Source: a virus. From it: a DNA stretch of 64,000 bases. This document shows, piece after piece, positions 1-64,000 of this stretch. The translations under genes and the position numbers were made by a program. The number at the start of each line of letters is the position of its first letter. Position 1 is the stretch's first letter. The stretch lies in the UHGV virus genome UHGV-0214148. The stretch is one strand, 5' to 3'. Under the pieces are notes generated by a model that saw nothing but the letters and a program-made list of their open reading frames with translations, made no database searches and was not told where the DNA came from.

Positions 1-1
1 G

Positions 2-499
2 AACGGTGAGAAAGCGGCGTGGTTATTTCAGTTTGATAATGCAAATGGCACGTGGCAGTGTGTTGACCACAAAGGGAATAAGTATTACATTAACTCGGTG
101 GAAGATGATCTCGGGTTTGAGAATGCGATGCTCTCAAAAGTGAACATCAACAAAGAAGATGCGTTCATTTATTCAAAGCGTTCTATTAACCTGGAAACGA
201 AAACAATTAATGAAAAATGCGAAGTTCGCAATACGGAAGCAGCGAAATCCGTTACGTTTAAAACGCAAACCTGGTTAACGGAAGCAGGGAGTTCGACAAC
301 ATTTAAAACGCCGAACTTTAAACAAGAAGGGAATGAAGCGATGTTCACCGGTAATCTGGAAATCGCTAAGAACTTCAAATACGGCGGTACGGGTGAAGGC
401 GTGGGTGTCTTTACGGTTAAAGATGCCGTTATTTCTGGTATTACCTTTAGCGTTCACATTCACCAAGGTAAACATGGCCCGACATCACCTCCGCAATAA
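2..499 (+). CDS. hypothetical protein, C-terminal part (5' end lies outside the window)
   Basis: The frame is open from the window edge to the stop at 497-499; track ORF 98..499 is the internal-GTG version. No recognisable motif. Confidence 0.45.
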   Translation, partial: NGEKAAWLFQFDNANGTWQCVDHKGNKYYINSVEDDLGFENAMLSKVNINKEDAFIYSKRSINLETKTINEKCEVRNTEAAKSVTFKTQTWLTEAGSSTTFKTPNFKQEGNEAMFTGNLEIAKNFKYGGTGEGVGVFTVKDAVISGITFSVHIHQGKHGPTSPPQ

Positions 500-616
500 T
501 TCCCCTTTTTCTTACGTTGTTTTTATATATTGTGACCTGACGTTGGTAAAACTTTTTATCAACACTTTTCTTAAACCCATCGTTTAGTTAAGCAGGCCAC
601 TTTTTCGCGCACTCTA

Positions 617-636
617 CTCCTCCCTACGGGGAGGAG
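617..636 (+). terminator. GC-rich stem-loop (CTCCTCCC-TACG-GGGAGGAG), possible terminator or RNA structure
   Basis: Perfect 8-bp inverted repeat with a 4-nt loop; no clear U-tract follows. Confidence 0.3.
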
Positions 637-704
637 CTATCTTATGCTTCGGTTGTAACACACGTCGGTCTTAGACCACTAACCTTTTGAAATGGAGAGC
701 TGTT

Positions 705-914
705 ATGTCTATTAAAGAGTTCTCTTCTGCTGAGCATATTCCAGAAGAGTTTAAGAAAATCGGTAACGTCAGCGCTTTCGGCGATACCGTTGATCATGTA
801 ACTGGTAAACTGGCTGCTGAAGCCGAAAAAATTGGCGGCGACGCATTCAAAGTTATCGGTATTTCCGGCAACAACAAACTGCACGGTAACGCGATTGTCT
901 ACAAAAAAGACTAA
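705..914 (+). CDS. BhsA/YcfR-like (DUF1471-type) small protein without signal peptide
   Basis: 69 aa from ATG 705 with GGAGAG 5 nt upstream. The C-terminus ISGNNKLHGNAIVYKK resembles the conserved TGPNTLHGTAVIYK end of enterobacterial BhsA-family proteins (recalled from memory). Track ORF 687..914 starts at an upstream ATG lacking an SD. Confidence 0.55.
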   Translation: MSIKEFSSAEHIPEEFKKIGNVSAFGDTVDHVTGKLAAEAEKIGGDAFKVIGISGNNKLHGNAIVYKKD

Positions 915-934
915 GCGAAAAAAAAAACGTGCTA

Positions 935-975
935 CTCCTACCCTCTAAGAGGGTAGGAGGTTACTTTATTTTTTT
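935..975. terminator. bidirectional intrinsic terminator between convergent genes
   Basis: 11-bp perfect stem CTCCTACCCTC/GAGGGTAGGAG (935-945/949-959), A9 run upstream and T-rich run downstream. Confidence 0.7.
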
Positions 976-2228
976 CGTGCTTTAAAGCGATGCATTTCTA
1001 AATACACTTTTTCCCAGGGACCGAATGGACCAACGATTGCTTGAGCATCGTTAATCTTCTTCTGATTATACCACCGGGCTTCACGAAAGACGTAGTTTTG
1101 ACTGTCGAATTCGGTAGTGTTAAATACCCACTCACCTTCCTCCCACGTAGGCCAATAACCTACCGTCTTACCAAATCGATTATTTAAGTACCCTAATGGT
1201 TTTTCAGAATCAGGATCGTTGGGGTCCTTGAGGTAACAGCGTCCCCAAACGGCGTTATGCGAAACACCCACGACTTCTTCTTCTAAATACGGATTATCTA
1301 CCGTAAAGATAAAAGAGGATTCGTGGAGTAAAAGTGCCTTTAATGTTTCGGGGTTGCGAATACGTTGGACATTAGTAGGTGTTGATAAATCCCCCACACC
1401 GATGGCGTCCCAGTCGTAATAGCGACGGGTTTCCAGAACGGTCCGTGCAAGATCAAAATTCGGTAAAGAAATCATGATCGCACGGTCGGAGAAATAACCC
1501 CCCGGAGGCAACCAACGTAACAGTCCACCGATGACGAAACCCACCGTTTTTCCCGTGATAGATTCGGGCAGCGAAATCATTAACGTGGAGTAATAGTCAC
1601 GTGTAGTGTCGAGCTTGTTTAGGGTAAGGTTGGCAATGGGGTAAGTTTTAACATTCCCTAACTGACCAAAAACCATACAGCCGATATCTGGCGTACAGGC
1701 TCTCCGTACGATTTTACCGGCCCCGGGTAATCGGACACCTACGGTATCTGTCTGGTGCGGTACCCATTGACCGTTAATGTTGTACAGTACACTATTACGG
1801 TATTTGTCCTTCCACTTGTCCTCACAAACGATGACAACGTCATCAGCATCATCTAAGCTGAAATCTTGACTGTGGTGGTACCCAGGCGGACACAGGTACG
1901 TTTCAACGGGTACGTCGGCATTAATCGATTGGTAATGTGCCCAACCGAATTCGAGTTTCGGCAATCCGGCTTTTAGAGTGGGGATGACGTTTCCGGCTTT
2001 TTCATTTAACCAATCTTGTAAAGTGTCTGTTCGGTTTTGTAGTTCGGCAAGATGATATTGGCTGACTAACGTATAGTCTTTACCAAGTGCACTTAAACCG
2101 ATCTCAAAGGTGTGGTAGTCTGAACACAACGTAGTTAAGGGTTGCGTGACATCGATGGCTCCCCAGGTACGGGACTCTCGAGAGAAGCCAAAAGCGCTGT
2201 CGGGCCGCACTTGATAAGCAGTAGTCAC
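966..2228 (-). CDS. hypothetical protein (420 aa)
   Basis: Long ORF; GAGGA SD-like sequence about 8 nt upstream of ATG 2228; no motif recognised. Confidence 0.6.
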   Translation of the reverse strand: MTTAYQVRPDSAFGFSRESRTWGAIDVTQPLTTLCSDYHTFEIGLSALGKDYTLVSQYHLAELQNRTDTLQDWLNEKAGNVIPTLKAGLPKLEFGWAHYQSINADVPVETYLCPPGYHHSQDFSLDDADDVVIVCEDKWKDKYRNSVLYNINGQWVPHQTDTVGVRLPGAGKIVRRACTPDIGCMVFGQLGNVKTYPIANLTLNKLDTTRDYYSTLMISLPESITGKTVGFVIGGLLRWLPPGGYFSDRAIMISLPNFDLARTVLETRRYYDWDAIGVGDLSTPTNVQRIRNPETLKALLLHESSFIFTVDNPYLEEEVVGVSHNAVWGRCYLKDPNDPDSEKPLGYLNNRFGKTVGYWPTWEEGEWVFNTTEFDSQNYVFREARWYNQKKINDAQAIVGPFGPWEKVYLEMHRFKARKK

Positions 2229-2296
2229 AGCTCTTTTCCTCTATAGATTCAAGTCATAGTATGAACTTCGACGCCCACGGATTATAGGAGTAGAGA

Positions 2297-5200
2297 ATGG
2301 CTGTCGTCTTAGACCCACACTTCAAAAAACCGGGGAATAAAATAACCGGTGAAGCGGTCGCCGTCATTGGTACGAAATACCGAATGTTGGTACCTGCCCA
2401 CGCCCCTTTTTTCACCACATCCCTGGTGGTCAAGAGCGGCGGCAAAACACTGACCTTAGGCGACGATTACATTATTACACACCCGTACGAGACCGGTATG
2501 TTGCGCACAGCCTATCTCATTCACGGGATGATTTGGATTGTTAATGACAAATACAAATCGAATTTTACGGTAGATTACCACGCCGTTGGTTGTGGTCAGG
2601 CTACCCAACAACAGATTACCGCAGAACGCGAACTCAATAAAGATAAATACCCGACTACGTGTCAGTGGGACACCGTCATCGGGGACGTTTACTTTCCGCC
2701 GGTCGATATCCAGTTCGATTGGGAGAATTGGAAAGGTGAACTGGAATTAATGCAGGCTATTGCTGGATTAGGCGATTCGTTAGGGGAAGTCGTGAGTCGA
2801 CTTAACCCCATCGCACGCAATACCCTGGATTTAGAATACCGTGCTAACAGCAAGGTTATCACTTCCGAGCAGTATGCCGCATACGACAATAAAGGTGGGT
2901 TCACCTACAACACTACCCGTCATCGTTATAGCTTGAGTTATAAAACTGCAACCTTTAACAACTACGCCCTGTCAGTGAAACATAGAATTCCTGCTATTCT
3001 GCCAGACATGACGAAATTGAATCCAAACGAACAGATCGATTGGATGCTCTGTTATGCTAACGGCGGGGCAAGTATTCTACGGCTGCAGCTAAAACAGCGC
3101 AAAATCTCACTGGTCTTAACGGTCGCTATTGGTAGCGGTTCAACAAACTACGATTATACGTTAATCAACGGTTTAACTGACGATGAGTTAAAAAACGATA
3201 TCGATTTTAGTGTAACCCGTCAACCCGGAAACGGTGTTTACGTCATCGTAGTAAAAACAAATAAACAGACCATGGATTATACATTCAATGTCGATACGCC
3301 ACCTGATGAGTTCTCGGCAGGGTATTCGAAAACGGATGTTGCTAAATGGTTGAAGTCTAAAACGAACATTAACCTGAACTGGTATGCTGGACAAAAAGAT
3401 TATGTTCAAATTCGTTCTTTACCCGGTGCACCAGAACCTGACGTCGATAACGATGTTTACCAGTTAATAGTTAAATACCATCAATTAGTTGAGCAGCTGT
3501 ATCGTAACGCGCCTGCACACGAACACGTTACACGTAAGGACAACCCGCACACCGATACGTGGGGCCCGATCCGTGCGTTACAGCTGAATGGTATTGCGTC
3601 GGATGCCGCGTTAGCTTACGGGAAAACGAAACAACAGTTAACGGATTATGTTAATGCTAAGTACCCAACACAAGCAACGTTAACCGCACAGAAAAAACTG
3701 CTTCGTGAATCGGCGAACAAGAACGTTAACGGCACGATTACCACACTTCCGGGTTTTACTTCGTTCACGACGGAAGTTGATCCGGTTTCGATGTCGAAAT
3801 ACGTGAGTCCTCGTTTTAGCGAAAGCTACGTTAGTAATGGTCACAGGTATCACGGTGCGCTTCGTTACACAGGAACGAAGAGTGGATTCGCCACTTCTTT
3901 TAATGCGGTACCTGCCAACCTGCAAGATATTGACTTTATTGTTACCGGACGTAAAACAGCGTCTGGTAATGAAGCTGTCGGTACGGTTAGCCTACGTTTC
4001 TATCAGAAACCTGGTACTAACTCTGGAAAATTTATCCAGCTTACAGGTGAAATTTCTGCGGGTAAAGTCGGCGTTAAGTTGGAACTGAACGGTTTTTCGA
4101 ATACCACACCGGAAGTTCAGTATCTTTCCCAAGCCCCTAATCCAGCAATACCGGATGGGGATTTTACTCTGCGTTTTCAACTGAAACGCACAGGGAACGT
4201 GTTTGATGTCGTTATTACCATAAACGGCAAGACATACAGTGCACGTGTTAACTTCACTAACATGGACGCTGCACTAGAAGCATTGGAGAATAGCCACCAC
4301 TTTAAATCATTGATCAGTAATGTTGCTGACAACGTCACTATTAGCTCGGGGAATAAAGGTAACACGGTTACCATTAAGAAAGCGCCCGACGTCGTTGACG
4401 GGACCCGTTTAGGTGCCCAGTTTGTCGTTGACCCGAAATCCATTAAGTTTATTGGACAAGGTTCAACCGAGGTTAATGCGGGGAATAACCCTGTAACGTT
4501 TCAAGCAGGTACTAACCAACTTATATTGTATCCTGATGATCGTGGGTTACAGTGGCGTGGTAAGAAACTCTTAGACCCCACTACCGTGGCTCCGTATCTG
4601 CCAGGCAATACCGCGGGCGGTACGGGATTATTCTACGGTACATCTACAACCACGGTAGAGCTTACCGGTAGCGGGATAAAAGCATCGCCGTTCGTAGCGA
4701 CTTTTATTCTCCCTACCGCGACCGATACAACAGCCCTGGCAGCTTGGCAGTTGACCGATGAGTTTGGTACCGCTGAAAACCTTGCAGCAACGCCAGCACT
4801 GATTGAAAAACTCGATGCGGAGTTCACCGGTAAATTAGTTGCGGTTAAATCGTACATTAACGACATGCAACTTACCAGCTCGGTCACTATCGACAAAATT
4901 ACCTTTGGTTTAGGTAACGTTGCGAATACACCCGATGTCAATTTACCGATTTCTACAGCACAACGTGCGGAGTTAGATAAATACTCGCCTAAAGTTCACC
5001 AACACCCGTTTACCGCTTTTGGTACTGGGAACGCAACCACAGCGAAACGTGGTCTGATTAAATTTGGTCTGGATGTGGATGATGCGACTTTAGCACTCGA
5101 TGGGAGTGTGGTAATGGCGCAGACTACCCAGATTGAAAAATTGGAAAGTGCTGTCGGGGGTGTTGACTCGGAGGCACGTCTCGACATTATACGTTTTGGT

Positions 5201-6619
5201 AAGTCTGGTAACGACTTAATTGATGTTACGGTCAAAGACAAAATACTGGTTACACTTCCAGCATCAACGTATTTTATCGGTGGCGAAACATACACCGTGC
5301 CGTTGACGACGATTAACGTCAGTGAACGTTTTCCGAAGTTGAATACAGAAATCTACGCGGGGATTTTTGTTGATATTGTTGACAACAAAGCGAAGTACAT
5401 TATTCACGACAGCTACAGTCAAGCTGAAACGGATACCATGACGCGTGTGGGATTAATCGGCGTCAATGACCTTTCTGAAGTGTTCGTTACAGAGATGCGT
5501 AACGTCACACGGCTGGACGATTTCCGTGAACTGAAAGATCACGCTGCTGACGATAACGCGCATATTCACCGCTCCACGACACGTGCAGTGCTTGGGTTAG
5601 CTAACTTAACGGTAGGTGCGCCCTGCTGGGCTTCGGGACTCCAGGCAGTAGTACGTGGTGAAGCAGATTGGCGTTATGTCGTCGGTGGACAGTATAGAGC
5701 CTTAGACGGGGTGAAATACGACCAGCTCGCATCAAAGTGGGTTTTCGATGCGAAAGGGGTAAGTGATAACCTTCATGGTTTTATTCACAACTTATTCCCG
5801 ACTTTCAAAAACGCAGGAATGCGGGTAAGTTGGGAAACAGAAAGCAACGCAAAAACCGGAACAGTGTTAGAAACTGTTTTAGGTTGTTGGAAGAACACCG
5901 ACGGCGAGTTTATGCGGTTGTCATTACTCATCACTCGCGGTTATCGTTTAACTGACAGTAACGGTGAATATTGTTACGCAGGGTTCGGTTTGAACTTCGG
6001 TAGCGGGAAATCGGTAGTGGTAGGTTTCACACCAACGAAGCGTGTTACAGCTGCACCGTGGAGTTCATTACAACCTGACGTAACGTTTACCCACACCCGT
6101 GGTGCAAACAACGCAATAACGTTTAATGCATCGCTGACTTTAGCTGGCACTGTGTATACTATCGTGGTGTTTTTATCCGCGACAGATAAATACGTAAGCT
6201 GTACGGCAGCAGGGGGAACTACGCAGAAAATCCCATTAGCCGACCGTTTAACCGGGTTCAATATCGAACCTATCGTTAACGATCCGTATACCCCTATTTA
6301 CTACGGTTTAGGGGGACTTTATGAGGATGAGGTTCGTGCCAACATCCGCTCTACAGCAGACAGCGCAACTGCGAACAAAGTCTACGGTACGTTGTTGGAC
6401 TATGTTAGCAACTATTCCTCATTAAATCGAGTACGCGTCATGGAATTGGCCGGTGTCAGCTCAGACCCCGAAACGCTTAATGCGTTAGTGGCAACTGAAT
6501 TTAATAACAGCCTGGCGGATTACGCTGCGTTACCGATACCTCCTTATCTTAACAAGGAGCGCGTAATGTCGTTTATCGACACCAACAATAAAGTGCAGGC
6601 GGTAATCATTCGCGATTAA
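2297..6619 (+). CDS. tail fibre protein (1440 aa)
   Basis: GGAG SD; N-terminal PFF...G.DY anchor motif shared with the next three genes; contains the T4/lambda-type fibre motif FGLGNVANTPD..LPISTAQ....KVHQH. Confidence 0.7.
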   Translation: MAVVLDPHFKKPGNKITGEAVAVIGTKYRMLVPAHAPFFTTSLVVKSGGKTLTLGDDYIITHPYETGMLRTAYLIHGMIWIVNDKYKSNFTVDYHAVGCGQATQQQITAERELNKDKYPTTCQWDTVIGDVYFPPVDIQFDWENWKGELELMQAIAGLGDSLGEVVSRLNPIARNTLDLEYRANSKVITSEQYAAYDNKGGFTYNTTRHRYSLSYKTATFNNYALSVKHRIPAILPDMTKLNPNEQIDWMLCYANGGASILRLQLKQRKISLVLTVAIGSGSTNYDYTLINGLTDDELKNDIDFSVTRQPGNGVYVIVVKTNKQTMDYTFNVDTPPDEFSAGYSKTDVAKWLKSKTNINLNWYAGQKDYVQIRSLPGAPEPDVDNDVYQLIVKYHQLVEQLYRNAPAHEHVTRKDNPHTDTWGPIRALQLNGIASDAALAYGKTKQQLTDYVNAKYPTQATLTAQKKLLRESANKNVNGTITTLPGFTSFTTEVDPVSMSKYVSPRFSESYVSNGHRYHGALRYTGTKSGFATSFNAVPANLQDIDFIVTGRKTASGNEAVGTVSLRFYQKPGTNSGKFIQLTGEISAGKVGVKLELNGFSNTTPEVQYLSQAPNPAIPDGDFTLRFQLKRTGNVFDVVITINGKTYSARVNFTNMDAALEALENSHHFKSLISNVADNVTISSGNKGNTVTIKKAPDVVDGTRLGAQFVVDPKSIKFIGQGSTEVNAGNNPVTFQAGTNQLILYPDDRGLQWRGKKLLDPTTVAPYLPGNTAGGTGLFYGTSTTTVELTGSGIKASPFVATFILPTATDTTALAAWQLTDEFGTAENLAATPALIEKLDAEFTGKLVAVKSYINDMQLTSSVTIDKITFGLGNVANTPDVNLPISTAQRAELDKYSPKVHQHPFTAFGTGNATTAKRGLIKFGLDVDDATLALDGSVVMAQTTQIEKLESAVGGVDSEARLDIIRFGKSGNDLIDVTVKDKILVTLPASTYFIGGETYTVPLTTINVSERFPKLNTEIYAGIFVDIVDNKAKYIIHDSYSQAETDTMTRVGLIGVNDLSEVFVTEMRNVTRLDDFRELKDHAADDNAHIHRSTTRAVLGLANLTVGAPCWASGLQAVVRGEADWRYVVGGQYRALDGVKYDQLASKWVFDAKGVSDNLHGFIHNLFPTFKNAGMRVSWETESNAKTGTVLETVLGCWKNTDGEFMRLSLLITRGYRLTDSNGEYCYAGFGLNFGSGKSVVVGFTPTKRVTAAPWSSLQPDVTFTHTRGANNAITFNASLTLAGTVYTIVVFLSATDKYVSCTAAGGTTQKIPLADRLTGFNIEPIVNDPYTPIYYGLGGLYEDEVRANIRSTADSATANKVYGTLLDYVSNYSSLNRVRVMELAGVSSDPETLNALVATEFNNSLADYAALPIPPYLNKERVMSFIDTNNKVQAVIIRD

Positions 6620-6632
6620 GGAGAATTTTTTG

Positions 6633-9600
6633 ATGAAAGCGTATCCTTACGATCCTCGGGGGACGAAAACCGAGAATCACTTCTTAGAGGAGCGTATCAT
6701 CGGGTCAGAAAACAACAACGATCGGGTGGTGATTCTAGACCATCGCCCGTTTTTTGAAGATTTAGTCGTCAGACAACCAGGTTCAACCACCCCACTGAGT
6801 CGTGGGGTGGACTACGAACTGCAATATCAGCTGACGGAACTGGATGACTCGGTAGCAGCCAACGTGTATTGTGGGGTACACCTTATCAACCCTTCCATCA
6901 AAGGCATCGTAACCTTTGAAGGACAAATGCTCGGCGGTACGTTCTACGACCCGTTTGTTGATATTCTCGATGAACTGGTGAAATATTTGAATAACCCAGT
7001 CAGTGCTGACTGGTTGTTATTAGAAGGCAGACCGTCGTTATACCCGGCTACGCCTGCGGCAACGTCCTGGGCGGATTTGCTGAACAAAAAATATTTAGCG
7101 TCGGCAGTTCACGATATTGAATTGAAAACCGACGACGCTAACCAGTTAATTAAAGACAAATTAGCTGAAGTTAAAGCGTTAGTCGCCGCGCTGGGTAAAG
7201 AAATCGAGGCATTTAACTACCCGGCACACATCGCGGAAACCAACCCGCACCAAACTACTTCTGCACAGATTAGCGCACATCCTGTTAACTTGAAAACACC
7301 CGACACCTTTATGGCGTACGGGTTAAAGTTGAAAGCACTGACGGATGAACTGAAAGCGTTTCGTTTACCACAGTCAGTTATTGACACGTATATCTCCCAC
7401 TGGATTTCTTCAGAAGTACGGGGTGTGTTTAACTGTACGGTGTCAGGAAACCGTGCACAATTCCGCTCAAAAAACGGTGAGTCAGAAATCATTTTTGCGA
7501 ATGATGGCTTTACGTTAAAATCCAACGGTTCTGTGGTGTTGGCGGTAGGGCATCTGGAGGGAACGGGTGCAGGACGTTACATTAACTGGCGTGCTGGTAA
7601 AAACACCTTACGTATCGAGTCAACAGGCGATGCTTTAGGGATGAACAAACTCACCCTAAACGGTAACCCGTTACTGACTACCACGGCGTTGATGGAATAC
7701 CAACAAGATCCTGATGCTGGCGGGAGCGGCGGCGGTGACCCTGATGACTCGAAGGTGTACATCGAAGGCCGTAATGGGATTAGCTTCACCGGTAAAGGCT
7801 CTCGGACCGATCCTATCGTGGGTACTATCGACCCGACGAAAGCGACAACCGCTGAAAAAGGTGTTGTTAAGCTTAAAACTGGTAAAGGTACAGAAACGGT
7901 TGGGGTTGCAGCAACGCCAGCGTCATTAACACCTTATTCGACCGACCTATCAGGGTATGTGGCTAAAACGACCATGATTAACGGTAAGCCAATGAATGAC
8001 GGCTCCAGGACAATCACGAAAGCTGACCTGGGGTTAGGGCAAGCGGATAACACCGCAGACCTTGACAAACCGTTGTCAACCGAGTTAACTAAGGCGGTTA
8101 GCGGTCTAGCAGATGTAGGCCATCATCACGATTGGTCGGAGTTAGGCATTTATAAAGCTTCTCAATCTGTTTACGGTATTGGACGTTATGCAACTAACCA
8201 GAACGGTTTGGTTGAAAACCGTGCAGTGGTACCGAACATCTTAAAAGAGCTTTCGGCACGTTTAAGTGTGGTCGCTGCGGCAATTGCAAATGCGAAAGAA
8301 GGAACAGTAACGGATTTCGCTGCTGTAAAAGGCGCAGACTGGCGATTTAATAGCCAGGGTACGGCAATCTCCGTTCAGGATTTGAAATATTTCTATTTGC
8401 TGGACGGCACGAAAGGTGACAGTACCGTTACCGGTGCGATTGACCTGCAAACCACCCCGATGTTTAACTGGTTCTCACCGAATAACCAACTTGAGCTGAC
8501 TTGGGCTACGGGTAAGGTGAGTAACGGTACGGGAATCAACTGGACGGGTATTGAAGAACCGCCATTGATGGGGTTCCAGTCTGTCCCGGTAGGTAAAACC
8601 GCTACGCAGATGGGTGACCAGTCAGTTGTTACTGTATTGGCAAAAACGCGTGTAAAAGCATACCAACCGAAGCTCTGGGTTTATGCTGCTGGGGGTGGTC
8701 CGGTTACGGTTTACATTAACGGTATCCAGGCCGCTTCAGGCGAGTCCCCACTCGTTGCGGTGTACGAAACGTCGTCAGACGTTGAAAATTACACAGTGGC
8801 GGTTAAAGCCGAGTGCAGCGACACGACTAAATCCGCAGCGGTACAGTTCGAAGTTTACGATGGTGACTACCCCGTTTATTTCAGTGGTCCTGAAACGCGC
8901 GTAGAGCTTCTCCAGGAGTTTGTTACAACGCACGTAGGGGTTCGTCACTATTTGTACGTTAACATGCTCACAGGCTCTTTGTATTCGCGTGCTGAACCGA
9001 TTCAGAGTATTGCCGTTGACCCAGAGCGCGGTTATATCGGATATGTTGATATCGTTCCTGGTCAGTCTTACGCGAATAAAACTGTGGGGTTTGAAACCAC
9101 GTTTGATTTCGGGAAAAGTGCGGAAGTTAGCGAGCACATCAGCACTCGTAAGGCACACGGACTCAGCGCTGTTGACTGGGCGTTAACGGATAACCCACGG
9201 CTGCCGTTATTAAACCGTGCTATTGCTGAACCAAGAGCGTGTATCTTTAGGAAACCGTTAGCAACCGCTACAGGGGATGTTTTCCATCTTGTCAGTCGCG
9301 GCCTTTATACCTACGCACACAACCAAAACGTGAAGTCGAGTCTTCAATACGTTGTGATACCTGAAGGTGCTACGCCGTATTGTTGGTTTACACCATTTAA
9401 CCCGAAAGAAAACAACGCACCGACATTCGAAGGCTCGTTTGCGTTCGATGTTGACGATGTTGGTGGAACGCAAGCCCTTGCTGCTGCGCCGGATTTGGTT
9501 CTATGCACGTCAACGCAAGGTAGCAGCGTTAAACGTCGCTATCTGCGCATTGACCTAACTACCAAAACCTGTAAGTTGGGGATTGGTTCCCGTTCAGATT

Positions 9601-10814
9601 CTGCTGTTACGGATATTCCGTTAGTGATGGAGGAGTCTGGGGAAACGGCAGTGGCCGCAACGTTTAAGGATGTGTTGTTCAACGGTGAGGAAACCAACCC
9701 CGCGACGCTCGACTTGATAGGTTGGGGTGCCAGCCGAGATAAAATTTCTGCAAACCATGCACCTCGTGGCATGATTCGGTATCGTTACAACGTAAACACA
9801 CGGGTATTACGTTTAGCACTGACGTTCTCACAGTTCGGAACGACAACAGTTAAACATCGACAGCTGGAGATTCAATTCCCGTTCGATTTAGTGGATTATT
9901 TCACTGGCGACGGTGTGGGATTGTCGTTTAAAGAACTGTCTGCGAAATGTCGTGTAACGATTAGTCACGCGCTGATTGATCCGGCTACGAGTAACGTCGA
10001 CATTGATAAGTACCATTACTTACGTTCGTTGTTCGAATCGTATCTGGATTCTTCCGTTGGGTATTTGGCTGATACCAAAGACGTTGATTTTAGTCAGTCT
10101 GTGATTGACCCTGCGACTTACGAGGTTAGTCAAAAATACCGCGTTACAGAAAGCATCGCGCTGCCAACCGGCCAGGGAAGTGTTGCTGTTTCCCATGACG
10201 GCCAGTTGCCTGCGCAGTTCTTTGACCGTAAGCTGTCTCGTGGTGCCTTGATGGCCAAGAAAGGTGAACTCAACGCTTCCTGGAATAATGAGTGGAGCAC
10301 GACTAAAGCTGCTGCGAGTCGTTATCGCCATAAACTCATTCTACGCTTTGCACAAGGTGCTGATAAACAGCAGTATCGCGTTGCAAAAGTGGCCGGGACG
10401 GTGAAGTCTAACTGGCCGGGTAAAGTGATTATTGGTGATGCCGGGAAGGACCCGTATGTATCGGCTATTGATAGCGTATCTTTTGCGCTTTCGACCGCCT
10501 CTGATACAGGTAAAGCGATTACTCTTACGCCAAAGGACTTACGTGTAGGTCAGGACATTTATATTGTCTTAGAACCACCCGGCAATAATCCAGAAGGTTA
10601 TGAACTTAACTTCACTTGTTCGTTAGATGTCACTGACGAGAAAAGTGTCCGTCAAGATCAACTCAATGCACAGAGTTTCGAACTCCGTAGCGGCGAAAGT
10701 CAGTTCTTAATGGAGAAACGCAACCCGTACCACATCACGAGTAAAGCGTGGAAGTGGATTTTGGCTGTACTGAAACGTGAACTTAACGGGAAGCAGTTAG
10801 GGGATCGTACTTAG
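6633..10814 (+). CDS. tail fibre protein (1393 aa)
   Basis: AAGGAG SD 9 nt upstream of ATG 6633 (track start 6630 is TTG); N-terminal PFF...GVDY motif; fibre motif ADLGLGQADNTADLDKPLSTELTKAV..GHHH; Gly-rich linker. Confidence 0.7.
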   Translation: MKAYPYDPRGTKTENHFLEERIIGSENNNDRVVILDHRPFFEDLVVRQPGSTTPLSRGVDYELQYQLTELDDSVAANVYCGVHLINPSIKGIVTFEGQMLGGTFYDPFVDILDELVKYLNNPVSADWLLLEGRPSLYPATPAATSWADLLNKKYLASAVHDIELKTDDANQLIKDKLAEVKALVAALGKEIEAFNYPAHIAETNPHQTTSAQISAHPVNLKTPDTFMAYGLKLKALTDELKAFRLPQSVIDTYISHWISSEVRGVFNCTVSGNRAQFRSKNGESEIIFANDGFTLKSNGSVVLAVGHLEGTGAGRYINWRAGKNTLRIESTGDALGMNKLTLNGNPLLTTTALMEYQQDPDAGGSGGGDPDDSKVYIEGRNGISFTGKGSRTDPIVGTIDPTKATTAEKGVVKLKTGKGTETVGVAATPASLTPYSTDLSGYVAKTTMINGKPMNDGSRTITKADLGLGQADNTADLDKPLSTELTKAVSGLADVGHHHDWSELGIYKASQSVYGIGRYATNQNGLVENRAVVPNILKELSARLSVVAAAIANAKEGTVTDFAAVKGADWRFNSQGTAISVQDLKYFYLLDGTKGDSTVTGAIDLQTTPMFNWFSPNNQLELTWATGKVSNGTGINWTGIEEPPLMGFQSVPVGKTATQMGDQSVVTVLAKTRVKAYQPKLWVYAAGGGPVTVYINGIQAASGESPLVAVYETSSDVENYTVAVKAECSDTTKSAAVQFEVYDGDYPVYFSGPETRVELLQEFVTTHVGVRHYLYVNMLTGSLYSRAEPIQSIAVDPERGYIGYVDIVPGQSYANKTVGFETTFDFGKSAEVSEHISTRKAHGLSAVDWALTDNPRLPLLNRAIAEPRACIFRKPLATATGDVFHLVSRGLYTYAHNQNVKSSLQYVVIPEGATPYCWFTPFNPKENNAPTFEGSFAFDVDDVGGTQALAAAPDLVLCTSTQGSSVKRRYLRIDLTTKTCKLGIGSRSDSAVTDIPLVMEESGETAVAATFKDVLFNGEETNPATLDLIGWGASRDKISANHAPRGMIRYRYNVNTRVLRLALTFSQFGTTTVKHRQLEIQFPFDLVDYFTGDGVGLSFKELSAKCRVTISHALIDPATSNVDIDKYHYLRSLFESYLDSSVGYLADTKDVDFSQSVIDPATYEVSQKYRVTESIALPTGQGSVAVSHDGQLPAQFFDRKLSRGALMAKKGELNASWNNEWSTTKAAASRYRHKLILRFAQGADKQQYRVAKVAGTVKSNWPGKVIIGDAGKDPYVSAIDSVSFALSTASDTGKAITLTPKDLRVGQDIYIVLEPPGNNPEGYELNFTCSLDVTDEKSVRQDQLNAQSFELRSGESQFLMEKRNPYHITSKAWKWILAVLKRELNGKQLGDRT

Positions 10815-10852
10815 GACAGACTGCCTGCGGGCAGTTGTGTGTCCGTAGGTAA

Positions 10853-10889
10853 CCCCTCCCTGTAATGGGGAGGGGTATCCATTTTATTT
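10853..10889 (+). terminator. intrinsic terminator
   Basis: Stem CCCCTCCC/GGGAGGGG (10853-10860/10868-10875) followed by a T-rich tract; a second short hairpin sits at 10820-10835. Confidence 0.6.
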
Positions 10890-10908
10890 AAAAGTAGGAG
10901 TCTTTACG

Positions 10909-13900
10909 ATGCCGAGAGAAGACGCGGCGCAGTTTAACGGTACGCTAAGCACAGCGACGTACCCTAACCGATTTAACGTGGTCATTCCGCCTGAAGGACC
11001 TTTTTATCGTATCGGATTAAAACTCACAGTAGCCGACGATACCGCGCCTAACGGACGTCGTACTCTGATTGAGGGGCTGGACTACTATTTAGGCTATTAC
11101 TTTAAAGAACTCGCCGAAGCTGAACAAGATCAGATTTATGGCGGGTTTATGTTGCTTACTGCAACAGAAATCGAATATGAGATTTTAGGGGTAGCACGGC
11201 AGTATCGTGTACCGCAATCTGAAATCGGGAAGTTCTTAGTTCGTACTGACCTGAAAGACCCACGTAACGTGGACTGGTCGGAGTTAATGGCGTACGCGCC
11301 GGTTATTCAACCAATCGACCCCCCTGCTAACTTAGAAGAAGCTATTCTGAGGGACGAGGTCGTTAAAGCGTTGAACGATATCCGCAAGAAAATCATTCAG
11401 CGTTCAACAGAGTTAGATGCGGCCTTCACCGAAGTCACTAACCTTATTTACGAGAACGGTAAAAAGATTTTCGATGAAGAACTATACCAACACCACCTTA
11501 ATCCTAACGCTCACCAGTATACGACCAATGACGTTGGGGCCCTTCCGGTTTTAGGACGTGCTGTTGACGCTACAAAAGCGTTTGGGTTGACAATTGACCA
11601 ACTGGCTACGCTGATGGGTTCGGCGGGCATTGAGCAATCAGACGTTGAACAGCTAATGGGTGAAGCCCTCGGTACCGTTTACGGTCGTTGGGGCACCACG
11701 AACGGTAACGAACTAACGTTTAAAACACCGGGTGGACACATCATCAGCATCCGTGGTGATAAGTGGTTAATTACCTCCCCGCAACCGTTAGTGATTAAAG
11801 CAGACCAAGACAACAACGAATCCGGTTTGGCGGTTGAGTTTAGTGCGGGACTGAATACGCTTTGGGTACACTCTGGGTCAGAACAGGATGTATTAGCACC
11901 GGTCTATAACTCTGTGTATCTCGTTACACCAGAAATGGTGAACATGTACCTGACGTCTGTAACGTTACTTGAAGCGAATGCCTATTTCAAACCGTCAGAC
12001 ACCGTAAAACCGTACGGTACAGCGAAGCAGTCTAACCCACTAACGTTGAACGCGAATATTCCCACAGCAACCGAGTCGGTTTATGGGGTGTTTTCGATTA
12101 CGAATATCGCAACCTCTGTAGCGCTAGGCACTGCTATTTCCCAAAAGGCTGTGACCGAGTTAAAAAACCGGTTGGACTTGTACGTTGACGACGACTACAC
12201 GGTTAACGGTAGAGGGTTTGTTAAGACAGGCGACAACATGGTGTTAACCTTAACGAAGGCCGATTTCGGTATCGATAAGATGAATAACACCACACCCATC
12301 GCTAAACCGGTAACAAAAGCATTAGCGAACGTGCTGAAAAATAAAAGTTTGAAGGTACACACGCACACTACCGCTGATTTGGATAATGTCCCGATTGGTA
12401 GCGCAACAGTGGACGGTATCTTACAGCTGTGGGATGCGATTGATACCACGAATGATAAAGCCGTCACATCACGCCAAGGGTGGCTGTTCGCAAAAGAGAT
12501 TAAGAAGGTCTCTGATAAACTGAATACCCTCTTGCCCGCATGGACAACGGCCGGGAGCAAATATACCAACAATTCGATATTGCCGATCTTGTCGATGGGT
12601 AATTACGAAGGTTATGGTAAAAACATGGATGCGCTCCAGATGGTTATAGGGGTACAACAAGGTAAGCTTTATGCTTTAATTAGCTCTAAATCCGCCCTTC
12701 CGGGAACCGAGGGTATTTATTACGCCGTTGCCGGGTTAAAAAACGACAAAAGTCTTGGTGAAATTTACAAAACAACGTTCCGTTATAAGCCGAAAGGGTT
12801 AGAGACGAATTATCCTGGGGTGGAACTAAAAGAAATTACCGTTACGGGTACCGAAGCATTTATAGCGAAAGGCAGCGACGATAATTACTATTTAGTTAAA
12901 CTGAACGGTTCAATGGATTACACCAAACATACCGATGTCAGGTTGGTAACTTTCTCAGAATTTGTTTCAGAAACAACATGGGAATTTGTGCCGAATATGT
13001 TCATGGATCGTGTGGTCATAGCCGATAACGGCGTCTATGTTTTGCGTACGATGCTAATGGCCGATCTGAAAAACAATAGTCTGGTGGACTACATTAAGGA
13101 TACTCCGCAACCTATGTTCCGTGTTGGGTTATTGCGACTTAATAAAACCGATCGGTTTGAACAGGTTGATTTAAGCTCTACACGAAAAATCGGTAAGTGT
13201 GCCGATTTGGTTGAACCTGGCGCGTTCGATGTAGATAATCCGAATACGAAGCGTCTTGCCTACTTCACTGCGGAAGGCAAAGCGTTGTGGACAGTGAATT
13301 TACAATTAACTAGAGGGGTGTCAAGATGGATAACGCCCGTTGTTAAGGACGGTAATCTGTTAACCGTCGGCGTGTCTGGCGTTTGTCTTGGTTTTTCTTC
13401 AACGAAAGGTACCACATTCGGGCCATGGAATGGTGCTTATCGTCTCGACCTATTAACCGGGGAGGTTGGGTTAGAGACAACTAACATCTTCCCAATCAAA
13501 ATCGATACTACAGGTTGCTACTTAAAAGACGGAACAAAAATAGAGCTGAAATGGAAATGGGCTACTCGAAGTTCTGGCTATATGGCCGACAATAGAATCT
13601 GTGTCGGTGATATGGTTTATTCTTGCTGCTGTTCGACAGAAAAACAACTTGCACCGTCTCTCCATTACCAGAAACTCCCAGAAGGAGTTAGTTATCTGGA
13701 CTATGTTAAGTTGAGTGCGGGGTATGAGGGGCAATCTACGTTTGAAAATCGGATAAACCCTGTGGTGGGTTCGGTGTGGAAACCGTCTATGACTCTACCA
13801 TTGTTCTTCCCAGGAACAAACAAAGTATGGCTTAAACATCAAAAAACGGCTTATTTCATTGAAGCCGAATATGATAAAGATACGACTTATGGTTATCCTG

Positions 13901-16095
13901 GATACGGCGGGTTTGGACCAACATCCCGCCGTGTTGAAAAAAAAGCGAACGAATACGGCGTATTGACAAATATACCGCTGGTTGTTACGCCAGACATACC
14001 GAAAGGTCTACTAGATGGGGCTTACTTTATCGGTGCTGAAAGTAAACCATGTAAAGTTGTTTACGGTACCACTACGGTGGCTAGTGATCGGTTGTCTATC
14101 GATGCGGCAGAATGGGCGAAGTTGACTAATATTGTTCAGTCCAGCCAGTTCTCTGGGGCTTCTAACGGCAACGCCTATGAGCGGATTAGCGTAGCTAAGA
14201 CCAAAAAGAACAACTACAGTTTGTCCTTTTGGGTGCTTGGTCAAACGATGTCTGGTGGTCCGCTTTGTATCGCGATAGTGAGTCTTATCTATAAAGACAC
14301 TGACGGGGTAAATAAGTTTGCTTTTTACTTCTTTCAGGTAAAACCGACTATAACCAACGGGGTCATAAGGTTCGTTAGTTCGGAAGCGAGAATGATGACG
14401 TTCAGGGAAAAAATGGCCAGTAACGCCATTAATCTCTCACCCACAGCTTTTAATGGTGAACTTAAACAACGCTCCGGTCAAGTTTTCCTTTATTCGCAAG
14501 ACGGACAAAAGTTCAGATTCTCAATACATAACCTGGTTGGCGGGAATCTTGTAGGATCAGAGATTTCTTTTGCTTTTGGGATAAACTTGACTAAAAAAGG
14601 AGAATGGTTTACCGGCGAAATTCATCGGGCGTGGGGCTATACGTATACGCTGAATAATACATCTGAAGTCTATATACCCGATCTCTCGGGCATCGCGCTA
14701 TTGACTTGTAACTCGGAAGATTTAAACGAGTTGTATCTCGGTGGCGAACAGTATAGAATCTCTGATTTGTTTAACAAAAAATATACTGTTATCGATAAGA
14801 TTATTATTGGCGGCGTACAAACACAGAGCGGTTGGAATTTCTATCTGACGGAGGAAACCGAGTTAAGTTTTGGAAATAAAAGATATACCGTTCCAAGATG
14901 GTCCGTTGATTTAAGCGATGAATTCCCGACTAATCACGCTAACCAGACATTCTACGTTTATGCTGAAGTGGTCGGTTCTACTGCCCAATACCGCATCGGT
15001 TTAGAGCAGTTAGCTGATACCTCGTCGAGACTGTTTGTTGGGACAGTAACCACTGATTCGAACCGTATTACGGATATCAGTATCGATAAAGTAAAACGGT
15101 TAGGTCGTGTAAAAGAGCTGGAAAATCATGCCTCGGTTGTTGATCAGCACGATGTGGCGCAGGCGTTCGACAGGAAAACTGGTCCACTATTAACAGTGGT
15201 TAATAAACCCGTTAAAGCCATTACAGCATCTGCGAGCAAGGGTGCTGGGTATGTCGATGGCCAGAAATGGAATACGTTGTCCGGGATTGCAACGCGGCCC
15301 AGGTTGCCGGTACAGGAAACCTATTCAGGTTATAAAAGTATCAGCAGGGTGGCGTATGAGAACTGCGCTGACCAGTTCTGGCAGAAAGCGGTTGCTGCGA
15401 ACGTTGCAGCGGCTACTGCTTCTGAGAACAAACAAGCAGCAACCGCGAACATGAAGTGGCTGGGCGCGTATACGAGACCGACTACCGGTGCGAGTGTGTG
15501 TCTGGTACTAAGTCTACGTGTTAAAGTACCTGGTAATCCCGGCACCGCTAATCGTAGACTGAAAATCAGGCTTGCGGCTCCGACAGGTATAACTGAAGTT
15601 CGTTACGGGTTAAATCAGTCTGGCGGTACGATGGCTGAACAGACAGTAACGTTGACTGCCAACAGTTATCTGGAAAAAGAGCACGCCGGATTTAAGCCAG
15701 CCGAAGAAGTTCGTGTTCATGCTACCTTTGTCATTCCAAAAAATGAATACGAGAGTTACCGTACGAAGTTCGGTGCGGTTCAGTTGATTGACGTTGAATC
15801 GAACACTGTCATTAAACAGACAGATATCGACACACCGTTTTTCGTGTACACCGCCACGGAGCAAGCGGCACAATCTGGTTTGGTGTATAAAGCGGTTAAG
15901 AGTCAGTTTCGTCAACTCCCGGCTCAACCTGTCGTCATTGTAACTGATGGACAGACAGGGACTACGCCACCGGTGAAAACCTCGTTTGCTGACGGGACAT
16001 TAACGGTCTACGTGGCAACCACGTACGACGCGGTTAACCCAGCACAAACACGCGATATCGACAAGCTCCAGTTCAATCTTATGTTTACATCTTAA
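10909..16095 (+). CDS. tail fibre protein (1728 aa)
   Basis: AGGAG SD; N-terminal PPEGPFY...GLDY motif; fibre motif GIDKMNNTTPIAKPVTKAL...KVHTH. Confidence 0.7.
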   Translation: MPREDAAQFNGTLSTATYPNRFNVVIPPEGPFYRIGLKLTVADDTAPNGRRTLIEGLDYYLGYYFKELAEAEQDQIYGGFMLLTATEIEYEILGVARQYRVPQSEIGKFLVRTDLKDPRNVDWSELMAYAPVIQPIDPPANLEEAILRDEVVKALNDIRKKIIQRSTELDAAFTEVTNLIYENGKKIFDEELYQHHLNPNAHQYTTNDVGALPVLGRAVDATKAFGLTIDQLATLMGSAGIEQSDVEQLMGEALGTVYGRWGTTNGNELTFKTPGGHIISIRGDKWLITSPQPLVIKADQDNNESGLAVEFSAGLNTLWVHSGSEQDVLAPVYNSVYLVTPEMVNMYLTSVTLLEANAYFKPSDTVKPYGTAKQSNPLTLNANIPTATESVYGVFSITNIATSVALGTAISQKAVTELKNRLDLYVDDDYTVNGRGFVKTGDNMVLTLTKADFGIDKMNNTTPIAKPVTKALANVLKNKSLKVHTHTTADLDNVPIGSATVDGILQLWDAIDTTNDKAVTSRQGWLFAKEIKKVSDKLNTLLPAWTTAGSKYTNNSILPILSMGNYEGYGKNMDALQMVIGVQQGKLYALISSKSALPGTEGIYYAVAGLKNDKSLGEIYKTTFRYKPKGLETNYPGVELKEITVTGTEAFIAKGSDDNYYLVKLNGSMDYTKHTDVRLVTFSEFVSETTWEFVPNMFMDRVVIADNGVYVLRTMLMADLKNNSLVDYIKDTPQPMFRVGLLRLNKTDRFEQVDLSSTRKIGKCADLVEPGAFDVDNPNTKRLAYFTAEGKALWTVNLQLTRGVSRWITPVVKDGNLLTVGVSGVCLGFSSTKGTTFGPWNGAYRLDLLTGEVGLETTNIFPIKIDTTGCYLKDGTKIELKWKWATRSSGYMADNRICVGDMVYSCCCSTEKQLAPSLHYQKLPEGVSYLDYVKLSAGYEGQSTFENRINPVVGSVWKPSMTLPLFFPGTNKVWLKHQKTAYFIEAEYDKDTTYGYPGYGGFGPTSRRVEKKANEYGVLTNIPLVVTPDIPKGLLDGAYFIGAESKPCKVVYGTTTVASDRLSIDAAEWAKLTNIVQSSQFSGASNGNAYERISVAKTKKNNYSLSFWVLGQTMSGGPLCIAIVSLIYKDTDGVNKFAFYFFQVKPTITNGVIRFVSSEARMMTFREKMASNAINLSPTAFNGELKQRSGQVFLYSQDGQKFRFSIHNLVGGNLVGSEISFAFGINLTKKGEWFTGEIHRAWGYTYTLNNTSEVYIPDLSGIALLTCNSEDLNELYLGGEQYRISDLFNKKYTVIDKIIIGGVQTQSGWNFYLTEETELSFGNKRYTVPRWSVDLSDEFPTNHANQTFYVYAEVVGSTAQYRIGLEQLADTSSRLFVGTVTTDSNRITDISIDKVKRLGRVKELENHASVVDQHDVAQAFDRKTGPLLTVVNKPVKAITASASKGAGYVDGQKWNTLSGIATRPRLPVQETYSGYKSISRVAYENCADQFWQKAVAANVAAATASENKQAATANMKWLGAYTRPTTGASVCLVLSLRVKVPGNPGTANRRLKIRLAAPTGITEVRYGLNQSGGTMAEQTVTLTANSYLEKEHAGFKPAEEVRVHATFVIPKNEYESYRTKFGAVQLIDVESNTVIKQTDIDTPFFVYTATEQAAQSGLVYKAVKSQFRQLPAQPVVIVTDGQTGTTPPVKTSFADGTLTVYVATTYDAVNPAQTRDIDKLQFNLMFTS

Positions 16096-16135
16096 CGCCA
16101 CGGGACAAGGACGTCTCGGATTAAGGAGAGTGGCC

Positions 16136-17335
16136 ATGGCCTCCATTGTATACCAATACCCTTTAGATTTAACGGGAAGCCTAACCTCTAACGCCGTGGA
16201 GCGTCAGGTTACGTTAGGTACAGGTAAAGTTAACCGTGCGTTTGCTTTTCCTGATGGACCGTTTTATGCTGATACGTTCCGCTTGCGGGTTGCTAACCGA
16301 CCCGATGCGACGTATGAGCGCGGAACGGACTATGAGTTGATTTTTGCACACCCGGCTTACGAGAAATTGACGAAGAACCGGGAAGTGGTAATGGCGGTTG
16401 TTGTAACGAACACCGCGATTCCGACCGATATCACGGTATCGGCGCAAGTAGTCGGGGGCCCGCAGTCGGCAAACGTGACTGCGATAGAACAGGCGATTGC
16501 TGAGTTGAATCTCGATAATCGAACTGTTGGCTTTAAAGACTTGCGAAATGTTCCTGATACATTTCCGTCGGCACCGACGTATAAAGACGTCGGCGATATT
16601 TACGGCTTCGAATATATCATTACAGTGCTCGCTGGCATTAAAGATGCGATAACGGCGGGCGATGCTGTACAGCTTGAGAACATCAAAGCGATTCTCGAAA
16701 GCCTGAAAAACGATTTCCTGGACGCACTGAACGCGCACATTAACGCCACGGGTAACGTCCACCATCTGGACATTCATCAGGTTAACGGGTTAACGGAAAC
16801 GGAGATCCGTGCACTGATTCGTGACGTACAGTCTGCCATCGATGCAACGATTGCCGATATCAATGCATTGAAGAAAGCGGACGAAGCGTTAGGAAAACGT
16901 ATTGATGCTGTTGTCAAATCTTTGGAAGCGTGGAACGACCAACTTAACGTCGTTGCACAAAACTACCAGAAAATGGCACTGGCAATGGCGAACCTAAACT
17001 CGTTAGTGTTACAGTTACAGAAAAATATCAACGATCTGAGCACCAAACTCAACCAAGCGATTCAACGTATTGCTGCGTTAGAACAGCGGGGTAATGAGTC
17101 CGATCAGAAAATTGATAAACTGCAACAAAACCTGGATGCGCTTAAACAGCAGGTTAATAATAACACGAACGCAATCAGTCAGGCGAACCAGAACCTGCAA
17201 AACCATATTGCGGCAGATAACCCACACACAGGCTATCTCCACAAGAAATACGGTGGTGTGGTTCAGGCTCCAGTACACGTTAACGCTAACTTGACGTCCC
17301 GTGATGACGTTCAGGCAGAAGCGGGTACGAAATAA
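16136..17335 (+). CDS. short coiled-coil tail-fibre-like protein (399 aa)
   Basis: AAGGAG 7 nt upstream of ATG 16136 (track GTG 16130 is too close to the SD); N-terminal FPDGPFY...GTDY motif; long heptad-like Q/L/N-rich segment. Confidence 0.6.
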   Translation: MASIVYQYPLDLTGSLTSNAVERQVTLGTGKVNRAFAFPDGPFYADTFRLRVANRPDATYERGTDYELIFAHPAYEKLTKNREVVMAVVVTNTAIPTDITVSAQVVGGPQSANVTAIEQAIAELNLDNRTVGFKDLRNVPDTFPSAPTYKDVGDIYGFEYIITVLAGIKDAITAGDAVQLENIKAILESLKNDFLDALNAHINATGNVHHLDIHQVNGLTETEIRALIRDVQSAIDATIADINALKKADEALGKRIDAVVKSLEAWNDQLNVVAQNYQKMALAMANLNSLVLQLQKNINDLSTKLNQAIQRIAALEQRGNESDQKIDKLQQNLDALKQQVNNNTNAISQANQNLQNHIAADNPHTGYLHKKYGGVVQAPVHVNANLTSRDDVQAEAGTK

Positions 17336-17345
17336 CTTTATTACA

Positions 17346-17390
17346 GGAGGAACTATGCTTATGGGCGTAGTCCTCCATTCTTTTTTATTT
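17346..17390 (+). terminator. weak hairpin plus T-tract, possible attenuator
   Basis: GGAGGA...TCCTCC inverted repeat with a large loop followed by CTTTTTTATTTT. Confidence 0.3.
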
Positions 17391-17402
17391 TAAGGATACG
17401 TG

Positions 17403-17798
17403 ATGGCGATCAGTGTTAAAAATGTACGTGACCGAATCACCAACGTAGAGAACCAAATGGCAACTGGCCCACGTGTTGATCCGCAAGTTGCGTCGAAAGC
17501 ACATAATGCCGCCGACACTTTTTCGGGTTGGACGCCAAGTCGGTTAGACTGCGGGGGAAGTTGCAGCTGGACGTGCTCAAACGGCTGTACGCACGGCTGT
17601 ACGAGTTGTTCGGGCACCTGTACGTCAGTATGTGTAGGTAGCTGCTCCTCTGCGTGCGGTAACCAGTGTACTGGATGTAGTTCAACATGTTCCGGCGGCT
17701 GTTCAGGTTGCAGTGGGACCTGTGGGGGTGCTTGCTCGGGCCGTTGTTCTACGGGTTGTTCTGGTGCTTGCTCTGGTGGCTGTTCTGGCCCAACCTAA
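17403..17798 (+). CDS. Cys/Gly/Ser-rich precursor-like protein 1 (131 aa; about 50-aa leader plus 21-Cys core)
   Basis: AGGA 6 nt upstream of ATG 17403; leader ISVKNVRDRI...; core starts DCGGSCSWTCS and continues with Cys every 3-4 residues. Confidence 0.6.
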   Translation: MAISVKNVRDRITNVENQMATGPRVDPQVASKAHNAADTFSGWTPSRLDCGGSCSWTCSNGCTHGCTSCSGTCTSVCVGSCSSACGNQCTGCSSTCSGGCSGCSGTCGGACSGRCSTGCSGACSGGCSGPT

Positions 17799-17808
17799 GA
17801 GGTGAAAA

Positions 17809-18207
17809 ATGGCAATTGGATTACCTGCGCTACAAGCGCGGCTAAATAACATTGACAACACTGCATTGAAGAATACGGGTGCAGTGCAAAACTATATTCG
17901 TGGGAAAGCGACGAACAACGCAGACTTATTCGGTGGACAAGCTCGCAACCATTACGACTGTGGTGGGAGCTGTAGCTGGACCTGTTCGAGCTGTTCTGGT
18001 GGTTGTACAGGGAACGCATCAGGCGGCTGTGGTTCTTCGTGTTCTGCAAACTGTGTATCAGGTTGCAGCGCAGGCTGTAGCGGATGTTCGAATACATGTT
18101 CTGGTGGCTGCTCAGGAAGCTGTACGGGGAGTTGTTCTAACTCGTGTGTGGGAAACTGTTCTTCAGGCTGTTCGGGCAGTTGTTCTGGTGGGTGTTCTGG
18201 GAGGTAA
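17809..18207 (+). CDS. Cys/Gly/Ser-rich precursor-like protein 2 (132 aa; 20-Cys core)
   Basis: GAGGTG SD; same core start HYDCGGSCSWTCS; paralogue of the previous gene. Confidence 0.6.
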   Translation: MAIGLPALQARLNNIDNTALKNTGAVQNYIRGKATNNADLFGGQARNHYDCGGSCSWTCSSCSGGCTGNASGGCGSSCSANCVSGCSAGCSGCSNTCSGGCSGSCTGSCSNSCVGNCSSGCSGSCSGGCSGR

Positions 18208-18209
18208 TT

Positions 18210-18416
18210 GTGATTAGCCTTAAGAACCTTCGTGATCGATTAGTAACAGCGGAAGGGTATATTACGACCGCTAACGCAAACAACTATATTGCAAACCAGG
18301 GCACCGTGTCTTCAACCAATAACCTTGCCGGTTTACCTTTAAGCCATTATAACTGTAACGGCGGATGTAGCTGGTCGTGTAGCGGTAGCTGTAGTAAAGG
18401 TGCGGGGGGAAGGTAA
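18210..18416 (+). CDS. Cys-rich precursor-like protein 3 (68 aa, short core with 5 Cys)
   Basis: GTG 18210 with GGGAGG 5 nt upstream, directly after the previous stop; leader ISLKNLRDRL resembles the leader of peptide 1; core HYNCNGGCSWSCSGSCS. Confidence 0.5.
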   Translation: MISLKNLRDRLVTAEGYITTANANNYIANQGTVSSTNNLAGLPLSHYNCNGGCSWSCSGSCSKGAGGR

Positions 18417-18565
18417 CTAAGCCCTCCAGTGGTAGTATGTCTATTACGCAATAACCGAGTTAATCGTACGGGTTTACTGCTGAGTTTCAAGTTACCGGTA
18501 GGCAATGGCGCGGTGGGTTCTATACCCTGAATGTCCGTTTGACCGTGAAATAATTGGAGCAATCA

Positions 18566-19453
18566 ATGAAGAATGATTTACATTTAGCGTACAAAACAAT
18601 TTTCAATCATCCACTTCACATTTCTTCCCCTGATTCCGTACGTGCACACTTAGCAGATGAAGTTCGTCTGCTGACTCAGTTGCCGGGCGAATGGCCTAAA
18701 GTGCGCGGACGTTTCTTTACCGATCGTAAAAACTATCGTGTAGAAAATACGTTTAAGATTCGTGATCTGACGGCAGAAAGTGTGGTGGTCTTTACCGGTG
18801 ACTCCGAGTTGCGTGGTAAACTGGTTGCGGGTAAATATTTCTTTAGTGACGGGATTTTGAATAACTCCGTAGATATGGAATTGTTCTTTACCCCATTTGA
18901 AGAAATGGGCGCAAAACCGGTTGCCCGTCGTTGGTGGTCACCGGATTACTTAGGCTCGTTCCCGTATTTCTTTACCCTGGTAACACCAGAAACGAAGAAC
19001 TATTTCGATACGGAATCGTATATCGAAATTGAAGGGTACGAAGCGTTAGGGATTAATTGCTTAGCGGATTTAATGGCGTATAGCTATAAGTTCGTGTGGG
19101 ATCGTGAACGTTCCGTGTGGGTTGCCCTGACAGATGAACACGAAATCACAAAACGCATCCGTAAGCCTTGGATGCAGCATTTGATTCAAACACGTGTTGG
19201 CGAGCATCCGTCAACAGAAGCGGATCTGGCAAAACTCGTTAGTTTCTTAATGACGAAAGTCACGTTAACTAACGAAGAGAAAGCAGCAGTGTCGGCGGTG
19301 TTGGACCGTAACGTAACGTTGGCGGATTTAGAACGTTTAAATGTCCGTTATAAAGACCTTAACCGTATTTTGGAAGCGTATAACTCTCCATTCTTGTTAA
19401 CCCCTGGTGCTAACGTAGACGACGATCCTTTGTTCGCCATTGATTATATTTAA
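18566..19453 (+). CDS. hypothetical protein (295 aa) in the radical-SAM cassette
   Basis: GGAG SD upstream of ATG 18566; no recognisable motif; sits between the precursor-like genes and the radical-SAM genes. Confidence 0.55.
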   Translation: MKNDLHLAYKTIFNHPLHISSPDSVRAHLADEVRLLTQLPGEWPKVRGRFFTDRKNYRVENTFKIRDLTAESVVVFTGDSELRGKLVAGKYFFSDGILNNSVDMELFFTPFEEMGAKPVARRWWSPDYLGSFPYFFTLVTPETKNYFDTESYIEIEGYEALGINCLADLMAYSYKFVWDRERSVWVALTDEHEITKRIRKPWMQHLIQTRVGEHPSTEADLAKLVSFLMTKVTLTNEEKAAVSAVLDRNVTLADLERLNVRYKDLNRILEAYNSPFLLTPGANVDDDPLFAIDYI

Positions 19454-19474
19454 AAACGACCGGAGTCACCTGCA

Positions 19475-20398
19475 ATGACAACCAATGCAGAACCAAGGTT
19501 ATCGAATCGTTTATACGATAAACCCACCGTATTGTCCGTAGTCGCTACGTCCAAGTGCAACCTGGATTGTAGCTTCTGCGGTGGAGCCTATTACATGAAT
19601 CGTGAAGATTCTCCGCGAGAGTTTCAACGTGAGCGAATTTTGGAAGCGCTGGAAGCTAATCCAACCATTACCGAAATTCAGTGGACGGGTGGTGAGCCAT
19701 TACTGGCAACCCGTAAAATTGAGGCGTTTGTTGACGAATTAAAAGTGATTCGTCCAGAACTCAAACACCAGTTGTATACCAATGGCTTAAAGATGCGTAA
19801 ATCGCATCTCCCGTTGCTAAAACAGTTTGACAATGTCTACGTTAGCATCGATGGGTTTAAGTCGTCTGAGCGCCCGTTTATGCGCTTTATTGACGAAGGC
19901 TGTTACGAAGCACTGGAAACGATCTACGAGCTGGATAATGTCCAGACTTGGGGTGTCCTGACACGGGACCGTTTAGGGGACAAACGCTGGCACGAAGATA
20001 TTATTCAGCTGCACAGCGCGATTTACCATTACGGTTTCCGTGCAATGACGTTACTCTTAGATGCGAAAATGCCAAAACCTTTATCGCCCGACCACGTCAT
20101 GAACTTTATTTACGGCTACTATCAGGTTCAGGATAACATTGAACGACTGAATGTAGTAAATAGTCGTGAATGCGGCTTTACGGTAAGTAAAGTGTTTGAA
20201 GAAGGGTGTAACGTTTGCAGCGAAAGTCTTTGGATTAATGCAGACGGTGGTGAGCACCAACTCCAGAATGCACCTAACGTTCTGGAATCGGGATGTAACC
20301 AACTGGCCTTCTCTATCGGTGTAGAGGCGTACGAATATATTCGTCGCGTAGTGATGGCAGGGCGTAATAGAGGGGCGGCAAATGAGTCAAGTAAATGA
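19475..20398 (+). CDS. radical SAM enzyme (307 aa)
   Basis: N-terminal CNLDCSFC (CxxxCxxC) cluster and TGGEPLL SAM-binding motif; extra C-terminal cysteines (CNVC...C). Confidence 0.8.
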   Translation: MTTNAEPRLSNRLYDKPTVLSVVATSKCNLDCSFCGGAYYMNREDSPREFQRERILEALEANPTITEIQWTGGEPLLATRKIEAFVDELKVIRPELKHQLYTNGLKMRKSHLPLLKQFDNVYVSIDGFKSSERPFMRFIDEGCYEALETIYELDNVQTWGVLTRDRLGDKRWHEDIIQLHSAIYHYGFRAMTLLLDAKMPKPLSPDHVMNFIYGYYQVQDNIERLNVVNSRECGFTVSKVFEEGCNVCSESLWINADGGEHQLQNAPNVLESGCNQLAFSIGVEAYEYIRRVVMAGRNRGAANESSK

Positions 20399-21704
20399 AT
20401 TCCCTAAGCAGTTAACGTATCAGATCGTAACCAACCTTTCGTGTAACCTGGACTGCGAATATTGTTACGAACGTAAGTACCCGCGTAACAACAAAGCGGC
20501 GGATATTGTTGATTTCTTACACGCCTGTTTTGAACGTGATAAAAACGAACCGAATGTTGAAGTTATTATCGACATTATCGGTGGTGAGCCGTTCATGCAG
20601 CCTAAACTGCTGCTGGCTGCGTTTGAAACCGCTGAGCAGTTGTGTAAAGAACACAACCGACCGTTTATGTTTAGTATCTCCACGAACGGAACGCTGTTAG
20701 ATCGTCCGTTGAACCGTGAGATTGTAGAACGTTGGAAAGACAAACTTTCGGTTGGGGTTTCGATTGACGGCTTACCTGAGTCCCATGACCGTTATCGTAT
20801 CTTCACAACAACACGCCAGGGTTCTTACGAAGCCGCAGTACGTGGCTATAACTACTTAAAAGAGGTTGGCATTGCAGAGCTCGGCGTAAAAGCAACCTTT
20901 ACGTTAGAAACGCTGCCGTTCTATGCTGCGGGGATGAAGTCATTAATTGACATTACTGGCGGTGGGACAATTTCTGGAAACGTAACTTTCGAAGACGTTA
21001 TGCCACGTAGCATGGCGACGTCAATCGCTTTACAGATGATGGATGTGATAGATTACTGGGTTGAGAAAGGATTACACACCAACCCACGTAATATCTTATC
21101 GCACATCATTCCAGAAGGGTTGGATTTCGATACGATTTGGGAACCGAACTGGCGTGACCAGTTACTGTATAATGACACCGTACGGTTGAACCCAGAACGT
21201 TTACGTCCGTTCTGTGGGACGTTAACGCACATGACGTGCTTAGGGTTTGACCGTAAGATCTTTGGCTGTAACCGCTTTATGTCAACGGTAACGTCGCGTT
21301 CTGCGGTGTTTGAGTTGGTAGGTCGGGAATTCGTCAGTCTGGACAACGGTAAATTGTTAGAAGAGATTCAAACGCAATATACCAACTACCCAGAGACCTG
21401 TTTAGGTTGTCCGATGAAACACGCTTGTGGTAGCTGCGCGGCTGCTTCTTACGAGAACGGGGAAGGAACGTTAGAAGACCGTAAAGCGTATCACGCTGAA
21501 CGACGTCAGTGCGGCTGGACGACAGCGAAACTGATGGTGGCGGAATACTGGAAACAGAAGATGGGTACGACGTCAGCAAAAGCGTTCCATGACACGAGCA
21601 TGTGTTATTGCCCACGCTGTGTTCGTGAACGTGCCCAAAAGGAAAAATTATTAAGAGAAGCCAAAGATGAAACCAATTCTGATCAACAATATTACGAAGC
21701 GTAG
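20382..21704 (+). CDS. radical SAM enzyme with SPASM-type C-terminal domain (440 aa)
   Basis: N-terminal CNLDCEYC and GGEPF motifs; C-terminal CLGCPMKHACGSC plus further Cys pairs; start overlaps the upstream gene by 17 nt. Confidence 0.8.
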   Translation: MSQVNEFPKQLTYQIVTNLSCNLDCEYCYERKYPRNNKAADIVDFLHACFERDKNEPNVEVIIDIIGGEPFMQPKLLLAAFETAEQLCKEHNRPFMFSISTNGTLLDRPLNREIVERWKDKLSVGVSIDGLPESHDRYRIFTTTRQGSYEAAVRGYNYLKEVGIAELGVKATFTLETLPFYAAGMKSLIDITGGGTISGNVTFEDVMPRSMATSIALQMMDVIDYWVEKGLHTNPRNILSHIIPEGLDFDTIWEPNWRDQLLYNDTVRLNPERLRPFCGTLTHMTCLGFDRKIFGCNRFMSTVTSRSAVFELVGREFVSLDNGKLLEEIQTQYTNYPETCLGCPMKHACGSCAAASYENGEGTLEDRKAYHAERRQCGWTTAKLMVAEYWKQKMGTTSAKAFHDTSMCYCPRCVRERAQKEKLLREAKDETNSDQQYYEA

Positions 21705-22239
21705 AATTCGACTTCTGGATAAGTTTCTGGAAAACAGTAAGCTATTCGGTTGTTATGTGGTGATTAACGGTGAAGATTTTACCGATGACGTAAAACGCTT
21801 ACTGATTCGTCACGGCGTGACTGTAATCATCCCAATGTACTGCACCGAACTTACTGACCTGTCGGTCGCGGAAATTGAAAAACGTAACCCAGGGTTTGAA
21901 GAACGGGTATTGGATTTCCCACGTCACAAAATTGCGTTTCTACGCCGCTCTTTAAGCGAACCCAGCGCAGAATCTATCACTGTGTTGGCATTGTCCTTCC
22001 CCGGCATTACTATCTTCGCAACACGTAACCCGAACTCACCGATTGATGGGTTTTACGATGAGCGGGAGAAATTTAATAGCGTGATTTTTCCTGAGCTAAC
22101 GCCAGAAGAATGCCAGGGTATCCGTATCGATTGGGAATCTGACTTCGACACAAGATTCCGTCATATCGATTTTGAACTGTTAATCGAATTAGGGTTGATT
22201 AAAGGAGACGATGAATGTCTGCTACTGGTGAAGGCTTAA
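21667..22239 (+). CDS. hypothetical protein (190 aa), translationally coupled to the radical-SAM genes
   Basis: ORF overlaps the upstream gene by 38 nt; no motif recognised. Confidence 0.5.
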   Translation: MKPILINNITKRRIRLLDKFLENSKLFGCYVVINGEDFTDDVKRLLIRHGVTVIIPMYCTELTDLSVAEIEKRNPGFEERVLDFPRHKIAFLRRSLSEPSAESITVLALSFPGITIFATRNPNSPIDGFYDEREKFNSVIFPELTPEECQGIRIDWESDFDTRFRHIDFELLIELGLIKGDDECLLLVKA

Positions 22240-22886
22240 CGAAAGAAGAAATCCGTCGCCGTTATTTTGCGCACGATTTACCGATCGACCGTCATGGTAA
22301 CTACATGGAGAAAATCGGTAGCGAAGATCACGGCCGTACAGGGTTTTGTGCGTTACTGCACTATAAGCTGATTGATGGGATGTCTGATCGCGAAGCATTG
22401 GAACAAATGCGTAACTACGACATGTCTGAAATCGAAGCACGGTTTACGCTACAGAAAGCGAAAGACTTTGTTAACGACACGTTGGGGATTGACCTGGAAG
22501 AAATTCGTGCAGGTTTACGTTCCACGGTGCGGTACATCTTTACCGATGTTCAGAAAATTCTAAGCGCTTTGGAATTCCGTTATCAGGATGCACGCTATGC
22601 TGAGATTCAGGTAGGTGATTTCACTTTCCAGGCAGATGAGAAGTCACAGGTAGCACTGAGTCGTTATATCCAGTCAGAAACTGCGCCAGCGTATTGGTTA
22701 ACGGCTAACAACACCCGTATCGAACCGTTTACGTTAGAACAGTGCAAGACGTTGCTGGCAGCAATCGTTGAGCGTGATCAAAGACTACACCACGCAATGT
22801 CTGAGCAGAAAAGAGAAGTCAGGGCTTGGGCTGAAGCACGTGATTACGATTCGATAAAAGCGTTTGCGTTAGAGCAAGGGCTGTAA
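22215..22886 (+). CDS. hypothetical protein (223 aa)
   Basis: AAAGGAG 7 nt upstream of ATG 22215; overlaps the previous gene by 25 nt; last gene before the bidirectional terminator. Confidence 0.55.
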   Translation: MSATGEGLTKEEIRRRYFAHDLPIDRHGNYMEKIGSEDHGRTGFCALLHYKLIDGMSDREALEQMRNYDMSEIEARFTLQKAKDFVNDTLGIDLEEIRAGLRSTVRYIFTDVQKILSALEFRYQDARYAEIQVGDFTFQADEKSQVALSRYIQSETAPAYWLTANNTRIEPFTLEQCKTLLAAIVERDQRLHHAMSEQKREVRAWAEARDYDSIKAFALEQGL

Positions 22887-22911
22887 TCGACAGCGAAAAA
22901 AAAAAACAGTA

Positions 22912-22951
22912 TACCTACCTCCCGTAATAGGAGGTAGGTATTTTTATTTTT
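22912..22951. terminator. bidirectional intrinsic terminator at the strand switch
   Basis: 11-bp stem TACCTACCTCC/GGAGGTAGGTA, A11 run upstream, T-rich run downstream. Confidence 0.7.
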
Positions 22952-22953
22952 TC

Positions 22954-23484
22954 TTAGGACGTAAAACCGTCCAGCTCACCGTTGGTGGTGGCCAGGTCAA
23001 TACGATTATCAACAACCTTCGGCGTAATTACGAAAGTTGCCATTACACCTGGCTTATAACGGAGGTTCTTTTCAGTAACGGTACACGTTACCGTACGCAG
23101 AGTGACGCTATCGTGTTCGTCTTTCTGGTCTTCGGTGGTGTACTCAACGTCACCAGGTGCGATAGAGTCGTCAGGTTTTACTTTATTGATGTAAAACTGT
23201 AATCGGTCGCGTAGTTCGTTTTCTCCAGTCCAGAGAGCCAAATCGTCCGTTACCTCAATGCGTCCGACAACGCCAGGTTCCAGACGATCGTAATGCAGTT
23301 CGATTGCGCCTTTAAAATTTTCAGACTCTGTACGTGCGGTCATGGTAACTTTGGTATTTTTATCGCCCTTTTCAAGAGCGACAGGTTGACCAAAAGTTAC
23401 CTCTTTATCAGTGACCTGATGCGGTAGCTCTGTGTTAGCAGCATTATAAAGCGCAACTAACATCATCTGGTTAGTAGCTGCCAT
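22954..23484 (-). CDS. hypothetical protein, paralogue family A (176 aa)
   Basis: Shares NFKG..E.HY.RL and TNGELDGFT blocks with 23552..24082. Confidence 0.6.
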   Translation of the reverse strand: MAATNQMMLVALYNAANTELPHQVTDKEVTFGQPVALEKGDKNTKVTMTARTESENFKGAIELHYDRLEPGVVGRIEVTDDLALWTGENELRDRLQFYINKVKPDDSIAPGDVEYTTEDQKDEHDSVTLRTVTCTVTEKNLRYKPGVMATFVITPKVVDNRIDLATTNGELDGFTS

Positions 23485-23535
23485 TATCTTAAATCCTTAA
23501 AATGAAAGTTAAAGAAATATCGGGGGAGGTTACCA

Positions 23536-23544
23536 CCCCCCCCC
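23536..23544. repeat. C9/G9 homopolymeric tract inside a GC hairpin
   Basis: Nine consecutive C on the plus strand in the intergenic region about 50 nt upstream of the 23484 start. Confidence 0.6.
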
Positions 23545-23551
23545 GAATCAA

Positions 23552-24082
23552 TTACTCTTTAGGCGCTGGTGCGGTGAAGCCATCCAGTTCACCTTCCAAA
23601 CCGTTCAGTGCTACTTTCTCAATAGCTGGAGGGGTAACTTTATACGTCGCAACAGTACCTGGCAGGAACTTCAAGTGGCCAGCCACAACCGTTACCACGT
23701 AAATGGTTTTGCCTTCTTCTTCACGAGAGATAGTTTGCAGGTCGTTTTCACCGAACTCGTCATCGGTGTACCCTTTCTCAGCCATGGCTGCGTTAACTTT
23801 CGCCAGGATTTTCGTCGGTGAATCGAAATCGGTAGTAGGTGCAGTTACTTCAACTTCACCAACGATGTCGCAGGAAAGACGAGTATAGTGGAATTCTTTC
23901 TCGCCTTTGAAGTTCTGGCTTTCTGCCTTGGCGGTCAGAGTAATTTTAGTGTTGCGGCCAGCTTCTCCGGTGAACTCAGCGACAGCACTAAAATTAACAT
24001 CATTTACAGTCAGCTTAGAAGCAGTTTGGTTGTTTTTAGCAATTACAATCTCGATAAGCTGCTGTTGAAAAGTTTTAGCCAT
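23552..24082 (-). CDS. hypothetical protein, paralogue family A (176 aa)
   Basis: Start moved to ATG 24082 (MAKTF...), which has a GAGGT SD and gives the same length as its paralogue; the track start is 24118. Confidence 0.55.
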   Translation of the reverse strand: MAKTFQQQLIEIVIAKNNQTASKLTVNDVNFSAVAEFTGEAGRNTKITLTAKAESQNFKGEKEFHYTRLSCDIVGEVEVTAPTTDFDSPTKILAKVNAAMAEKGYTDDEFGENDLQTISREEEGKTIYVVTVVAGHLKFLPGTVATYKVTPPAIEKVALNGLEGELDGFTAPAPKE

Positions 24083-24222
24083 TGTTTTTACCTCGTAAGT
24101 AGTATGGGTGGTTTGCATAGTATTGTTCGGATTATAGAAGTGTTGTTAATAGTTATGACAGACAGCAGTAAGGGTTGTCTGTAAAATTATTATTTTTTAA
24201 CTTTTTATAGAAGGGTGAAAAC

Positions 24223-24705
24223 ATGCTAAAACGTTTTCTATTTGTTGTAACTGCAGCACTTTCGTTGGCAAGCTGTGCCCTACAACCCACCGCTAACGGT
24301 CAATTCTCGACTGTACCCGTAGAGCCACACGACATGGTTATTTACACCTGTATGGGTGTAGAGCAAGATTTTGTAAATTATAAACCTGTCGTCAATTCGA
24401 CTAACCTAATGTTAGGCTCAGTAACTGTAATCGATACTGGTGCTAACTGGGTAGCCACCTGGCCAAATGGTAAGATTGAGTCACCCCAACTTTATAAAGA
24501 TCTATTAGGTAAAGTTAATGGAAATATCGATCCTATCACGGGACAACGTTACTACCGTGTAAATGGGTTACTTTCAAAAACACCAACATTTGCGTATTCT
24601 ACTTTAGAATATAAAACGGGTGATGGTAAAGGCATTACTTTCTTCCACTGTAAAGAAGGTGTAGCGTCTGACACTGGAACAATGCTCCATCCTGCGGAAC
24701 AATAA
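24223..24705 (+). CDS. lipoprotein (160 aa)
   Basis: Signal peptide ending in lipobox LASC; lone plus-strand gene with its own terminator among minus-strand genes. Confidence 0.65.
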   Translation: MLKRFLFVVTAALSLASCALQPTANGQFSTVPVEPHDMVIYTCMGVEQDFVNYKPVVNSTNLMLGSVTVIDTGANWVATWPNGKIESPQLYKDLLGKVNGNIDPITGQRYYRVNGLLSKTPTFAYSTLEYKTGDGKGITFFHCKEGVASDTGTMLHPAEQ

Positions 24706-24711
24706 AAACTA

Positions 24712-24735
24712 CCCTACTCCTTAACGGGAGTAGGG
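24712..24735 (+). terminator. intrinsic terminator
   Basis: 9-bp stem CCCTACTCC/GGAGTAGGG with a 6-nt loop. Confidence 0.6.
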
Positions 24736-24820
24736 TATAGTCATTTTAACCGCCAAATCGTGCGTAGAACGCATTCTAAGCGCCTTTATACAAAATAAGG
24801 TATAAACGCCTTAGAAATAA

Positions 24821-25336
24821 TTAAATCTCGACTAAGGCGCTCCAATCGATTGGTTTTTGCTTAACAACCTTCACAGTACCTCGATTTGGTGACCAGAAAG
24901 TAATGTTAGGCTGGTTACGAACGTCGATGTGTAACCAACTGATGTCACATTCAATAAAGTGAATGAACGGAAACTCGTCAGGGTTAGCAGCGATATAGTC
25001 GTGGACCTGTTTTACGGTGCTATCCAGCAACGTTGCATCAATGGCGTTACCGAATTTGTGTTGACTTCCTGAATCGGCGTAAAGCTGCAACGCACGTTGT
25101 TTATAACTACCGCCCTTAGGCTTTTCTTGATTAATAAAGAAGTCTAAGGTTCTTAGTCCGCGTTGTTGTGCAGCGGTTGAGTTAATGACCATTCTACCGA
25201 AACGATTACGAATCTGCTGTAGCGAAATCATTAACAACGGATTCATAAACCGAATTGCAGAATCGCCGTATTTGGCAATATAAGACTGTGGTACTAACTC
25301 TTTGAGTTTAAAGTTACTCGGATTTGGATGAAACAT
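24821..25336 (-). CDS. L-alanyl-D-glutamate peptidase-type endolysin (peptidase M15/LAS family)
   Basis: SQHKFGNAIDA (H-x6-D) and WLHID zinc-ligand motifs, as in T5-type endolysins. Confidence 0.6.
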   Translation of the reverse strand: MFHPNPSNFKLKELVPQSYIAKYGDSAIRFMNPLLMISLQQIRNRFGRMVINSTAAQQRGLRTLDFFINQEKPKGGSYKQRALQLYADSGSQHKFGNAIDATLLDSTVKQVHDYIAANPDEFPFIHFIECDISWLHIDVRNQPNITFWSPNRGTVKVVKQKPIDWSALVEI

Positions 25337-25988
25337 CTTCCCTCCCAGACAGAAAAGCCCGTTTGATGTTCAGGTATTTGACATTAACGGGACATTCTGT
25401 GGTGATATCAATACGTTCGTGGTCAGGGATTGCAGGTTCCTTAAACTCGCGAACGAATAAATAGTTTCGATTGTAATCTAACGTACGAAACGCGTTAGTG
25501 CTGTAGGATGGCTTTGCATTAGGATCTGCGTAGGCATCCCAGCCGAATTCAACAACGGCCTTATAAAATGTTTGGCAGATATAAGGCGAGATTTCCAACG
25601 ACTGCATAATACGCAGGAAAGTTAAGTCAGAGAACTCTTTATCGATGAAACGCGAAACGTTACCACCCGGTGTCATGGGATAGCTACGCTCCGTGTTGCA
25701 TTTTTGATAGAGTAAGTCGTGAATACAGGCCGCAGGTGCCCACGGTCCGTCAGGATGGAAAATTCCCTGGAGGTGTTCAGGAATTGACGCTAAATCAGTA
25801 ACGAACCCTTTCGGTGCTGTTAACCACAGTTGTGTGTCAGGCAATACACCCGTTAAATAAACCGCACGGTCTAAGTGTACGTGGTCGTGATATATCTCAC
25901 GTAACGTAAACGGATAATGGTAATCCTCCGTTAATACAAACCACTTATTGTCTAAACGTTTATATTGAAGCTTCTCCATTACCCACAC
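25314..25988 (-). CDS. DUF1353-like protein
   Basis: FVTDLASIP...HD..Y block resembles the DUF1353 signature (recalled from memory). Confidence 0.45.
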   Translation of the reverse strand: MWVMEKLQYKRLDNKWFVLTEDYHYPFTLREIYHDHVHLDRAVYLTGVLPDTQLWLTAPKGFVTDLASIPEHLQGIFHPDGPWAPAACIHDLLYQKCNTERSYPMTPGGNVSRFIDKEFSDLTFLRIMQSLEISPYICQTFYKAVVEFGWDAYADPNAKPSYSTNAFRTLDYNRNYLFVREFKEPAIPDHERIDITTECPVNVKYLNIKRAFLSGREDVSSKSE

Positions 25989-25994
25989 CTTCCC

Positions 25995-26099
25995 TTATAG
26001 AAACCAGAAAAATTCGTATCCACGCTTTTCGTCTTTACGTTTCCGCCCAGACGTTAACGCTTTCCACAATAGTGCTAAGAGTTTAGCAAACCAGTTCAT
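25995..26099 (-). CDS. possible 34-aa membrane peptide (MNWFAKLLALLWKALTSGRKRKDEKRGYEFFWFL)
   Basis: ATG overlaps the stop of the muramidase gene (ATGA); hydrophobic N-terminus then a basic tail; too short for the ORF track. Confidence 0.3.
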   Translation of the reverse strand: MNWFAKLLALLWKALTSGRKRKDEKRGYEFFWFL

Positions 26100-26686
26100 T
26101 TTACTAACCCCGCCTTCACTACATAATCCGGCATTTCCCTGAACACACGTGCATACCAACCGTAAGCGAATTTTTCATTCTTCTTACGCTTTTCGGAGAT
26201 TTCTGTGTAGTAAGTTACCTGGTGTGAGATTAACGCAAAGATTAAAATGCCTAATCCCTCGCCTTTACGGTAATTCAGATAAGCATTCAGAGCACCTAGC
26301 GTTTTAGGCCCCATACCGCCGTCGGTGTCAATATCTGCGTAAAGTTTCCCTTCGTTATTTAAAACGTTGAGAATACGTTGTAACGATTTCACACAATTAA
26401 CGCGGCCAGAGTTAATAGCAAAATCAAACATCCGGTCGGCGAGTATCGGCGAGATAGCGAAAATCTCATCGAGTTTAAGTTTCTTCCACCAACCACGATC
26501 GTAAATGTCAAACGCTTGCGCACGGGTCAGATCTTTCATTCTTCCTTTGTACCCGTATTCGCGTGCAGTTGTCAGTGTTACCCCGTGACAGGTTTCCCCA
26601 CCTTTATCGTCAGGGTCGTTCACGTACCCGCCTTCTAAATCTGTTTTCGAAGCAATAATACCTTCTTTAGTCCAACGTTCGGCCAT
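26096..26686 (-). CDS. GH108-family muramidase with C-terminal peptidoglycan-binding domain
   Basis: N-terminal EGGYVNDPDDKGGETCHGVT signature of GH108 lysozymes. Confidence 0.7.
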   Translation of the reverse strand: MAERWTKEGIIASKTDLEGGYVNDPDDKGGETCHGVTLTTAREYGYKGRMKDLTRAQAFDIYDRGWWKKLKLDEIFAISPILADRMFDFAINSGRVNCVKSLQRILNVLNNEGKLYADIDTDGGMGPKTLGALNAYLNYRKGEGLGILIFALISHQVTYYTEISEKRKKNEKFAYGWYARVFREMPDYVVKAGLVK

Positions 26687-26722
26687 TTTGTTTAACTCCT
26701 CTTTTACACAAAAAAAGAAAAG

Positions 26723-26743
26723 AGGGTGGGATTACCCCACCCT
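26723..26743 (-). terminator. intrinsic terminator
   Basis: Stem AGGGTGGG/CCCACCCT; U-run on the minus-strand transcript. Confidence 0.55.
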
Positions 26744-26757
26744 GTAGTTATTTCTTC

Positions 26758-27222
26758 TTAGCGAGATGGCTTGGCTGGCGCTGCGGCGACAGCCGGTTTA
26801 CGCGCAACGCGTACTGTAAAACCACCGACCCAGGTTAGGCACTCAGGACGGAAGAAAATACCGTGCTCGATTGCACTGCCGTCTAGCGGTAACGCACCAA
26901 CCTGCTCTACCCATACATCGTCTTCTGTAAGGGTTAAGCCATACTGCTCGTTAATTACAGGCAGCAAGTCCGCAGTCGTGGTTGCTGCCTCAACTAACAG
27001 TTTCGGCAATACGTTGAGGAAATACAAACCTGCATCAATGCGGTTATACTGGAACGTTTGCTTATTAACATAACCGAGATTCTTAACCGGCACAACCGTA
27101 ATTTCGGTGTTGTACGTACCGGTACTTACGACGGGCTCACCCAATGTGACTTTGGCGGTGTCGAGCTCGGCGTCTGGGTTAGCCTTTTTAATAAGGTCGA
27201 AGATAGTTTCTTGACTGGTCAT
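26758..27222 (-). CDS. hypothetical protein, distant A-type paralogue (154 aa)
   Basis: ORF length; N-terminal pattern resembles family A. Confidence 0.5.
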   Translation of the reverse strand: MTSQETIFDLIKKANPDAELDTAKVTLGEPVVSTGTYNTEITVVPVKNLGYVNKQTFQYNRIDAGLYFLNVLPKLLVEAATTTADLLPVINEQYGLTLTEDDVWVEQVGALPLDGSAIEHGIFFRPECLTWVGGFTVRVARKPAVAAAPAKPSR

Positions 27223-27235
27223 TACTGTAATCCTC

Positions 27236-28084
27236 TTAATCTAAGAATCCCGGTAAGACCGAATTAGTCTTGGCTAATTCAATCTTCGACTTCGGACGAT
27301 CGGTTCCGTTAAAGTGAATTAACAGTTTACCGGTCAGGTTAGAACACATACCGCTTAGGGCGAGTACCAGCACACGCGTGTACTTCGCATTTGCGCCTTC
27401 GAAACCTGCGGTAGGGCCATCGTAGATAACCTTAGCACCGAACAAGTTATTAGCAGCGTTCTTAGGTACGCTTACCCATTTCTCATCAACAACGTTAGTC
27501 AGTTTAGTAGCTAACTCTACTAAGTCTACGGTGCCGTTGATGGTAATTGGATCAAGGTAATCTTTTTCTGCGGTGAAGTCAATTGGGTAAGAATAAACCG
27601 CAGCGTTACCTTTCTTAGTGGACGGATACTCTACCAGGTTTTCTAATTGAGTAACAGGTAACAGTTTAGCCAGATCAATAGGGTCGCGTAGCGTGAGTGT
27701 CACCTCGCCACACCACTCGTAGGATTTCTCGTTAGCGGTAAGCTGATGGGTTTCACCTTCAACTTTCGCATCAACGATATCCGACGGTAGAATATTTAAA
27801 TCGTATTTTGCGTTGATTGCATTAAGCAAATCTGCAGCGGTTACAACACCGTCGTTACCGAATACCAACTCACCTGTTAGGTATTCGGGCAAATTACGAC
27901 GATGGTAAGTCACGGTTAAAGTAGTAGACTCATCGCCTTTGAGTTTAGAAGTCAGAACCACCTGGGTATCAACCCCAGTACCAGTAGGTTCGCCGATATC
28001 AACATCACTGAAAGTCAATGGCGGAACAATATTGTTTTCAGTGTTGATGAGTTTTAGCAGTTTCTGTTTTGACGTAAGAGACAT
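27236..28084 (-). CDS. hypothetical protein, distant A-type paralogue (282 aa)
   Basis: ORF length; N-terminal pattern resembles family A. Confidence 0.55.
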   Translation of the reverse strand: MSLTSKQKLLKLINTENNIVPPLTFSDVDIGEPTGTGVDTQVVLTSKLKGDESTTLTVTYHRRNLPEYLTGELVFGNDGVVTAADLLNAINAKYDLNILPSDIVDAKVEGETHQLTANEKSYEWCGEVTLTLRDPIDLAKLLPVTQLENLVEYPSTKKGNAAVYSYPIDFTAEKDYLDPITINGTVDLVELATKLTNVVDEKWVSVPKNAANNLFGAKVIYDGPTAGFEGANAKYTRVLVLALSGMCSNLTGKLLIHFNGTDRPKSKIELAKTNSVLPGFLD

Positions 28085-28216
28085 CGCGTTAACTCACAAT
28101 AAGTAAAAAGGTTTAAGAGGTCGTTTTACATCCCTCAGCCAGCATAGGAATAGTCGAGTAGAGGGTAAGCAAAGTAGTGTCAAAATAACAAAAAAAGAAA
28201 AGGGAAAGAAAATTAA

Positions 28217-28244
28217 TTCCGCTATAGACCGAAGCCTATAGCGG
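28217..28244 (-). terminator. intrinsic terminator
   Basis: 10-bp stem TCCGCTATAG/CTATAGCGGA with an A-rich flank (U-run on the minus transcript). Confidence 0.5.
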
Positions 28245-28251
28245 AGTGAGA

Positions 28252-28683
28252 TTAACGAACGTTGTGTGCTAAGTACATCAGGGTACGGGTGTCGATATCA
28301 CGAGAAGTTTGTGACATCTGACTCAGTAGAGCGCTGGCAGTAGGGTCATTGTAAACGCGACTTAACCACTCGTCAACCATTTCTGGTACAGTGTCGACCA
28401 GAAGCGGATAGTTAAGATTTTCCAGCGTGTATTCAACGAATTCGTGCATCAGATTCTGGTCACGATGCATAGTGTCACCTAACTCACCTACAGGGTACTC
28501 TTCGCGAGGACGTTTGCCCCAGCTACAGATGTGCATGTAGTTAGTATTCACAATTTCCTGATATTCTTCTAACTTAACTAAATCGAAATCAGTATTTGGA
28601 CGACAGAAACCTGCTAAAACGCCCAGAGCAATAGGGTTGTTACGAATGTAGTTACGGATATCATCTTTTAATACGAAAAACAT
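28252..28683 (-). CDS. hypothetical protein (143 aa), paralogue of 29550..29978
   Basis: Shared D.R.YIR..P N-terminus and overall pattern. Confidence 0.55.
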   Translation of the reverse strand: MFFVLKDDIRNYIRNNPIALGVLAGFCRPNTDFDLVKLEEYQEIVNTNYMHICSWGKRPREEYPVGELGDTMHRDQNLMHEFVEYTLENLNYPLLVDTVPEMVDEWLSRVYNDPTASALLSQMSQTSRDIDTRTLMYLAHNVR

Positions 28684-28715
28684 TTTAATACTCCTTTAGG
28701 TAAATACAATAATAG

Positions 28716-28735
28716 AGGGGTGGTTTACCACCCCT
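28716..28735 (-). terminator. intrinsic terminator
   Basis: Stem AGGGGTGG/CCACCCCT. Confidence 0.45.
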
Positions 28736-28759
28736 TAGATGAATCTAGAACGTCGTTAA

Positions 28760-29527
28760 TTAACGACGTTTTTGACAATTAGGACAATCGCAATCTTTGT
28801 TGTAAATATCAAAAATCTTTTCGAGAACCATGGCACGTGCTTTTTCGATATAAGAATCCGTTGAAACTATTCGCATAAAGTTCGTTAATGATTTGAAAAC
28901 CTCAACATCGTTGTCGATCAAAACGGTGAGCGTTTCACCTTTGTAAACGGATTGATGAATTTTCTCCTTGTGTTCGTGAACAGCCACACGCATGAGTTCA
29001 TCAGCGGTATCTTTTCCGATACCATGAATCGAAATAAGTCGAACAGCGTCGTTATCGATCAGCTTAACGATAGAACGAATATCTTCCATGAGGTTACGAT
29101 CGTCTTTCTTCAATCGAACGAGGAGCTTGCTGTTATCCCAGTAAATGCCTAAATCGTCGTGATAGAGGGTCTCTAACGCTTCTTTAATTTCCTTAATCTT
29201 CTTACCTTCGTACCAGAGGACGTGCGGTTCGTCTTTCTGCTGTTTTTCGGCCTCGGCTTTCGGTTGTTCAGTCTCGGTCGTTTCTACCCAGGCGTTCGTG
29301 GTACCTTCTGCTGGGTTGAGTAACTCACCGATTTCTTTCGCAATAGTGTCACAAAGATAATCGTTGCTGTGAGTCCAGTAGAACACGATGCTTTCATCAT
29401 TGAGTTGTTCTACACGGAAATGCACACCTTTATCCAGGAATATGCGATAAAGTTGATCGAGTAACTGTGCTTCAGGAACCGGACGGATTTCAGTTTTAAC
29501 GAGCGGGGTAATTTCGATACTAAACAT
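28760..29527 (-). CDS. hypothetical protein (255 aa)
   Basis: ORF length; first gene of the second copy of a duplicated two-gene module. Confidence 0.55.
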   Translation of the reverse strand: MFSIEITPLVKTEIRPVPEAQLLDQLYRIFLDKGVHFRVEQLNDESIVFYWTHSNDYLCDTIAKEIGELLNPAEGTTNAWVETTETEQPKAEAEKQQKDEPHVLWYEGKKIKEIKEALETLYHDDLGIYWDNSKLLVRLKKDDRNLMEDIRSIVKLIDNDAVRLISIHGIGKDTADELMRVAVHEHKEKIHQSVYKGETLTVLIDNDVEVFKSLTNFMRIVSTDSYIEKARAMVLEKIFDIYNKDCDCPNCQKRR

Positions 29528-29549
29528 GTCATTTTTTCCTTTTGGTAAA

Positions 29550-29978
29550 TTAACTGTAATTGTGCTTAAAGAACTCTAAAGCACGCTGGTCGTTTGTAAT
29601 CGCCGTTGTGGACATTCGTTTTAACGCCTGGCGACAGTAAGGGTCATTAAGAATACGTTGCTGCCAAGCATTGACTATTTCCGTCACTGTTTCCCCTTCT
29701 ACAGCAGTGTTAAGTTTATCGAGGCAGTGTCGGCCTAACAGAAACGCAACCGCATAATCTGTAAACATCTCTGTGCCGAAAGGACCATCAGGATAATCGC
29801 AACGTTTACGTACTGAGGTTGCGGTAATGGAGTTATATGCGGTTTTTATTATCTCGTGAAATTGTTCCACAGTTAAGACGTTAACGTCAGTACCTGAAAG
29901 CGTAAGTGATGCCAGTACAGGAATACTGGCTGGGTACTTACGGATATAATCACGCAAATCTGAATTGAGCGTCTTCAT
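29550..29978 (-). CDS. hypothetical protein (142 aa), paralogue of 28252..28683
   Basis: Paralogy; overlaps the upstream gene by 29 nt. Confidence 0.55.
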   Translation of the reverse strand: MKTLNSDLRDYIRKYPASIPVLASLTLSGTDVNVLTVEQFHEIIKTAYNSITATSVRKRCDYPDGPFGTEMFTDYAVAFLLGRHCLDKLNTAVEGETVTEIVNAWQQRILNDPYCRQALKRMSTTAITNDQRALEFFKHNYS

Positions 29979-30726
29979 TCTTGAACCCCTTTGTTTTTAT
30001 CCAATATAAGCAATTTGTACCAACCTGAACTGGTTCGATCCTATCGAGTTCTTCCATCAAAGCCAGATAAGTCTGCCAAACGATTTGACGTTCGAGGAAA
30101 AATGATGTTGTGCCATTAGACCTAACACAAGCACGTACCAGGTGCTCGGTTTGTGAAAACTGTATATTAACGTTGTTCAGGACACGTTGAATAGTATCAG
30201 AATCGTAATGCGCGAAACGATCTTTGTGTACCAGAACCAACTCTATAGGCGTGGAATCGTCATTGACTGAAAAAGGTTCGTCAATACGAATAAGGTTATT
30301 CCGGTGAGGTACCCCATCATAACCGAGCGTATAAACATCCATACCTTCCCCTGGGTTACAGTCGAAATACTCCAGAAGTTTATCAGCGTTTTTCTCCGCC
30401 GAACGTTTAAAGTAAACAATATAAACGCCATGACTAACCTTCTCAACTTCGTATACTTTTTCGGAGAGTGCCCTGAAGATTGCCATGACGTTTAATCTTC
30501 CTTTGTCTTTAGCAACGTAACTTGCAACTAAACACGTTGCTTCACCACGAAGAACATCGTCAATGAACTCTTTTGCTCGTTTTAATTCATCCTCGTTAAA
30601 ACCACCGATAGTGAGCTCATTCCCACAAATCTGATAAGCAAGATGTGGAGTAACGTTTTTCAGGAAACTCGTAATGATGTGCGTGTATGCCCAAAGACTA
30701 CTATTCTTAAACTCGATAGTTTTCAT
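29950..30726 (-). CDS. hypothetical protein (258 aa)
   Basis: ORF length. Confidence 0.55.
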   Translation of the reverse strand: MKTIEFKNSSLWAYTHIITSFLKNVTPHLAYQICGNELTIGGFNEDELKRAKEFIDDVLRGEATCLVASYVAKDKGRLNVMAIFRALSEKVYEVEKVSHGVYIVYFKRSAEKNADKLLEYFDCNPGEGMDVYTLGYDGVPHRNNLIRIDEPFSVNDDSTPIELVLVHKDRFAHYDSDTIQRVLNNVNIQFSQTEHLVRACVRSNGTTSFFLERQIVWQTYLALMEELDRIEPVQVGTNCLYWIKTKGFKNEDAQFRFA

Positions 30727-30759
30727 TTTATTTTCCTTTTGGTTTTACAAGTCGAAATA

Positions 30760-30786
30760 ATAGGGTAAGGGAATCCCTTACCCTAT
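30760..30786 (-). terminator. intrinsic terminator
   Basis: 12-bp stem ATAGGGTAAGGG/CCCTTACCCTAT. Confidence 0.6.
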
Positions 30787-30793
30787 AGCGTAA

Positions 30794-31300
30794 TTAAACG
30801 TTGAAGTTAAAACGTACGTCTAAGATATTGGATATAAGATTGAAAAGTTCAACTTTGGTAGCTAAACCGGCTCTTAAGTAAACGTCAAAGCTATCCTTAC
30901 GGAAACTAAATTTAACCGAACTACCTAGCTCCTTTCTGAATTCGTCATAAAGTTCGTACTTATCGACATCCGTTAAGTCTTTATCGAATTCTACCGTGAA
31001 GCGATATTTTTCTTTGGCTTCCATTCCTTTAGTGTAAACCGCACATTTAGCGGTGGTGGTACCGACGATTTCGCACACCATATTGAACATTTCCTCATCG
31101 GTACGTACTGCGGCGGTGTAACCAATATCGATGGAGTCTTTACGGAAACCCATAAAGAACAACGCACCGAAGTGTTTGCGGAAAGCTTTATACAGCGCAT
31201 CTTTTTCATCTTCGGTTAATACGTAGTCCAGTTCAACAGTAAACTTGTAATCTTCTTTAGAAACGAATTCTTTAGCATAATCAACTTTAGTGAAGTTCAT
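30794..31300 (-). CDS. hypothetical protein with internal tandem duplication (168 aa)
   Basis: Two roughly 80-aa halves share K..Y.FTVE.D..LT...K..LY..FRK..G.....FRKDS.D. Confidence 0.55.
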   Translation of the reverse strand: MNFTKVDYAKEFVSKEDYKFTVELDYVLTEDEKDALYKAFRKHFGALFFMGFRKDSIDIGYTAAVRTDEEMFNMVCEIVGTTTAKCAVYTKGMEAKEKYRFTVEFDKDLTDVDKYELYDEFRKELGSSVKFSFRKDSFDVYLRAGLATKVELFNLISNILDVRFNFNV

Positions 31301-31346
31301 GGTATATTCTCCTAAAATGGTTTTTCGTTAAGTGAGAGCTTTTGTA

Positions 31347-31372
31347 CCCTCACCTAAGTAATATATATCTGA
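31347..31372 (-). promoter_or_regulatory. conserved 26-bp promoter-like element, copy A
   Basis: CCTCACCTAAGTAATATATATCTGA, nearly identical to copies at 35726 and 55204, each 47-76 nt upstream of a minus-strand start codon. Confidence 0.45.
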
Positions 31373-31383
31373 AATTATTTTTA

Positions 31384-31686
31384 TTAAAACCCCGCAATAA
31401 AACTACCTAGCGAGACACGCTGTAGGTATTTTGGTTTGCGTGCCAGGTAACAGTTCTTAGGATTACCTATTGCCATCTGCGCAACTGCACGTTCTAAACG
31501 CGGTGCTTCTAAGATGGCGCGATAGTTCCCTTCGTAATGCATTAACCACGCACACTCTTCAACGAAACGTTTTGCTTCGCGATAATCTAACGTACGAATT
31601 AACTTCTTGCCCCGGTATTGTTTTACATCACCGTTTTGACAAAATACAATAGTTTCACGATTCATTGATAATCTCCCAGAATTCAC
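31384..31686 (-). CDS. hypothetical protein (100 aa)
   Basis: ORF length. Confidence 0.5.
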   Translation of the reverse strand: MNSGRLSMNRETIVFCQNGDVKQYRGKKLIRTLDYREAKRFVEECAWLMHYEGNYRAILEAPRLERAVAQMAIGNPKNCYLARKPKYLQRVSLGSFIAGF

Positions 31687-31792
31687 GTACTAAATTACTT
31701 TTATATCCTTCAACCTCGGCACGACAACCTTTTGAGATTTTCTCAAGCACTGTCAGCCCACCCTCTTTAGATAGCTTACCTTCGCAGATCAA

Positions 31793-31951
31793 TTAAGATA
31801 TTGCACAGAGCTTGTAATAAAGTTCCCATTGTTCGGTGATTGATTTCGACTGTACCTTGATCAGTTCATCTTGCGTAGCAATAAGTTTTTCGCTGATCTC
31901 ACAGACATCGCATTTCTTACGTTTAAAGAATTCGATTAGTTTAAAAACCAC
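31793..31951 (-). CDS. small CxxC protein (52 aa)
   Basis: GTG 31951 with AGAGGAGGT SD 5-6 nt upstream; overlaps the upstream stop by 11 nt; the track gives a longer ATG version 31793..31984. Confidence 0.4.
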   Translation of the reverse strand: MVFKLIEFFKRKKCDVCEISEKLIATQDELIKVQSKSITEQWELYYKLCAIS

Positions 31952-32252
31952 TGTTACCTCCTCTGGCAATCCAGGTCGCCACACGCATATGGGCGTCTTG
32001 AAAAGATGAGATCAGTAAGATCACACCGCCTAACGTACGAGGTACGCGTAAGGCTTCGAAACGTCGGCAGTAAGAGCGTACACAATACTCGGAACCTAAG
32101 ATAACGATTTCGCAGTATTCTGAACGAATCGGTAGTAATTGAGAAACGAGTTTATCGCACGTTTCTTTGTTGTCTTCTAATAACCCGCCACTGAGAATAT
32201 AATTGACAATGTTCTCAGGTGCCGATGTGTTCGCGATTTTATTTTCCATCAT
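31941..32252 (-). CDS. hypothetical protein (103 aa)
   Basis: ORF length. Confidence 0.5.
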   Translation of the reverse strand: MMENKIANTSAPENIVNYILSGGLLEDNKETCDKLVSQLLPIRSEYCEIVILGSEYCVRSYCRRFEALRVPRTLGGVILLISSFQDAHMRVATWIARGGNSGF

Positions 32253-32650
32253 TAAACTCCTATTGTGATCTCCGTAATGTGCATTCTTCGCATCTCACGG
32301 GTCATTCTCTCCATTGCTCGTTGACACTCGAATAAATTGTCGTAGTATTTCTGGGCGGTAACATTGAATAAAACTCGACCATCTTTCAATTGTTTAGCAG
32401 CGACTCTTATAGTTTCCGATTCAAACAACCGACCGCCTCCCCTGCCAACCTTAACCATAACGTCACGAATAGTAACGTTTATAAGTTCACCGTTAGGGGA
32501 AGTCACAACCTCCGTATACCAGTCACCTTCTTTAACGACATATTGTACTCTTTTACCACACAGCCAGTTTTTAACTTTCCCGTTAACAAACAGTTGGGCT
32601 TTTAATGACAAACGCCTTTTTAAGTAAAATAAACGCATCATGTAAATCAC
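32252..32650 (-). CDS. hypothetical protein (132 aa)
   Basis: ORF length. Confidence 0.5.
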   Translation of the reverse strand: MIYMMRLFYLKRRLSLKAQLFVNGKVKNWLCGKRVQYVVKEGDWYTEVVTSPNGELINVTIRDVMVKVGRGGGRLFESETIRVAAKQLKDGRVLFNVTAQKYYDNLFECQRAMERMTREMRRMHITEITIGV

Positions 32651-32654
32651 CTTA

Positions 32655-32679
32655 TCTCCCTCGGCGTTCCCGAGGGAGA
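32655..32679 (-). terminator. intrinsic terminator
   Basis: Stem TCTCCCTCGG/CCGAGGGAGA. Confidence 0.5.
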
Positions 32680-32684
32680 GCTAA

Positions 32685-32966
32685 TCACAGTTTCTCTTCT
32701 ATTGTATCTAATCGAACTAACGCATCGTGACTGACTTTACGTGCATGTCCAATCGTACTGCCTAAAGCTTTTGTTGTTGGGTCTAAGGTATTCAGACGGT
32801 GATACTGATAATCGATATCCCGTATACAACGCGCCTGTTGTTTTACCATCCGAATTAATTGTCGTTTGGTTTGACGATTGTTACTAAGTTCCTGCCGTAA
32901 CCGTGCGTTTTCTTTATAAAGCTCCTGTTGACGTGAGTTAATTAATCCCAACAACCAATCTAACAT
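32685..32966 (-). CDS. hypothetical coiled-coil protein (93 aa)
   Basis: ORF length; charged helical pattern. Confidence 0.5.
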   Translation of the reverse strand: MLDWLLGLINSRQQELYKENARLRQELSNNRQTKRQLIRMVKQQARCIRDIDYQYHRLNTLDPTTKALGSTIGHARKVSHDALVRLDTIEEKL

Positions 32967-32968
32967 TT

Positions 32969-33484
32969 TTACCCCCGGTGCAAGAAAATACGGTTAGTGT
33001 TTTCGAATTTCGGTTCCGTCCACTCTAGTTCCCAGTAAGCCTGGTTAATATCGCGAGACGTAAGTTTCAAATTCGAAACGCCGGGGATATCGATCTGTTG
33101 CAGTAAATTAATAATCGTCATCAGCTCTTTACGAGGACGGTTCCAGATAACTTCAAGATATTCCTTTAGGCGTTCTGGGTAAGCGACAGGACGAATATAA
33201 ACTAACCCAGAAGGATACTCAATTGCTGAGGGCGTTCTTGGCACTAACCAAACCCAGTCTTTTAATAGCGGTCCTGGGTGATAGTTGGAGAGTTGGGTAA
33301 GCGCGTTTGCGACCGAACAGCAACGGAAGTAGGTGATATCCCAATCGCGTTCATGACAATTTCGCGCAACGATAACTTTTAAACGGTCAATAGGTTTACC
33401 GTCGATGGTCGTAACACCAGGTTGATTCGCCAGAATCTGACGTTCACGTTTAGTGTAAAGATTCATGTTAATATTTACTGACAT
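32969..33484 (-). CDS. hypothetical protein (171 aa)
   Basis: ORF length; AAAGGAG SD. Confidence 0.5.
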   Translation of the reverse strand: MSVNINMNLYTKRERQILANQPGVTTIDGKPIDRLKVIVARNCHERDWDITYFRCCSVANALTQLSNYHPGPLLKDWVWLVPRTPSAIEYPSGLVYIRPVAYPERLKEYLEVIWNRPRKELMTIINLLQQIDIPGVSNLKLTSRDINQAYWELEWTEPKFENTNRIFLHRG

Positions 33485-33510
33485 TTAATGCTCCTTTAGG
33501 TAAATGGTGT

Positions 33511-33519
33511 GGGGGGGGG
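33511..33519. repeat. G9/C9 homopolymeric tract, intergenic
   Basis: Nine consecutive G on the plus strand between the stop at 33534 and the start at 33484. Confidence 0.6.
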
Positions 33520-33533
33520 TAGTTAATGCTTCG

Positions 33534-34376
33534 TTATTTAAGATTCTGAATTTCTCTCATCTCGTTACAAAACTTATCAAACAACTGGGCGTATTTGTCA
33601 ATGTGATTTTCGAACTCCCCAAAAAGGTGGCGTGAAAGGCGTTCGCTGACTTCCTTTTCGTATTTCTCGAGAAGTTGTTTAAAATATTCACTGTCTCTCT
33701 TAATTTTCTTCACATGGGATTCCAAAACTTTAAGAATCCATGATTCGTTTCTGATCAAGAGATTCAAATTACCTTCAAGATATTTGCTTTGATAAATCAT
33801 AAATTCGCGGCCTTCGAGTTCATCTTTCACGCGTCGGATAAACTCGCCAGCATTGGCTTCGCTAATATCTTCAACTGTAAATACCAGAACATTTTCTCCC
33901 TCTATGTCTTCCAATAGTTGATTTAAAAGAACACGATAGCTAGTATATTCATAGTTCACCCTAAGTACGTTGTTTTCAACCAGATAAGTGAATTTGTCGC
34001 TGTAAAAAAGGTATAATATCGATCCAATTTTACCTGCTTGTTTGGGGGTAAGCGGAATCTCGTCTGTGAAGTAAGCGACGTCTTTTGCGGTGGGCTTGTC
34101 TTTTAGCCTACAAGTCATTTGATCGGGTATTTCTTGCCCTTTAGGCATCTCAACAGGCCGTACCAAAATATCCATAACTGCACTAATGAGCTTGTTAGAG
34201 AAATCGACCTCGCCTTCTACCCAGAAAATATTAAATGTTTCCGATTTAACTTTATAGTAAAAGGTGTACGTTTTTTGTAACTCAGCGATTTCCTTAATTT
34301 GTTCTTCTGTGGGGATAGGGGAGATCTTAAACCTGCTGATGACTTTTTCTTCTTCGGTGAGTTCGAACTGTAACAT
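33534..34376 (-). CDS. hypothetical protein (280 aa)
   Basis: ORF length. Confidence 0.55.
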   Translation of the reverse strand: MLQFELTEEEKVISRFKISPIPTEEQIKEIAELQKTYTFYYKVKSETFNIFWVEGEVDFSNKLISAVMDILVRPVEMPKGQEIPDQMTCRLKDKPTAKDVAYFTDEIPLTPKQAGKIGSILYLFYSDKFTYLVENNVLRVNYEYTSYRVLLNQLLEDIEGENVLVFTVEDISEANAGEFIRRVKDELEGREFMIYQSKYLEGNLNLLIRNESWILKVLESHVKKIKRDSEYFKQLLEKYEKEVSERLSRHLFGEFENHIDKYAQLFDKFCNEMREIQNLK

Positions 34377-34387
34377 GTTATAGTTCC

Positions 34388-34831
34388 TTAAATCATACCT
34401 GGGAATTCGAAATCGATTTTATCTAAAAGTTTGTAGTCGTCTTTTAGTTGAAGCATTAGTGTATTCTTAAACAGTTCAAGTGAACCGATAAAGTAAGCCG
34501 TATAGCAGCTACCACGAACAGAAGAGGAAAGACCCAAGTCTCTTAAACACTGTTTCAAGATTTCATGTTCTTCAGCGGTACCGAAAAGTTGGAAATTGAT
34601 AACGGTAATCTGTTTATTAATGATTGCCGATAACCATTCTTTAATTCTTCTCGTGGTTATACGTTCTTTGAAATCACTAGCTTCTGGCAACCAGGTAATG
34701 TGAACGAACGGTGCATCGTAATCCACGAGAACTTTTTGCTGCCAACGTACTTGCATCAAACCACGAATACGGTTTGCTAACGTTTCAGAATCACAAAGTA
34801 ACATAATGCCGTTAGTAGTATTTGGTTTCAT
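34388..34831 (-). CDS. hypothetical protein (147 aa)
   Basis: ORF length. Confidence 0.5.
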   Translation of the reverse strand: MKPNTTNGIMLLCDSETLANRIRGLMQVRWQQKVLVDYDAPFVHITWLPEASDFKERITTRRIKEWLSAIINKQITVINFQLFGTAEEHEILKQCLRDLGLSSSVRGSCYTAYFIGSLELFKNTLMLQLKDDYKLLDKIDFEFPGMI

Positions 34832-35679
34832 AATTGCCCTTCCTTCTTAATGTAATCTTCAACCAACTTATCAAACACGATTTTTATTTTCTCGCGTTCA
34901 TCTTCATTCAATTCACCAGAACAGGTTAGCCCATTTATCTTTCCGTACCGTAATTCCAACACATATTTCAACCGATGACGTAAGGCTTGTTCAAAATGCG
35001 TCGGGATATAGATCGGTTCGAAGTTGTGTAATAAAGTAAAATTGTCTTCGGTGTGTTTAGGGGGTTCGAATTTTACTTTATCTAAGATAGTAAGCCAACG
35101 GTGTCTGTCGACTAACCGATCGTCCCAATAAACCGGTTTTGTCTTAGAGGGAGTAAGTGTGTTGTAGTTACTGGAATCAGAGACACGGAAATTTGCCGTG
35201 ACATAAGTCTTCGAGAGTAACGAGAGAAGACAAATCGTACCTTCTTCAGAGAAACTTAAACCCTCGTCGAGTACGTCTTTAGCTTTCTTGAAGTAGTCCT
35301 CAATATAGTCTTCAGCAATTGGTTGAATTTCTACCTCCATACAGCTAATTTGGGGCCCGTCTATCCGTAAAGGAATTTTTAGTTCAGCAATATATTGCCT
35401 ATCCGATGTATAAGCTCGCGTAATAATAGGGTACGTAACAGGCTTAGCTAAATGACGATATTCGCCATCGCTAATGACTGAGAGACGTCCAAAGCCATCT
35501 TTATTCGATTTTGAAAAACTGTAAAGGTCTTTTAGATACTCCAGATACTGGTCATCCGTCATTTCATCGGTATCAAATTCACGAATGTAAAGTTGATTAA
35601 AAGATCCCTTTGTTTGTTCGTAGTAATAACCAGGGTCCCTATTTGCTAGAATGTGCGGGAGATAATACGGGTGATACAT
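34828..35679 (-). CDS. hypothetical protein (283 aa)
   Basis: ORF length; sits downstream of promoter-like element B. Confidence 0.55.
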   Translation of the reverse strand: MYHPYYLPHILANRDPGYYYEQTKGSFNQLYIREFDTDEMTDDQYLEYLKDLYSFSKSNKDGFGRLSVISDGEYRHLAKPVTYPIITRAYTSDRQYIAELKIPLRIDGPQISCMEVEIQPIAEDYIEDYFKKAKDVLDEGLSFSEEGTICLLSLLSKTYVTANFRVSDSSNYNTLTPSKTKPVYWDDRLVDRHRWLTILDKVKFEPPKHTEDNFTLLHNFEPIYIPTHFEQALRHRLKYVLELRYGKINGLTCSGELNEDEREKIKIVFDKLVEDYIKKEGQL

Positions 35680-35725
35680 CTAATCCTCCTTTAGGCTATA
35701 ACTAATGGAGTGAACGTAAATTTCA

Positions 35726-35752
35726 CTCTCTCCTAGGTAATATATATCTGAG
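35726..35752 (-). promoter_or_regulatory. conserved 26-bp promoter-like element, copy B
   Basis: CTCTCTCCTAGGTAATATATATCTGAG, 47-73 nt upstream of the 35679 start and just downstream of terminator 35766-35796. Confidence 0.45.
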
Positions 35753-35765
35753 AAAAAATATAAAA

Positions 35766-35796
35766 ACCGTAGGATGGACTAAGTCCATCCTACGGT
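35766..35796 (-). terminator. intrinsic terminator
   Basis: 14-bp perfect stem ACCGTAGGATGGAC/GTCCATCCTACGGT with a 3-nt loop. Confidence 0.65.
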
Positions 35797-35801
35797 TTAA
35801 A

Positions 35802-37922
35802 TTAAATAACTACCCAGCTTTTGCCATCGGAACCAATCTGCATTAGCGTAATACTTTCATTGGTCTCAATGGGTTTGGCAAGACCTTCCGTCCCACTCTT
35901 TGGAGTGATGAGAACGTTTGAGTTTTCCGGTTTAACGATGATCTTACCAGCCTTATTTGCCACGATCTGTATATTTCTACCCACACTATATTCTAGATCA
36001 GGAATAGTAAGTTGGCCGCCACGGTTGGTGGCTGGGAAATACACATAAGACGACACATCTTCCTCAGATAACACTATACCACCAGAATCACGATTGACCG
36101 AGATCTCAAACTTAGAAATATCGATATCGTAGGCAGTAACTTTCGTAATATCTGTCAGAACCAATTCGTTCAAATCGGTATTAGCTGGACTGTTCGCCAG
36201 ATCAAACGGAGTGCCATTCTTGCCGTCAAGCACAGGTGTGACTTTGATTTTATTGTCACCCGGATAAATGATTTCAAGCGTATGCCAGTTATTATCGTAT
36301 GCACCAAAAGTTCCTAATTGCGCATTCTGCTTTTTATGATGCATCAGATAAAGATTCGTAGCGTCGGTCTGTAAGAAAAAAGACATTAGGTACGGGTTCG
36401 TCTTAGCCACACCAGCGTCAGCAAGTGTAGTACCAGAAGGTAGGTCGGACGCGGAAATACGCCAATAAAGTCCTAATCCGAAACGATCTGCTGCTAAATC
36501 ACCTTTTAGTCTAAAAGTAACGGTCAGACGTCCACCGTAACGTATCATGTCCGCAGCAGTCGCCATTGACTTAGTTACATTCCAAGGTTTCATCGTTACA
36601 GCCTTTCTTAATTCGACGAAATGCCCGTTTCCATCCTCAGTTTTTTGCACGGTTACGTTACAATCAACGATATTGTTCCAACCTTGCCCTTTCAGGGAAC
36701 CATCTCCACGACGACCGTTATAACCAACAGACTCTACTAATGGGGTATAGCTTCTTACCACATTCATATTGTCTTTGGAGCTCTTAGTGTCGTTCTTCGT
36801 CAGGAACATTGCACCAATCGCTGTTCTTGATAATATCTCGGCAGCTATTCTCTCTGAGATAATACCGCGTCGTGCCCAAGAACTGAAATGACTATTCCTT
36901 TCTGCAGACGTCCAGTTATCAGAACTACGGGAGGCAGCACCGTAATAGGCAGCACCAGTGATATTAGGATCGTCAGTGGGATCATTAGTCGGAACATGTT
37001 GGCCATTATCGTCGTACATGAATGGAACAAAAAAGATATTTTTTTGTTCGTTGTTACGATAATTACCGTATATGGTTTCATATTGAGCAGGATATTTTTC
37101 CTTCCAATAATAGGTAGTGTCCCCACAGATCCATGGTACTTCGGCGGTGGCGTACTCGGGCATCTGAGAGAGATGGTCAGAGAGATCAGTTCGGAAACGC
37201 TCTACCATTGCGTTAAATAACGCTGGTTGTTGTGCGTATTGTACTTTAGTCAGATCATACTCTCCCTGCATCCACACTACAGCCAAGAGTTTATTTTTAG
37301 GATTAACTTCCAGGGCTTTTTTGGTCCGGCTAACTAAATCTTTATAAAGCGGTTTGTCCACCCCCCATACCGATGACGCCGCAGAGGCTCCTGTGGCTTC
37401 ATCGAAGGTACCTTCTGCACCACCCGTGAAAGCAGAACCGCCGCGTGCGCAGGGTACTAGTAAGATACCGGCGTTCTTAGGAATATACGGGAGAAGACGC
37501 TTCGCGATATGAAGACCTTGACCCACACATCCGTATTCACCTTTGTCTAAATTGGCATTGGGATGCGAGTATTTGGACATATCTTGCACGTCGTGCAGAC
37601 AGTGATCCGCTGGAATGACGTCGTTATATTTACAATCAGCCCCATTAGGCGTTACCTTCGCACGGCGCGCCATCTGTTTAATTCGCGGATCGGGAGCGTC
37701 CAACGTCGCCGGTAGAGGCAACCCTTCACCATAACTCATCGCATTAGATTGCCCGGCTATAGGAATCACGAAGTAATACTCCGGCTCCGTCGTGCCCTGA
37801 AGTTTTGCAATATCAATTTTATATTCTTTTTCTTCCTTAGAAAGAAGAACTAACGCACCTTTGAGATCGCCAGAGAAATTGTCGAGTTCATGGATACGTT
37901 TCTTTCCAATTGGCTGACTCAT
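35802..37922 (-). CDS. tailspike-like protein with sialate-O-acetylesterase (SASA/SGNH) domain (706 aa)
   Basis: GQSNAMSYG and WMQGEYD blocks typical of the SASA esterase family; N-terminal roughly 35 aa resemble the N-terminus of the 1479-aa fibre. Confidence 0.7.
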   Translation of the reverse strand: MSQPIGKKRIHELDNFSGDLKGALVLLSKEEKEYKIDIAKLQGTTEPEYYFVIPIAGQSNAMSYGEGLPLPATLDAPDPRIKQMARRAKVTPNGADCKYNDVIPADHCLHDVQDMSKYSHPNANLDKGEYGCVGQGLHIAKRLLPYIPKNAGILLVPCARGGSAFTGGAEGTFDEATGASAASSVWGVDKPLYKDLVSRTKKALEVNPKNKLLAVVWMQGEYDLTKVQYAQQPALFNAMVERFRTDLSDHLSQMPEYATAEVPWICGDTTYYWKEKYPAQYETIYGNYRNNEQKNIFFVPFMYDDNGQHVPTNDPTDDPNITGAAYYGAASRSSDNWTSAERNSHFSSWARRGIISERIAAEILSRTAIGAMFLTKNDTKSSKDNMNVVRSYTPLVESVGYNGRRGDGSLKGQGWNNIVDCNVTVQKTEDGNGHFVELRKAVTMKPWNVTKSMATAADMIRYGGRLTVTFRLKGDLAADRFGLGLYWRISASDLPSGTTLADAGVAKTNPYLMSFFLQTDATNLYLMHHKKQNAQLGTFGAYDNNWHTLEIIYPGDNKIKVTPVLDGKNGTPFDLANSPANTDLNELVLTDITKVTAYDIDISKFEISVNRDSGGIVLSEEDVSSYVYFPATNRGGQLTIPDLEYSVGRNIQIVANKAGKIIVKPENSNVLITPKSGTEGLAKPIETNESITLMQIGSDGKSWVVI

Positions 37923-37925
37923 CTA

Positions 37926-38438
37926 CTACTCTCCAAAAGTTAAGATTTTATTGTCAAACGTCAACACGACAGAATCATCACCGATGCCACACGGTGTTTC
38001 ATCTGGGCCGAAAACCACCACGGAGAACTGTCCTTTATAAGCGATGGAATTTGGAGCGATGCTAAGCGTTACCGCGTCTTTACCTACCGTGAACGACTGG
38101 TCGGTTAAATCGTCGGTTTGTAAGTTAGCACCACAAACGGCATTGACGGATTCGATAAGATCGTGTGCATTAAACCCTTCACCTATTACTTTTACCAGAA
38201 TAGGTTGTTGGTTTAACCACCGCTCTGCGGTTAAACGGTTGTAGTAGATTTGCAACGTTCTGTTTCCAGGACGTTTAATCTTTACAATGGCAGTGGAGTC
38301 ACGATCCATTTCATCACTGGTTTTTACGTCACTGACTTCAACCTCGTTCTCTTGCAAGTCAAGTTGGAGGTCATGGTTAACCAGTGAAATAACCATGTTA
38401 AGTGAAGTTAGTGATAAATCTGGTGTGAATTTTTCCAC
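37926..38438 (-). CDS. hypothetical protein, paralogue family B (170 aa)
   Basis: GTG start with TAGGAGGT SD; shares PDLSL...NHD...YY.RL...CG.NLQ..DL and C-terminal CGIGDD.VLTF blocks with 44527..45087. Confidence 0.55.
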   Translation of the reverse strand: MEKFTPDLSLTSLNMVISLVNHDLQLDLQENEVEVSDVKTSDEMDRDSTAIVKIKRPGNRTLQIYYNRLTAERWLNQQPILVKVIGEGFNAHDLIESVNAVCGANLQTDDLTDQSFTVGKDAVTLSIAPNSIAYKGQFSVVVFGPDETPCGIGDDSVVLTFDNKILTFGE

Positions 38439-38492
38439 GTATGTTTACCTCCTAAGGTTGGGGGTCATAAAATATTGACTAAAAAACATTCA

Positions 38493-38501
38493 CCCCCCCC
38501 C
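38493..38501. repeat. C9/G9 homopolymeric tract, intergenic
   Basis: Nine consecutive C on the plus strand about 55 nt upstream of the family-B gene start at 38438. Confidence 0.6.
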
Positions 38502-38535
38502 ACGATTATTTTCAACCGCTTTCAGTTGAAAATAA

Positions 38536-38979
38536 TTAGCTAATTCTCAAATCACGCAGTGCGCCTGTCGATTTCATCGCGTTTTGGAACGCGCCACTGA
38601 TGTTATTAGTCCAGTAATAATGCTGTCCGTTAATAACCTGCTGATAGGTCAGTGCGCAGGTGTTACCACCTAAATTTACGGTAATGTTAGAGGCTCTGCC
38701 TCCTTGTAAGTAAACCGCTAAAGTAGGCTTTGCGTTGGCAACTATCGTCGTTAACTGTAACTCAATACCTACTAAAGTTCCCACCCCGCAGTTACCCGCG
38801 TTTTGAATGGTTCCCTGATTTTTCTGGTTTAACGGCCAGCTTGGTCCTACCGCGCCCCATTTCTTACCTAAAGAATCGCTATATGCAGCGGTTGCAATTT
38901 TACAGCCCATAGATCTTCCCACCATTTGACTCATCATAAAAGGTCTACCCAATCCTAATTTACTACCAGCAGCGCTCAT
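38536..38979 (-). CDS. adhesin-like Gly-rich protein, paralogue family C (147 aa as an intact ORF)
   Basis: Paralogue of 39298..39843; the conserved N-terminal extension and its SD/ATG lie upstream in another frame (see 38980..39044). Confidence 0.55.
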   Translation of the reverse strand: MSAAGSKLGLGRPFMMSQMVGRSMGCKIATAAYSDSLGKKWGAVGPSWPLNQKNQGTIQNAGNCGVGTLVGIELQLTTIVANAKPTLAVYLQGGRASNITVNLGGNTCALTYQQVINGQHYYWTNNISGAFQNAMKSTGALRDLRIS

Positions 38980-39044
38980 CCATTGTTCGCCCGTTTCGTT
39001 CTTAGCCGAAGAACCGACCCACGAACCGGTTACCCCCCCCCCAT
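38980..39044 (-). other. out-of-frame N-terminal extension of the family-C gene with its own SD and ATG, interrupted at a G-tract
   Basis: AGGAG 7 nt upstream of ATG 39044..39042. As sequenced the frame reads M-G-G-G-stop; one extra G, or two fewer, gives MGGGVTGSWVGSSAKNETGEQWMSAAG, which matches the paralogue's MGVASGWVGSSAKAVTGQEWMSVAG. Confidence 0.55.
39033..39042. repeat. C10/G10 homopolymeric tract at the start codon of the family-C gene
   Basis: Ten consecutive C on the plus strand; the last C is part of the minus-strand ATG. Confidence 0.7.
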
Positions 39045-39056
39045 CGCGATCTCCTG

Positions 39057-39287
39057 TTAAGATTTTCTACATGTTATTGAATCGAAAGCACCACGCCCAA
39101 CCCAACGCCAATTATAATGATGATCAGCTTTATAAAGTGTGTATCTGCCCTGCTTTTTTACGTCGAAAATATTGATCGTAGTCTCTTCATTACCCAGCTT
39201 AGCTGTGCCGTAACATACAGGTTCGGGTAGTTGTTGACATCCACTTACTGTAAGCAATGCGAAACCCAGTAAAACTTTTCTTAACAT
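39057..39287 (-). CDS. small lipoprotein (76 aa)
   Basis: Signal peptide with lipobox TVSGC; mature part about 58 aa; lies between the two family-C genes. Confidence 0.6.
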   Translation of the reverse strand: MLRKVLLGFALLTVSGCQQLPEPVCYGTAKLGNEETTINIFDVKKQGRYTLYKADHHYNWRWVGRGAFDSITCRKS

Positions 39288-39297
39288 CTTTCTGTCC

Positions 39298-39843
39298 TTA
39301 GACTACACTTATTGAAATTGTTGCACCGTTCTGATTAAATAACCAGTTGGTTGCCGTCTTAGCCTCATAGCGCCGGACGCCGTTACTGTAAGAGTACGGT
39401 AGAAAAGTAATCTTCGTTCCGTTAAACGAAAGCGTAATATTCTGATTTGGTCCATTAGTTAGGGCCATGTAGATAATACCAGTATTTTGTACTTGGCTAA
39501 GATGTGTGACGCTACAACCCAAGATCGAACCTGACACCGAACCGGCCGCATTTTGTGTTTGCACACGATTCGATACTGTAGAACCAGCACCCGTTGTTGT
39601 AGAGTTGTTCGAATACCCCCCATACGTATTTGTAATAGGAACCCACTGCGTGTTCGTAGCCTGCACCAAAACAACATAGGTTGATCGGCCTACAACGAGT
39701 TTAAGATCCTCTACGCTACGCCCGACCATCTGCGACATGTTAAATGGTGTGCTCAGTTTAAGCTTATTACCTGCCACACTCATCCACTCCTGACCGGTTA
39801 CTGCCTTTGCTGAGCTTCCAACCCAGCCGGATGCTACCCCCAT
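39298..39843 (-). CDS. adhesin-like Gly/Ser/Thr-rich protein, paralogue family C (181 aa)
   Basis: ORF length; paralogy with 38536..38979 including the N-terminal extension. Confidence 0.6.
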   Translation of the reverse strand: MGVASGWVGSSAKAVTGQEWMSVAGNKLKLSTPFNMSQMVGRSVEDLKLVVGRSTYVVLVQATNTQWVPITNTYGGYSNNSTTTGAGSTVSNRVQTQNAAGSVSGSILGCSVTHLSQVQNTGIIYMALTNGPNQNITLSFNGTKITFLPYSYSNGVRRYEAKTATNWLFNQNGATISISVV

Positions 39844-39861
39844 AAATCCTCCAAACTAAAA

Positions 39862-39881
39862 TAGGGGGATTACTCCCCCTA
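39862..39881 (-). terminator. intrinsic terminator
   Basis: Stem TAGGGGGA/TCCCCCTA. Confidence 0.5.
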
Positions 39882-39884
39882 TCT

Positions 39885-42800
39885 TTAATTCCCCTTGAGT
39901 TCTTTAAGCTCTTGGCGAAGAGTTTTCATGCCTTCTACTAACAACGCAATAACACCATTGTAATTTAGACGTAAACGTTTTTCGCCTGAAATGGCATCAT
40001 CATCCTCAGACACAAGCTCAGGTAACGCTTCTAGAGCGTCCTGAGCAATTAGACCTACAGAAGTCTGCCAGCCGTCGTCAGGATGCTGAATTTCGTACAA
40101 ATAACCGGTTAGTAACTCTAACCGATCCAAAGCCTTATCCAGCTTCACCAGATTACGTTTGTTACGACGGTCAGAACGAATCTGTACGTCGTTAAACGAA
40201 CCGTTACCGTTGCCAGTAACGTTATGTCCAAAGTTTACTTGGCCGTTAGAATTATTAAAAGACAACGGGCGTAATCCGTTCCAGGAACCCGCTGCGGCTT
40301 GTCCGGCGTCGGTTACTAAGAAATAGGTATTGGCACCGTCGTTACGTAAAATAAAACCGTAGGTACCGTAAGCGATTCGAAAATCAGGGTATTTAGTGGC
40401 CAATTTACCATTAACGGTTAAATCACCGCCTACAGTACCGCCCCCTGACGGTAACGCGCCCACTTCCGCAGCAGTTGGCTTGTTTCTCGTATTGTAAGCA
40501 CGACGCCAGCCTGGTGAGTATCCATCGCCGTTAAATACGTAGATAAACTCCGCATTAGTGAGTGCTCCGCCGACGCTCGTCGTTGTGGCGGTCGTTATAC
40601 GGATCGTGTAGTTGTTTGTGCTGTTGCCGTTACTAATGACTTCTATAACGGCCCCAGCTAACGGAATGACACCACAACCCGTCTCGCTGTGAGGTATGGA
40701 CGCACTGGCGGCATAAGCCCACGCACAGCGAGCAACCCACGATCTTGTGGTAAATGCGCCGTTATTTTTCAATAACGTCACTAGCTGTGCTGTAGTTATT
40801 GCACCGCCATTAGCGCCAGTTTCTAACCAACCACTAGGTGATGCCGGACAACCTATTTCGGCTGGCCCTAACGATATATTTCTAGTGCCATCAAACGCAA
40901 TACCATTGATGGTTCTTGCGGTTTGCAACTTTGTTGCCGTGGCTGCGTTTCCGGTGGTCGACTGATTCCCTGTTTGGTTTACTCCAGGTAAGTTGATGTC
41001 TTTAGTACCATCAAAAGCTACGCCACCTATATTTCGCGCAGTCTGGAGCTTAGTCGCAGTCGCAGCATTCCCCGTCGTCGATTGGTTACCGGTTTGGTTC
41101 ACACCGGGCAGACTAATGTCTTGCGAACCATCAAAGTTAATACCACCGATCTTACGTGGCGTTTGTAACTTAGTAGCGGTCGCTGCATTACCTGTCGTAT
41201 TCTGGTTACCTTGCTGGTTAACCCCCGGTAAATTGATATCCCCAGTACCGTCAAAGGTAACGCCCCCGATTCTGCGAGCAGTTTTCAGTTTCGTCGCGGT
41301 AGCAGCGTTACCAGTAGTATCTTGATTACCGGTGGTATTTACACCAGGAATACTATCACGGGCAGTATAAACTTGTGCCCAATCTGACCACGGCGCATCC
41401 GCTGTATCGCGTCGACTACGAATATAAACGGGTGCGTGCGCACCACTCGTGCCCGACCAACCGATTAACAGTTCACCTTCACCTAGCGCAGTAGAACCGC
41501 CCAAATGCAGCAAGTTACCATAAGCGGTCGGATAACCGTTATTGTAAACTTCGTACATCTGAATACCGGGTGTACCTTTGTTTGAACCGGTTAGTGCAGT
41601 AACCCGACCACGACCTACCAGGGTGTTGATATTGATGTCAGCAGAACCATCGAATCTCACACCGTTAATATTTCTGGCAGTTTGAAGTTTAGTGGCTGTC
41701 CCGGCATTACCCGTGGTGTTTTGATTACCCTGTTGGTTAACACCTGGGAGGTTAATATCAGCACTACCGTCGAAAGCGACTCCACCAATTCTACGTGCCG
41801 TCTTTAATTTCGTTGCGGTTGAAGCATTGCCTGTTAACTCGCCTGCTAACCCTTTTGCAAAGGTCTGTTTTTCTGCCCAGGTGTGTGCTGCATTCAATAC
41901 AGGCATCTGTCGTGGTGTAATCGTACGACTACCTTTCTCACCAGCGATACGTACTGCAAAGAATCGATAGTTGGCAGTAGACACCGTACTACGCCAAACC
42001 AACATACTCCGGCCTGATGTAGCGCCATCTGATGGACCAACCAGAATGCTAACTAAGTTACCGTCAATAACACCCCAATCCATTCCCGTAGGAATGTTTT
42101 TCATGGTGTTAAGCGGCGTACAGATTAACTCACCCGGTTTAAAGTCATAGGTTTGCCAGTCTAAAGGATCAACATTCGCACGTTCACCGCCGATACCTAA
42201 TACCAGCGGAAGCGAATACGATGTGAAAACCTCACGCCAATCGCTCCAAGCGTTACCCGTACGGATACGTTGGAATTTACGACCTTTAGTTTCTGTACCC
42301 GTACCGTATGTAGTATAATTCTGTTCGACCCCTGTACCGTCTAAGCGTAAGGTAACTTCACAAACGCCTAATATGGTTTCACCAGAAGAACCGGTAAGTG
42401 GACCGTTAGTTGCTTCACCAGTGACACTGAAACGTCCCGGTTTAACGAGATCGTTAAAATTGGCTTTAAAGAAAGCACCGTCAGTCTGATAACCAACCTG
42501 AATCCAATCTTCCCATTGCGGGTTTGATGAATCCCACGTTGCGGTCAAACCACGAACATACATCGTACCACGACGTGTGGTGTATCGCTGCAACCGTCCG
42601 AAAAGACCACCTTCCATTACTTCTAGTACGCCTTGCGCACCGCCACCTTCTTCAGGGTAATGTCTGCTAAAAACAGCCAGCGAACTGCTTGAGTTTCGCC
42701 AGTTACCCATATGCTCAGCGCCACCCAAACTGTTCAAGTCTATAGCGGTAGATAATGGACGTACACCAGTAGTTACCATTCTCCACGGCGACCAGGGTCC

Positions 42801-44324
42801 ATTGGCACCATTCCACTCGCCACTCAGCATACGGTTGTACACGTTACCATTACGACAGGTAAAACGCTGTGCACCACTGTAATTACCGGCTTTATACACT
42901 TCCAGATAACCGACTGCACCGTCTTCTGGGAAATGTTTTGCCATCGACGCATTGGTTGACGTCGACTTAGCCCACGTTCCTGTGTAATTGGCATCAGGAG
43001 CAAATGTGTTAATATCAGCATCTACAGGCATTTCGCCACGGAAACGTAGATAGGTGTCAGGAGACAGACCGATATTGCGAGCAAACGTTTCTTTATCTGG
43101 GATATCAGCGCCGTTAGAGTTTTTCTGTAACGCGCCATTCGCTTTATCTACAGTGGCTTTTAATCCCAAGAAATTGATGATATCCGCAGTTGACCCTTTC
43201 GCTAACAAGGATCTGGCCGTTTCTGTAAAATCCGTTAATCCGACTTTATTACTGCCAGTGAAATACATGAGTTTATTTGCCGCTGTGGTGACTGCGGCAA
43301 TGGCGGTGAGCAACGGACTGAGAGGTTGTTTCTGCGCAAGTTCCCCAGTAATCGTTGTTGCGAAGTTAGGGTCATTACCTAACGCCTCAGCTAATTCCGC
43401 TAAGGTATTTAACGTCTCGGGTGAAGAACCAACCAGTTCCGCAATCGCGTCACGCACCCAGGCCGTTGTGGAGATGCTCGTGTCGTTCGAGTCCTTCGGG
43501 GGTGTTGGGGATGACGGTTTACCCGTAAAATTCGGCGAATGTTTATTGGCTTTTAACTGTAATTCGTCATTCAGCTGTTTAACCGTGGACGGTGTGGCGG
43601 CCTCAGTCACGGATTCGCTAGTCAGTGTATCGTTAAGTTTAACGATACCTTTACCGGTCGTACTAGCGTCGATTAAGCCCTGCGCAGCGATTTTCTCCGC
43701 ACGTAAGGCAGCTGACTCCGAGCGTGTTGCTGCGCCTTCTGAACTTTCTTTATCTTTCGCGACCTGTGCAGCAATCTTCTCCACTGCGCCCTTACTGGCC
43801 TCAACTGAAGCCGCAGTATTCTCGACACCGGTAGCCGTCTGTTGGACTTGTCCGGCCTGTTGCGTAACCGTTTCTGCTTTCTTAGTTACATCAGCCGCTG
43901 CAGCCGTCACCGATTGTTCGCTTGTAGCGACAGCTTGAGCTTTCTCATTTACCGACTGTAATACAGTATCTACGGCAGTTTTCGCGGCTAAAACTTCAGC
44001 GTGTTTTTTGTTAACCTCAGCAGTTTTAGTGGCAACGGTTCCCGCTTGCTCGCTAACGGTGGAAGCTAACGTGTCAGTTTGTTGCTTCGCGGTTTCTGCT
44101 AAGTCTTTTGCTTGTGTGGCTTCTGTTGCAGACTGTTGTGATTTGGCCGCAGCCGTTTGTGCGTCAGCAACCGCGTTTCTGACGGTGTCAATATCCGCAA
44201 CAATCTCGCGGACAGGTAACTGATAATCCCTTTCGTCTTTCGAAAAAAGTAAAACGCCTTCACCGATATCCCCGGTGTATGGACGTAAATCGTGTAAACG
44301 AATTTTCTTTACCGCTTTAGCCAT
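39885..44324 (-). CDS. long tail fibre with coiled-coil shaft, tandem fibre repeats and C-terminal intramolecular chaperone domain (1479 aa)
   Basis: Ala/Gln/Thr-rich coiled coil; about six copies of a roughly 40-aa repeat (NTTGNAATATKLQTAR.IGGV.FDG..DINLPGVNQ.GNQ); C-terminal SDRRNKRNL...LTGYLYE resembles peptidase-S74 chaperone domains. Confidence 0.85.
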   Translation of the reverse strand: MAKAVKKIRLHDLRPYTGDIGEGVLLFSKDERDYQLPVREIVADIDTVRNAVADAQTAAAKSQQSATEATQAKDLAETAKQQTDTLASTVSEQAGTVATKTAEVNKKHAEVLAAKTAVDTVLQSVNEKAQAVATSEQSVTAAAADVTKKAETVTQQAGQVQQTATGVENTAASVEASKGAVEKIAAQVAKDKESSEGAATRSESAALRAEKIAAQGLIDASTTGKGIVKLNDTLTSESVTEAATPSTVKQLNDELQLKANKHSPNFTGKPSSPTPPKDSNDTSISTTAWVRDAIAELVGSSPETLNTLAELAEALGNDPNFATTITGELAQKQPLSPLLTAIAAVTTAANKLMYFTGSNKVGLTDFTETARSLLAKGSTADIINFLGLKATVDKANGALQKNSNGADIPDKETFARNIGLSPDTYLRFRGEMPVDADINTFAPDANYTGTWAKSTSTNASMAKHFPEDGAVGYLEVYKAGNYSGAQRFTCRNGNVYNRMLSGEWNGANGPWSPWRMVTTGVRPLSTAIDLNSLGGAEHMGNWRNSSSSLAVFSRHYPEEGGGAQGVLEVMEGGLFGRLQRYTTRRGTMYVRGLTATWDSSNPQWEDWIQVGYQTDGAFFKANFNDLVKPGRFSVTGEATNGPLTGSSGETILGVCEVTLRLDGTGVEQNYTTYGTGTETKGRKFQRIRTGNAWSDWREVFTSYSLPLVLGIGGERANVDPLDWQTYDFKPGELICTPLNTMKNIPTGMDWGVIDGNLVSILVGPSDGATSGRSMLVWRSTVSTANYRFFAVRIAGEKGSRTITPRQMPVLNAAHTWAEKQTFAKGLAGELTGNASTATKLKTARRIGGVAFDGSADINLPGVNQQGNQNTTGNAGTATKLQTARNINGVRFDGSADININTLVGRGRVTALTGSNKGTPGIQMYEVYNNGYPTAYGNLLHLGGSTALGEGELLIGWSGTSGAHAPVYIRSRRDTADAPWSDWAQVYTARDSIPGVNTTGNQDTTGNAATATKLKTARRIGGVTFDGTGDINLPGVNQQGNQNTTGNAATATKLQTPRKIGGINFDGSQDISLPGVNQTGNQSTTGNAATATKLQTARNIGGVAFDGTKDINLPGVNQTGNQSTTGNAATATKLQTARTINGIAFDGTRNISLGPAEIGCPASPSGWLETGANGGAITTAQLVTLLKNNGAFTTRSWVARCAWAYAASASIPHSETGCGVIPLAGAVIEVISNGNSTNNYTIRITTATTTSVGGALTNAEFIYVFNGDGYSPGWRRAYNTRNKPTAAEVGALPSGGGTVGGDLTVNGKLATKYPDFRIAYGTYGFILRNDGANTYFLVTDAGQAAAGSWNGLRPLSFNNSNGQVNFGHNVTGNGNGSFNDVQIRSDRRNKRNLVKLDKALDRLELLTGYLYEIQHPDDGWQTSVGLIAQDALEALPELVSEDDDAISGEKRLRLNYNGVIALLVEGMKTLRQELKELKGN
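40850..41340 (-). repeat. tandem roughly 120-nt coding repeats (fibre repeat units)
   Basis: Near-identical DNA units seen directly; further copies lie around 41640-41830. Confidence 0.6.
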
Positions 44325-44526
44325 GATATTTAATTCTCTATCGGGAGCTAAAAGATCTGAGGAAGTGTTTTACCCCTCAACATTTTTATAAGCGGATTAT
44401 TATACTGGTTTTAATCCATCATCTTCTAACGTGAAAGTGATGCCCAACTCCGCGCTTCATGATTTGGGATTGTTAAGTTTTGATAAAAGTTTGCTTTGAC
44501 CTCCATTACCGGTAAAACGGTCAAGT

Positions 44527-45087
44527 TCATGTAGCCGGGTTTTCTTCAGCTGTGTCGTCATCTGGAACCTCAAAGGTAAGAACGGCATCATCACCAATAC
44601 AGAAGATCGCATCATCTTCGTTTGCTAATGCTCGTTCGGTTGTATCGAATAACGTTACCATAAACGCATTCATCCACGCAGGAGAATCGTCAGCAACGTT
44701 AACAGCAATGGGTTCGTTACCTAAGGTGATATCTGCAGCACGTAAATCTTCGGGTTGTAAGTTCGTTCCGCAGAATTCATTTACAACACCTAAAATGTCA
44801 CGAAGGTTGTCTTCAGTACCGTCTAACGAAATCAAAATAGGTTCAGACGCTAACACTTCGTCCGCATCCAAACGGTCGTAATAAACAACCACAGAAGCAC
44901 CATCAGGTTTCCTGATTTTTGTAATCTCTGTCAGTGTGTTACGACGCGAAGTGGTCGGGGACGGGTTTGCCATAGTGTTGCTAATACGGATTTCGTTTAG
45001 AGACAACCGTGAACCGTTATCGTGGTTGATTAAAGCGACCACTAATTCGGCTGAGGCCAGACTTAAATCAGGTACGTAAGTAGTCAC
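44527..45087 (-). CDS. hypothetical protein, paralogue family B (186 aa)
   Basis: Start reassigned to GTG 45087 (GGGAGG 5 nt upstream); the track ATG 45153 lies upstream of terminator 45121-45144, and homology to 37926..38438 begins right after the GTG. Confidence 0.55.
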   Translation of the reverse strand: MTTYVPDLSLASAELVVALINHDNGSRLSLNEIRISNTMANPSPTTSRRNTLTEITKIRKPDGASVVVYYDRLDADEVLASEPILISLDGTEDNLRDILGVVNEFCGTNLQPEDLRAADITLGNEPIAVNVADDSPAWMNAFMVTLFDTTERALANEDDAIFCIGDDAVLTFEVPDDDTAEENPAT

Positions 45088-45120
45088 TAAAACCTCCCAG
45101 ATCAAAAAAATAAAAACACC

Positions 45121-45144
45121 TACCGCCCATAGAATCGGGCGGTA
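45121..45144 (-). terminator. intrinsic terminator
   Basis: Stem TACCGCCC/GGGCGGTA followed on the minus transcript by a U-rich run. Confidence 0.55.
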
Positions 45145-45173
45145 GACAGTCATTTTACAGCTAAAAAATCAAA

Positions 45174-45548
45174 TCAGTCCGTTAATTCTCCACACAACTC
45201 GACGTCAATACCGAACATCAATCCCACCTCTTGAAGCTTGTTCGCCAATAAGTGGCGATGACAAAACTTACCTGGCGGACAATAACACATCAAAACCAAA
45301 TCTTCGTGTCTAAGTAATGACACTAAAGTTTCGGCGTCGGTATCTAACAGTCGTTCGAGTTTGTACAAATACTTTATCGTGTACTCGCGTTCAGCAGCTG
45401 CATCCTTTGCAGAGTTTTTATACGCCATTAAGAAATCCCAGTCGGGGGCGAGTTCCTTTCGCCCCGACTTCACAGTGATATCCACTACGTGAAACCCTTT
45501 CTGCTTAGCTAACCGCCACTTAGCGAGTTGTAACGTCCAGATACGCAT
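45174..45548 (-). CDS. DUF488-like protein (124 aa)
   Basis: LMCYCPPGKFCHRHLLANKL resembles the DUF488 C.C...CHR signature (recalled from memory). Confidence 0.45.
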   Translation of the reverse strand: MRIWTLQLAKWRLAKQKGFHVVDITVKSGRKELAPDWDFLMAYKNSAKDAAAEREYTIKYLYKLERLLDTDAETLVSLLRHEDLVLMCYCPPGKFCHRHLLANKLQEVGLMFGIDVELCGELTD

Positions 45549-45745
45549 TAGGAACGAGTCTGCGATTCAGCCATCAACGCACAACTTTTCACAGCCTGTG
45601 CATGAAGCTCTGTACCAGGTGTGTAATCCTTTATACAATCCTGATACAATTCGCTTTTCTTTTCTAAAACACGATTGTCGCACTCGGCACTTGCTAGTGC
45701 CCCAGCGATAAGGATAAAAGCTACAATCGGTAACCAAATCTTCAT
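45548..45745 (-). CDS. small secreted protein (65 aa)
   Basis: Cleavable signal peptide (ALASA/E); two conserved Cys shared with the next gene. Confidence 0.45.
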   Translation of the reverse strand: MKIWLPIVAFILIAGALASAECDNRVLEKKSELYQDCIKDYTPGTELHAQAVKSCALMAESQTRS

Positions 45746-45969
45746 CGGCCATCTCCCATTAGTTTAGCATGTTCTGTGCACGCCTTTACCAATTCGCTGT
45801 AACGCGGATCGTCTACGGTCTTTCCTGACATACACTCACGATAAAGGCTTTCTTTGCGCGAGTCATCTGACACACGGACATAAAACATCAGCATCGTCAC
45901 AACCAGCACGGTTGAAACAATCGCTGAGATGATGTATCCATTAGCTCTTTTCATCGTATAAAACACCAT
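45742..45969 (-). CDS. small single-pass membrane protein (75 aa)
   Basis: N-terminal hydrophobic helix; the C-terminal ELY.EC...VKAC pattern is paralogous to 45548..45745. Confidence 0.45.
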   Translation of the reverse strand: MVFYTMKRANGYIISAIVSTVLVVTMLMFYVRVSDDSRKESLYRECMSGKTVDDPRYSELVKACTEHAKLMGDGR

Positions 45970-46472
45970 GGTTCTGGATAAAACCCTGTAAGTAAATCAA
46001 CGTAAAAACTATGTAAATTTGTTAGTGTTATAACGCACCCTAACAAATCATGCTCAGTATGGTGATAAATCACTACAGATGTTTCTGATACTCGTTTAAC
46101 ATGTATATGGCCCACGTCTTTAATGCTCTGATACAATCGTCCGAAATCGACCGTACCGACAGCATCAGATGAATCCGTAACCGAGTACCGTATACGTGGA
46201 GTCTCATTATTTACTAACGAAAGAAATTTCTCCACACTTTCAGCATGGATTTGTTCCATAAAGGATAAGTGTGGGAACACTTCTTTACGTAACGCGCTGC
46301 TTGAAATCTTAGCAAAAACCTGACGTTCCGTTAAGCGCATTAACTCGCCTAATCTTTTCAAGTCTTTGTTATAGTTCAGAAAAGCAACCACCTTTTCATC
46401 GTGCGTAATAGGCGGCCATTCGACCGCCTTTGCCCGACGTTGCTTAAACCAACTCGCGAGTCGCGCTATCAC
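45951..46472 (-). CDS. hypothetical protein (173 aa)
   Basis: ORF length. Confidence 0.5.
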   Translation of the reverse strand: MIARLASWFKQRRAKAVEWPPITHDEKVVAFLNYNKDLKRLGELMRLTERQVFAKISSSALRKEVFPHLSFMEQIHAESVEKFLSLVNNETPRIRYSVTDSSDAVGTVDFGRLYQSIKDVGHIHVKRVSETSVVIYHHTEHDLLGCVITLTNLHSFYVDLLTGFYPEPWCFIR

Positions 46473-46474
46473 GC

Positions 46475-47167
46475 TTAGTAATCCTCTTCCTGATTCACTA
46501 CCGATTGGATACGGGATGCGACTTCGTTAGTGTCCAGGTCAGTTTCGTCTACCTTATCCACAAGTTTCTGTACTTTACGTACATGTGATTCGGTAATATC
46601 AAAACGACCACGATCGGCTAACAACAACGTTACCATGTCCTTACGTGTAACCATCAGTTCTTCTTCAGGTAAGTGTAAGGATTTGTCTAACAGACCCGAA
46701 TGCATGAAGTTTTCCAGTAAGCGTTCTTCCCCCTGGTCGAAATCATAACGTTCGTTAGGTGCAGCAACGAAAGCATAACCGAAGTAGTTTTCTTCCGTCT
46801 CACGTAGCGACTTGATGATTTTGTCACCGTGTTGACAGAAATCACTTAACGTGTAGTCGTCAAGCGTTGCCACGACGGTTTCTGCTTGCACACCATTATC
46901 TGTTTCGTACAGATGCGCAACCCACAGTTTCCAGTTACGTGGCTCGTCAAACAAACCACCGATTAACATATCGGTAGCCGCCATGCGCATACGCGGTGAC
47001 GTTGTAAACTGGAAACCACGACCTGCGTACGGACCGATAGGACGAATAGAGCTACCGACGAAAGTAATGCGGTTTAGCGCATTTTCAGCAATGGTGTGCG
47101 CAGTACGGTTAGCAGCGGCTTTCGGATTATACTTTTTGTTACGCGGTTTCTTTTGTTTGGTAGCCAT
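46475..47167 (-). CDS. hypothetical protein with basic N-terminus (230 aa)
   Basis: ORF length. Confidence 0.55.
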   Translation of the reverse strand: MATKQKKPRNKKYNPKAAANRTAHTIAENALNRITFVGSSIRPIGPYAGRGFQFTTSPRMRMAATDMLIGGLFDEPRNWKLWVAHLYETDNGVQAETVVATLDDYTLSDFCQHGDKIIKSLRETEENYFGYAFVAAPNERYDFDQGEERLLENFMHSGLLDKSLHLPEEELMVTRKDMVTLLLADRGRFDITESHVRKVQKLVDKVDETDLDTNEVASRIQSVVNQEEDY

Positions 47168-47649
47168 TATTTATTCTCAACTAATACTGTGTGAAATGCT
47201 TTGTAAAGAGCTTGACGTGTCTCAATTAACGCGGGACGATTAATCAAGCACATGTATCCAATTTTCCAAGACCAGTAAGAAGTGTCGTCGGTATTTAACC
47301 CGTAATCAGGTTCAAGATATACCAAATCCGTGTATGCATCTGGTATATAAAGACGACACAAACTAAGATTCCAGAAATTCGGTAAATCCGATTTTGCAAG
47401 TTCAGTCATAACCTGCATTGGAATCTGACTTCCAATAGCGTCTGTTGCAAAAACGATATGCAGATTTCCAGGTGACTTAGAATACATACCGTGACCTTCA
47501 CAACTCCACATTGTCGCCAAGTGTGGATGGTCGTTGATTAGCTTGCAGGTGTCACGAACACCTTTTTCAATATAGCCGTTTTTAACTGCAAACTGACTAC
47601 GCTCTTTAAATGATGCTAGTCTTTCTGCATCAACAGAAAATTGATTCAT
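47167..47649 (-). CDS. hypothetical protein (160 aa)
   Basis: ORF length. Confidence 0.5.
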   Translation of the reverse strand: MNQFSVDAERLASFKERSQFAVKNGYIEKGVRDTCKLINDHPHLATMWSCEGHGMYSKSPGNLHIVFATDAIGSQIPMQVMTELAKSDLPNFWNLSLCRLYIPDAYTDLVYLEPDYGLNTDDTSYWSWKIGYMCLINRPALIETRQALYKAFHTVLVENK

Positions 47650-48152
47650 GTTGGGTTCTTCCCTAAAATTATCTCACGCATTTCCAGGTAGGTGTCAAAC
47701 GGCACCACGGTGTCTTTATAACGTAGCGTTACGTAGGTTACAAAATGTTGGGGTGCCAGGAAAGGACGTTTTGGTGACCCGTCGTGATTGTAATACTGCT
47801 TCGGACGATATTTGTTGAAAATGTCTTCCCGTGGGAATAATGATTTCTGAATAACCACTTCCCAACGGTGCGGCGTTTCCAAGAGCCCAATACGGATCAG
47901 CATACCATCTACCCACCGGCTCATGTTTTCGGTTAATACGAAACTGACGTGGTGATGTTGTACCTCTGCTAACGCGACTTCGGGTTCTTTATCCAGTCGC
48001 ATTAATACCGCAAACAGTGGGCGATAATCAGAATCGTACAAGTCACGGAAAGCAGTTTTCTCACGCTGTTTAAACAACTCAACAATTTCTTTAGATTCGA
48101 AGTAATTCATTTTGAAATCCCCAATTCGTAAGTAACTAAATCGAACAAACAC
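47646..48152 (-). CDS. hypothetical protein (168 aa)
   Basis: ORF length. Confidence 0.5.
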   Translation of the reverse strand: MFVRFSYLRIGDFKMNYFESKEIVELFKQREKTAFRDLYDSDYRPLFAVLMRLDKEPEVALAEVQHHHVSFVLTENMSRWVDGMLIRIGLLETPHRWEVVIQKSLFPREDIFNKYRPKQYYNHDGSPKRPFLAPQHFVTYVTLRYKDTVVPFDTYLEMREIILGKNPT

Positions 48153-48502
48153 ATTTCCAGCATCGCTTGATACAATGTGTGTTCCCCATTACCCACAAAA
48201 CCATTGTTCAACATTTTATACGTATCTACCCCAAACATCGTCTTTACGTCTATAGGACGTTTTTCGAGAATACGTAATAGCGATATTTCCATTACAATCC
48301 AATAAGCAGGCTCAACCTTAATTCTGAATAACGGATTGATTTTACTTATTGTTTTATCCCAAATATTAAACCAGCGAACCCATTCTGTGCTATTCTGGGG
48401 TTTACGCAATCTAAGACGCGTATACGGTGAGTTGTTATATTGGTCGATAAATGTCTTAATGACATCAGCTTTTCTTGACATTATACCTATTATTGCGGTC
48501 AT
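48107..48502 (-). CDS. hypothetical protein (131 aa)
   Basis: ORF length; overlaps the downstream gene. Confidence 0.45.
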   Translation of the reverse strand: MTAIIGIMSRKADVIKTFIDQYNNSPYTRLRLRKPQNSTEWVRWFNIWDKTISKINPLFRIKVEPAYWIVMEISLLRILEKRPIDVKTMFGVDTYKMLNNGFVGNGEHTLYQAMLEMCLFDLVTYELGISK

Positions 48503-48548
48503 CTCTATATTCTCCTAATCATTAAAATAGCCGCAGTTGTAAAAAAGA

Positions 48549-49070
48549 CTACGGGTTAAAAGGTAGCGGCTTGCAATCCCGCTTTTTCATCTCCTCTACT
48601 AACTCAGGTAATGTACACCAGCGTTTAAATTGGTTGTTAGCTTTAAAGTGGCTGAGAATCTCCTCAATGCGCTCAATAGACCACTTCCCTTTCCCTACGT
48701 TGTCTAGATCCTTACGTACCGATAGCGTCTCAATGGTAAACGCTAACTCTGAACTATCCGAGTGGTCGTACAACAATCTTACTGGTGTTGGTTGGTGTAG
48801 CGTAACACGCCACCCTGCCTCTTTAGCCCAATAGACGTCTTTAATTCGACCGCTGACGTCAATTACGGAACTGATATAAGTCCAATCGCTATCCAATTTG
48901 TTCTTTTCGGCGGTTAATGCATCTTCTAATCGTAAGGAGTTAGGGGACGGAATCCACCAACCGTACTTACCGTAATAATCGTCTATTACAGTAATACCTT
49001 CGTAATACAAATATTGTGTTTTTGTATTAACGAATATTTCATCGCCAATTAAAACCACGTTTATCTTCAT
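48549..49070 (-). CDS. hypothetical protein (173 aa)
   Basis: ORF length. Confidence 0.5.
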   Translation of the reverse strand: MKINVVLIGDEIFVNTKTQYLYYEGITVIDDYYGKYGWWIPSPNSLRLEDALTAEKNKLDSDWTYISSVIDVSGRIKDVYWAKEAGWRVTLHQPTPVRLLYDHSDSSELAFTIETLSVRKDLDNVGKGKWSIERIEEILSHFKANNQFKRWCTLPELVEEMKKRDCKPLPFNP

Positions 49071-49558
49071 CGTAAGTGCTTCCTGTAAAACAAGTCATAG
49101 GTGGTCGAGCTAGATGGATCAATAGAACCTACCAATGGCATAATTTTCTTTTCTGATATTCCAGTTGCCCAAGCAGCTCGCGCAAAACCTCCGCCAGAAC
49201 CCGTTGTCCAAACCGCATTTTTATTTATTACAAACGTTTTAAACTTATCTGCTACTAATGTCAGCCAATGTGTTTCTTTAGCCGTAAAAATGACGATTTG
49301 ATCGTATATTCGCTCTTTTTCGATAAGATCCGCAAGCAAGGGCTCAACCTTCTTACGTTTATCCTCGTCTAAATATTCTTCTATAGCAGCGGTAATCGAC
49401 ATTTTCCAAAACTCGGTGTCCAGTACACGTTCGCCCGTGTAGAAAACAAACTTGTTTTTGTGTTTATGCAGTTTGGGCAATTCTTTAACCGTACCAGCAT
49501 AATCCACAAGTCGGTCAGCTAAAATGTAATCCTTTGTTACCAATACCGTTGTCATCAC
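49067..49558 (-). CDS. hypothetical protein (163 aa)
   Basis: ORF length. Confidence 0.5.
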   Translation of the reverse strand: MMTTVLVTKDYILADRLVDYAGTVKELPKLHKHKNKFVFYTGERVLDTEFWKMSITAAIEEYLDEDKRKKVEPLLADLIEKERIYDQIVIFTAKETHWLTLVADKFKTFVINKNAVWTTGSGGGFARAAWATGISEKKIMPLVGSIDPSSSTTYDLFYRKHLR

Positions 49559-49582
49559 ACACCTCGAAGAAAAATAAAAGTA

Positions 49583-49606
49583 CCCTCTCTCCTAACGGAG
49601 AGAGGG
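49583..49606 (-). terminator. intrinsic terminator
   Basis: 10-bp stem CCCTCTCTCC/GGAGAGAGGG with loop TAAC. Confidence 0.6.
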
Positions 49607-49613
49607 GCACTGC

Positions 49614-49883
49614 TTAAATCTTACGGCTGCTACCGTAGCAGCCACGACCGGCTGTCGTTTTCGCAGCACTGACAGGCGCTAACGCAACCATCGTACCATC
49701 GTCCTTAACAATCTGTAAGTTACCTGCGCGAACCAGACCTTTAAAGGTAATCTTCACGCCCTTACGTAAACTCTTCACATTGAAACCGTCGAGTTTGAGT
49801 GTTTTGATTTTCTCAGGTTTACCTTCTTCGTAATAAGAAAGTACATTACCTGCACGTTTTTCAACAATATAGATCTTAGCCAT
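49614..49883 (-). CDS. hypothetical protein (89 aa)
   Basis: ORF length. Confidence 0.5.
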   Translation of the reverse strand: MAKIYIVEKRAGNVLSYYEEGKPEKIKTLKLDGFNVKSLRKGVKITFKGLVRAGNLQIVKDDGTMVALAPVSAAKTTAGRGCYGSSRKI

Positions 49884-49956
49884 TTTAGATTACTCCATTT
49901 AGTTAAGTGAGAATTCTCACATAGATGAAATATATCTTAAATTTTTTAGACAGCCA

Positions 49957-50265
49957 TTAACATAGCGCAATATTAACCGACTTACCAGGCAGCGGGAAAT
50001 GCTGAAGTTCTATCGATAGAAGTTTCCTGTCAATAGTCAGTATTTCATCAACGTTGGGTGTAAGGCGGAACACAGTGCGCGGTAACGTGAAAGGCACGTT
50101 CGTTGAACAGTTTTTTAACAGTAACTGATCCTGAGGATAGTCAATTTCTACCACCCTCCCAATTACCCAACGTTCGTGAACCTCACCACCTAGCGGTGCA
50201 GTTAGTGCCCGTTGCAAGCGCTGTAAATTCGTTTCGTCGGTATTAGTGTGGTTTTGGTTCGACAT
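49957..50265 (-). CDS. hypothetical protein (about 102 aa)
   Basis: Start moved to ATG 50265 (GGGGAA SD), cutting the 134-nt overlap with the upstream gene to 23 nt; the track start is 50376. Confidence 0.4.
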   Translation of the reverse strand: MSNQNHTNTDETNLQRLQRALTAPLGGEVHERWVIGRVVEIDYPQDQLLLKNCSTNVPFTLPRTVFRLTPNVDEILTIDRKLLSIELQHFPLPGKSVNIALC

Positions 50266-50560
50266 AGATTTCCCCAAACACGTATGCGGTTCCGGCTTCA
50301 TTTGTCGGTTTAGCAACGCACCACTTCCATTCTTTAGTTTCAGGGTTTTGCCAGGACAACAAAAGAGAACCCTCACAGATTTCAGAGGTATCGACCTCAG
50401 GGTGGAACAGCATGAATTCGTTTTCGTTGTCGTCCACTACGACGAATTGACCTTCTTCTACCCTTTCGAACTTAGCAACACCTACTACAGTTGCTGGCTC
50501 GCCAACAGTAAATACCATTTCTTGTTTTGGTAAATCACGGTGAATCGCACTTAACCACAT
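50243..50560 (-). CDS. hypothetical protein (105 aa)
   Basis: ORF length. Confidence 0.5.
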   Translation of the reverse strand: MWLSAIHRDLPKQEMVFTVGEPATVVGVAKFERVEEGQFVVVDDNENEFMLFHPEVDTSEICEGSLLLSWQNPETKEWKWCVAKPTNEAGTAYVFGEIYVEPKPH

Positions 50561-50628
50561 TTAGCTGTTCCTCAATTAATTTTGTTTACGTGTGCATAAT
50601 TAGACACGAAACCGTAAAAATAAATACT

Positions 50629-50652
50629 CCCTCTCTCCAAACGGAGAGAGGG
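50629..50652 (-). terminator. intrinsic terminator
   Basis: 10-bp stem CCCTCTCTCC/GGAGAGAGGG with loop AAAC; same stem sequence as terminator 49583. Confidence 0.6.
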
Positions 50653-50657
50653 TAAGT

Positions 50658-51164
50658 TTACAGTACGTTTTCTTCGCGATCGTCTACTAAAATCGAAGTA
50701 ATCACATAACGCGCTAAGCGACTGCGTGCTTCTTCCGTTTCTTCTTCAGAAGGTAACTGTTCGCCCGCAGGTGCACACAACGTTAGCCCAGATTCACGAA
50801 GCTGCTCGGTATAGTCTTCCACAGCGCTGTCGAACGTACCACGAATACCTGCTACCGCATCCATAATTTCGTCGTTCGGAATAATGGATTCTTTTAGCAC
50901 GGCGTGAGCATCCGTAGGCTCCACCATTTGCAGGTTCTGTTCTACCAGCAACGCCTGTTTCGCTAAGCTGTCGGTGATAAAGCAAGATAGAATCTTTTCG
51001 AAATCGTCTAACGAGAATTCGGAGTCTTCAGATGCCCCGGTAATCAATTGCCCGTAGCGATTAAAGAATTCTTTACAACGCGTTTCGTAGTCAGCTTCTA
51101 AGTCGCGAACACCGAGATCAAAATCGTGCTGCTCAAGCTGATTAAAATCCAGAGTCTCTTTCAT
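50658..51164 (-). CDS. hypothetical acidic protein (168 aa)
   Basis: ORF length. Confidence 0.5.
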   Translation of the reverse strand: MKETLDFNQLEQHDFDLGVRDLEADYETRCKEFFNRYGQLITGASEDSEFSLDDFEKILSCFITDSLAKQALLVEQNLQMVEPTDAHAVLKESIIPNDEIMDAVAGIRGTFDSAVEDYTEQLRESGLTLCAPAGEQLPSEEETEEARSRLARYVITSILVDDREENVL

Positions 51165-51202
51165 CTCTAAGTCTCCAGTTAAGAGGTCATATTACCTGCT
51201 GG

Positions 51203-51430
51203 TTAGAGTGCCAACGTTAACCCGGTATGGGTTTCTACTGAACCAACACCGTCACGCGCTTTTGCTTTGGCGATGAGTTTGTCAATTACACGTTGATGAC
51301 TGCGAGTAATATCTTTACCTGGATAACCGATAATCAGCACGTTCTCAGCATTAATAACCGCCGAGAACTCGTTATCACCTGCAACATAAGCAATCTTTTT
51401 GTCTTTGGTTACAATACGTTTGATTTCCAT
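51203..51430 (-). CDS. hypothetical protein (75 aa)
   Basis: ORF length. Confidence 0.45.
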   Translation of the reverse strand: MEIKRIVTKDKKIAYVAGDNEFSAVINAENVLIIGYPGKDITRSHQRVIDKLIAKAKARDGVGSVETHTGLTLAL

Positions 51431-51439
51431 TCAATGTCC

Positions 51440-52213
51440 TTAAAAGATAAAATGACCAGTTAATGCTTCTGCTTCAACACCAGGCATCGATGGAGGTGCT
51501 GAATATGGAAAAGTAAGACGCACGGTTGCGCCCTTTAAATACGCAATACGGTAGTACGTGGTCAAGAGCGCATTCCCGTAAGTACAATCGTTATAGAAGA
51601 AACCTTCGGTGGCAAACGTCTTTTCGTTGATTTTCGAATAGACTAAGATACCTTCAACTTTACCATCTTTACGGCAGCACAAACCTTCTGCTGCACCAAT
51701 CGCTAACAATTCCAGGCAGCGCGTATCCAAATTGACATTAACCACCTTAGTGATCGTAATCGTTTCTTCTAACGTTAGAGATTCAATATCATCTACATCA
51801 GGCAAATCGGTGCGAACTTCAGGTTTTTCAGTAAACGTCAGCTCATAATCGATGAACGACGGCTGCATACGCAAGAACGCCATTAACTGATCGCGACGTT
51901 TTAGGTCATTGGCAGGGTATGTGACATCAAACACCTCTACATTTAACAAACGTTTGAGTTGTGCGAAATTAATTTTCTTCTTCGCAAACACAACGATTGC
52001 CGACATGTAGAAAATCTTACCATCGGCGCGACCGGAGAAGACACATTGCAGCTGATTCGTGTTCGAAAGAATGATAAAGGTCGGATCTTCAGATTCGCGA
52101 ATGATGTCTTTTTCTATCAACCCTTTTCGTAGACGGGTTAGCGAAACTATTCTACCGCCCACACCAATTGCTAAATGGTCATTACGATAATCGTCAATAT
52201 CCACTATACGCAT
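51440..52213 (-). CDS. hypothetical protein (257 aa)
   Basis: ORF length. Confidence 0.55.
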   Translation of the reverse strand: MRIVDIDDYRNDHLAIGVGGRIVSLTRLRKGLIEKDIIRESEDPTFIILSNTNQLQCVFSGRADGKIFYMSAIVVFAKKKINFAQLKRLLNVEVFDVTYPANDLKRRDQLMAFLRMQPSFIDYELTFTEKPEVRTDLPDVDDIESLTLEETITITKVVNVNLDTRCLELLAIGAAEGLCCRKDGKVEGILVYSKINEKTFATEGFFYNDCTYGNALLTTYYRIAYLKGATVRLTFPYSAPPSMPGVEAEALTGHFIF

Positions 52214-53028
52214 TAGAGCACTCCCAGTAATTCAGTCACTGTTTTCCGAGCGGCACCAGACGCACCCATATAGCGACCGACCTCAATACTGCGCCACTCA
52301 AAACCGTAATAAATTTCTCGGGTGAGTAGGGTGTCTGCATTTGACAGCACGACGCTGTTGCCACGTCCCACCTGCTGCTGTAGTAACTTGGCTAATTCAC
52401 GATGATCCGTTTGTGAGAATTCTTTACGGTGGTATTGCGCGTGTTTCGCGGTATCCGATAACGGAATATAAGGAGGATCAGCATAAATCACGGCATCTTC
52501 AGGTGTCCGTGCTAATACAGAACGAAAGTCCTCACAAACAATTTCTAGATACTCAACTTCTGCGCAACGTTTAGCCCAATCCCGAATTTCTTCTAATGGA
52601 TAATAAACGCCATTCGGGTAACGTCCAAACGGAACATTGAACCCACCACTACTGTTATAGCGACACATCCCGTTATAACCGTGACGCATTAAGTATAAAA
52701 ACATTGCAGCACGTTCAACTTCGGTCATCGTTTTACCGCTATTAAACAGTTCACGACGTTCCATATACTTTACAGTGGTATTGCCGTCTAAGAACAACGG
52801 TTGCGATGCAGCGATCAGTTCTTCAGGCTGTTCACGCGCAACACAAAGTAAGCGTATCAAATCGGGGTTAGAATCCGATAGAATATACCGGCTGTAATTC
52901 GTATTTAGGAAAACAGACCCTGCGCCCACAAACGGTTCTACAAAGGTTGAACGTTTAGGTAAGACCTTTTGTAATTCACCCAAAACGCGTGTTTTCCCAC
53001 CCATCCATTTAATTATCGGTTTCCGCAT
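52213..53028 (-). CDS. dam: DNA adenine (GATC-type) methyltransferase, Dam family
   Basis: VEPFVGAGSVFLNTNYSRYILSD, LYLMRHGYNGMCRYN..GGFNVPFGRY and DPPY motifs closely parallel E. coli Dam (recalled from memory). Confidence 0.9.
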   Translation of the reverse strand: MRKPIIKWMGGKTRVLGELQKVLPKRSTFVEPFVGAGSVFLNTNYSRYILSDSNPDLIRLLCVAREQPEELIAASQPLFLDGNTTVKYMERRELFNSGKTMTEVERAAMFLYLMRHGYNGMCRYNSSGGFNVPFGRYPNGVYYPLEEIRDWAKRCAEVEYLEIVCEDFRSVLARTPEDAVIYADPPYIPLSDTAKHAQYHRKEFSQTDHRELAKLLQQQVGRGNSVVLSNADTLLTREIYYGFEWRSIEVGRYMGASGAARKTVTELLGVL

Positions 53029-54007
53029 TATATCCGCCTTGTAACGATGACACTTCGTCGACTAACACCAATTTGACATGATTTTTCTGACGCTCCCAAC
53101 TGACGACGTTTTCGTCACGCACTAAAACAAATTCGTATTCGTAGGGGCGAAATTTAAATAATTCGACGGCCAGGTGCCTGAATGCAGGGTTGTTATTGAA
53201 ACACCCTATTTCTAATGGTGCCGCTGTTGTCGATGCAATTTGTAGAGCACGATACAATAAAGTCCGTCCGATACCACGACCCCGATGTGTCTCACTTACC
53301 GCAATGGCTTTTAATTCACACTCGTTAAGATTACGCAATTTAACTTGCACCGCGCCCACAATATCGTTGCCGTCCATCCAAACGTAGGTGTGGTGGTTGA
53401 CGTGGCGTACTAACTCCACCAACGTTTCGACTTGTGGCATGATTTGACGTGAGCGACTCACAGGGTCAGCGTTGATGTTTTCAACGACACTCGTACCCAA
53501 AAGCAACATAAGCTGTTCACGTTGTGCGGCAGTTAACTCTTTATAAAAATCGCCGGAAATGTTCTTCACGTTTGTTGGTAGAGCGATATCCAACAACGAG
53601 CGTGTACCTAAGCGATACGTAGTGTGGGTGTGTCTAAATCCTAAGTCATTAAGCTCAGCGATTTCTTCTACACCACTGGCGATTCGATTAAGGTACGTAA
53701 AACCGGTATAGTCGAGTACCAGTAGCAGGTTCAGTTTGTTCAAACAACCCGGTACAATTTCATGCATATACAAGCAGTGTAACGTTGGGTCGCCGTAAAT
53801 GTGTTTTGTGATGATAAACCCTTGGATTGTTTTTCCTTTTTGTAAAGAGAACGTATTCAGTTCACTATTGCACAACGCCTCACGAATCACAGCACCGTTA
53901 GGGCCCGATAAACATGCCTGAAGTTGAGGGTTGCGAATATCTCTACGTGCTAACCGACCTACTGTTAAATCCGTGGCGGTATGTTTTATAATCTTCATAA
54001 AAGCCAT
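53009..54007 (-). CDS. protein with C-terminal GNAT acetyltransferase domain (332 aa)
   Basis: ETHRGRGIGRTLL acetyl-CoA-binding motif in the C-terminal part. Confidence 0.55.
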   Translation of the reverse strand: MAFMKIIKHTATDLTVGRLARRDIRNPQLQACLSGPNGAVIREALCNSELNTFSLQKGKTIQGFIITKHIYGDPTLHCLYMHEIVPGCLNKLNLLLVLDYTGFTYLNRIASGVEEIAELNDLGFRHTHTTYRLGTRSLLDIALPTNVKNISGDFYKELTAAQREQLMLLLGTSVVENINADPVSRSRQIMPQVETLVELVRHVNHHTYVWMDGNDIVGAVQVKLRNLNECELKAIAVSETHRGRGIGRTLLYRALQIASTTAAPLEIGCFNNNPAFRHLAVELFKFRPYEYEFVLVRDENVVSWERQKNHVKLVLVDEVSSLQGGYNAETDN

Positions 54008-54071
54008 GTTAATTACTCCTTAAAAGGTCGTCTCAAAACAATACGCTAAAGTTGTAAAAACAAAAAAGAAA

Positions 54072-54089
54072 GGGGAACCGAAGTTCCCC
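54072..54089 (-). terminator. intrinsic terminator
   Basis: Stem GGGGAAC/GTTCCCC with loop CGAA; A-rich flank. Confidence 0.5.
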
Positions 54090-54101
54090 AATTATTAAAC
54101 A

Positions 54102-54773
54102 TCATGCAGAAGGGGCAGAGTTTGTAAAAGCAAGATTGGGTGTCAAGCCAGCTTTCCCTAATTTTTCATACAGGTAATTGAAAAATCTGAGATGGGCGTC
54201 GTAGTGGCCAGCCGCTACTCGCTGGCCGTAAACTTCTACCAAGTCAGGCGAAAACTTAATATGGCAGTTTTGTCTAGAGAACAAAGGTTGTTGCACCCCA
54301 CCCTTAATTAAGATGCGATACTTTTTACCGTCGTCTGTTACGGCGTGAAGAATATTTGTACTGAAATGGAAATAGATAGAAGGGTTAAAACACAACCAGG
54401 TGGCGGCATTGATTAGTAAGTCAGCTAACTTAACAGCGATTTTGTCAAGTTCAGGCCCTTCAAACTTATGCATTAACCGCAGAAGAATTTCAGTAATAAC
54501 CGTGCCTGTAAGTAATTTGTCTCTATTAAGACCAGGTGCAACCGCCAAAACATCACCATTATAAGTGCAGACAAGTGTGAATAAGTTGAAAGGCTGGTCT
54601 TGATAAAGTTCGAAAACCAGGTCAGTATACGGGCTAAAAGTTAAGAATTTCACCCCGAGTATTTCATTAACGCAGGGTAAAAGCTCAACTTTCACAGGCG
54701 GTTGAGCTTCGTTAACTTTAGTCTCGTTCTTTACAGCTTCTTCAATTACGGTTTTACCAATTTTCGGTGGCAT
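54102..54773 (-). CDS. hypothetical protein (223 aa)
   Basis: ORF length. Confidence 0.5.
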   Translation of the reverse strand: MPPKIGKTVIEEAVKNETKVNEAQPPVKVELLPCVNEILGVKFLTFSPYTDLVFELYQDQPFNLFTLVCTYNGDVLAVAPGLNRDKLLTGTVITEILLRLMHKFEGPELDKIAVKLADLLINAATWLCFNPSIYFHFSTNILHAVTDDGKKYRILIKGGVQQPLFSRQNCHIKFSPDLVEVYGQRVAAGHYDAHLRFFNYLYEKLGKAGLTPNLAFTNSAPSA

Positions 54774-54794
54774 GATAATACTCCTTCAGGTTGA

Positions 54795-55154
54795 TTAGTG
54801 TGTTGCGGCGTTAGTGATAAAACGCACATTCTTCGTGGTGCGTTTAATGGACGTGTTTGCAACGTAGTCCAACGCGGACTCTACGTGAACGGTTACTGAG
54901 CAACGACCCTTAACGGAATTAAAACTAATCTGGTATTTCAGACGAATCGCATCAGCAACTTTCATCATAATCGGCAAACTTAAACGTTCTGAGTGATCGT
55001 TCTTAATAGACGAGATAACGGGTTGTGAAACTTTCGCAAGCTGGGCAAGTTCACGCTGAGTAATGTCTTTTGTGGTCAAATGACGAATTACGTAAGACAA
55101 GTGAAGACCGAATTTACGCTTTGCCAGAATGATGGAATTGTGATTGTAAGCCAT
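54795..55154 (-). CDS. helix-turn-helix transcriptional regulator (XRE-like)
   Basis: ITQRELAQLAKVSQPVISSIKN helix-turn-helix signature; sits downstream of promoter-like element C. Confidence 0.6.
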   Translation of the reverse strand: MAYNHNSIILAKRKFGLHLSYVIRHLTTKDITQRELAQLAKVSQPVISSIKNDHSERLSLPIMMKVADAIRLKYQISFNSVKGRCSVTVHVESALDYVANTSIKRTTKNVRFITNAATH

Positions 55155-55203
55155 TGTAAATACTCCTTTAGGTTAACAAGTCGGTGTAAAGAGTTAATCA
55201 TAA

Positions 55204-55230
55204 CTCTCACCTAGGTAATATATATCTGAG
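55204..55230 (-). promoter_or_regulatory. conserved 26-bp promoter-like element, copy C
   Basis: CTCTCACCTAGGTAATATATATCTGAG, 50-76 nt upstream of the 55154 start; terminator 55246-55267 lies immediately upstream. Confidence 0.45.
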
Positions 55231-55245
55231 AAAAAATAAAATATA

Positions 55246-55267
55246 GGTACCACCGTTGGGTGGTACC
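55246..55267 (-). terminator. intrinsic terminator
   Basis: 9-bp stem GGTACCACC/GGTGGTACC with loop GTTG. Confidence 0.6.
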
Positions 55268-55274
55268 TAAGCGG

Positions 55275-55898
55275 TTAGTTTGCTAAAATGTGCGTAACAA
55301 TCTCAGCGGCTTTCAAACGGTAATCGTCATTCTGCGTTACTGGTAATAATGCGTGAAGACAACCACCTTCTGTTAAGATGTGATGCGCGAAACGATAATG
55401 GTCGCGTAAGCCATCCCAAGATTGGTTGTCCTTTAGGTACTTAACCGTAAGTACCTCATCGTCCCAATTCTTACCTTGTTCTTCTACACGTTTCTTAAAT
55501 CGCGCTAACGCTGTTGGGTAATCAACATCTGTCCAAATATAAAGGTCTGGCGTGTGGAAATGACGAGTTAGCTTACGTTGGAAAACTACGTCCTTGCCAT
55601 CTGTCCCCTGATAAACAATCGTTGAAGGGCAAAAACGATCGAAAATAACGACATCGTACTCGTCAACAACATGGTCTAACGTGTGAAGGAAGTCATCACA
55701 CATTGCTTCAGCAATTTTTGTTTTCGAAGCAGACTGTACAACCAAGCTACGTGCACGAATACCCGCCTCGGTTTCAGACGTCGGATGGTTCCGAATACAC
55801 ACTTTTAATCCTGCGGACTCCAACATCGCTTTTACCATTTTACACAATGTTGATTTCCCAGAAAAATCAGGACCATCAATAGACACTGTCTTAAGCAT
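55275..55898 (-). CDS. thymidylate-kinase-like (d)NMP kinase
   Basis: P-loop IDGPDFSGKST and DRF.PS.IVYQG block resembling the TMPK DR..S..YQG motif. Confidence 0.7.
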   Translation of the reverse strand: MLKTVSIDGPDFSGKSTLCKMVKAMLESAGLKVCIRNHPTSETEAGIRARSLVVQSASKTKIAEAMCDDFLHTLDHVVDEYDVVIFDRFCPSTIVYQGTDGKDVVFQRKLTRHFHTPDLYIWTDVDYPTALARFKKRVEEQGKNWDDEVLTVKYLKDNQSWDGLRDHYRFAHHILTEGGCLHALLPVTQNDDYRLKAAEIVTHILAN

Positions 55899-55986
55899 TA
55901 TTGTTTTACCTTTTTACGCACGTTAAGTGAAACCTCTCACAATGAGAGTAACAGTTGTAATAATTTACAATAAAAAAAGAAACCCG

Positions 55987-56006
55987 CCCCTACCGTTAAG
56001 TAGGGG
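55987..56006 (-). terminator. intrinsic terminator
   Basis: Stem CCCCTAC/GTAGGGG; A-rich flank. Confidence 0.5.
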
Positions 56007-56013
56007 TAAGGTT

Positions 56014-56619
56014 TTATTGGTGATCAACAATCGGATCACTCCACACTTCTGACGTTTGTGGTGCGGTGAGGTTAGCAGCCTGTGCAGATGTTACGCACAG
56101 CAAGACTAACCCTTGTTTAGCAAGATAATGTTGCATTCTTGCAGCCTGCACAGCGGTGTCCACAATAACGAGCTCAGCGCCACGTAGAAGCGTTAGAGCC
56201 GCTTGACCCTCTTGCGGTGTGGTTAAGGCATCACTGTCGTCCAGAATGCGTTTAAGGCGGTTATACGCCAGCCCAGTTACATTACTTCGACCTGCACGAA
56301 GATCGACAACCATATCGTTGTATTCCCCCACCACTTGTTGCGTCGAATTGGGATAAAATCGAAACGCGGCACGGCGGCGTTTACGACGCACCTCAGAAAT
56401 CGCGCGTTGTAAAACCAGTAAAACGTATTTCGGTGCCGCTTCGCTATTCGGACGACGCATCTTAGCTAAACGTGCAGCTAAATCCAAAATTTTCGTTAAG
56501 GGATAGCGGTGTTTAAACCCGTCACGTTCGATAGTAACGCCACGCTTAGGCAACTTGCCCGTTTTGTTGATATACGATACTGTAATCAATAGTAATGAAT
56601 CGAGAATCATCTCTGACAT
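56014..56619 (-). CDS. hypothetical protein (201 aa)
   Basis: ORF length. Confidence 0.5.
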   Translation of the reverse strand: MSEMILDSLLLITVSYINKTGKLPKRGVTIERDGFKHRYPLTKILDLAARLAKMRRPNSEAAPKYVLLVLQRAISEVRRKRRRAAFRFYPNSTQQVVGEYNDMVVDLRAGRSNVTGLAYNRLKRILDDSDALTTPQEGQAALTLLRGAELVIVDTAVQAARMQHYLAKQGLVLLCVTSAQAANLTAPQTSEVWSDPIVDHQ

Positions 56620-56633
56620 TACAAGGCCCTCTC

Positions 56634-57005
56634 TTAGAACCCCTCAAGAACAGCTTTCACAAATTCATAAACCGTGCGTCGGTGTTCTTCAAGCGGATAA
56701 ACAAACTTAGAATAATCGTTGTTCCAGACAACCGGATAGAGGTCGCCGTCACAACTTAAATAGCTCTTACGAACCATGTAATAATCTAAACCTACACGGA
56801 AGTTTAACGACAGGCTCCCGTGTTTACTACAAACGTGTAGCTGGAGCGATTTCACACCGTCATGGGTCGGCGATTCAATCGTTTCCGCATACAATACATC
56901 CGAACACTGTTCTATAGTGCTAACGACATCTCTGAGGTTGTTGTCCGCATCGATGGTCGCTTTTCGGAGAGCGTCGGTGTATTGCTGAAGTTCTCGATAG
57001 AACAT
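56634..57005 (-). CDS. hypothetical protein (123 aa)
   Basis: ORF length; overlaps the 3' end of the upstream ORF by 94 nt. Confidence 0.45.
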   Translation of the reverse strand: MFYRELQQYTDALRKATIDADNNLRDVVSTIEQCSDVLYAETIESPTHDGVKSLQLHVCSKHGSLSLNFRVGLDYYMVRKSYLSCDGDLYPVVWNNDYSKFVYPLEEHRRTVYEFVKAVLEGF

Positions 57006-57544
57006 CCTGCTAATCTCCTGTCTCTACCGTATGGCAGAGGAAATGCTTTGTGTTCAAATTCTGCAACGACATACGCAGGATAGAACAAAAGGTATTTATA
57101 GAACGTAGCTAACGTAACGTCTTTCGGGGTGGCTAAGAAGTAATTAAGATCGGGGTTGTCTGGAAAAGCAAAATGCAACCCTGTGTATACCTGACCTTTG
57201 TACTCCCCATTAAAGGGCGTCACTGCACATCGTGGACGTGTTGGTTCGACGTGTAACCAACGACTCCCTACGTGATAAACACCACGTACCGCCGCGTTTC
57301 GTGTTTTACCCAAATAACGGCAACGGATATTCTTTTCCCACGCAGCACGTTGGGTGGGTGAACCCAGAGAAACAAACCGCGTTAAAGCTTCAGGTGTAAA
57401 GTAATCAAAAATGCCCGTCGGTAAATACCAGCACGCCTTATCGATTCGTACCACTCTCCAACCAGGACGAAAACCCACAGCGTAACGCTCTACACCAAAA
57501 GTATATCTAGACCCGTCGTGAAACGGTACGAATCTTGCAGCCAT
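56912..57544 (-). CDS. hypothetical protein (210 aa)
   Basis: ORF length; low-complexity C-terminal tail within the overlap. Confidence 0.45.
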   Translation of the reverse strand: MAARFVPFHDGSRYTFGVERYAVGFRPGWRVVRIDKACWYLPTGIFDYFTPEALTRFVSLGSPTQRAAWEKNIRCRYLGKTRNAAVRGVYHVGSRWLHVEPTRPRCAVTPFNGEYKGQVYTGLHFAFPDNPDLNYFLATPKDVTLATFYKYLLFYPAYVVAEFEHKAFPLPYGRDRRLAGCSIENFSNTPTLSEKRPSMRTTTSEMSLAL

Positions 57545-57545
57545 T

Positions 57546-58013
57546 TTAGATTTCCTTTATCATTTCCCTGCATTCAGTACGGAATCCCATTTTCTCATAC
57601 AAGGAGATAGCTTTAACGTTGTTGTCTAACACATCCAAACTCATCCAACCACAACCTTTGGACTTTCCATATTCACGGACTTTGTCCATAAGTGCACGAC
57701 CCACCCCTTGAGAACGCGCTTCGGGAATCACGTAGTAGTTCCCAATATAAACAAATGTGTCCTTCGAGCAAGAACCCATTGAAAAGGTCATAATTCCCAG
57801 AAGTTGTTCGTTGTCATCCACGGCACACGCACAGAGATAATCTTGGGGCCAGATCTCTTCTAAGTGTTCAATTGGGTTGAACGTGTCGCGTCCGGTTAAC
57901 TGACTAATACGCACTTTCTCTTCTGCGAACAACATGTTGTGCAGTTTGAGTACCTGGTCGCCGTATAACTTTCCGTATTTACTGTCGGGTTTGAGAATAA
58001 TAGTGATACGCAT
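57546..58013 (-). CDS. GNAT-family N-acetyltransferase (155 aa)
   Basis: ARSQGVGRALM acetyl-CoA-binding motif. Confidence 0.7.
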   Translation of the reverse strand: MRITIILKPDSKYGKLYGDQVLKLHNMLFAEEKVRISQLTGRDTFNPIEHLEEIWPQDYLCACAVDDNEQLLGIMTFSMGSCSKDTFVYIGNYYVIPEARSQGVGRALMDKVREYGKSKGCGWMSLDVLDNNVKAISLYEKMGFRTECREMIKEI

Positions 58014-59146
58014 TATTTAACCTCAATCAGTGACAACCTGCACCACTCCAGTAACCCTTCCGCAACGCGCACTAACGAGGTAGTAAACGCATCTTCTAAA
58101 CGCAGTGCGTTTTTATAACGTACGGTAGCGTCGCGTAACTCCCGCCCTTCAAGCGACTTAAGTTCCTTACGCATACGCTGAATCTCATCATAAATTCCTG
58201 TATACCCAACACTACGTCGTTTCGCACCACGCTGACGTAACGCTCGGATAATGTTTCTAACGGCGTCGAGTGCTGAACCGATTTCGTGCAAGTTTAGAGA
58301 TTTGATTGTGTGGCCAAAATCACCATCGCGAGCAATCGCCCATTCAATCTTACCGCTGTCGTGTTCAACGACCACCACGTTACCTGGCCACGGATATGCC
58401 TTCACCGTTTTAAACGGATCGATAATACCGAACAGCCCTGCGCTTCGTTTAATCGCCCAGTTCGTTGACCGGCCCACTTTCTCCAAACCGCTCTCGGTAA
58501 CTTTCTTGCTCTTACCGATTAACGTACGTGTTTTAACGGTATACTCGTTGACCATCGCATCCATTGCACTCAGGTTCTTACTGAACTCAATACATGCTTT
58601 TACGTTAGGCTTGTCTTCTAAACAAACTTTGGTTGTCCAACTTCCCGTGTCACAGTCAACCGGTTCTAAAGTGTCCTTGATACCGAGTAAACTTAAACGT
58701 GCTTCTAACTTCTGTAGCTTGCGCTCTAACGACGATGCTTTGGACGTCGCTTCTTTCAGTTCATTAATAACTTCTTTACCGGCGGCTTCCGCGAAGTCGA
58801 TGAAACGTAAGGCCAGCTGCTTAGAATGTTTACCTGCGAATTTTCCAGACGCTTTGGCTCCTGCCACTGCTGCTTTTCCAGCAACGCGTCCAACTCCCTT
58901 AACCGCTCTGCCGGTCGCACGCGCGACCGCTTTACCTACCCCTGCGTAAGGCTCGGTGTCCGCAACAAATTGCGCGCGTTCCATCATCGCTGCGGACTCC
59001 AACGCAACGTGGACATCATCTAAAGCCCACCGTTTTCGGATAGCGACAACCGCTGGATAATTGTCTTTAACATTAAGCGATTCTAACGCGACCAATCGAT
59101 CGTAGTCATCGCAAAGGACTTCTAAATCGGAATCTAATGTTGACAT
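58013..59146 (-). CDS. hypothetical protein (377 aa)
   Basis: ORF length. Confidence 0.55.
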   Translation of the reverse strand: MSTLDSDLEVLCDDYDRLVALESLNVKDNYPAVVAIRKRWALDDVHVALESAAMMERAQFVADTEPYAGVGKAVARATGRAVKGVGRVAGKAAVAGAKASGKFAGKHSKQLALRFIDFAEAAGKEVINELKEATSKASSLERKLQKLEARLSLLGIKDTLEPVDCDTGSWTTKVCLEDKPNVKACIEFSKNLSAMDAMVNEYTVKTRTLIGKSKKVTESGLEKVGRSTNWAIKRSAGLFGIIDPFKTVKAYPWPGNVVVVEHDSGKIEWAIARDGDFGHTIKSLNLHEIGSALDAVRNIIRALRQRGAKRRSVGYTGIYDEIQRMRKELKSLEGRELRDATVRYKNALRLEDAFTTSLVRVAEGLLEWCRLSLIEVK

Positions 59147-59196
59147 CCTTTACCCCATTTTAAGCTAAAGCGGGGAGAAGCCCGCCCTGACTAACT

Positions 59197-59745
59197 TCAT
59201 AATAAGCGTAGGTCTTCTAACCACTTAGATGCATCCGTAACATGATAATAACAAGGGATGTTCAGTGACTGTGCGTAGCGAACACCCATCGCCGTACCCC
59301 CTTTTGGATTTCCCTTTTTATCATGCTCGGCGTAATAATAGACGGCGTCTACATGATCGTCCAAAGAATCACCGGATACAATATTTAAGTTTCGTCCATG
59401 CAACGCCCAAGCTATTTCCGATAGCTTATCAGGATTAGGGTGAAGCGATGCCACAATCCCACGATAACGGACGTCTTGTGGAATAACGCGAAAATCCACA
59501 TTCGGATGTAACTTACGTAACCACAACTTACGTTCGTCAGGCAAATAACAAATATGTGGACCTGGTTCAGTACGTGCTAACATAAACTGTAATTGGTCTG
59601 GTCCTTTGTAACAACCGCCTGACCGCGTTTCGATACTGTGCTGTTTATTACGAAGAATTTTGAACCCACGTTGCAACACATCCAACATTTCTTGCATCGT
59701 GTCTTCGGGCGTTTCTCGAGAACCAATAATAGCAATTTTATACAT
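59197..59745 (-). CDS. SLOG-type (DprA/Smf-like) Rossmann-fold protein
   Basis: N-terminal IAIIGSR, then SGG and a C-terminal GGTAMG block, as in DprA/LOG-like families (recalled from memory). Confidence 0.4.
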   Translation of the reverse strand: MYKIAIIGSRETPEDTMQEMLDVLQRGFKILRNKQHSIETRSGGCYKGPDQLQFMLARTEPGPHICYLPDERKLWLRKLHPNVDFRVIPQDVRYRGIVASLHPNPDKLSEIAWALHGRNLNIVSGDSLDDHVDAVYYYAEHDKKGNPKGGTAMGVRYAQSLNIPCYYHVTDASKWLEDLRLL

Positions 59746-59790
59746 TTGTCACCTCCATACTGAAGTTGTGAAGTGAAAAAAAAAGAAAGC

Positions 59791-59819
59791 AGGAGAGAAC
59801 CCTGAAAAGGTTCTCTCCT
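59791..59819 (-). terminator. intrinsic terminator
   Basis: 11-bp stem AGGAGAGAACC/GGTTCTCTCCT; A-run flank. Confidence 0.6.
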
Positions 59820-59832
59820 ATCGGTGATGTTA

Positions 59833-60495
59833 TCACGCTTCTAAACCACTTAAAACGACGGTCTCGAGTAACGCTTTGCCCATCCAGACGTCCAACTCAC
59901 CATCTAAGCCCCCTAAAGGACGTTTATTCAGTTCGTTGTTGTAATTAAGTCCGTCAAGGGTTTTATTCGTAATAATTTGCCCAATATGAAGCGGTAGAAT
60001 AAATCGATTTCGTGCGCTATAAATAAACGAATCACATTCGTAAATTACCACATAGCGTTCGAGATCCTCATCATACTCAACGTGACACTGCGAGCCCGTG
60101 TCCCATGCACGTGACAAAACCATACCACGGTCTTGACACATCTTCTCCACCGACACTTTCGCGGACTCTGCCCATTTATCGTAATTTTTAGGTTGGCCGT
60201 TTTCGAAATCGAACCAATCCAGATACTTACCGGGAATATCAAGAAAGTCGTTCAATTGAAGTTTCGTGTAAGATATCATCACCGCGTCGTTAATATCATT
60301 GCGGTTAGTTAACTTTACTCGATACCGACCTTCCGGTGTGGGTGCGCCTATTAAAGAAACATCCACTTTCTCAGCCGAAAGCTTTTTACGTACACTGCCG
60401 CTATTACAGTAACTAACGAGGTTGAGTAAGTTCTGTCTATGACCAACTTCAAAATCAATTACAAAAGACATACAAACTCCGCGGGGGTTAATCAC
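59833..60495 (-). CDS. hypothetical protein (220 aa)
   Basis: ORF length. Confidence 0.5.
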   Translation of the reverse strand: MINPRGVCMSFVIDFEVGHRQNLLNLVSYCNSGSVRKKLSAEKVDVSLIGAPTPEGRYRVKLTNRNDINDAVMISYTKLQLNDFLDIPGKYLDWFDFENGQPKNYDKWAESAKVSVEKMCQDRGMVLSRAWDTGSQCHVEYDEDLERYVVIYECDSFIYSARNRFILPLHIGQIITNKTLDGLNYNNELNKRPLGGLDGELDVWMGKALLETVVLSGLEA

Positions 60496-60887
60496 TAATA
60501 CCCGTATAATGGGTACCGTGCGGTGATCTCATCACCAACATAGAAAGTTAAACGTTGAACATTAATACTTTTATTTGCGTAGGGTACAGTTTCTAACGTT
60601 ACCTTTACACTGGCAGAACAACTACCCGGATCAACAAACTGATATGTACGCCGTTTGATGTTTACCAAATAGTAGCCGCCTGCCGGGCACAATTCGGTTT
60701 TACCGTAATTTACCGTGGCGAACTCATCGTTTTGAACTGCAACAACTGGCTGGTCGGTAGATTTAAAAACGACGGGTTTATCGCCCGGCACTGTAGGTTC
60801 AAAACGACTAATATCGTGCGGTTTAAATTCCGCGAACGCGGAAAATGAAAGTAACGTTAGAAATAGGGTAATGACAGTTCGTTTCAT
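60495..60887 (-). CDS. secreted or periplasmic protein (130 aa)
   Basis: Typical signal peptide with an AFA/EF cleavage site. Confidence 0.55.
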   Translation of the reverse strand: MKRTVITLFLTLLSFSAFAEFKPHDISRFEPTVPGDKPVVFKSTDQPVVAVQNDEFATVNYGKTELCPAGGYYLVNIKRRTYQFVDPGSCSASVKVTLETVPYANKSINVQRLTFYVGDEITARYPLYGY

Positions 60888-61363
60888 CGGTCTACCTCAT
60901 CAAGATGATCGCGTAGCCATGGCATCGACTCTAAGCGCGGAATCATATTCCGTGTGTTCGGCGAAAACCATAGCGCTTCACGATATTTCTTTTTGAAACG
61001 TTCCCAGTGATACGAGAAAGGTTTGGGTGTAAAACCGCGCTCTTTTAGCACCTCCTCCCAAACCAAGTCTTTAATAAAATCGTCCACTAAAATTAATACC
61101 AACACTTTCCATTTACTGCGTCGGTAGTGCCGTGTAAAAGATTTGCGGAGATCAGAAAAGTCCTCTCGACGACGAGAACGTACTGCTGGAGTTGCCTTCT
61201 CTTTAAATTGCGAACAAGGATTATGTTGTAGTATCGTTACAGGAACTCCCCGAACACGGCCTGTACGTAAATCAACCTCGTGTGCGGGGATAACTTCAAC
61301 GCAACGTAACACTTTTGCTTTATTGCCTTCCAAGCACCGCGTCTCATATTCGACACGAATCAT
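60884..61363 (-). CDS. hypothetical protein (159 aa)
   Basis: ORF length. Confidence 0.5.
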   Translation of the reverse strand: MIRVEYETRCLEGNKAKVLRCVEVIPAHEVDLRTGRVRGVPVTILQHNPCSQFKEKATPAVRSRRREDFSDLRKSFTRHYRRSKWKVLVLILVDDFIKDLVWEEVLKERGFTPKPFSYHWERFKKKYREALWFSPNTRNMIPRLESMPWLRDHLDEVDR

Positions 61364-61382
61364 TTTGGGCTCTCAACTGTTT

Positions 61383-61859
61383 CTAATAAATCTTATCCGC
61401 AACAGAGAGAAAGATGGGGGTGTTTTCAATAAAATCCACCAAATATCCTTCTTCCGGCGGGGCGTATGACGAATCAACGTTACTGTTCGTCATACGAAAA
61501 TACCGACGGGAGTCACTGGCAATAAACCATCGGTCTATTTGGAAGCCTTTTTTGGAAAAGAAACACAACCCGTCTATGTTTGAGGGATGGACACGACACA
61601 TCACCATTTGACGATCTGAATTAAGTTGAACGTATTTCAGTAAAAAGGAACCTACGCCGCTACGACGAGAACCTTCGGCCACTACCAGATAGATAAGATT
61701 CCCCGGTTCCCAGATTGCAACCCCATGTGTAATATCGTCTTCAACAGCCAACGTGATTCTAACTGGCGTTTCCCGAATCGAATTTAAGTCGTTGACGTAT
61801 TCACGTAATTCAGGAAATTTAGCGGAAATTTTGTCTTCGGTAATATCTAACTGCTGCAT
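61383..61859 (-). CDS. GNAT-family N-acetyltransferase (158 aa)
   Basis: EGSRRSGVGSFLL acetyl-CoA-binding motif. Confidence 0.6.
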   Translation of the reverse strand: MQQLDITEDKISAKFPELREYVNDLNSIRETPVRITLAVEDDITHGVAIWEPGNLIYLVVAEGSRRSGVGSFLLKYVQLNSDRQMVMCRVHPSNIDGLCFFSKKGFQIDRWFIASDSRRYFRMTNSNVDSSYAPPEEGYLVDFIENTPIFLSVADKIY

Positions 61860-62539
61860 TATTGTTCCCCTATCGATAAAACGTTTTTAACAAATTCATC
61901 CCACGTGGTGTTCCCACCAGAAGTAAATAAACTGCTAAGTGGAACGTTTCGATGCTGTGGAATAATCGCATCGAGTTTCGTTACTGGAACTTCGGCCCAT
62001 AAAGCCCAACCGTACAACCCCTCCACTGTTTTTCTCTCACCACGTAGGGATGGCACCCACCAGGTAAACTGTATGAATCTTTTACCGCGACAGATTTTAA
62101 GGCTGGTAGTAAAACCGTGGTCTAACATCCGAACGTCGTCAAACTTACAATTAATCGAGAAAAGACCATAACGGGCAAGTAATCTCCTTATCTGTAACAT
62201 TAGGTCGTTTTGGTATTTGTTCAGTGTGGCAATGTCTACAAAAACCTGTCCCTTCCCAACCCCAAACCCTTTCTTTTCTAAATGCTCCGCTATTAACGCA
62301 GACGTACTCCCCTCTACACCCGGACAATCTAGACTGCCGGATAAAGGTACTGCACGATAATAGCGATGGAGCGTCTCTTGAAAAGCCGCCGTAAGAATTT
62401 TTTCCTCTTTAACGAAATCAACAATTTCCCCATTAGAGGTGACCAGCGGTCCAACCTTCAGGTCCTGAATAGGTATCAGTAACGTTCTGGTCATTAAGCG
62501 TAATGGTTCCACAATAGCACTCCTTCTTTTAAGTCTCAC
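61859..62539 (-). CDS. hypothetical protein (226 aa)
   Basis: ORF length. Confidence 0.5.
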   Translation of the reverse strand: MRLKRRSAIVEPLRLMTRTLLIPIQDLKVGPLVTSNGEIVDFVKEEKILTAAFQETLHRYYRAVPLSGSLDCPGVEGSTSALIAEHLEKKGFGVGKGQVFVDIATLNKYQNDLMLQIRRLLARYGLFSINCKFDDVRMLDHGFTTSLKICRGKRFIQFTWWVPSLRGERKTVEGLYGWALWAEVPVTKLDAIIPQHRNVPLSSLFTSGGNTTWDEFVKNVLSIGEQ

Positions 62540-62573
62540 AGTATGTTTAAAAATTGTAAAAATAAAAAGAAGT

Positions 62574-62597
62574 AACCTCTACCCGAAGGTAGAGGTT
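62574..62597 (-). terminator. intrinsic terminator
   Basis: 10-bp stem AACCTCTACC/GGTAGAGGTT with loop CGAA. Confidence 0.6.
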
Positions 62598-62601
62598 AAT
62601 G

Positions 62602-63180
62602 TTATTTCGTTGTTGGGCTTTCCGTCTTCGACTTAAGCTGGCCTGATTTCTCAAGCTTCTTCTCAACAACTTTTGTGGCTATCTCAAGAGACTTATAAGC
62701 CAACGTTTTAATCGGCCAAGTCGCAAAAACAACCAACGCAAAGAACGGTACCAACGTCACAATCAGAACATCTAAACTGTCTTCTGGAAAATGTTGATGC
62801 GTGTCATAACCCAGGAAACCGGTTACAACAACCGTCGCTAACGTCAGGAGGGCAATAATGAACTTCTGGGGAGCGGATAATTTCGGCCATAAGGTTAGCA
62901 TGGTTTCTTTGCTAATCTCATCCCCTAGAGATTCCACAGCGTCAGTTGCCTGCTGATGGAATTGTTCTGACAGTTTGCCTAAGTTATCGATTAGCGTCGG
63001 GCGTAAGTCGGAAAGAATCTTTGTTCCAGAACGGGTGACGTCAACGTCGACGTCATCCCCATACGCCGCTTTCAAGAGTTTCGTTAACTGTTCAGACTGT
63101 TCTTTACTTAACTTTCTGTTTCCAGCTTGGATCAATAAGTCAAGTATTTCAGTGGGTAGTGCTTGTGTGCTCGGTTCCAT
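62602..63180 (-). CDS. membrane protein with two predicted transmembrane helices (192 aa)
   Basis: Two hydrophobic stretches (IIALLTLATVVVTGFLGY and VLIVTLVPFFALVVFATWPI). Confidence 0.5.
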   Translation of the reverse strand: MEPSTQALPTEILDLLIQAGNRKLSKEQSEQLTKLLKAAYGDDVDVDVTRSGTKILSDLRPTLIDNLGKLSEQFHQQATDAVESLGDEISKETMLTLWPKLSAPQKFIIALLTLATVVVTGFLGYDTHQHFPEDSLDVLIVTLVPFFALVVFATWPIKTLAYKSLEIATKVVEKKLEKSGQLKSKTESPTTK

Positions 63181-63824
63181 TATCGTTTTCTCCGACGCCT
63201 TCTCCGCCTGGAGGTCTTAGTCGACTTTTGTTTAGGCGGTAGCAGGCTGTTTAAGTTTAACAGATTTACCCTGACGAAAATATTTCCCACCGCCACAGCA
63301 TCAATACTGTGCTCATCTAACGTTGTAATATCAAACAAAGCATGTTCGCGGTAGAGCTTGGTCACGGCCCGAAACATATCGGTTTTATCCGTCCCCTTCG
63401 CTTCCACCCCAACGAATGATTTTACAATGATAGGATTGAAGCCGTGTAAAATTTTCTCCGGGTAAACGTCCCACAAAGTACGTCGCAACATTAATTGTAG
63501 TTCGACACCAGATTCATAAGCGGAGAGTTTTGCTCTCCGCATAAACGGTGTCTCTGTTGCAACGAAAGTTGGGCAGGCAATCCGAAGAAATTCACGGTAA
63601 CAAGCTTCGAGCTTAACTAAACGATCGTCACGCTTACCGACACACTCTGCAAACGCATTTGGATGCGTTGGGTCTAATACATGCATGGTATCAGCCCAAA
63701 CCACTTCGGCTTGATCGCTGCCGTATTCCCAATCCAATACTGCCATACCAAGATGGCTCGTACCGGGGTCTATTGCCGCGATTCTTACCATCTTATCTGG
63801 AAGTCTCGGCTCGGGTATCAACAT
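63180..63824 (-). CDS. RuvC-like Holliday junction resolvase with basic C-terminal tail
   Basis: IAAIDPGTSHLGMAV start block, ATETPFM and DEHSIDAVAVG acidic motifs as in RuvC-family nucleases; the true start may be the internal ATG at 63791. Confidence 0.6.
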   Translation of the reverse strand: MLIPEPRLPDKMVRIAAIDPGTSHLGMAVLDWEYGSDQAEVVWADTMHVLDPTHPNAFAECVGKRDDRLVKLEACYREFLRIACPTFVATETPFMRRAKLSAYESGVELQLMLRRTLWDVYPEKILHGFNPIIVKSFVGVEAKGTDKTDMFRAVTKLYREHALFDITTLDEHSIDAVAVGNIFVRVNLLNLNSLLPPKQKSTKTSRRRRRRRKR

Positions 63825-64000
63825 CAGTTAGCTGTCCCCAGGAAGAACGGTGCAGGTTGTCCGATACGAATGGTCAAAGACAATTTGTCATTCGTCTGTG
63901 CCAGGTTGGTAAACATCGAAATATAGTACAGCGCTTGAACACCGATCGCCTCGTTATAGCTGAATTTAGACCCAGTTGCAGAGTCCCCGGACGCGACCTG

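What the first reader, a model, noticed from the sequence alone, without database searches (positions are those of the whole stretch)
23521..23548. C9/G9 tract inside a GC hairpin between two family-A paralogues
Nine consecutive C (23536-23544) form one arm of a hairpin with GGGGGAGG. The hairpin lies downstream of the 23552 stop and about 50 nt upstream of the 23484 start. Changes in tract length would alter stem stability and could modulate read-through into the downstream gene. It is one of four G/C homopolymers of 9 nt or more in this window, far more than composition predicts, and all are in the adhesin/fibre region.
Basis: seen in the sequence. Interest (0 to 1): 0.5.

Follow-up and report, generated by a model that had tools for sequence, protein, structure and literature searches.

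The report
Terminator hairpin with variable poly-G arm
The C9/G9 tract is one arm of an ordinary transcription-terminator hairpin between two duplicated virion genes of an uncultured jumbo phage; its length varies between phage strains, but that variation is predicted to leave the hairpin unchanged.

Summary
C9 lies at 23536-23544 and pairs with GGGGGAGG at 23522-23529. The window has four G/C runs of 9 nt or more against about 0.1 expected.

On the minus strand, which both flanking genes use, the RNA reads UCGGGGGGGGG-UGGUAA-CCUCCCCCGA followed by UAUUUCUUUAAC. That is a 10-bp stem of -20.9 kcal/mol with a U-rich tail, starting 5 nt after the stop codon. About 25 of the 33 intergenic regions analysed in this window carry a comparable hairpin. 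Relatives as distant as SPN3US and Erwinia jumbo phages have unrelated hairpins at the same position.

In 29 related assemblies the 5' arm is G8, G9, G10, G11 or A-interrupted (for example GGGGGAGGG). The 3' arm occurs in only three forms and the tail is nearly invariant. All alleles fold at -17.6 to -22.2 kcal/mol. A modelled series is flat from G8 to G14.

The tract is therefore hypermutable but buffered, because extra Gs go into the loop. It probably arose by an A-to-G change that RNA tolerates as a G·U pair. I read it as a leaky intrinsic terminator, not a length-dependent switch.

A different tract, G10 at 39033-39042, does behave like an ON/OFF frameshift switch in a gp38-like adhesin gene.

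The parts
23552..24118 (-). Upstream DUF7941/phrog_4862 virion-structural paralogue. The longest ORF is 188 aa. The likely true start is the ATG at 24082 (MAKTFQQQ), giving 176 aa.
   Evidence: Metagenome gene calls give 176 aa. The PHROG alignment begins at residue 13.
23520..23546 (-). The whole stem-loop on the gene strand: U-CGGGGGGGG / G-UGGUAA loop / CCUCCCCCG-A. It has 10 pairs, one of them G·U, and a 7-nt loop. dG is -20.9 kcal/mol.
   Evidence: Terminator scan, RNA folds.
23536..23544 (-). The homopolymer: C9 on the plus strand, G9 in the minus-strand RNA. It forms the 5' arm of the stem, and its last G spills into the loop. This is the hypervariable part.
   Evidence: Observed alleles are G8, G9, G10, G11 and A-interrupted forms.
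23521..23529 (-). 3' arm CCUCCCCCG. It reads CGGGGGAGG on the plus strand. It occurs in only three forms across relatives and sets the stem length.
   Evidence: CCTCCCCCG occurs in 20 assemblies, CCTCCCCG in 8 and CCCCCCCCG in 1.
23508..23519 (-). U-rich tail UAUUUCUUUAAC immediately 3' of the stem.
   Evidence: It is invariant apart from two variable positions in relatives.
23494..23498 (-). Shine-Dalgarno-like AAGGA, 9 nt upstream of the ATG of the downstream paralogue. It lies outside the hairpin.
   Evidence: Read directly from the sequence. Conserved in alignment A1.
22954..23484 (-). Downstream DUF7941 paralogue (176 aa). The 35-nt spacer between hairpin and ATG shows no recognisable promoter motif, so I infer it is expressed by read-through.
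22911..22941 (.). Bidirectional terminator that closes the two-gene unit at the convergent junction. I used it as a non-homopolymer control.
   Evidence: The stem is invariant in 20 genomes.

Best explanation
The element is a factor-independent (intrinsic-type) terminator or attenuator hairpin. It forms in the minus-strand transcript just after the first of two tandem DUF7941 virion-protein genes.

The nascent RNA folds into a 9-10 bp G:C-rich stem followed by a U-rich tail. I infer that part of the transcription stops there and the remainder reads through into the second paralogue. The second paralogue would then be made in smaller amounts.

The G9 run is simply the purine arm of that stem. 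It most likely arose from an arm like GGGGGAGGG by an A-to-G transition. RNA tolerates that change because A-U becomes G·U. Once the arm was a long homopolymer it began to slip during replication.

The pyrimidine arm is only 8-9 nt long, so extra or missing Gs change only the loop. The length variation is therefore nearly neutral.

What is shown: the anatomy, the strand asymmetry, the conservation of position and the allele spectrum. What is inferred: actual termination, its leakiness and the stoichiometric consequence.
For: 1. **Anatomy.** The site has a 10-pair stem and 7-nt loop, with a tail of 7 U in 10 nt. The stem begins 5 nt after the stop codon. It ranks second in the terminator-like list for 16-36 kb. 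The centroid hairpin is -21.7 kcal/mol, and the 76-nt region has z = -2.45.
2. **Strand specificity.** G-run alleles fold at -19 to -21.5 kcal/mol on the gene strand but only about -15.8 on the opposite strand, where a C·A mismatch appears. A-containing alleles fold equally well on both strands.
3. **Genome-wide habit.** About 25 of the 33 intergenic regions analysed (of 35 that are 25 nt or longer) carry a co-oriented hairpin of -13 to -26 kcal/mol followed by UAUUU- or UUUU-type tails.
4. **Positional conservation with sequence turnover.** An IMG/VR relative (L003) and Erwinia phages pEa_SNUABM_4, phiEaH2 and Huxley all have unrelated hairpins plus U-tracts after their first paralogue. SPN3US has one after its single copy.
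5. **Structure maintained across 29 assemblies.** dG ranges from -17.6 to -22.2 kcal/mol. The interrupting A tracks the U of the other arm: G5-A pairs with U-C5, and G4-A pairs with U-C4.
6. **Related phages use such terminators.** ONT-cappable-seq mapped 133 termination regions in phiKZ. Of the 84 terminators predicted intrinsic across the six phages studied, more than 70% are phiKZ's, and 61 phiKZ terminators share a CCYCCCC-loop-GGGRRGG-YTTAT hairpin motif (PMC10914365). The same method mapped 132 sites in 201phi2-1 (PMC11512511).
7. **No independent promoter signal.** The spacer lacks the recurrent ATATATTAC motif found upstream of other genes in the window.
Against: - There are no transcript data, so no 3' end has been mapped at this site.
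- The U-tract is interrupted (AUAUUUCUUU), which makes termination efficiency uncertain.
- The RNA polymerases of this phage group are non-canonical multisubunit enzymes whose termination rules are only partly known (PMC7598289).
- The phiKZ terminator consensus itself does not occur anywhere in the window.
- The invariance of the 3' arm among five of the metagenome loci is partly by construction, because I retrieved them with that sequence.
- The hairpin could equally act as a 3'-end stabiliser after RNA processing.
Confidence: 0.7

Rival explanations
1. The hairpin is an RNA-stability or processing element. It protects the 3' end of the upstream message, or the 5' end of the downstream one, against exonucleases after cleavage, and does not stop the polymerase.
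For: - The structural evidence is the same as for the terminator reading.
- The U-tract is imperfect.
- The related G-run hairpin at 38439-38535 has no U-tail at all and abuts a Shine-Dalgarno sequence.
Against: - The tail AUAUUUCUUUAAC is as conserved as the stem.
- Orthologous positions in Erwinia phages carry textbook terminators with long U-runs.
Confidence: 0.13
2. This is the first reader's model: a length-dependent, phase-variable attenuator. Slippage of the G tract changes hairpin strength, or loop and folding kinetics, and so tunes read-through into the second paralogue.
For: - Tract length really is polymorphic (G8 to G11), even among strains about 99% identical.
- G/C runs of 9 nt or more are about 40-fold enriched in the window.
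- Another tract in the same genome does act as a frame switch.
- Loop size ranges from 3 to 7 nt between alleles, which could affect folding kinetics.
Against: - dG is flat from G8 to G14, and natural alleles sharing a 3' arm lie within 0.6 kcal/mol for G9 to G11.
- Non-homopolymer alleles coexist in near-identical strains with the same stability.
- The geometry between stem base and U-tract is fixed by the 3' arm.
- A- and T-runs near a neighbouring terminator vary just as much.
Confidence: 0.08
3. The element acts at the DNA level. The G:C homopolymer or palindrome marks a recombination or template-switch junction between a fast-evolving upstream gene and a conserved downstream module.
For: - Upstream flanks are 60-94% identical between genomes, whereas downstream flanks are 82-99% identical.
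- The neighbouring palindromic terminator shows loop inversion between strains.
Against: - The G·U versus C·A strand asymmetry points to selection on RNA.
- Unequal divergence can simply reflect different constraints on the two paralogues.
- I mapped no breakpoint at the tract itself.
Confidence: 0.05

Closest known systems
Hairpin (intrinsic-type) terminators mapped by ONT-cappable-seq in phiKZ-like jumbo phages, specifically the phiKZ motif BCCYCCCCHWWDGGGRRGGBYTTATKYYGT and the 201phi2-1 terminators (PMC10914365, PMC11512511)
   Same: - Short homopurine/homopyrimidine G:C stem with a small loop.
- U/A-rich 'UUAU'-like tail.
- Intergenic position after structural genes.
- Dozens of such elements per genome, and partial read-through is common.
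   Different: - Here the G-rich arm is 5' and the C-rich arm is 3', the opposite order to phiKZ.
- The phiKZ consensus has no match in the window, even with 3 mismatches.
- Nothing has been mapped experimentally for this phage.
- One arm is a pure, length-variable homopolymer.
Phage contingency loci and hypermutable polyG tracts: Campylobacter Fletchervirus phages (Sorensen et al. 2021, Cell Rep 35:109214, cited in PMC10877375) and T2/T4 contingency loci (PMC12633550)
   Same: A long G homopolymer whose length differs between near-identical phage genomes, consistent with polymerase slippage.
   Different: - Those tracts lie in reading frames and switch proteins ON and OFF.
- The tract in this finding is non-coding, and its length changes are absorbed by the loop.
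- The gp38-like tract at 39033-39042 in the same window does fit this class.
Variable G-repeat in the Helicobacter pylori tlpB mRNA leader, targeted by the small RNA RepG (PMC8295292)
   Same: A length-variable G-repeat in an untranslated RNA segment that base-pairs with another RNA segment. I recall RepG's pairing region as C/U-rich, but I did not check this in the paper.
   Different: - In H. pylori the partner is a trans-acting small RNA, and repeat length sets translational regulation.
- Here the partner is in cis, 3-7 nt away, and can pair in any register.
- I looked for no small RNA partner.

Membership tests
Intrinsic (factor-independent) transcription terminator | Stable G+C-rich stem-loop (about 5-14 bp, loop 3-8 nt) in the transcript | tested here: met
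   10 pairs (8 G-C, 1 G·U, 1 U-A) with a 7-nt loop, at -20.9 kcal/mol.
Intrinsic (factor-independent) transcription terminator | U-rich tract directly 3' of the stem | tested here: inconclusive
   The tail UAUUUCUUUA has 7 U in 10 nt and passes the scan's criterion. It is interrupted by A and C, however. Similar UAUUU tails follow other hairpins in the window.
Intrinsic (factor-independent) transcription terminator | Lies downstream of, and co-oriented with, a gene, with the structure maintained in relatives | tested here: met
   The stem starts 5 nt after the stop codon. 29 assemblies keep -17.6 to -22.2 kcal/mol through one-sided (A-U to G·U) and two-sided (register) changes. Analogous hairpins occur in Erwinia phages and SPN3US.
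Intrinsic (factor-independent) transcription terminator | Transcript 3' ends map to the U-tract, and downstream transcription is reduced | not testable with these tools
   No RNA data are available.
phiKZ conserved terminator motif family | Match to BCCYCCCCHWWDGGGRRGGBYTTATKYYGT | tested here: not met
   No matches in the window with up to 3 mismatches. The arm order is reversed at the finding.
Contingency locus (phase-variable simple sequence repeat) | Homopolymer long enough to slip, with length polymorphism among closely related genomes | tested here: met
   G8 to G11 across 29 assemblies, and four alleles among strains about 99% identical. Caveat: these are short-read metagenome consensus sequences, so +/-1 errors are possible.
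Contingency locus (phase-variable simple sequence repeat) | A length change switches or grades expression, through reading frame, promoter spacing or structure | tested here: not met
   Predicted stem stability is flat from G8 to G14. The tract is not in a conserved reading frame on either strand, because allele lengths differ by non-multiples of 3. Kinetic effects of loop size remain untested.
Curated structured RNA families (Rfam 15) | Covariance-model match | tested here: not met
   No match at the locus at E <= 1.

The most novel reading that the evidence does not exclude
The poly-G tracts of this gut jumbo phage could form one coordinated set of contingency elements in its host-recognition region. 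The coding tract toggles a gp38-like adhesin by frameshift. The two non-coding tracts are the terminator arm at 23536 and the hairpin base at 38493, each upstream of a DUF7941 paralogue. These might grade read-through into those paralogues through loop-size or kinetic effects that thermodynamic folding cannot detect. Together this would give a population of virions with mixed fibre equipment.
Probability: 0.08. Interest if true: 0.6.

Novelty: new member of a known kind. Interest (0 to 1): 0.28.

Why it matters
On its own the element is an ordinary terminator, so the finding should not be logged as a regulatory switch.

Two points are still useful. First, it is a clean natural example of how a homopolymer can arise inside a functional RNA stem through an A-U to G·U change. 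The tract then drifts in length without cost because the partner arm is shorter. Genome scans that flag every long G/C run as phase-variable should take note of this.

Second, it led to population evidence that long homopolymers are hypervariable in this widespread uncultured jumbo phage. One of them toggles a tail-fibre adhesin gene, which bears on host-range bet-hedging in jumbo phages.

Tried and rejected
- **Megablast against phage records.** The locus found nothing, and 24 kb of the window found only tiny matches. There is no cultured close relative to borrow annotation from.
- **Rfam** at E <= 1 gave no family at the locus.
- **The phiKZ terminator consensus** has no match in the window.
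- **Sigma-70 promoter scan.** It found 34 sites against 32.7 expected, so it is uninformative, as expected for a phage with its own RNA polymerases.
- **PDB sequence search** with two DUF7941 paralogues gave no significant relative. Protein function remains 'virion structural, DUF7941'.
- **IMG/VR scan for AATC-G9..TGA**, testing for a genome-wide repeated element. In the related phages only the two known sites (A and B) matched, and the other 20 hits were unrelated. I dropped the idea of a dispersed G-run element family.
- **MAFFT alignment of the hairpin alleles (A2).** It places gaps at the 5' end of the run and breaks the pairing register. I therefore used per-sequence folding instead of the count of structure pairs.
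- **Exact-protein look-up** for the 171-aa gene next to the 33511 tract found nothing on record.
- **The plus-strand ORF 23502..23702** that runs through the tract. I rejected it as coding because natural alleles differ by 1-3 nt in the tract and it is antisense to the paralogue's 3' end.
- **G-quadruplex.** I considered and rejected this, because a single G-run cannot supply four tracts.

Full report
**1. What is in the sequence**

The plus strand at 23520-23546 reads tCGGGGGAGGttaccaCCCCCCCCCGa. The C9 run is at 23536-23544.

Both neighbouring genes are on the minus strand. One is 23552..24118 and the other is 22954..23484. In their transcript the element reads 5'-U CGGGGGGGG G-UGGUAA CCUCCCCCG A-3', followed by UAUUUCUUUAAC. 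The stem begins 5 nt after the TAA stop at 23554-23552. The tract lies 52-60 nt upstream of the ATG at 23484.

The window has four G/C runs of 9 nt or more and none of 7-8 nt. First-order Markov simulations give a mean of 0.09. The observation and its statistics are therefore confirmed.

**2. Context**

The window comes from an uncultured jumbo phage.
- Megablast finds nothing in about 50,000 phage records.
- The encoded proteins are 44-48% identical to those of SPN3US, a phiKZ-related jumbo phage that encodes its own multisubunit RNA polymerases (PMC7598289), and of related Salmonella and Erwinia jumbo phages.
- Gene order matches SPN3US: endolysin, DUF1353 chaperone, a divergent small gene, the DUF7941 gene, then convergent DUF4376 and two radical-SAM genes.

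The two flanking proteins are paralogues. Both hit Pfam DUF7941 and phrog_4862, with 'virion structural protein' as the related PHROG annotation. SPN3US has one copy and Erwinia phages have two or three. Metagenome gene calls suggest that the upstream paralogue really starts at 24082, giving 176 aa like its neighbour.

**3. Why it is a terminator-type hairpin**

- The consensus scan ranks the site second in the terminator-like list for 16-36 kb, with 10 pairs, a 7-nt loop and a U-rich tail.
- RNA folding gives a centroid hairpin of -21.7 kcal/mol, and z = -2.45 for the 76-nt region.
- I analysed 33 of the 35 intergenic regions of 25 nt or longer in the window. About 25 of them carry a co-oriented hairpin of -13 to -26 kcal/mol followed by tails such as UAUUUC, UAUUUUAUUU or CUUUUCUUUU. 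The element is one of many of its kind.
- The position is conserved while the sequence is not. An IMG/VR relative (L003) and Erwinia phages pEa_SNUABM_4, phiEaH2 and Huxley have unrelated stems with classic U-runs after their first paralogue. SPN3US has one after its single copy.
- In phiKZ and 201phi2-1, which belong to the same broad group of RNAP-encoding jumbo phages, long-read transcriptomics mapped 133 and 132 termination sites. Many of these are hairpins, and 61 phiKZ terminators share a CCYCCCC-loop-GGGRRGG-YTTAT motif (PMC10914365; PMC11512511).
- That exact motif is absent from the window, and the arm order at the finding is reversed. I therefore claim resemblance to that motif family, not membership.
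- No Rfam family matches the locus.

**4. Population and comparative data**

I retrieved the locus from 29 assemblies in total, the window included. These were:
- IMG/VR loci found by protein similarity;
- metagenome and IMG/VR loci found with the 3'-arm sequence as a pattern;
- contigs found by exact-protein look-up of the neighbouring genes.

The 5' arm after the closing C takes these forms:

| 5' arm allele | Assemblies |
|---|---|
| G8 | 1 |
| G9 | 4 |
| G10 | 13 |
| G11 | 3 |
| A-interrupted (G5AG2, G5AG3, G4AG5, G4AG6, G6AG2) | 8 |

The 3' arm is CCTCCCCCG in 20 assemblies, CCTCCCCG in 8 and CCCCCCCCG in 1. The tail ATATTTCTTTAAC varies at only two positions.

Ten loci are 98.5-99.2% identical to the window over 2-3.5 kb. 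Counting the window, this group carries four alleles:
- G9-TGGTAA in the window;
- G10-TAA in six loci;
- GGGGGAGGG-TAA in two loci;
- GGGGGAGG-TTAC in one locus.

The tenth locus is a contig that begins inside the run, so its allele cannot be read.

One caveat on ascertainment applies. Five loci were fetched with the 3' arm as the search pattern, so its invariance among them is by construction. The protein-based retrievals are independent of that.

A second caveat is that tract lengths come from short-read consensus assemblies. Two contigs (L092, L093) end at or inside the run, so errors of one base are possible.

**5. Test of the proposed mechanism**

- A modelled series with the window's loop gives -15.2 (G6), -18.4 (G7) and -22.5 (G8) kcal/mol. 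It then stays between -20.2 and -21.4 from G9 to G14. The two other natural loop types behave the same way.
- Natural alleles fold at -17.6 to -22.2 kcal/mol. Within one 3'-arm type, G9 to G11 differ by 0.6 kcal/mol or less. The non-homopolymer alleles are as stable as the homopolymer ones.
- The reason is geometric. The pyrimidine arm has only 8-9 nt, so surplus Gs move into the loop. A G-run can pair with CCUCCCCC in any register because G pairs with both C and U.
- The base of the stem and its distance to the U-tract never change.
- Slippage of one to two bases is therefore predicted to be nearly neutral. Effects of loop size on folding kinetics could not be tested.

**6. Origin of the homopolymer and the level of selection**

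The A-interrupted alleles place the A exactly opposite the U of the other arm. G5-A pairs with U-C5, and in another lineage G4-A pairs with U-C4. That is a two-sided register change which preserves pairing.

Replacing that A with G gives a G·U wobble on the gene-strand RNA and a C·A mismatch on the opposite strand. G-run alleles fold at about -21 kcal/mol on the gene strand but only about -15.8 on the other. A alleles fold equally well on both strands.

This supports selection on the minus-strand RNA. It also suggests that the homopolymer arose by a single tolerated transition, after which slippage produced G8 to G11.

As a control, the neighbouring bidirectional terminator at 22911-22941 has an invariant non-homopolymer stem in 20 genomes. 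Its flanking A-run ranges from A7 to A11, and its T-run from T5 to T9. Length variation is thus a general property of long homopolymers in this population.

**7. The other three tracts (outside the finding)**

*G10 at 39033-39042.* On the minus strand this reads AGGAG-N6-ATG GGG GGG GGG TAA. It sits at the true 5' end of a gp38-like adhesin gene.
- The visible 147-aa ORF matches Pfam Gp38_N only at profile positions 21-40 of 40.
- With G11 the reconstructed 169-aa protein matches positions 2-40, at 68 bits.
- In the window plus 10 related 225-kb metagenome genomes the tract is G8 (1), G9 (3), G10 (5) or G11 (2).
- It is in frame in 3 of the 11 genomes.
- The 165 codons downstream are intact in all 11.
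- This is the behaviour of a reversible contingency locus, as described for Campylobacter phages and for T2/T4 (PMC10877375 reference list; PMC12633550).

*C9 at 38493-38501.* This is G9 on the minus strand. It forms the base of a longer hairpin just upstream of a third DUF7941 paralogue, and it varies from G9 to G11.

*G9 at 33511-33519.* This tract is lineage-specific. Relatives have CACCCCACC or similar sequence there.

**8. Verdict**

The element is a new example of a known kind, an intrinsic-type terminator or attenuator in a jumbo phage. One arm happens to be a hypermutable homopolymer.

I put 0.7 on the terminator or attenuator reading, 0.13 on a purely RNA-stabilising role, 0.08 on a length-dependent switch and 0.05 on a DNA-level role.

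Noticed in passing
window 39033-39042 (minus strand), gene 38536..39045: The G10 tract sits in the first codons of a gp38-like tail-fibre adhesin gene and puts it out of frame (ATG GGG GGG GGG TAA). With G8 or G11 the full Gp38_N domain is restored (68 bits against 26 bits). Across the window and 10 related metagenome genomes the tract is G8 to G11. It is in frame in 3 of 11, and the downstream 165 codons are intact in all. This is a candidate contingency locus controlling a second adhesin, downstream of the 1479-aa fibre (39885..44324) and an intact gp38-like gene (39298..39843).
   Followed up: yes
window 38439-38535, tract at 38493-38501: G9 on the minus strand forms the base of a longer hairpin with CCCCC (-14.4 kcal/mol, enclosing a nested AAUGUU/AAUAUU stem). 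It lies directly upstream of the Shine-Dalgarno sequence of a third DUF7941 paralogue (37926..38438) and has no U-tail. The tract is G9 to G11 in near-identical genomes, and G6 or GGAGGGGG in more distant ones. Its function is unclear; it could be a 5'-UTR structure or an atypical terminator.
   Followed up: partly
window 33511-33519: The G9 (C9 on the gene strand) between 33534..34376 and 32969..33484 is specific to this lineage. Four relatives have CACCCCACC, ACCCCAC or CACCACACC there. It looks like a recent expansion of a short C-run in a spacer just upstream of a ribosome-binding site.
   Followed up: partly
window 22896-22941: The stem of the bidirectional terminator ATACCTACCTCC/GGAGGTAGGTAT is invariant in 20 genomes. 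Its loop occurs in both orientations (CGTAAT and TATTACG), which indicates inversion of the palindrome. The flanking A-run (A11 in the window) ranges from A7 to A11, and the T-run from T5 to T9.
   Followed up: partly
window 31358-31366, 35737-35745 and 55215-55223 (minus strand): The motif (AGA)TATATATTAC[CT]TAGG[TA]GAG.. recurs in three intergenic regions upstream of genes, each time followed by a small hairpin (3 matches against 0.67 expected). The copy at about 55190-55232 is the only non-coding stretch with 90-93% identity to Erwinia and Salmonella jumbo phages, where nothing is annotated. It is a candidate phage promoter plus leader.
   Followed up: partly
window 35802..37922 (minus strand) and 38536..39843: The host-recognition cassette looks imported. 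The 706-aa SASA/DUF6645 esterase is about 50% identical to YjhS/NanS-like proteins of Stx-converting phages. The gp38-like adhesins are 57-61% identical to proteins in many IMG/VR contigs whose identifiers suggest isolate genomes. Close relatives of the window carry one adhesin cassette where the window has two, plus a 76-aa ORF between them.
   Followed up: partly
L092 and L093 (metagenome contigs), equivalent to window about 23536-23548: Two independent short-read assemblies break at or just beside the G-run (L093 inside it, L092 three bases upstream). The tract therefore disturbs sequencing or assembly, and tract lengths taken from such assemblies deserve caution.
   Followed up: no
window 2297-16095 (plus strand) and 44527..45153, 37926..38438: Three giant virion proteins (1440, 1394 and 1728 aa) lie in this region. 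A second pair of DUF7941-like paralogues (phrog_2935) sits next to the fibre and adhesin genes. The small DUF7941 proteins may be fibre-associated adaptors. No solved structure is related to them by sequence.
   Followed up: no

What the first reader, a model, noticed from the sequence alone, without database searches (positions are those of the whole stretch)
24223..24705. Lone plus-strand lipoprotein gene among minus-strand genes
A 160-aa lipoprotein (lipobox LASC) is transcribed opposite to its neighbours, has its own terminator, and lies between family-A paralogues and the lysis enzymes. An opposite-strand, self-contained gene is moron-like: candidates are superinfection exclusion, host-envelope modification, or an o-spanin-like lysis role.
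Basis: partly seen in the sequence, partly recalled or inferred. Interest (0 to 1): 0.45.

Follow-up and report, generated by a model that had tools for sequence, protein, structure and literature searches.

The report
Conserved jumbo-phage outer-membrane lipoprotein gene
This is a real, self-contained gene for an outer-membrane lipoprotein that SPN3US-like giant phages keep at the same place and in the same orientation; it is not a sporadic add-on or the usual lysis lipoprotein, and its role, most likely shielding the infected cell envelope, is untested.

Summary
ORF 24223-24705 (+) encodes a 160-aa protein with a lipoprotein signal peptide (lipobox LASC, Cys18, Ala at +2). It is the only + strand gene in the minus-strand block 22954-63824 and ends in a 12-bp hairpin terminator.

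- **Not a sporadic moron.** The window is an SPN3US-like (Chimalliviridae) jumbo phage. The gene (phrog_9559; SPN3US gp159, Asesino gp174) is in 55 phage genomes. In all nine SPN3US-clade loci read it has the same position and orientation. dN/dS is 0.11-0.15.
- **Phage-type transcription signals.** A conserved TATGACA motif (phiKZ-type late signal) and the terminator frame it. The early-promoter motif is absent.
- **Not seen in virions.** SPN3US virion proteomics does not list gp159.
- **Poor o-spanin candidate.** It has no partner gene and no C-terminal membrane segment. The clade keeps a separate membrane-protein/lipoprotein pair elsewhere.

Best guess (about 0.3): an envelope-shielding, superinfection-exclusion-type protein. 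A peptidoglycan-hydrolase inhibitor is the main rival.

In passing: a true Cor exclusion lipoprotein lies at 39057-39287, beside the tail fibre.

The parts
24154..24160 (+). TATGACA motif, a candidate phage-RNA-polymerase (phiKZ late-type T-3ATG+1) start signal, 69 nt upstream of the ATG
   Evidence: TATGACA (TATGACG in L005) lies 41-69 nt upstream of the lipoprotein ATG in all six SPN3US-clade loci examined, in an otherwise diverged spacer. The phiKZ late-promoter consensus comes from PMC7598289. Function is inferred; no transcript data exist.
24158..24182 (+). Stem-loop at the predicted 5' end of the transcript (ACAGACAGC / GUUGUCUGU)
   Evidence: RNAfold gives -12.2 kcal/mol, z = -6.2 in the window. 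A hairpin of different sequence at the same place is predicted in 5 of 6 relatives (z -1.7 to -2.7), and is weak in L008. RNAalifold found no consensus because stem lengths differ.
24211..24217 (+). Ribosome-binding site AAGGGTG
   Evidence: Read directly from the sequence. AAGG/AGGA is conserved before the ATG in relatives.
24223..24705 (+). Lipoprotein CDS, 160 aa (phrog_9559; orthologue of SPN3US gp159 and Asesino gp174)
   Evidence: dN/dS 0.11-0.15 against relatives with 95% amino-acid identity.
24223..24276 (+). Signal peptide with lipobox LASC; Cys18 (24274-24276) is the predicted lipidation site, and Ala at +2 predicts outer-membrane sorting
   Evidence: Lipobox Cys is invariant and the +2 residue is A/T/S/V, never Asp, in all aligned members. 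The only weak database matches are lipoprotein signal-peptide models.
24277..24666 (+). Mature domain (residues 19-148; confidently modelled from about residue 28): predicted beta-barrel of ten strands, with invariant Cys43 and Cys143 on strands 39-51 and 135-145 (possible disulfide) and a near-invariant DxGANW...ESPQLYKDLLGK segment
24667..24702 (+). Variable, disordered C-terminal tail (residues 149-160)
   Evidence: pLDDT below 50. Length and sequence vary, and the tail is Pro/Thr/Ala-rich in Erwinia phages.
24710..24737 (.). Bidirectional hairpin terminator shared with the convergent 171-aa gene
   Evidence: 12-bp stem on both strands. An equivalent hairpin lies just after the stop codon in SPN3US, Asesino and L005.
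24114..24119 (-). TATGCA motif on the minus strand upstream of the divergent DUF7941 head-protein gene (true start about 24082)
   Evidence: TGCATA is invariant in six loci. It marks the other half of the divergent control region.

Best explanation
Supported by sequence analysis and prediction: the gene encodes a non-virion lipoprotein specific to SPN3US-like jumbo phages. Inferred from the established Sec / Lgt / LspA / Lol pathway: the precursor is exported, lipidated on Cys18, cleaved, and (Ala at +2, no Asp) carried to the inner leaflet of the outer membrane. A beta-barrel of about 120 residues then hangs into the periplasm on a short tether; Cys43 and Cys143 could staple it with a disulfide. 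Inferred from motifs: it is transcribed as a monocistronic unit by the phage's own RNA polymerase from a TATG-type (middle/late) start and stops at a hairpin shared with the convergent gene. My committed guess at function: through its near-invariant face (DxGANW, ESPQLYKDLLGK, R109, Y111) the barrel binds an envelope component conserved among Enterobacterales. This makes the infected cell, and later its debris, refractory to further phage entry. That is superinfection exclusion and progeny protection in the manner of T5 Llp or Cor, achieved with an unrelated fold.
For: Lipoprotein nature: lipobox invariant in 17 of 17 members, +2 never Asp, two further invariant cysteines. Real and constrained gene: 55 phage genomes; same position and orientation in every clade locus read; dN/dS 0.11-0.15. 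Phage-only and small family: 13 clusters among 1.84 billion representatives. Folded binding-type domain: pLDDT 83 beta-barrel. Not in virions: absent from the SPN3US virion spectral-count table, while its neighbour gp160 is abundant there. Own unit: conserved TATGACA, 5' hairpin and terminator. Link to host-recognition genes rather than to lysis genes. (a) In L008 the GH108 / small ORF / DUF1353 block is inverted and moved, yet the lipoprotein stays next to the small DUF7941 genes. (b) In the distant homologue L012 it lies directly after a 1024-aa tail fibre and a DUF4376 'tail fiber protein' on the same strand. (c) Against L005 it is 71% identical while the lysis-side genes are 90-96% identical, with a break near 24800. 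Precedent, from my own knowledge: characterised non-spanin phage lipoproteins (T5 Llp, Cor) are receptor-blocking exclusion proteins encoded beside receptor-binding genes. Cor does exactly this in this window.
Against: No functional data exist for any family member. There is no sequence or specific structural similarity to Cor, Llp or any characterised exclusion protein. The putative binding face is almost invariant among phages of Salmonella, Erwinia, Proteus and E. coli, whereas receptor blockers usually vary with the receptor. The motif upstream resembles a late-type start, not the early motif AGATATATATTACCTAGG found three times elsewhere in the window, and classical exclusion genes are early. 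This phage already has Cor. The adjacent DUF7941 proteins are head proteins in SPN3US, not fibres, so the 'host-recognition module' argument rests mainly on L012 and the DUF4376 gene.
Confidence: 0.3

Rival explanations
1. Periplasmic inhibitor of a peptidoglycan hydrolase. This would be an outer-membrane-anchored analogue of MliC/PliC/PhiA, or a functional analogue of T4 Spackle. It would neutralise the tail-associated lysin of superinfecting phages, or restrain the phage's own endolysin until lysis.
Confidence: 0.2
2. A lysis protein for the outer-membrane step: an atypical o-spanin, or a new outer-membrane disruptor working with the endolysin cassette.
For: It is an outer-membrane-targeted lipoprotein with a late-type start motif, lies close to the endolysin in most genomes, and is conserved across the clade, as essential lysis functions are.
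Against: There is no same-strand, adjacent or embedded gene for an N-terminal-TMD protein and no C-terminal membrane segment, so it is not a u-spanin. It has a well-folded barrel rather than a short, unstructured periplasmic part. It is on the opposite strand to the lysis genes. SPN3US carries a better candidate pair: a 156-aa N-terminal-TMD protein (180017-180487) directly followed by a 159-aa lipoprotein (180497-180976). The pair is also present in Asesino (gp223/gp224), and its lipoprotein matches 73 phage records. A 34-aa cationic amphipathic ORF sits right beside the endolysin.
Confidence: 0.1
3. Another manipulation of the host envelope unrelated to exclusion or lysis, for example interference with the flagellar basal body or motility (SPN3US uses flagella as receptor), with Tol-Pal or Lpp tethering, or with vesiculation.
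For: The conserved binding face across different hosts fits a conserved housekeeping target. SPN3US is reported to be flagellum-dependent (PMC11428620). No known family fits.
Against: This is purely by elimination; nothing in the sequence points to a particular target.
Confidence: 0.25
4. A virion or assembly component, or an unexpressed relic.
For: It lies among structural genes and is divergently paired with an abundant head-protein gene.
Against: A Sec-exported, lipidated protein cannot join cytoplasmic virion assembly (established knowledge). It is not listed among SPN3US virion proteins. Strong purifying selection and invariant lipobox and cysteines argue against a relic.
Confidence: 0.03

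Closest known systems
Cor superinfection-exclusion lipoprotein (phi80/N15/HK022; phrog_1119)
   Same: A small phage-encoded outer-membrane lipoprotein that is not a spanin, encoded near host-recognition genes, with conserved cysteines. A true Cor homologue is present in this same window at 39057-39287, with 61.5% identity to Stx-phage Cor.
   Different: The target has no sequence similarity to Cor. It is twice the size and has a predicted beta-barrel. It is conserved across the clade, whereas Cor is sporadic: the organism tally shows only 4 Erwinia and 2 Salmonella (both SSU5) records among 105.
T5 Llp (lytic-conversion lipoprotein blocking FhuA)
   Same: From my own knowledge: Llp is a lipoprotein of a virulent phage, encoded next to the receptor-binding gene and transcribed in the opposite direction as its own unit. 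It protects the infected cell and the progeny. The gene anatomy is similar here.
   Different: Llp is about 60 residues when mature and is expressed early. No sequence or fold match was found. The target's upstream motif is late-type, and its neighbours are head proteins and lysis enzymes, not the receptor-binding protein.
MliC/PliC/PhiA periplasmic lysozyme (peptidoglycan hydrolase) inhibitors
o-spanins (lambda Rz1 type) and u-spanins (T1 gp11 type)
   Same: A lipobox-bearing phage protein predicted to reach the outer membrane, in the neighbourhood of an endolysin.
   Different: No i-spanin partner, no C-terminal TMD, a folded barrel, and the opposite strand. A separate spanin-like pair exists in SPN3US and Asesino.

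Membership tests
Bacterial-type lipoprotein (signal peptidase II substrate) | N-terminal basic region, hydrophobic region and lipobox [LVI][ASTVI][GAS]C | tested here: met
   MLKRFLFVVTAALSLASC, with the Cys invariant in 17 of 17 aligned homologues. Weak hits only to lipoprotein signal-peptide models.
Bacterial-type lipoprotein (signal peptidase II substrate) | Actual lipidation and outer-membrane localisation | not testable with these tools
   Outer-membrane sorting is inferred from Ala at +2 (no Asp) under the Enterobacterial Lol rule. It needs globomycin or palmitate labelling and fractionation.
Moron (accessory gene cassette) | Own promoter and terminator, transcribed independently of neighbours | tested here: inconclusive
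   The terminator is conserved. A conserved TATGACA motif is present, but it is a phage-polymerase type signal, and the sigma-70-like matches are not above shuffles and not conserved. No transcript data.
Moron (accessory gene cassette) | Sporadic presence among otherwise syntenic relatives | tested here: not met
   Present at the same position and orientation in SPN3US, Asesino, SPAsTU, L005-L008 and L020-L022, and in 55 phage records.
Moron (accessory gene cassette) | Atypical base composition | tested here: inconclusive
   GC3 is 0.317 against a window mean of 0.431 (sd 0.047), second lowest after Cor. Orthologues in SPN3US and L005 are not atypical.
Two-component spanin, o-spanin subunit | Adjacent, overlapping or embedded i-spanin gene (N-terminal TMD, periplasmic coiled coil) on the same strand | tested here: not met
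   Both neighbours are on the opposite strand and lack an N-terminal TMD.
Two-component spanin, o-spanin subunit | Short, largely unstructured periplasmic part | tested here: not met
   The mature part is about 142 aa and is predicted as a confident beta-barrel (pLDDT 83).
Unimolecular spanin (u-spanin) | Lipobox plus a C-terminal transmembrane segment | tested here: not met
   The C-terminus ...KEGVASDTGTMLHPAEQ is hydrophilic, and the hydropathy scan finds no TMD.
Cor (phrog_1119) | Sequence match to the family profile | tested here: not met
   The target matches only phrog_9559. The 76-aa ORF 39057-39287 matches phrog_1119 at E 1.3e-25.
MliC/PliC lysozyme inhibitors (PF09864) | Profile match and conserved inhibitory loops | tested here: not met
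   No Pfam hit at E <= 10 for any of 17 members.
MliC/PliC lysozyme inhibitors (PF09864) | Small beta-barrel closed by a disulfide between terminal strands | tested here: inconclusive
Virion structural protein | Detected in purified particles | tested here: not met
   gp159 is absent from SPN3US Table S4 of virion spectral counts, while gp155 and gp160 are listed (PMC5105663). This is evidence from an orthologue, not from this phage.

The most novel reading that the evidence does not exclude
The family is a new, phage-specific class of outer-membrane-anchored periplasmic inhibitor that neutralises peptidoglycan-degrading entry enzymes. It would be a structural convergence on MliC/PliC and a functional analogue of T4 Spackle. 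It would give nucleus-forming jumbo phages superinfection exclusion and protection from lysis-from-without across many enterobacterial hosts.
Probability: 0.15. Interest if true: 0.6.

Novelty: new variant of a known kind. Interest (0 to 1): 0.3.

Why it matters
Chimalliviridae are studied intensively for their phage nucleus, but how they deal with the host envelope (exclusion, lysis control, protection of progeny) is almost unknown. Here is a clade-conserved, non-virion, exported protein with a compact predicted fold and a nearly invariant surface segment. It is a tractable handle: it can be expressed alone in Salmonella or E. coli and tested for phage resistance, enzyme inhibition and binding partners. 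If it proves to be an exclusion factor or hydrolase inhibiter, it would add a new fold to the short list of phage envelope-protection proteins. It would also bear on phage-cocktail design with SPN3US-like phages. If it does nothing measurable, the gene is simply one more conserved hypothetical protein.

Tried and rejected
- Foldseek against the PDB with the first, shallow-alignment model (pLDDT 68) gave nothing below E 0.03.
- The afdb50 fold library was not available.
- BFVD returned only the family itself and unnamed phage proteins.
- Profile search of PDB sequences matched only a lipoprotein signal peptide, TrwH.
- Pfam and NCBIfam at E <= 10 over all 17 members, and PADLOC, gave nothing beyond signal-peptide models.
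- hhalign against MliC gave probability 11%.
- RNAalifold on the 5' leader gave no consensus structure. Single-sequence folds were used instead.
- Sigma-70 promoter scans were not above shuffles and not conserved.
- By my own eyeball tally of the upstream regions printed, TATG alone occurs in about 13 of 30 gene-upstream spacers, near chance. Only the cross-genome conservation of TATGACA carries weight.
- The SPN3US infected-cell proteome paper (PMC6384053) is not held, so expression of gp159 could not be checked. No paper mentions SPN3US gp159.
- The exact window protein is not on record in the assembly collection.
- The idea that the lipoprotein itself is a hypervariable arms-race gene was dropped. 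Against the closest relative the variable island is the small DUF7941 genes (60-88% nt), not the lipoprotein (90-94%).

Full report
**1. What is there**

ORF 24223-24705 (+) is real. It has an ATG start and 160 codons, preceded by AAGGGTG. The N-terminus MLKRFLFVVTAALSLASC|A is a textbook lipoprotein signal peptide. Five bases after the stop lies a 12-bp-stem hairpin (24710-24737), which also scores as a terminator on the minus strand, so it serves the convergent 171-aa gene as well.

The gene is the only + strand gene between 22954 and the end of the window. However, just two minus-strand genes separate it from a long + strand block (2297-22886). It therefore sits at a strand-switch boundary rather than deep inside a minus-strand operon. 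The left neighbour's start is most likely 24082 (conserved GCCAT plus GAGGT ribosome-binding site), not the longest-ORF start at 24118.

**2. Where the window comes from and how the gene is distributed**

tblastn places the protein in 55 deposited phage genomes, all jumbo phages: Seoulvirus (SPN3US and relatives), Erskinevirus (Asesino) and further Erwinia, Escherichia and Proteus jumbo phages. Identities are 47-58%. The protein belongs to phrog_9559 (unknown function, E 2e-65) and has no Pfam domain. Its orthologues are SPN3US_0159 (gp159) and Asesino gp174.

A profile search of 1.84 billion representative proteins found only 13 clusters. Contigs were read for seven family members. Those in the SPN3US clade are phage-sized (about 220-227 kb), including the copies deposited in Salmonella assemblies. 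The family is therefore small and appears restricted to phages.

In SPN3US, Asesino, SPAsTU, L005-L008 and L020-L022 the gene has the same position and the same opposite orientation. It is always divergent from the last of one to four small DUF7941 genes. That is not the distribution of a sporadic moron.

Against the closest relatives (95% amino-acid identity), dN = 0.025, dS = 0.17-0.23 and dN/dS = 0.11-0.15. At greater distances dS is saturated, and where computable the ratio is 0.11-0.18.

**3. The protein**

Alignment of 17-18 members shows these invariant residues: the lipobox Cys18, Cys43, Cys143, Gly73, Arg109, Tyr111, Ser126, Gly133 and Gly135. A near-invariant stretch covers DxGANWVA...ESPQLYKDLLGK. 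The residue after the lipid-modified Cys is A, T, S or V and never Asp. Under the Enterobacterial Lol rule this predicts transfer to the outer membrane (inference).

With the deeper alignment, AlphaFold2 gives pLDDT 82.9 and pTM 0.71. The model is all-beta with ten strands and a disordered C-terminal tail. The invariant Cys43 and Cys143 lie on strands 39-51 and 135-145. A periplasmic disulfide between them is my inference; I did not measure their distance in the model.

**4. Transcription signals**

The window contains three copies of AGATATATATTACCTAGG (31353, 35732, 55210; 0.03 expected by chance). This fits the AT-rich, highly conserved early (virion-RNAP) promoter type described for phiKZ-like phages (PMC7598289). 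None is near the lipoprotein.

Instead, TATGACA lies 41-69 nt upstream of the ATG in all six clade loci compared (TATGACG in L005), within an otherwise diverged spacer. phiKZ late promoters are defined by T(-3)ATG(+1). A hairpin of varying sequence starts at the predicted +1 in five of six loci. On the other strand, an invariant TATGCA precedes the divergent DUF7941 gene.

TATG alone is too short to be evidence: by my own tally of the spacers printed, it occurs in about 13 of 30 gene-upstream spacers. The argument rests on conservation of the 7-mer. I therefore infer, but have not shown, a monocistronic unit read by the phage non-virion polymerase at middle or late times.

**5. Context**

The DUF7941 neighbours correspond to SPN3US 'paralog family B'. 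These are head proteins, and gp160 is estimated at more than 300 copies per capsid (PMC5694885). The SPN3US spectral-count table lists gp155 and gp160 but not gp159 (PMC5105663 Table S4). This agrees with the expectation that an exported lipoprotein cannot be a virion part.

To the right lie three genes:
- a 171-aa protein matching phrog_894 'endolysin', with an M15-like motif by my reading; its SPN3US orthologue gp158 is reported as a virion, non-head protein;
- a DUF1353 protein;
- a GH108 / PG_binding_3 endolysin.

Three observations loosen the link to these lysis genes.
- In L008 the endolysin / small ORF / DUF1353 block is inverted and relocated, while the lipoprotein stays with the small DUF7941 genes.
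- gp158 orthologues are missing from Asesino and L008, but the lipoprotein is present.
- Against L005 the right-hand genes are 90-96% identical and the lipoprotein only 71%. Nucleotide identity changes near 24800, the convergent terminator region.

In the distant homologue L012 (32% identity) the gene lies on the same strand directly after a 1024-aa tail fibre and a DUF4376 'tail fiber protein'. A DUF4376 gene also lies two genes upstream in the window.

**6. The spanin question**

A six-frame scan of the whole SPN3US genome finds only two credible lipoproteins in annotated genes. One is gp159. The other is a 159-aa protein (180497-180976, lipobox LLLTGC) that directly follows a 156-aa protein with an N-terminal membrane segment, a helical region and a Pro-rich C-terminus (180017-180487). 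This is the 'separated' two-component spanin architecture.

The pair (phrog_8719 plus phrog_8165) is also present in Asesino as gp223/gp224. Its lipoprotein matches 73 phage records. By synteny with SPN3US coordinates, it should lie outside the present window.

The target has no such partner and no C-terminal membrane segment, and it is a folded barrel. The o-spanin reading is therefore unlikely.

**7. Function**

No experiment exists for any member of the family. The gene is not named in any held paper, and the infected-cell proteome paper is not held.

My committed reading, at about 0.3, is an envelope-shielding protein of the superinfection-exclusion kind. It would be anchored under the outer membrane and bind a conserved envelope component. 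The reasons are the precedents (Llp, Cor), the self-contained unit, the link to fibre and DUF4376 genes in L012, and the decoupling from the lysis enzymes.

The main rival, at about 0.2, is a peptidoglycan-hydrolase inhibiter of MliC/PliC/Spackle logic. It is suggested by the lipid anchor, the barrel, the placement of the two invariant cysteines, the PhiA hit and the neighbouring hydrolases. It has no profile support.

A lysis role (0.1) and an unrelated envelope manipulation (0.25) remain open.

Three facts argue against my own reading: the late-type motif, the near-invariance of the putative binding face across phages of different hosts, and the presence of Cor in the same genome.

**8. Verdict**

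The gene is a conserved member of an uncharacterised, phage-specific lipoprotein family. It is best described as a new variant of the known kind 'phage-encoded outer-membrane lipoprotein acting on the host envelope'. Interest is moderate to low until a phenotype is shown.

Noticed in passing
window 39057-39287 (-): A 76-aa lipoprotein (MLRKVLLGFALLTVSGC...) is a true Cor superinfection-exclusion homologue: 61.5% identity to Cor of Stx phages, 44% to N15 Cor, phrog_1119 at E 1.3e-25. It lies inside the tail-fibre locus (1479-aa fibre at 39885-44324). In the organism tally of its 105 hits only 4 Erwinia and 2 Salmonella (both SSU5) records appear, so it seems rare among jumbo phages. It has the lowest GC3 in the window (0.286). 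This is the real moron-like exclusion gene here, and it hints at FhuA use.
   Followed up: partly
window 25995-26099 (-): A 34-aa cationic amphipathic ORF (MNWFAKLLALLWKALTSGRKRKDEKRGYEFFWFL) sits between the DUF1353 gene and the GH108 endolysin. A small gene is called at the same place in most relatives read: 34 aa in L005-L007, L020 and L021; 50 aa in L008; Asesino gp172; two small ORFs in SPAsTU. It could be a membrane-active lysis accessory. It has no PHROG match.
   Followed up: partly
SPN3US NC_027402.1 180017-180976; Asesino KX397364.2 181970-182947 (locus L023 952-1929): An unannotated candidate two-component spanin pair. A 156/165-aa protein with an N-terminal TMD is directly followed by a 159/156-aa lipoprotein (phrog_8719 plus phrog_8165, both 'unknown function'). 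The lipoprotein matches 73 phage records.
   Followed up: partly
window 31353-31370, 35732-35749, 55210-55227 (all -): Three copies of AGATATATATTACCTAGG (0.03 expected by chance) lie upstream of minus-strand genes, followed by a GAGAG/GTGAG stem. They are likely early (virion RNA polymerase) promoters of this phage.
   Followed up: partly
window 22954-24082 and the equivalent loci in relatives: The number of small (about 176-aa) DUF7941 head-protein paralogues next to the lipoprotein varies: SPN3US 1, window 2, Asesino 2, L020 3, SPAsTU 4. This is the most divergent spot against the closest relative (60-88% nt in a 94-99% background). It is a local hot spot of paralogue turnover.
   Followed up: partly
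window 19475-21704 (+): Two adjacent radical SAM genes (307 and 440 aa, the second with a Cys-rich C-terminus) are conserved across the clade just upstream of the DUF4376 gene. Their substrate is unknown. Peptide or protein modification of a structural protein is conceivable.
   Followed up: no
window 24223-24705: GC3 of the lipoprotein gene is 0.317, against a window mean of 0.431 (sd 0.047). Orthologues in SPN3US and L005 are not atypical, which suggests that this allele came from a more AT-rich relative.
   Followed up: partly
window 45548-45969 (-): Two small paralogous ORFs (65 and 75 aa) each have an N-terminal signal peptide or TMD and conserved cysteines (YQDCIKD...VKSCA and YRECMSG...VKACT). 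They are probably exported. They have no PHROG match.
   Followed up: no

What the first reader, a model, noticed from the sequence alone, without database searches (positions are those of the whole stretch)
28252..30726. Tandemly duplicated two-gene module
The gene pairs 29950..30726 plus 29550..29978 and 28760..29527 plus 28252..28683 repeat the same architecture (about 255 aa followed by about 142 aa). The small partners are clearly paralogous (D.R.YIR..P... patterns). Duplicated and diverged pairs are typical of host-takeover, immunity or anti-defence modules.
Basis: seen in the sequence. Interest (0 to 1): 0.45.

Follow-up and report, generated by a model that had tools for sequence, protein, structure and literature searches.

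The report
Duplicated small gene, unrelated large neighbours
In an early-expressed operon of a giant "persistent" enterobacterial phage, only the small gene (a conserved all-helical protein of unknown function) is truly duplicated; the two large neighbours are unrelated, swappable cassette genes, so this is ordinary jumbo-phage accessory-gene turnover and not a duplicated two-gene module.

Summary
The four ORFs exist as described, all on the minus strand. The small partners, S1 (28252..28683) and S2 (29550..29978), are real paralogues: 34% identity, E=1e-28, both phrog_8484. The large partners, L1 (28760..29527) and L2 (29950..30726), show no similarity by BLASTP, profile-profile comparison, an exhaustive HMMER search of 1.84 billion proteins, or a repeat-unit HMM.

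L1's true paralogue is a 280-aa gene 4 kb upstream (33534..34376; hhalign 95%, E=3.6e-8). The shared ~255-aa size is coincidental. L1 ranges from 243 to 399 aa through duplication of internal ferredoxin-like units. The L2 slot holds 254-263-aa proteins or an unrelated 157-aa protein in close relatives.

S and L alleles do not co-vary across nine genomes, which argues against cognate pairs. Outgroup phages (phiEaH2, SPAsTU) carry one S gene and no L.

The genes form one operon (D168-L2-S2-L1-S1). It starts at a conserved AT-rich motif typical of jumbo-phage virion-RNAP early promoters and ends at a strong terminator. The host element is a Seoul-like chimallivirus often deposited as a ~222 kb plasmid. 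All genes are under purifying selection and none has a known function. S has a confident all-alpha model with no solved-structure match.

Verdict: real but ordinary, low-to-moderate interest.

The parts
28252..28683 (-). S1: 143-aa all-alpha protein (phrog_8484). It is the last gene of the operon and the most constrained one.
   Evidence: ORF. phrog_8484 E=1.8e-17. AF2 pLDDT 92.5 with 7 helices. Median dN/dS 0.04. 94-99% identical in 5 of 9 genomes.
29550..29978 (-). S2: 142-aa paralogue of S1. It overlaps the end of L2 by 29 nt, so translational coupling is likely.
   Evidence: BLASTP against S1: 34% identity, E=1e-28. phrog_8484 E=1.7e-15. Overlap read from the sequence. In relatives, S2 overlaps or lies within 5 nt of whichever gene is upstream. 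dN/dS 0.15.
28760..29527 (-). L1: 255-aa protein made of three ferredoxin-like beta-alpha-beta-beta-alpha units (residues 9-70, 103-158, 162-221), a disordered acidic linker (74-98) and a C-terminal CxCPxCQ motif. Units 2+3 are duplicated in the 363-399-aa homologues.
29950..30726 (-). L2: 258-aa lineage-restricted orphan occupying a variable cassette slot. It is not related to L1.
   Evidence: Only 4 clusters among 5.8 billion proteins. The exhaustive search adds only a fragment and a 263-aa variant. 47% and 25% identity to the occupants of the same slot in close relatives, and replaced by an unrelated 157-aa protein in three genomes.
30794..31300 (-). D168: first gene of the operon, an internal tandem duplication of an ~82-aa unit. 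The window carries a divergent allele (45-50% identical to relatives).
   Evidence: The two repeats align. Identity matrix. The Imm-NTF2 hit is below Pfam's threshold and is not reproduced in orthologues.
31320..31386 (-). Putative virion-RNAP early promoter (CAGATATATATTACTTAGG) followed by a 12-bp 5' hairpin.
   Evidence: 97-100% identical in 32 SPN3US/phiEaH2-type phages although the flanks share no DNA similarity. 3 exact copies in the window against 0.01 expected, all intergenic and co-oriented. Present upstream of the S operon in all relatives. Hairpin z=-5.7. Class of motif described in PMC7598289.
30761..30785 (-). Perfect hairpin (11-12 bp) between D168 and L2.
   Evidence: Read from the sequence. 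Folding gives -18.8 kcal/mol, z=-4.7.
28716..28735 (-). GC-rich 8-bp hairpin between L1 and S1.
   Evidence: Terminator-like site. Folding gives -15.3 kcal/mol, z=-3.2.
28218..28245 (-). Strong intrinsic terminator (12-bp stem, CUUCGG loop, T-rich tail) that ends the operon upstream of the DUF7941 virion genes.
   Evidence: Scanner result. Folding gives -20.2 kcal/mol, z=-7.3.
33534..34376 (-). L3: 280-aa true paralogue of L1 (same three units), located in the neighbouring upstream early operon and followed by a non-S 171-aa gene.
   Evidence: hmmsearch E=1e-6. BLASTP E=5e-5. hhalign probability 95%, E=3.6e-8 over 213 columns. The unit HMM hits all three units.

Best explanation
This is one early-class accessory operon (promoter, D168, L2, S2, L1, S1, terminator) of a Seoul-like, nucleus-forming ('persistent') jumbo phage. 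Its only duplicated component is the small gene. S is an ancestral, conserved 143-aa all-alpha early protein. It is present once behind the same promoter in phiEaH2, Stratton, SPAsTU and a related metagenomic contig, and it was duplicated in this ~222-230 kb lineage to give S1 and S2. Lineage-specific genes are interleaved with the two S copies and are exchanged between phages by recombination as independent cassettes. L1 is a 3-to-5-unit ferredoxin/ACT-like repeat protein whose paralogue L3 sits in the next operon. The L2 slot has at least three occupant types, one of them unrelated to the others. D is a two-repeat protein. Inferred mechanism, not shown: the injected virion RNA polymerase transcribes the operon from the TATATATTAC motif at the start of infection. 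A 5' hairpin and the inter-cistronic hairpins shape transcript stability or read-through. S2 is translated in coupling with whichever cassette lies upstream, and S1 uses its own ribosome-binding site. The strongly constrained S proteins (four invariant Arg, two Asp, one Trp) are taken to act on a conserved phage or host target. The variable repeat proteins are taken to be fast-turnover binders of variable host factors. The L and S proteins are not cognate pairs.
For: Paralogy of S1 and S2. No L1-L2 relationship in four independent tests. L1-L3 homology. Gene order D-L2slot-S2-L1-S1 conserved in nine genomes, with free re-assortment of alleles. L1-S1 identity correlation is -0.06 and L2-S2 is 0.36, with one S2 allele beside three L2-slot types. 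The 157-aa occupant is unrelated to everything else. Outgroups have a single S and no L behind the same promoter. Promoter motif statistics and conservation, with literature on AT-rich early motifs of RNAP-encoding jumbo phages (PMC7598289). Another copy of the motif drives an HTH protein and a DNA methyltransferase, which are non-structural genes. Hairpins and terminator. All genes are under purifying selection, dN/dS 0.04-0.29. Element identity.
Against: The biochemical function of every protein is unknown: no Pfam, NCBIfam, PADLOC or PDB match. 'Early' rests on motif class and conservation, not on a mapped transcription start or expression data. hhalign of L3 against L2 gives a borderline P=0.054. 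By eye, L2 also has beta-alpha-beta-beta-alpha-like segments, and L1, L2 and the 157-aa protein share an M-x-x-[IL]-E-[IF] start. No physical interaction test was possible.
Confidence: 0.7

Rival explanations
1. An ancient duplication of a whole two-gene (L-S) module did occur, and L2 has since diverged beyond sequence recognition or been displaced by non-homologous genes.
For: The large-small alternation with S1-S2 start-to-start spacing of 1286 nt. The L2 slot evolves or turns over extremely fast (47%, 25% and unrelated occupants), so loss of signal is conceivable. Weak hints exist: L3 vs L2 P=0.054, hhalign aligns an L1 unit with L2 62-109, and the N-termini are similar.
Against: No test reaches significance, including a unit HMM with effective N 8.8 that finds every L1 and L3 unit but scores L2 at E=9.8. 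L1's recognisable paralogue is L3, which is followed by a non-S gene. Outgroups have S without any L. L1 length is not fixed.
Confidence: 0.18
2. Each large-small pair is a cognate interacting system (toxin-antitoxin, effector-immunity or chaperone-client) that co-evolves.
For: Tight gene spacing and the L2-S2 overlap. Conserved gene order in nine genomes.
Against: There is no co-variation. The window and M230 are 94% identical in L1 but 57% in S1. The window and L010 are 46% identical in L1 but 94% in S1. One S2 allele accompanies three different upstream proteins. S occurs alone in outgroups. No TA, immunity or defence family hits. L1 and S1 are separated by a hairpin and a 76-nt gap.
Confidence: 0.07
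3. S is an assembly or accessory factor for the DUF7941 virion structural proteins encoded immediately downstream, not an early host-directed protein.
For: S lies directly upstream of the DUF7941 paralogue array, in the same orientation, in every lineage examined.
Against: A strong terminator and a ~170-nt gap separate S1 from the DUF7941 genes. S lies behind the early-type promoter motif in all genomes. In phiEaH2 a depolymerase gene and another small gene intervene.
Confidence: 0.12

Closest known systems
phrog_8484 (uncharacterised jumbo-phage protein family, e.g. Erwinia phage phiEaH2 gp056 and Stratton gp153)
   Same: S1 and S2 match the family HMM end to end. They have the same length, the same position behind the same promoter motif and upstream of DUF7941 genes, and the same predicted fold (BFVD TM 0.86 to the Stratton orthologue).
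   Different: Here the gene is duplicated (34% identical copies) and interleaved with large cassette genes. The family itself has no known function.
ACT / ferredoxin-like (beta-alpha-beta-beta-alpha-beta) domains
Early operons of RNAP-encoding (phiKZ-like, Chimalliviridae) jumbo phages driven by AT-rich virion-RNAP promoters
   Same: A conserved ~10-nt AT-rich motif sits upstream of co-oriented blocks of small non-structural genes of unknown function. The motif is shared at 97-100% with SPN3US-type phages.
   Different: No transcription start or timing data exist for this phage. The motif copies here are each followed by a 5' hairpin, a feature I did not find described.
Polymorphic or cassette loci (variable accessory-gene slots in phage genomes, polymorphic toxin-immunity loci)
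   Same: A fixed slot (upstream of S2) is occupied by unrelated or deeply diverged genes in near-identical genomic backbones, with alleles re-assorted by recombination.
   Different: There is no toxin, immunity or defence domain. The neighbouring conserved gene (S2) does not co-vary with the cassette, and within allele types selection is purifying (dN/dS 0.09-0.23).

Membership tests
phrog_8484 | Significant full-length match to the family HMM | tested here: met
   S1 E=1.8e-17 (residues 2-129 of 143). S2 E=1.7e-15. Homologues in phiEaH2, Stratton and SPAsTU.
   S1-S2 are homologous. L1-L2 are not: BLASTP E=1.3, hhalign P=0.23-0.38, no cross-hit in 1.84 billion proteins, unit HMM E=9.8.
Cognate interacting pair (toxin-antitoxin or effector-immunity type) | Partners co-vary and are co-inherited as allele-matched pairs | tested here: not met
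   Spearman correlation of pairwise identities is -0.06 for L1-S1 and 0.36 for L2-S2. One S2 allele is found with three different upstream proteins.
Cognate interacting pair (toxin-antitoxin or effector-immunity type) | Physical interaction of the partners | not testable with these tools
Helix-hairpin-helix DNA-binding domain (Pfam HHH_5 / HHH_2) in L1 | Score above the gathering threshold, a conserved GhG hairpin, and a helix-hairpin-helix structure | tested here: not met
   16.6 bits against a cut-off of 27. 'GIG' is absent in the paralogue L3 and in the second module of long forms. In the AF2 model the motif is a strand-to-helix junction, E162-168 to H172-189.
Imm-NTF2 immunity protein (PF15655) for D168 | Score above the gathering threshold, reproducible in orthologues | tested here: not met
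   23.8 bits against a cut-off of 25, with the match spanning the boundary between the two repeats. No hit in orthologues.
HD-domain / cyclic-nucleotide phosphodiesterase superfamily for S | Conserved H...HD...D metal ligands and full catalytic-domain fold | tested here: not met
ACT / ferredoxin-like fold for L1 units | beta-alpha-beta-beta-alpha(-beta) sandwich topology | tested here: inconclusive
Jumbo-phage virion-RNAP early promoter | Conserved AT-rich ~10-nt motif upstream of co-oriented early operons | tested here: met
   3 exact 19-nt copies against 0.01 expected, all intergenic and co-oriented. Conserved across genera. Criterion taken from PMC7598289.
Jumbo-phage virion-RNAP early promoter | Transcription start about 10 nt downstream and early expression timing | not testable with these tools
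   This needs RNA-seq or 5'-end mapping in infected cells.

The most novel reading that the evidence does not exclude
Probability: 0.08. Interest if true: 0.6.

Novelty: new member of a known kind. Interest (0 to 1): 0.25.

Why it matters
The finding mostly matters as a correction. A pattern of gene sizes that looks like a duplicated module is a single-gene duplication embedded in a cassette-shuffling early operon, which is the normal mode of accessory-gene evolution in jumbo phages.

It also yields three usable leads for people working on the recently described persistent Seoul-like chimalliviruses that hide in Salmonella and E. coli isolate assemblies:
- A sharply defined early-promoter motif with a 5' hairpin.
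- A strongly conserved early protein family (S, phrog_8484) with a confident model and no structural relative.
- A ferredoxin-like repeat family (L1/L3) that expands by unit duplication.

None of these has a demonstrated function, so the immediate biological significance is modest.

Tried and rejected
1. **L-S fusion (Rosetta stone).** Many L1 homologues are 363-399 aa, close to 255+143. Inspection showed an internal duplication of L1 units 2+3, not a fusion with S.
2. **HhH DNA-binding domain in L1.** Rejected.
3. **Imm-NTF2 immunity domain in D168.** Rejected, because orthologues do not reproduce it.
4. **My own hypothesis that D168, L2 and L1 share one repeat unit.** No statistical support. 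hhalign gives P=0.18-0.57, and the unit HMM scores L2 at E=9.8 with no D168 hit. It stays open only at the fold level.
5. **Long-protein hits of the L2 profile (P0147-P0149).** These are low-complexity repeat artefacts.
6. **PDE/HD similarity of S.** Only partial, and the catalytic residues are absent.
7. **Weak L1 hit to Mu tail-fibre assembly protein U.** E=0.008, centred on the acidic linker, and disregarded.
8. **Outgroup gene upstream of S (gp055-like) as an ancestral L.** Best P=0.006 against L3, which is not significant after six tests.
9. **Literature search for the string TATATTAC.** Returned nothing relevant. My recollection that it matches the phiKZ early consensus is therefore unverified.
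10. **Other searches.** Rfam, NCBIfam and PADLOC found nothing credible.

Full report
**Observation**

- S1, 28252..28683, 143 aa
- L1, 28760..29527, 255 aa
- S2, 29550..29978, 142 aa
- L2, 29950..30726, 258 aa

The small proteins are true paralogues. BLASTP gives 34% identity over 138 residues without gaps, E=1e-28. Both match phrog_8484, a family of unknown function, at E=1.8e-17 and 1.7e-15. The only DNA-level repeat between the two halves is an 18-nt stretch that encodes their shared D-x-R-x-Y-I-R motif.

The large proteins are not similar:
- BLASTP gives E=1.3.
- Profile-profile comparison gives P=0.23-0.38.
- An exhaustive HMMER search of 1.84 billion representative proteins with the L2 profile returned only L2's own cluster, a fragment and one 263-aa variant. 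It also returned three low-complexity artefacts, and no L1-family protein.

**What the large genes are**

L1 has 252 homologue clusters. Many are 363-399 aa. These are not L-S fusions. They carry an internal duplication of an ~130-aa module.

An AlphaFold2 model of L1 has pLDDT 71 overall and 80-88 in the folded parts. It shows:
- three tandem beta-alpha-beta-beta-alpha units (residues 9-70, 103-158, 162-221)
- a disordered acidic linker (74-98)
- C-terminal helices that end in an invariant CxCPxCQ motif

L1's real paralogue is the 280-aa gene at 33534..34376, which I call L3:
- hmmsearch E=1e-6
- BLASTP E=5e-5
- hhalign probability 95%, E=3.6e-8 over 213 columns

A unit-level HMM built from L1 and L3 recovers all six units at E=1e-10 to 1e-25. 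The same HMM scores L2 at E=9.8 and does not list D168. L3 is followed by a 171-aa phrog_8180 gene that is not S-like.

L2 is a near-orphan, with 4 clusters among 5.8 billion proteins.

**Comparative genomics**

The window belongs to a ~222-230 kb jumbo myovirus. Members of this lineage are deposited as circular 'plasmids' in E. coli (NZ_CP173450.1) and Enterobacter ludwigii (NZ_CP134650.1), and they are abundant in Salmonella and Shigella assemblies. This fits the Seoul-like 'persistent' chimalliviruses described in bioRxiv 10.1101/2024.12.31.630880.

Nine genomes conserve the gene order D, L2-slot, S2, L1, S1, then the DUF7941 virion genes. Alleles re-assort freely between them:

| Comparison | Gene | Identity |
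|---|---|---|
| Window vs the 230-kb contig (M230) | L1 | 94% |
| Window vs the 230-kb contig (M230) | S1 | 57% |
| Window vs L010 | L1 | 46% |
| Window vs L010 | S1 | 94% |

One S2 allele (97-100% identical) lies next to three different upstream proteins: a 254-aa L2 type, a 263-aa type at 26% identity, and a 157-aa protein. The 157-aa protein is unrelated to L2, L1, L3, D or S (all P>0.08).

Spearman correlations of pairwise identities are -0.06 for L1-S1 and 0.36 for L2-S2. All genes are under purifying selection. Median dN/dS values are S1 0.04, D 0.09, L2 0.14, S2 0.15 and L1 0.29. The diversity therefore reflects exchange of old alleles and cassettes, not runaway substitution.

Outgroup phages (phiEaH2, Stratton, SPAsTU and a Logan contig) have one S gene and no L gene. 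S1 and S2 are closer to each other (30-35% identity) than to the outgroup S (22-26%). That fits a duplication specific to this lineage.

**Operon anatomy**

Read 5' to 3' on the minus strand, the locus contains, in order:
1. The motif CAGATATATATTACTTAGG (31353-31371).
2. A 12-bp hairpin (z=-5.7).
3. D168.
4. A perfect hairpin of 11-12 bp (30761-30785, z=-4.7).
5. L2.
6. S2, which overlaps L2 by 29 nt.
7. A 22-nt gap, then L1.
8. A GC-rich hairpin (28716-28735, z=-3.2).
9. S1.
10. A strong terminator (28218-28245, z=-7.3).

The motif occurs three times in the window against 0.01 expected. Every copy is intergenic and co-oriented with the downstream genes. It is 97-100% identical in 32 SPN3US/phiEaH2-type phages that share no other DNA similarity with this region. 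It precedes the S operon in every relative and outgroup.

A review of jumbo-phage RNA polymerases describes exactly this class of signal: conserved AT-rich ~10-nt motifs upstream of early operons, recognised by the virion RNAP (PMC7598289). Another copy of the motif in the window drives an HTH protein, an acetyltransferase-like protein and a DNA methyltransferase. I therefore infer early transcription. This is not shown.

**The small protein**

In BFVD the fold recurs in the Stratton orthologue and in several other uncharacterised 125-145-aa proteins of Erwinia jumbo phages. Residues invariant across the family are R10, R14, P17, R60, P64, G66, G69, D75, W106, D113, S124 and R133. This suggests, but does not show, a charged binding site.

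**Conclusion**

Only the small gene is duplicated. The large neighbours are unrelated cassette genes of coincidentally similar length, and one of them has its paralogue elsewhere.

The best-supported picture is an early accessory operon of a persistent Seoul-like chimallivirus. A conserved early protein (S) was duplicated within it, and lineage-specific repeat proteins are inserted, expanded by unit duplication, and swapped by recombination. Functions remain unknown.

The mechanistic statements about timing, translational coupling, and S acting on a conserved target while L and D act on variable ones are inferences. Fold-level kinship of L2 with L1, and physical L-S interaction, could not be tested here and are listed as decisive next steps.

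Overall this is a real but ordinary feature of jumbo-phage genomes, and I score it low to moderate.

Noticed in passing
window 31353-31371, 35732-35750, 55210-55228 (all minus strand): A 19-nt motif, CAGATATATATTACYTAGG, occurs three times against 0.01 expected. Each copy is intergenic and co-oriented with downstream genes, has an AT-rich tract upstream, and is followed by a hairpin. It is 97-100% identical in 32 SPN3US/phiEaH2-type phages of other genera. It is a likely virion-RNAP early promoter with a 5' stem-loop.
   Followed up: partly
window 33534..34376 (-): A 280-aa gene (L3) is the true paralogue of L1, with the same three beta-alpha-beta-beta-alpha units. It has a coiled-coil-like tail in place of the CxCPxC motif.
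   Followed up: yes
window 30794..31300 (-): The 168-aa first gene of the operon is an internal tandem duplication of an ~82-aa unit. The window's allele is only 45-50% identical to those of otherwise close relatives.
   Followed up: partly
L009 2225-2698, L010 3522-3995, L011 1914-2387: In three close relatives the L2 position holds an unrelated 157-aa orphan protein. This marks a cassette-replacement hotspot immediately upstream of S2.
   Followed up: partly
window 37926..38438 and 44527..45153 (-); also 38536..38979 and 39298..39843 (-): A second paralogue pair (170 and 208 aa, 34% identity, E=1e-30) brackets the 1479-aa tail-fibre gene (39885..44324). Two smaller genes next to the fibre share a 24-aa N-terminus at 71% identity. 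These may be duplicated fibre-associated or adaptor genes.
   Followed up: no
window 2297..16095 (+): Three consecutive giant genes (1440, 1394 and 1728 aa) are paralogous virion structural proteins that share phrog_2163, 7557, 8078 and 7449 regions.
   Followed up: no
window 20382..21704 (+): A 440-aa radical-SAM domain protein (phrog_1802, E=2e-114) lies among the virion genes.
   Followed up: no
whole window; L003 (NZ_CP173450.1), L004 (NZ_CP134650.1): The phage is deposited as a circular ~222 kb 'plasmid' in E. coli and Enterobacter ludwigii, and it occurs on 220-230 kb contigs in many Salmonella and Shigella assemblies. This matches the 'persistent virulent' Seoul-like chimalliviruses of a 2025 preprint. 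It has no close DNA match in the phage collection.
   Followed up: partly
window 26758..27222 and 27236..28084 (-); 26096..26686 (-): Two DUF7941 virion-protein paralogues (one a truncated 154-aa copy) and a GH108 endolysin lie immediately downstream of the operon. The outgroups have arrays of 5-6 DUF7941 genes at the same position.
   Followed up: no
window 52213..53028 and 54795..55154 (-): A DNA methyltransferase and an HTH DNA-binding protein lie in the operon driven by the 55215 copy of the promoter motif.
   Followed up: no
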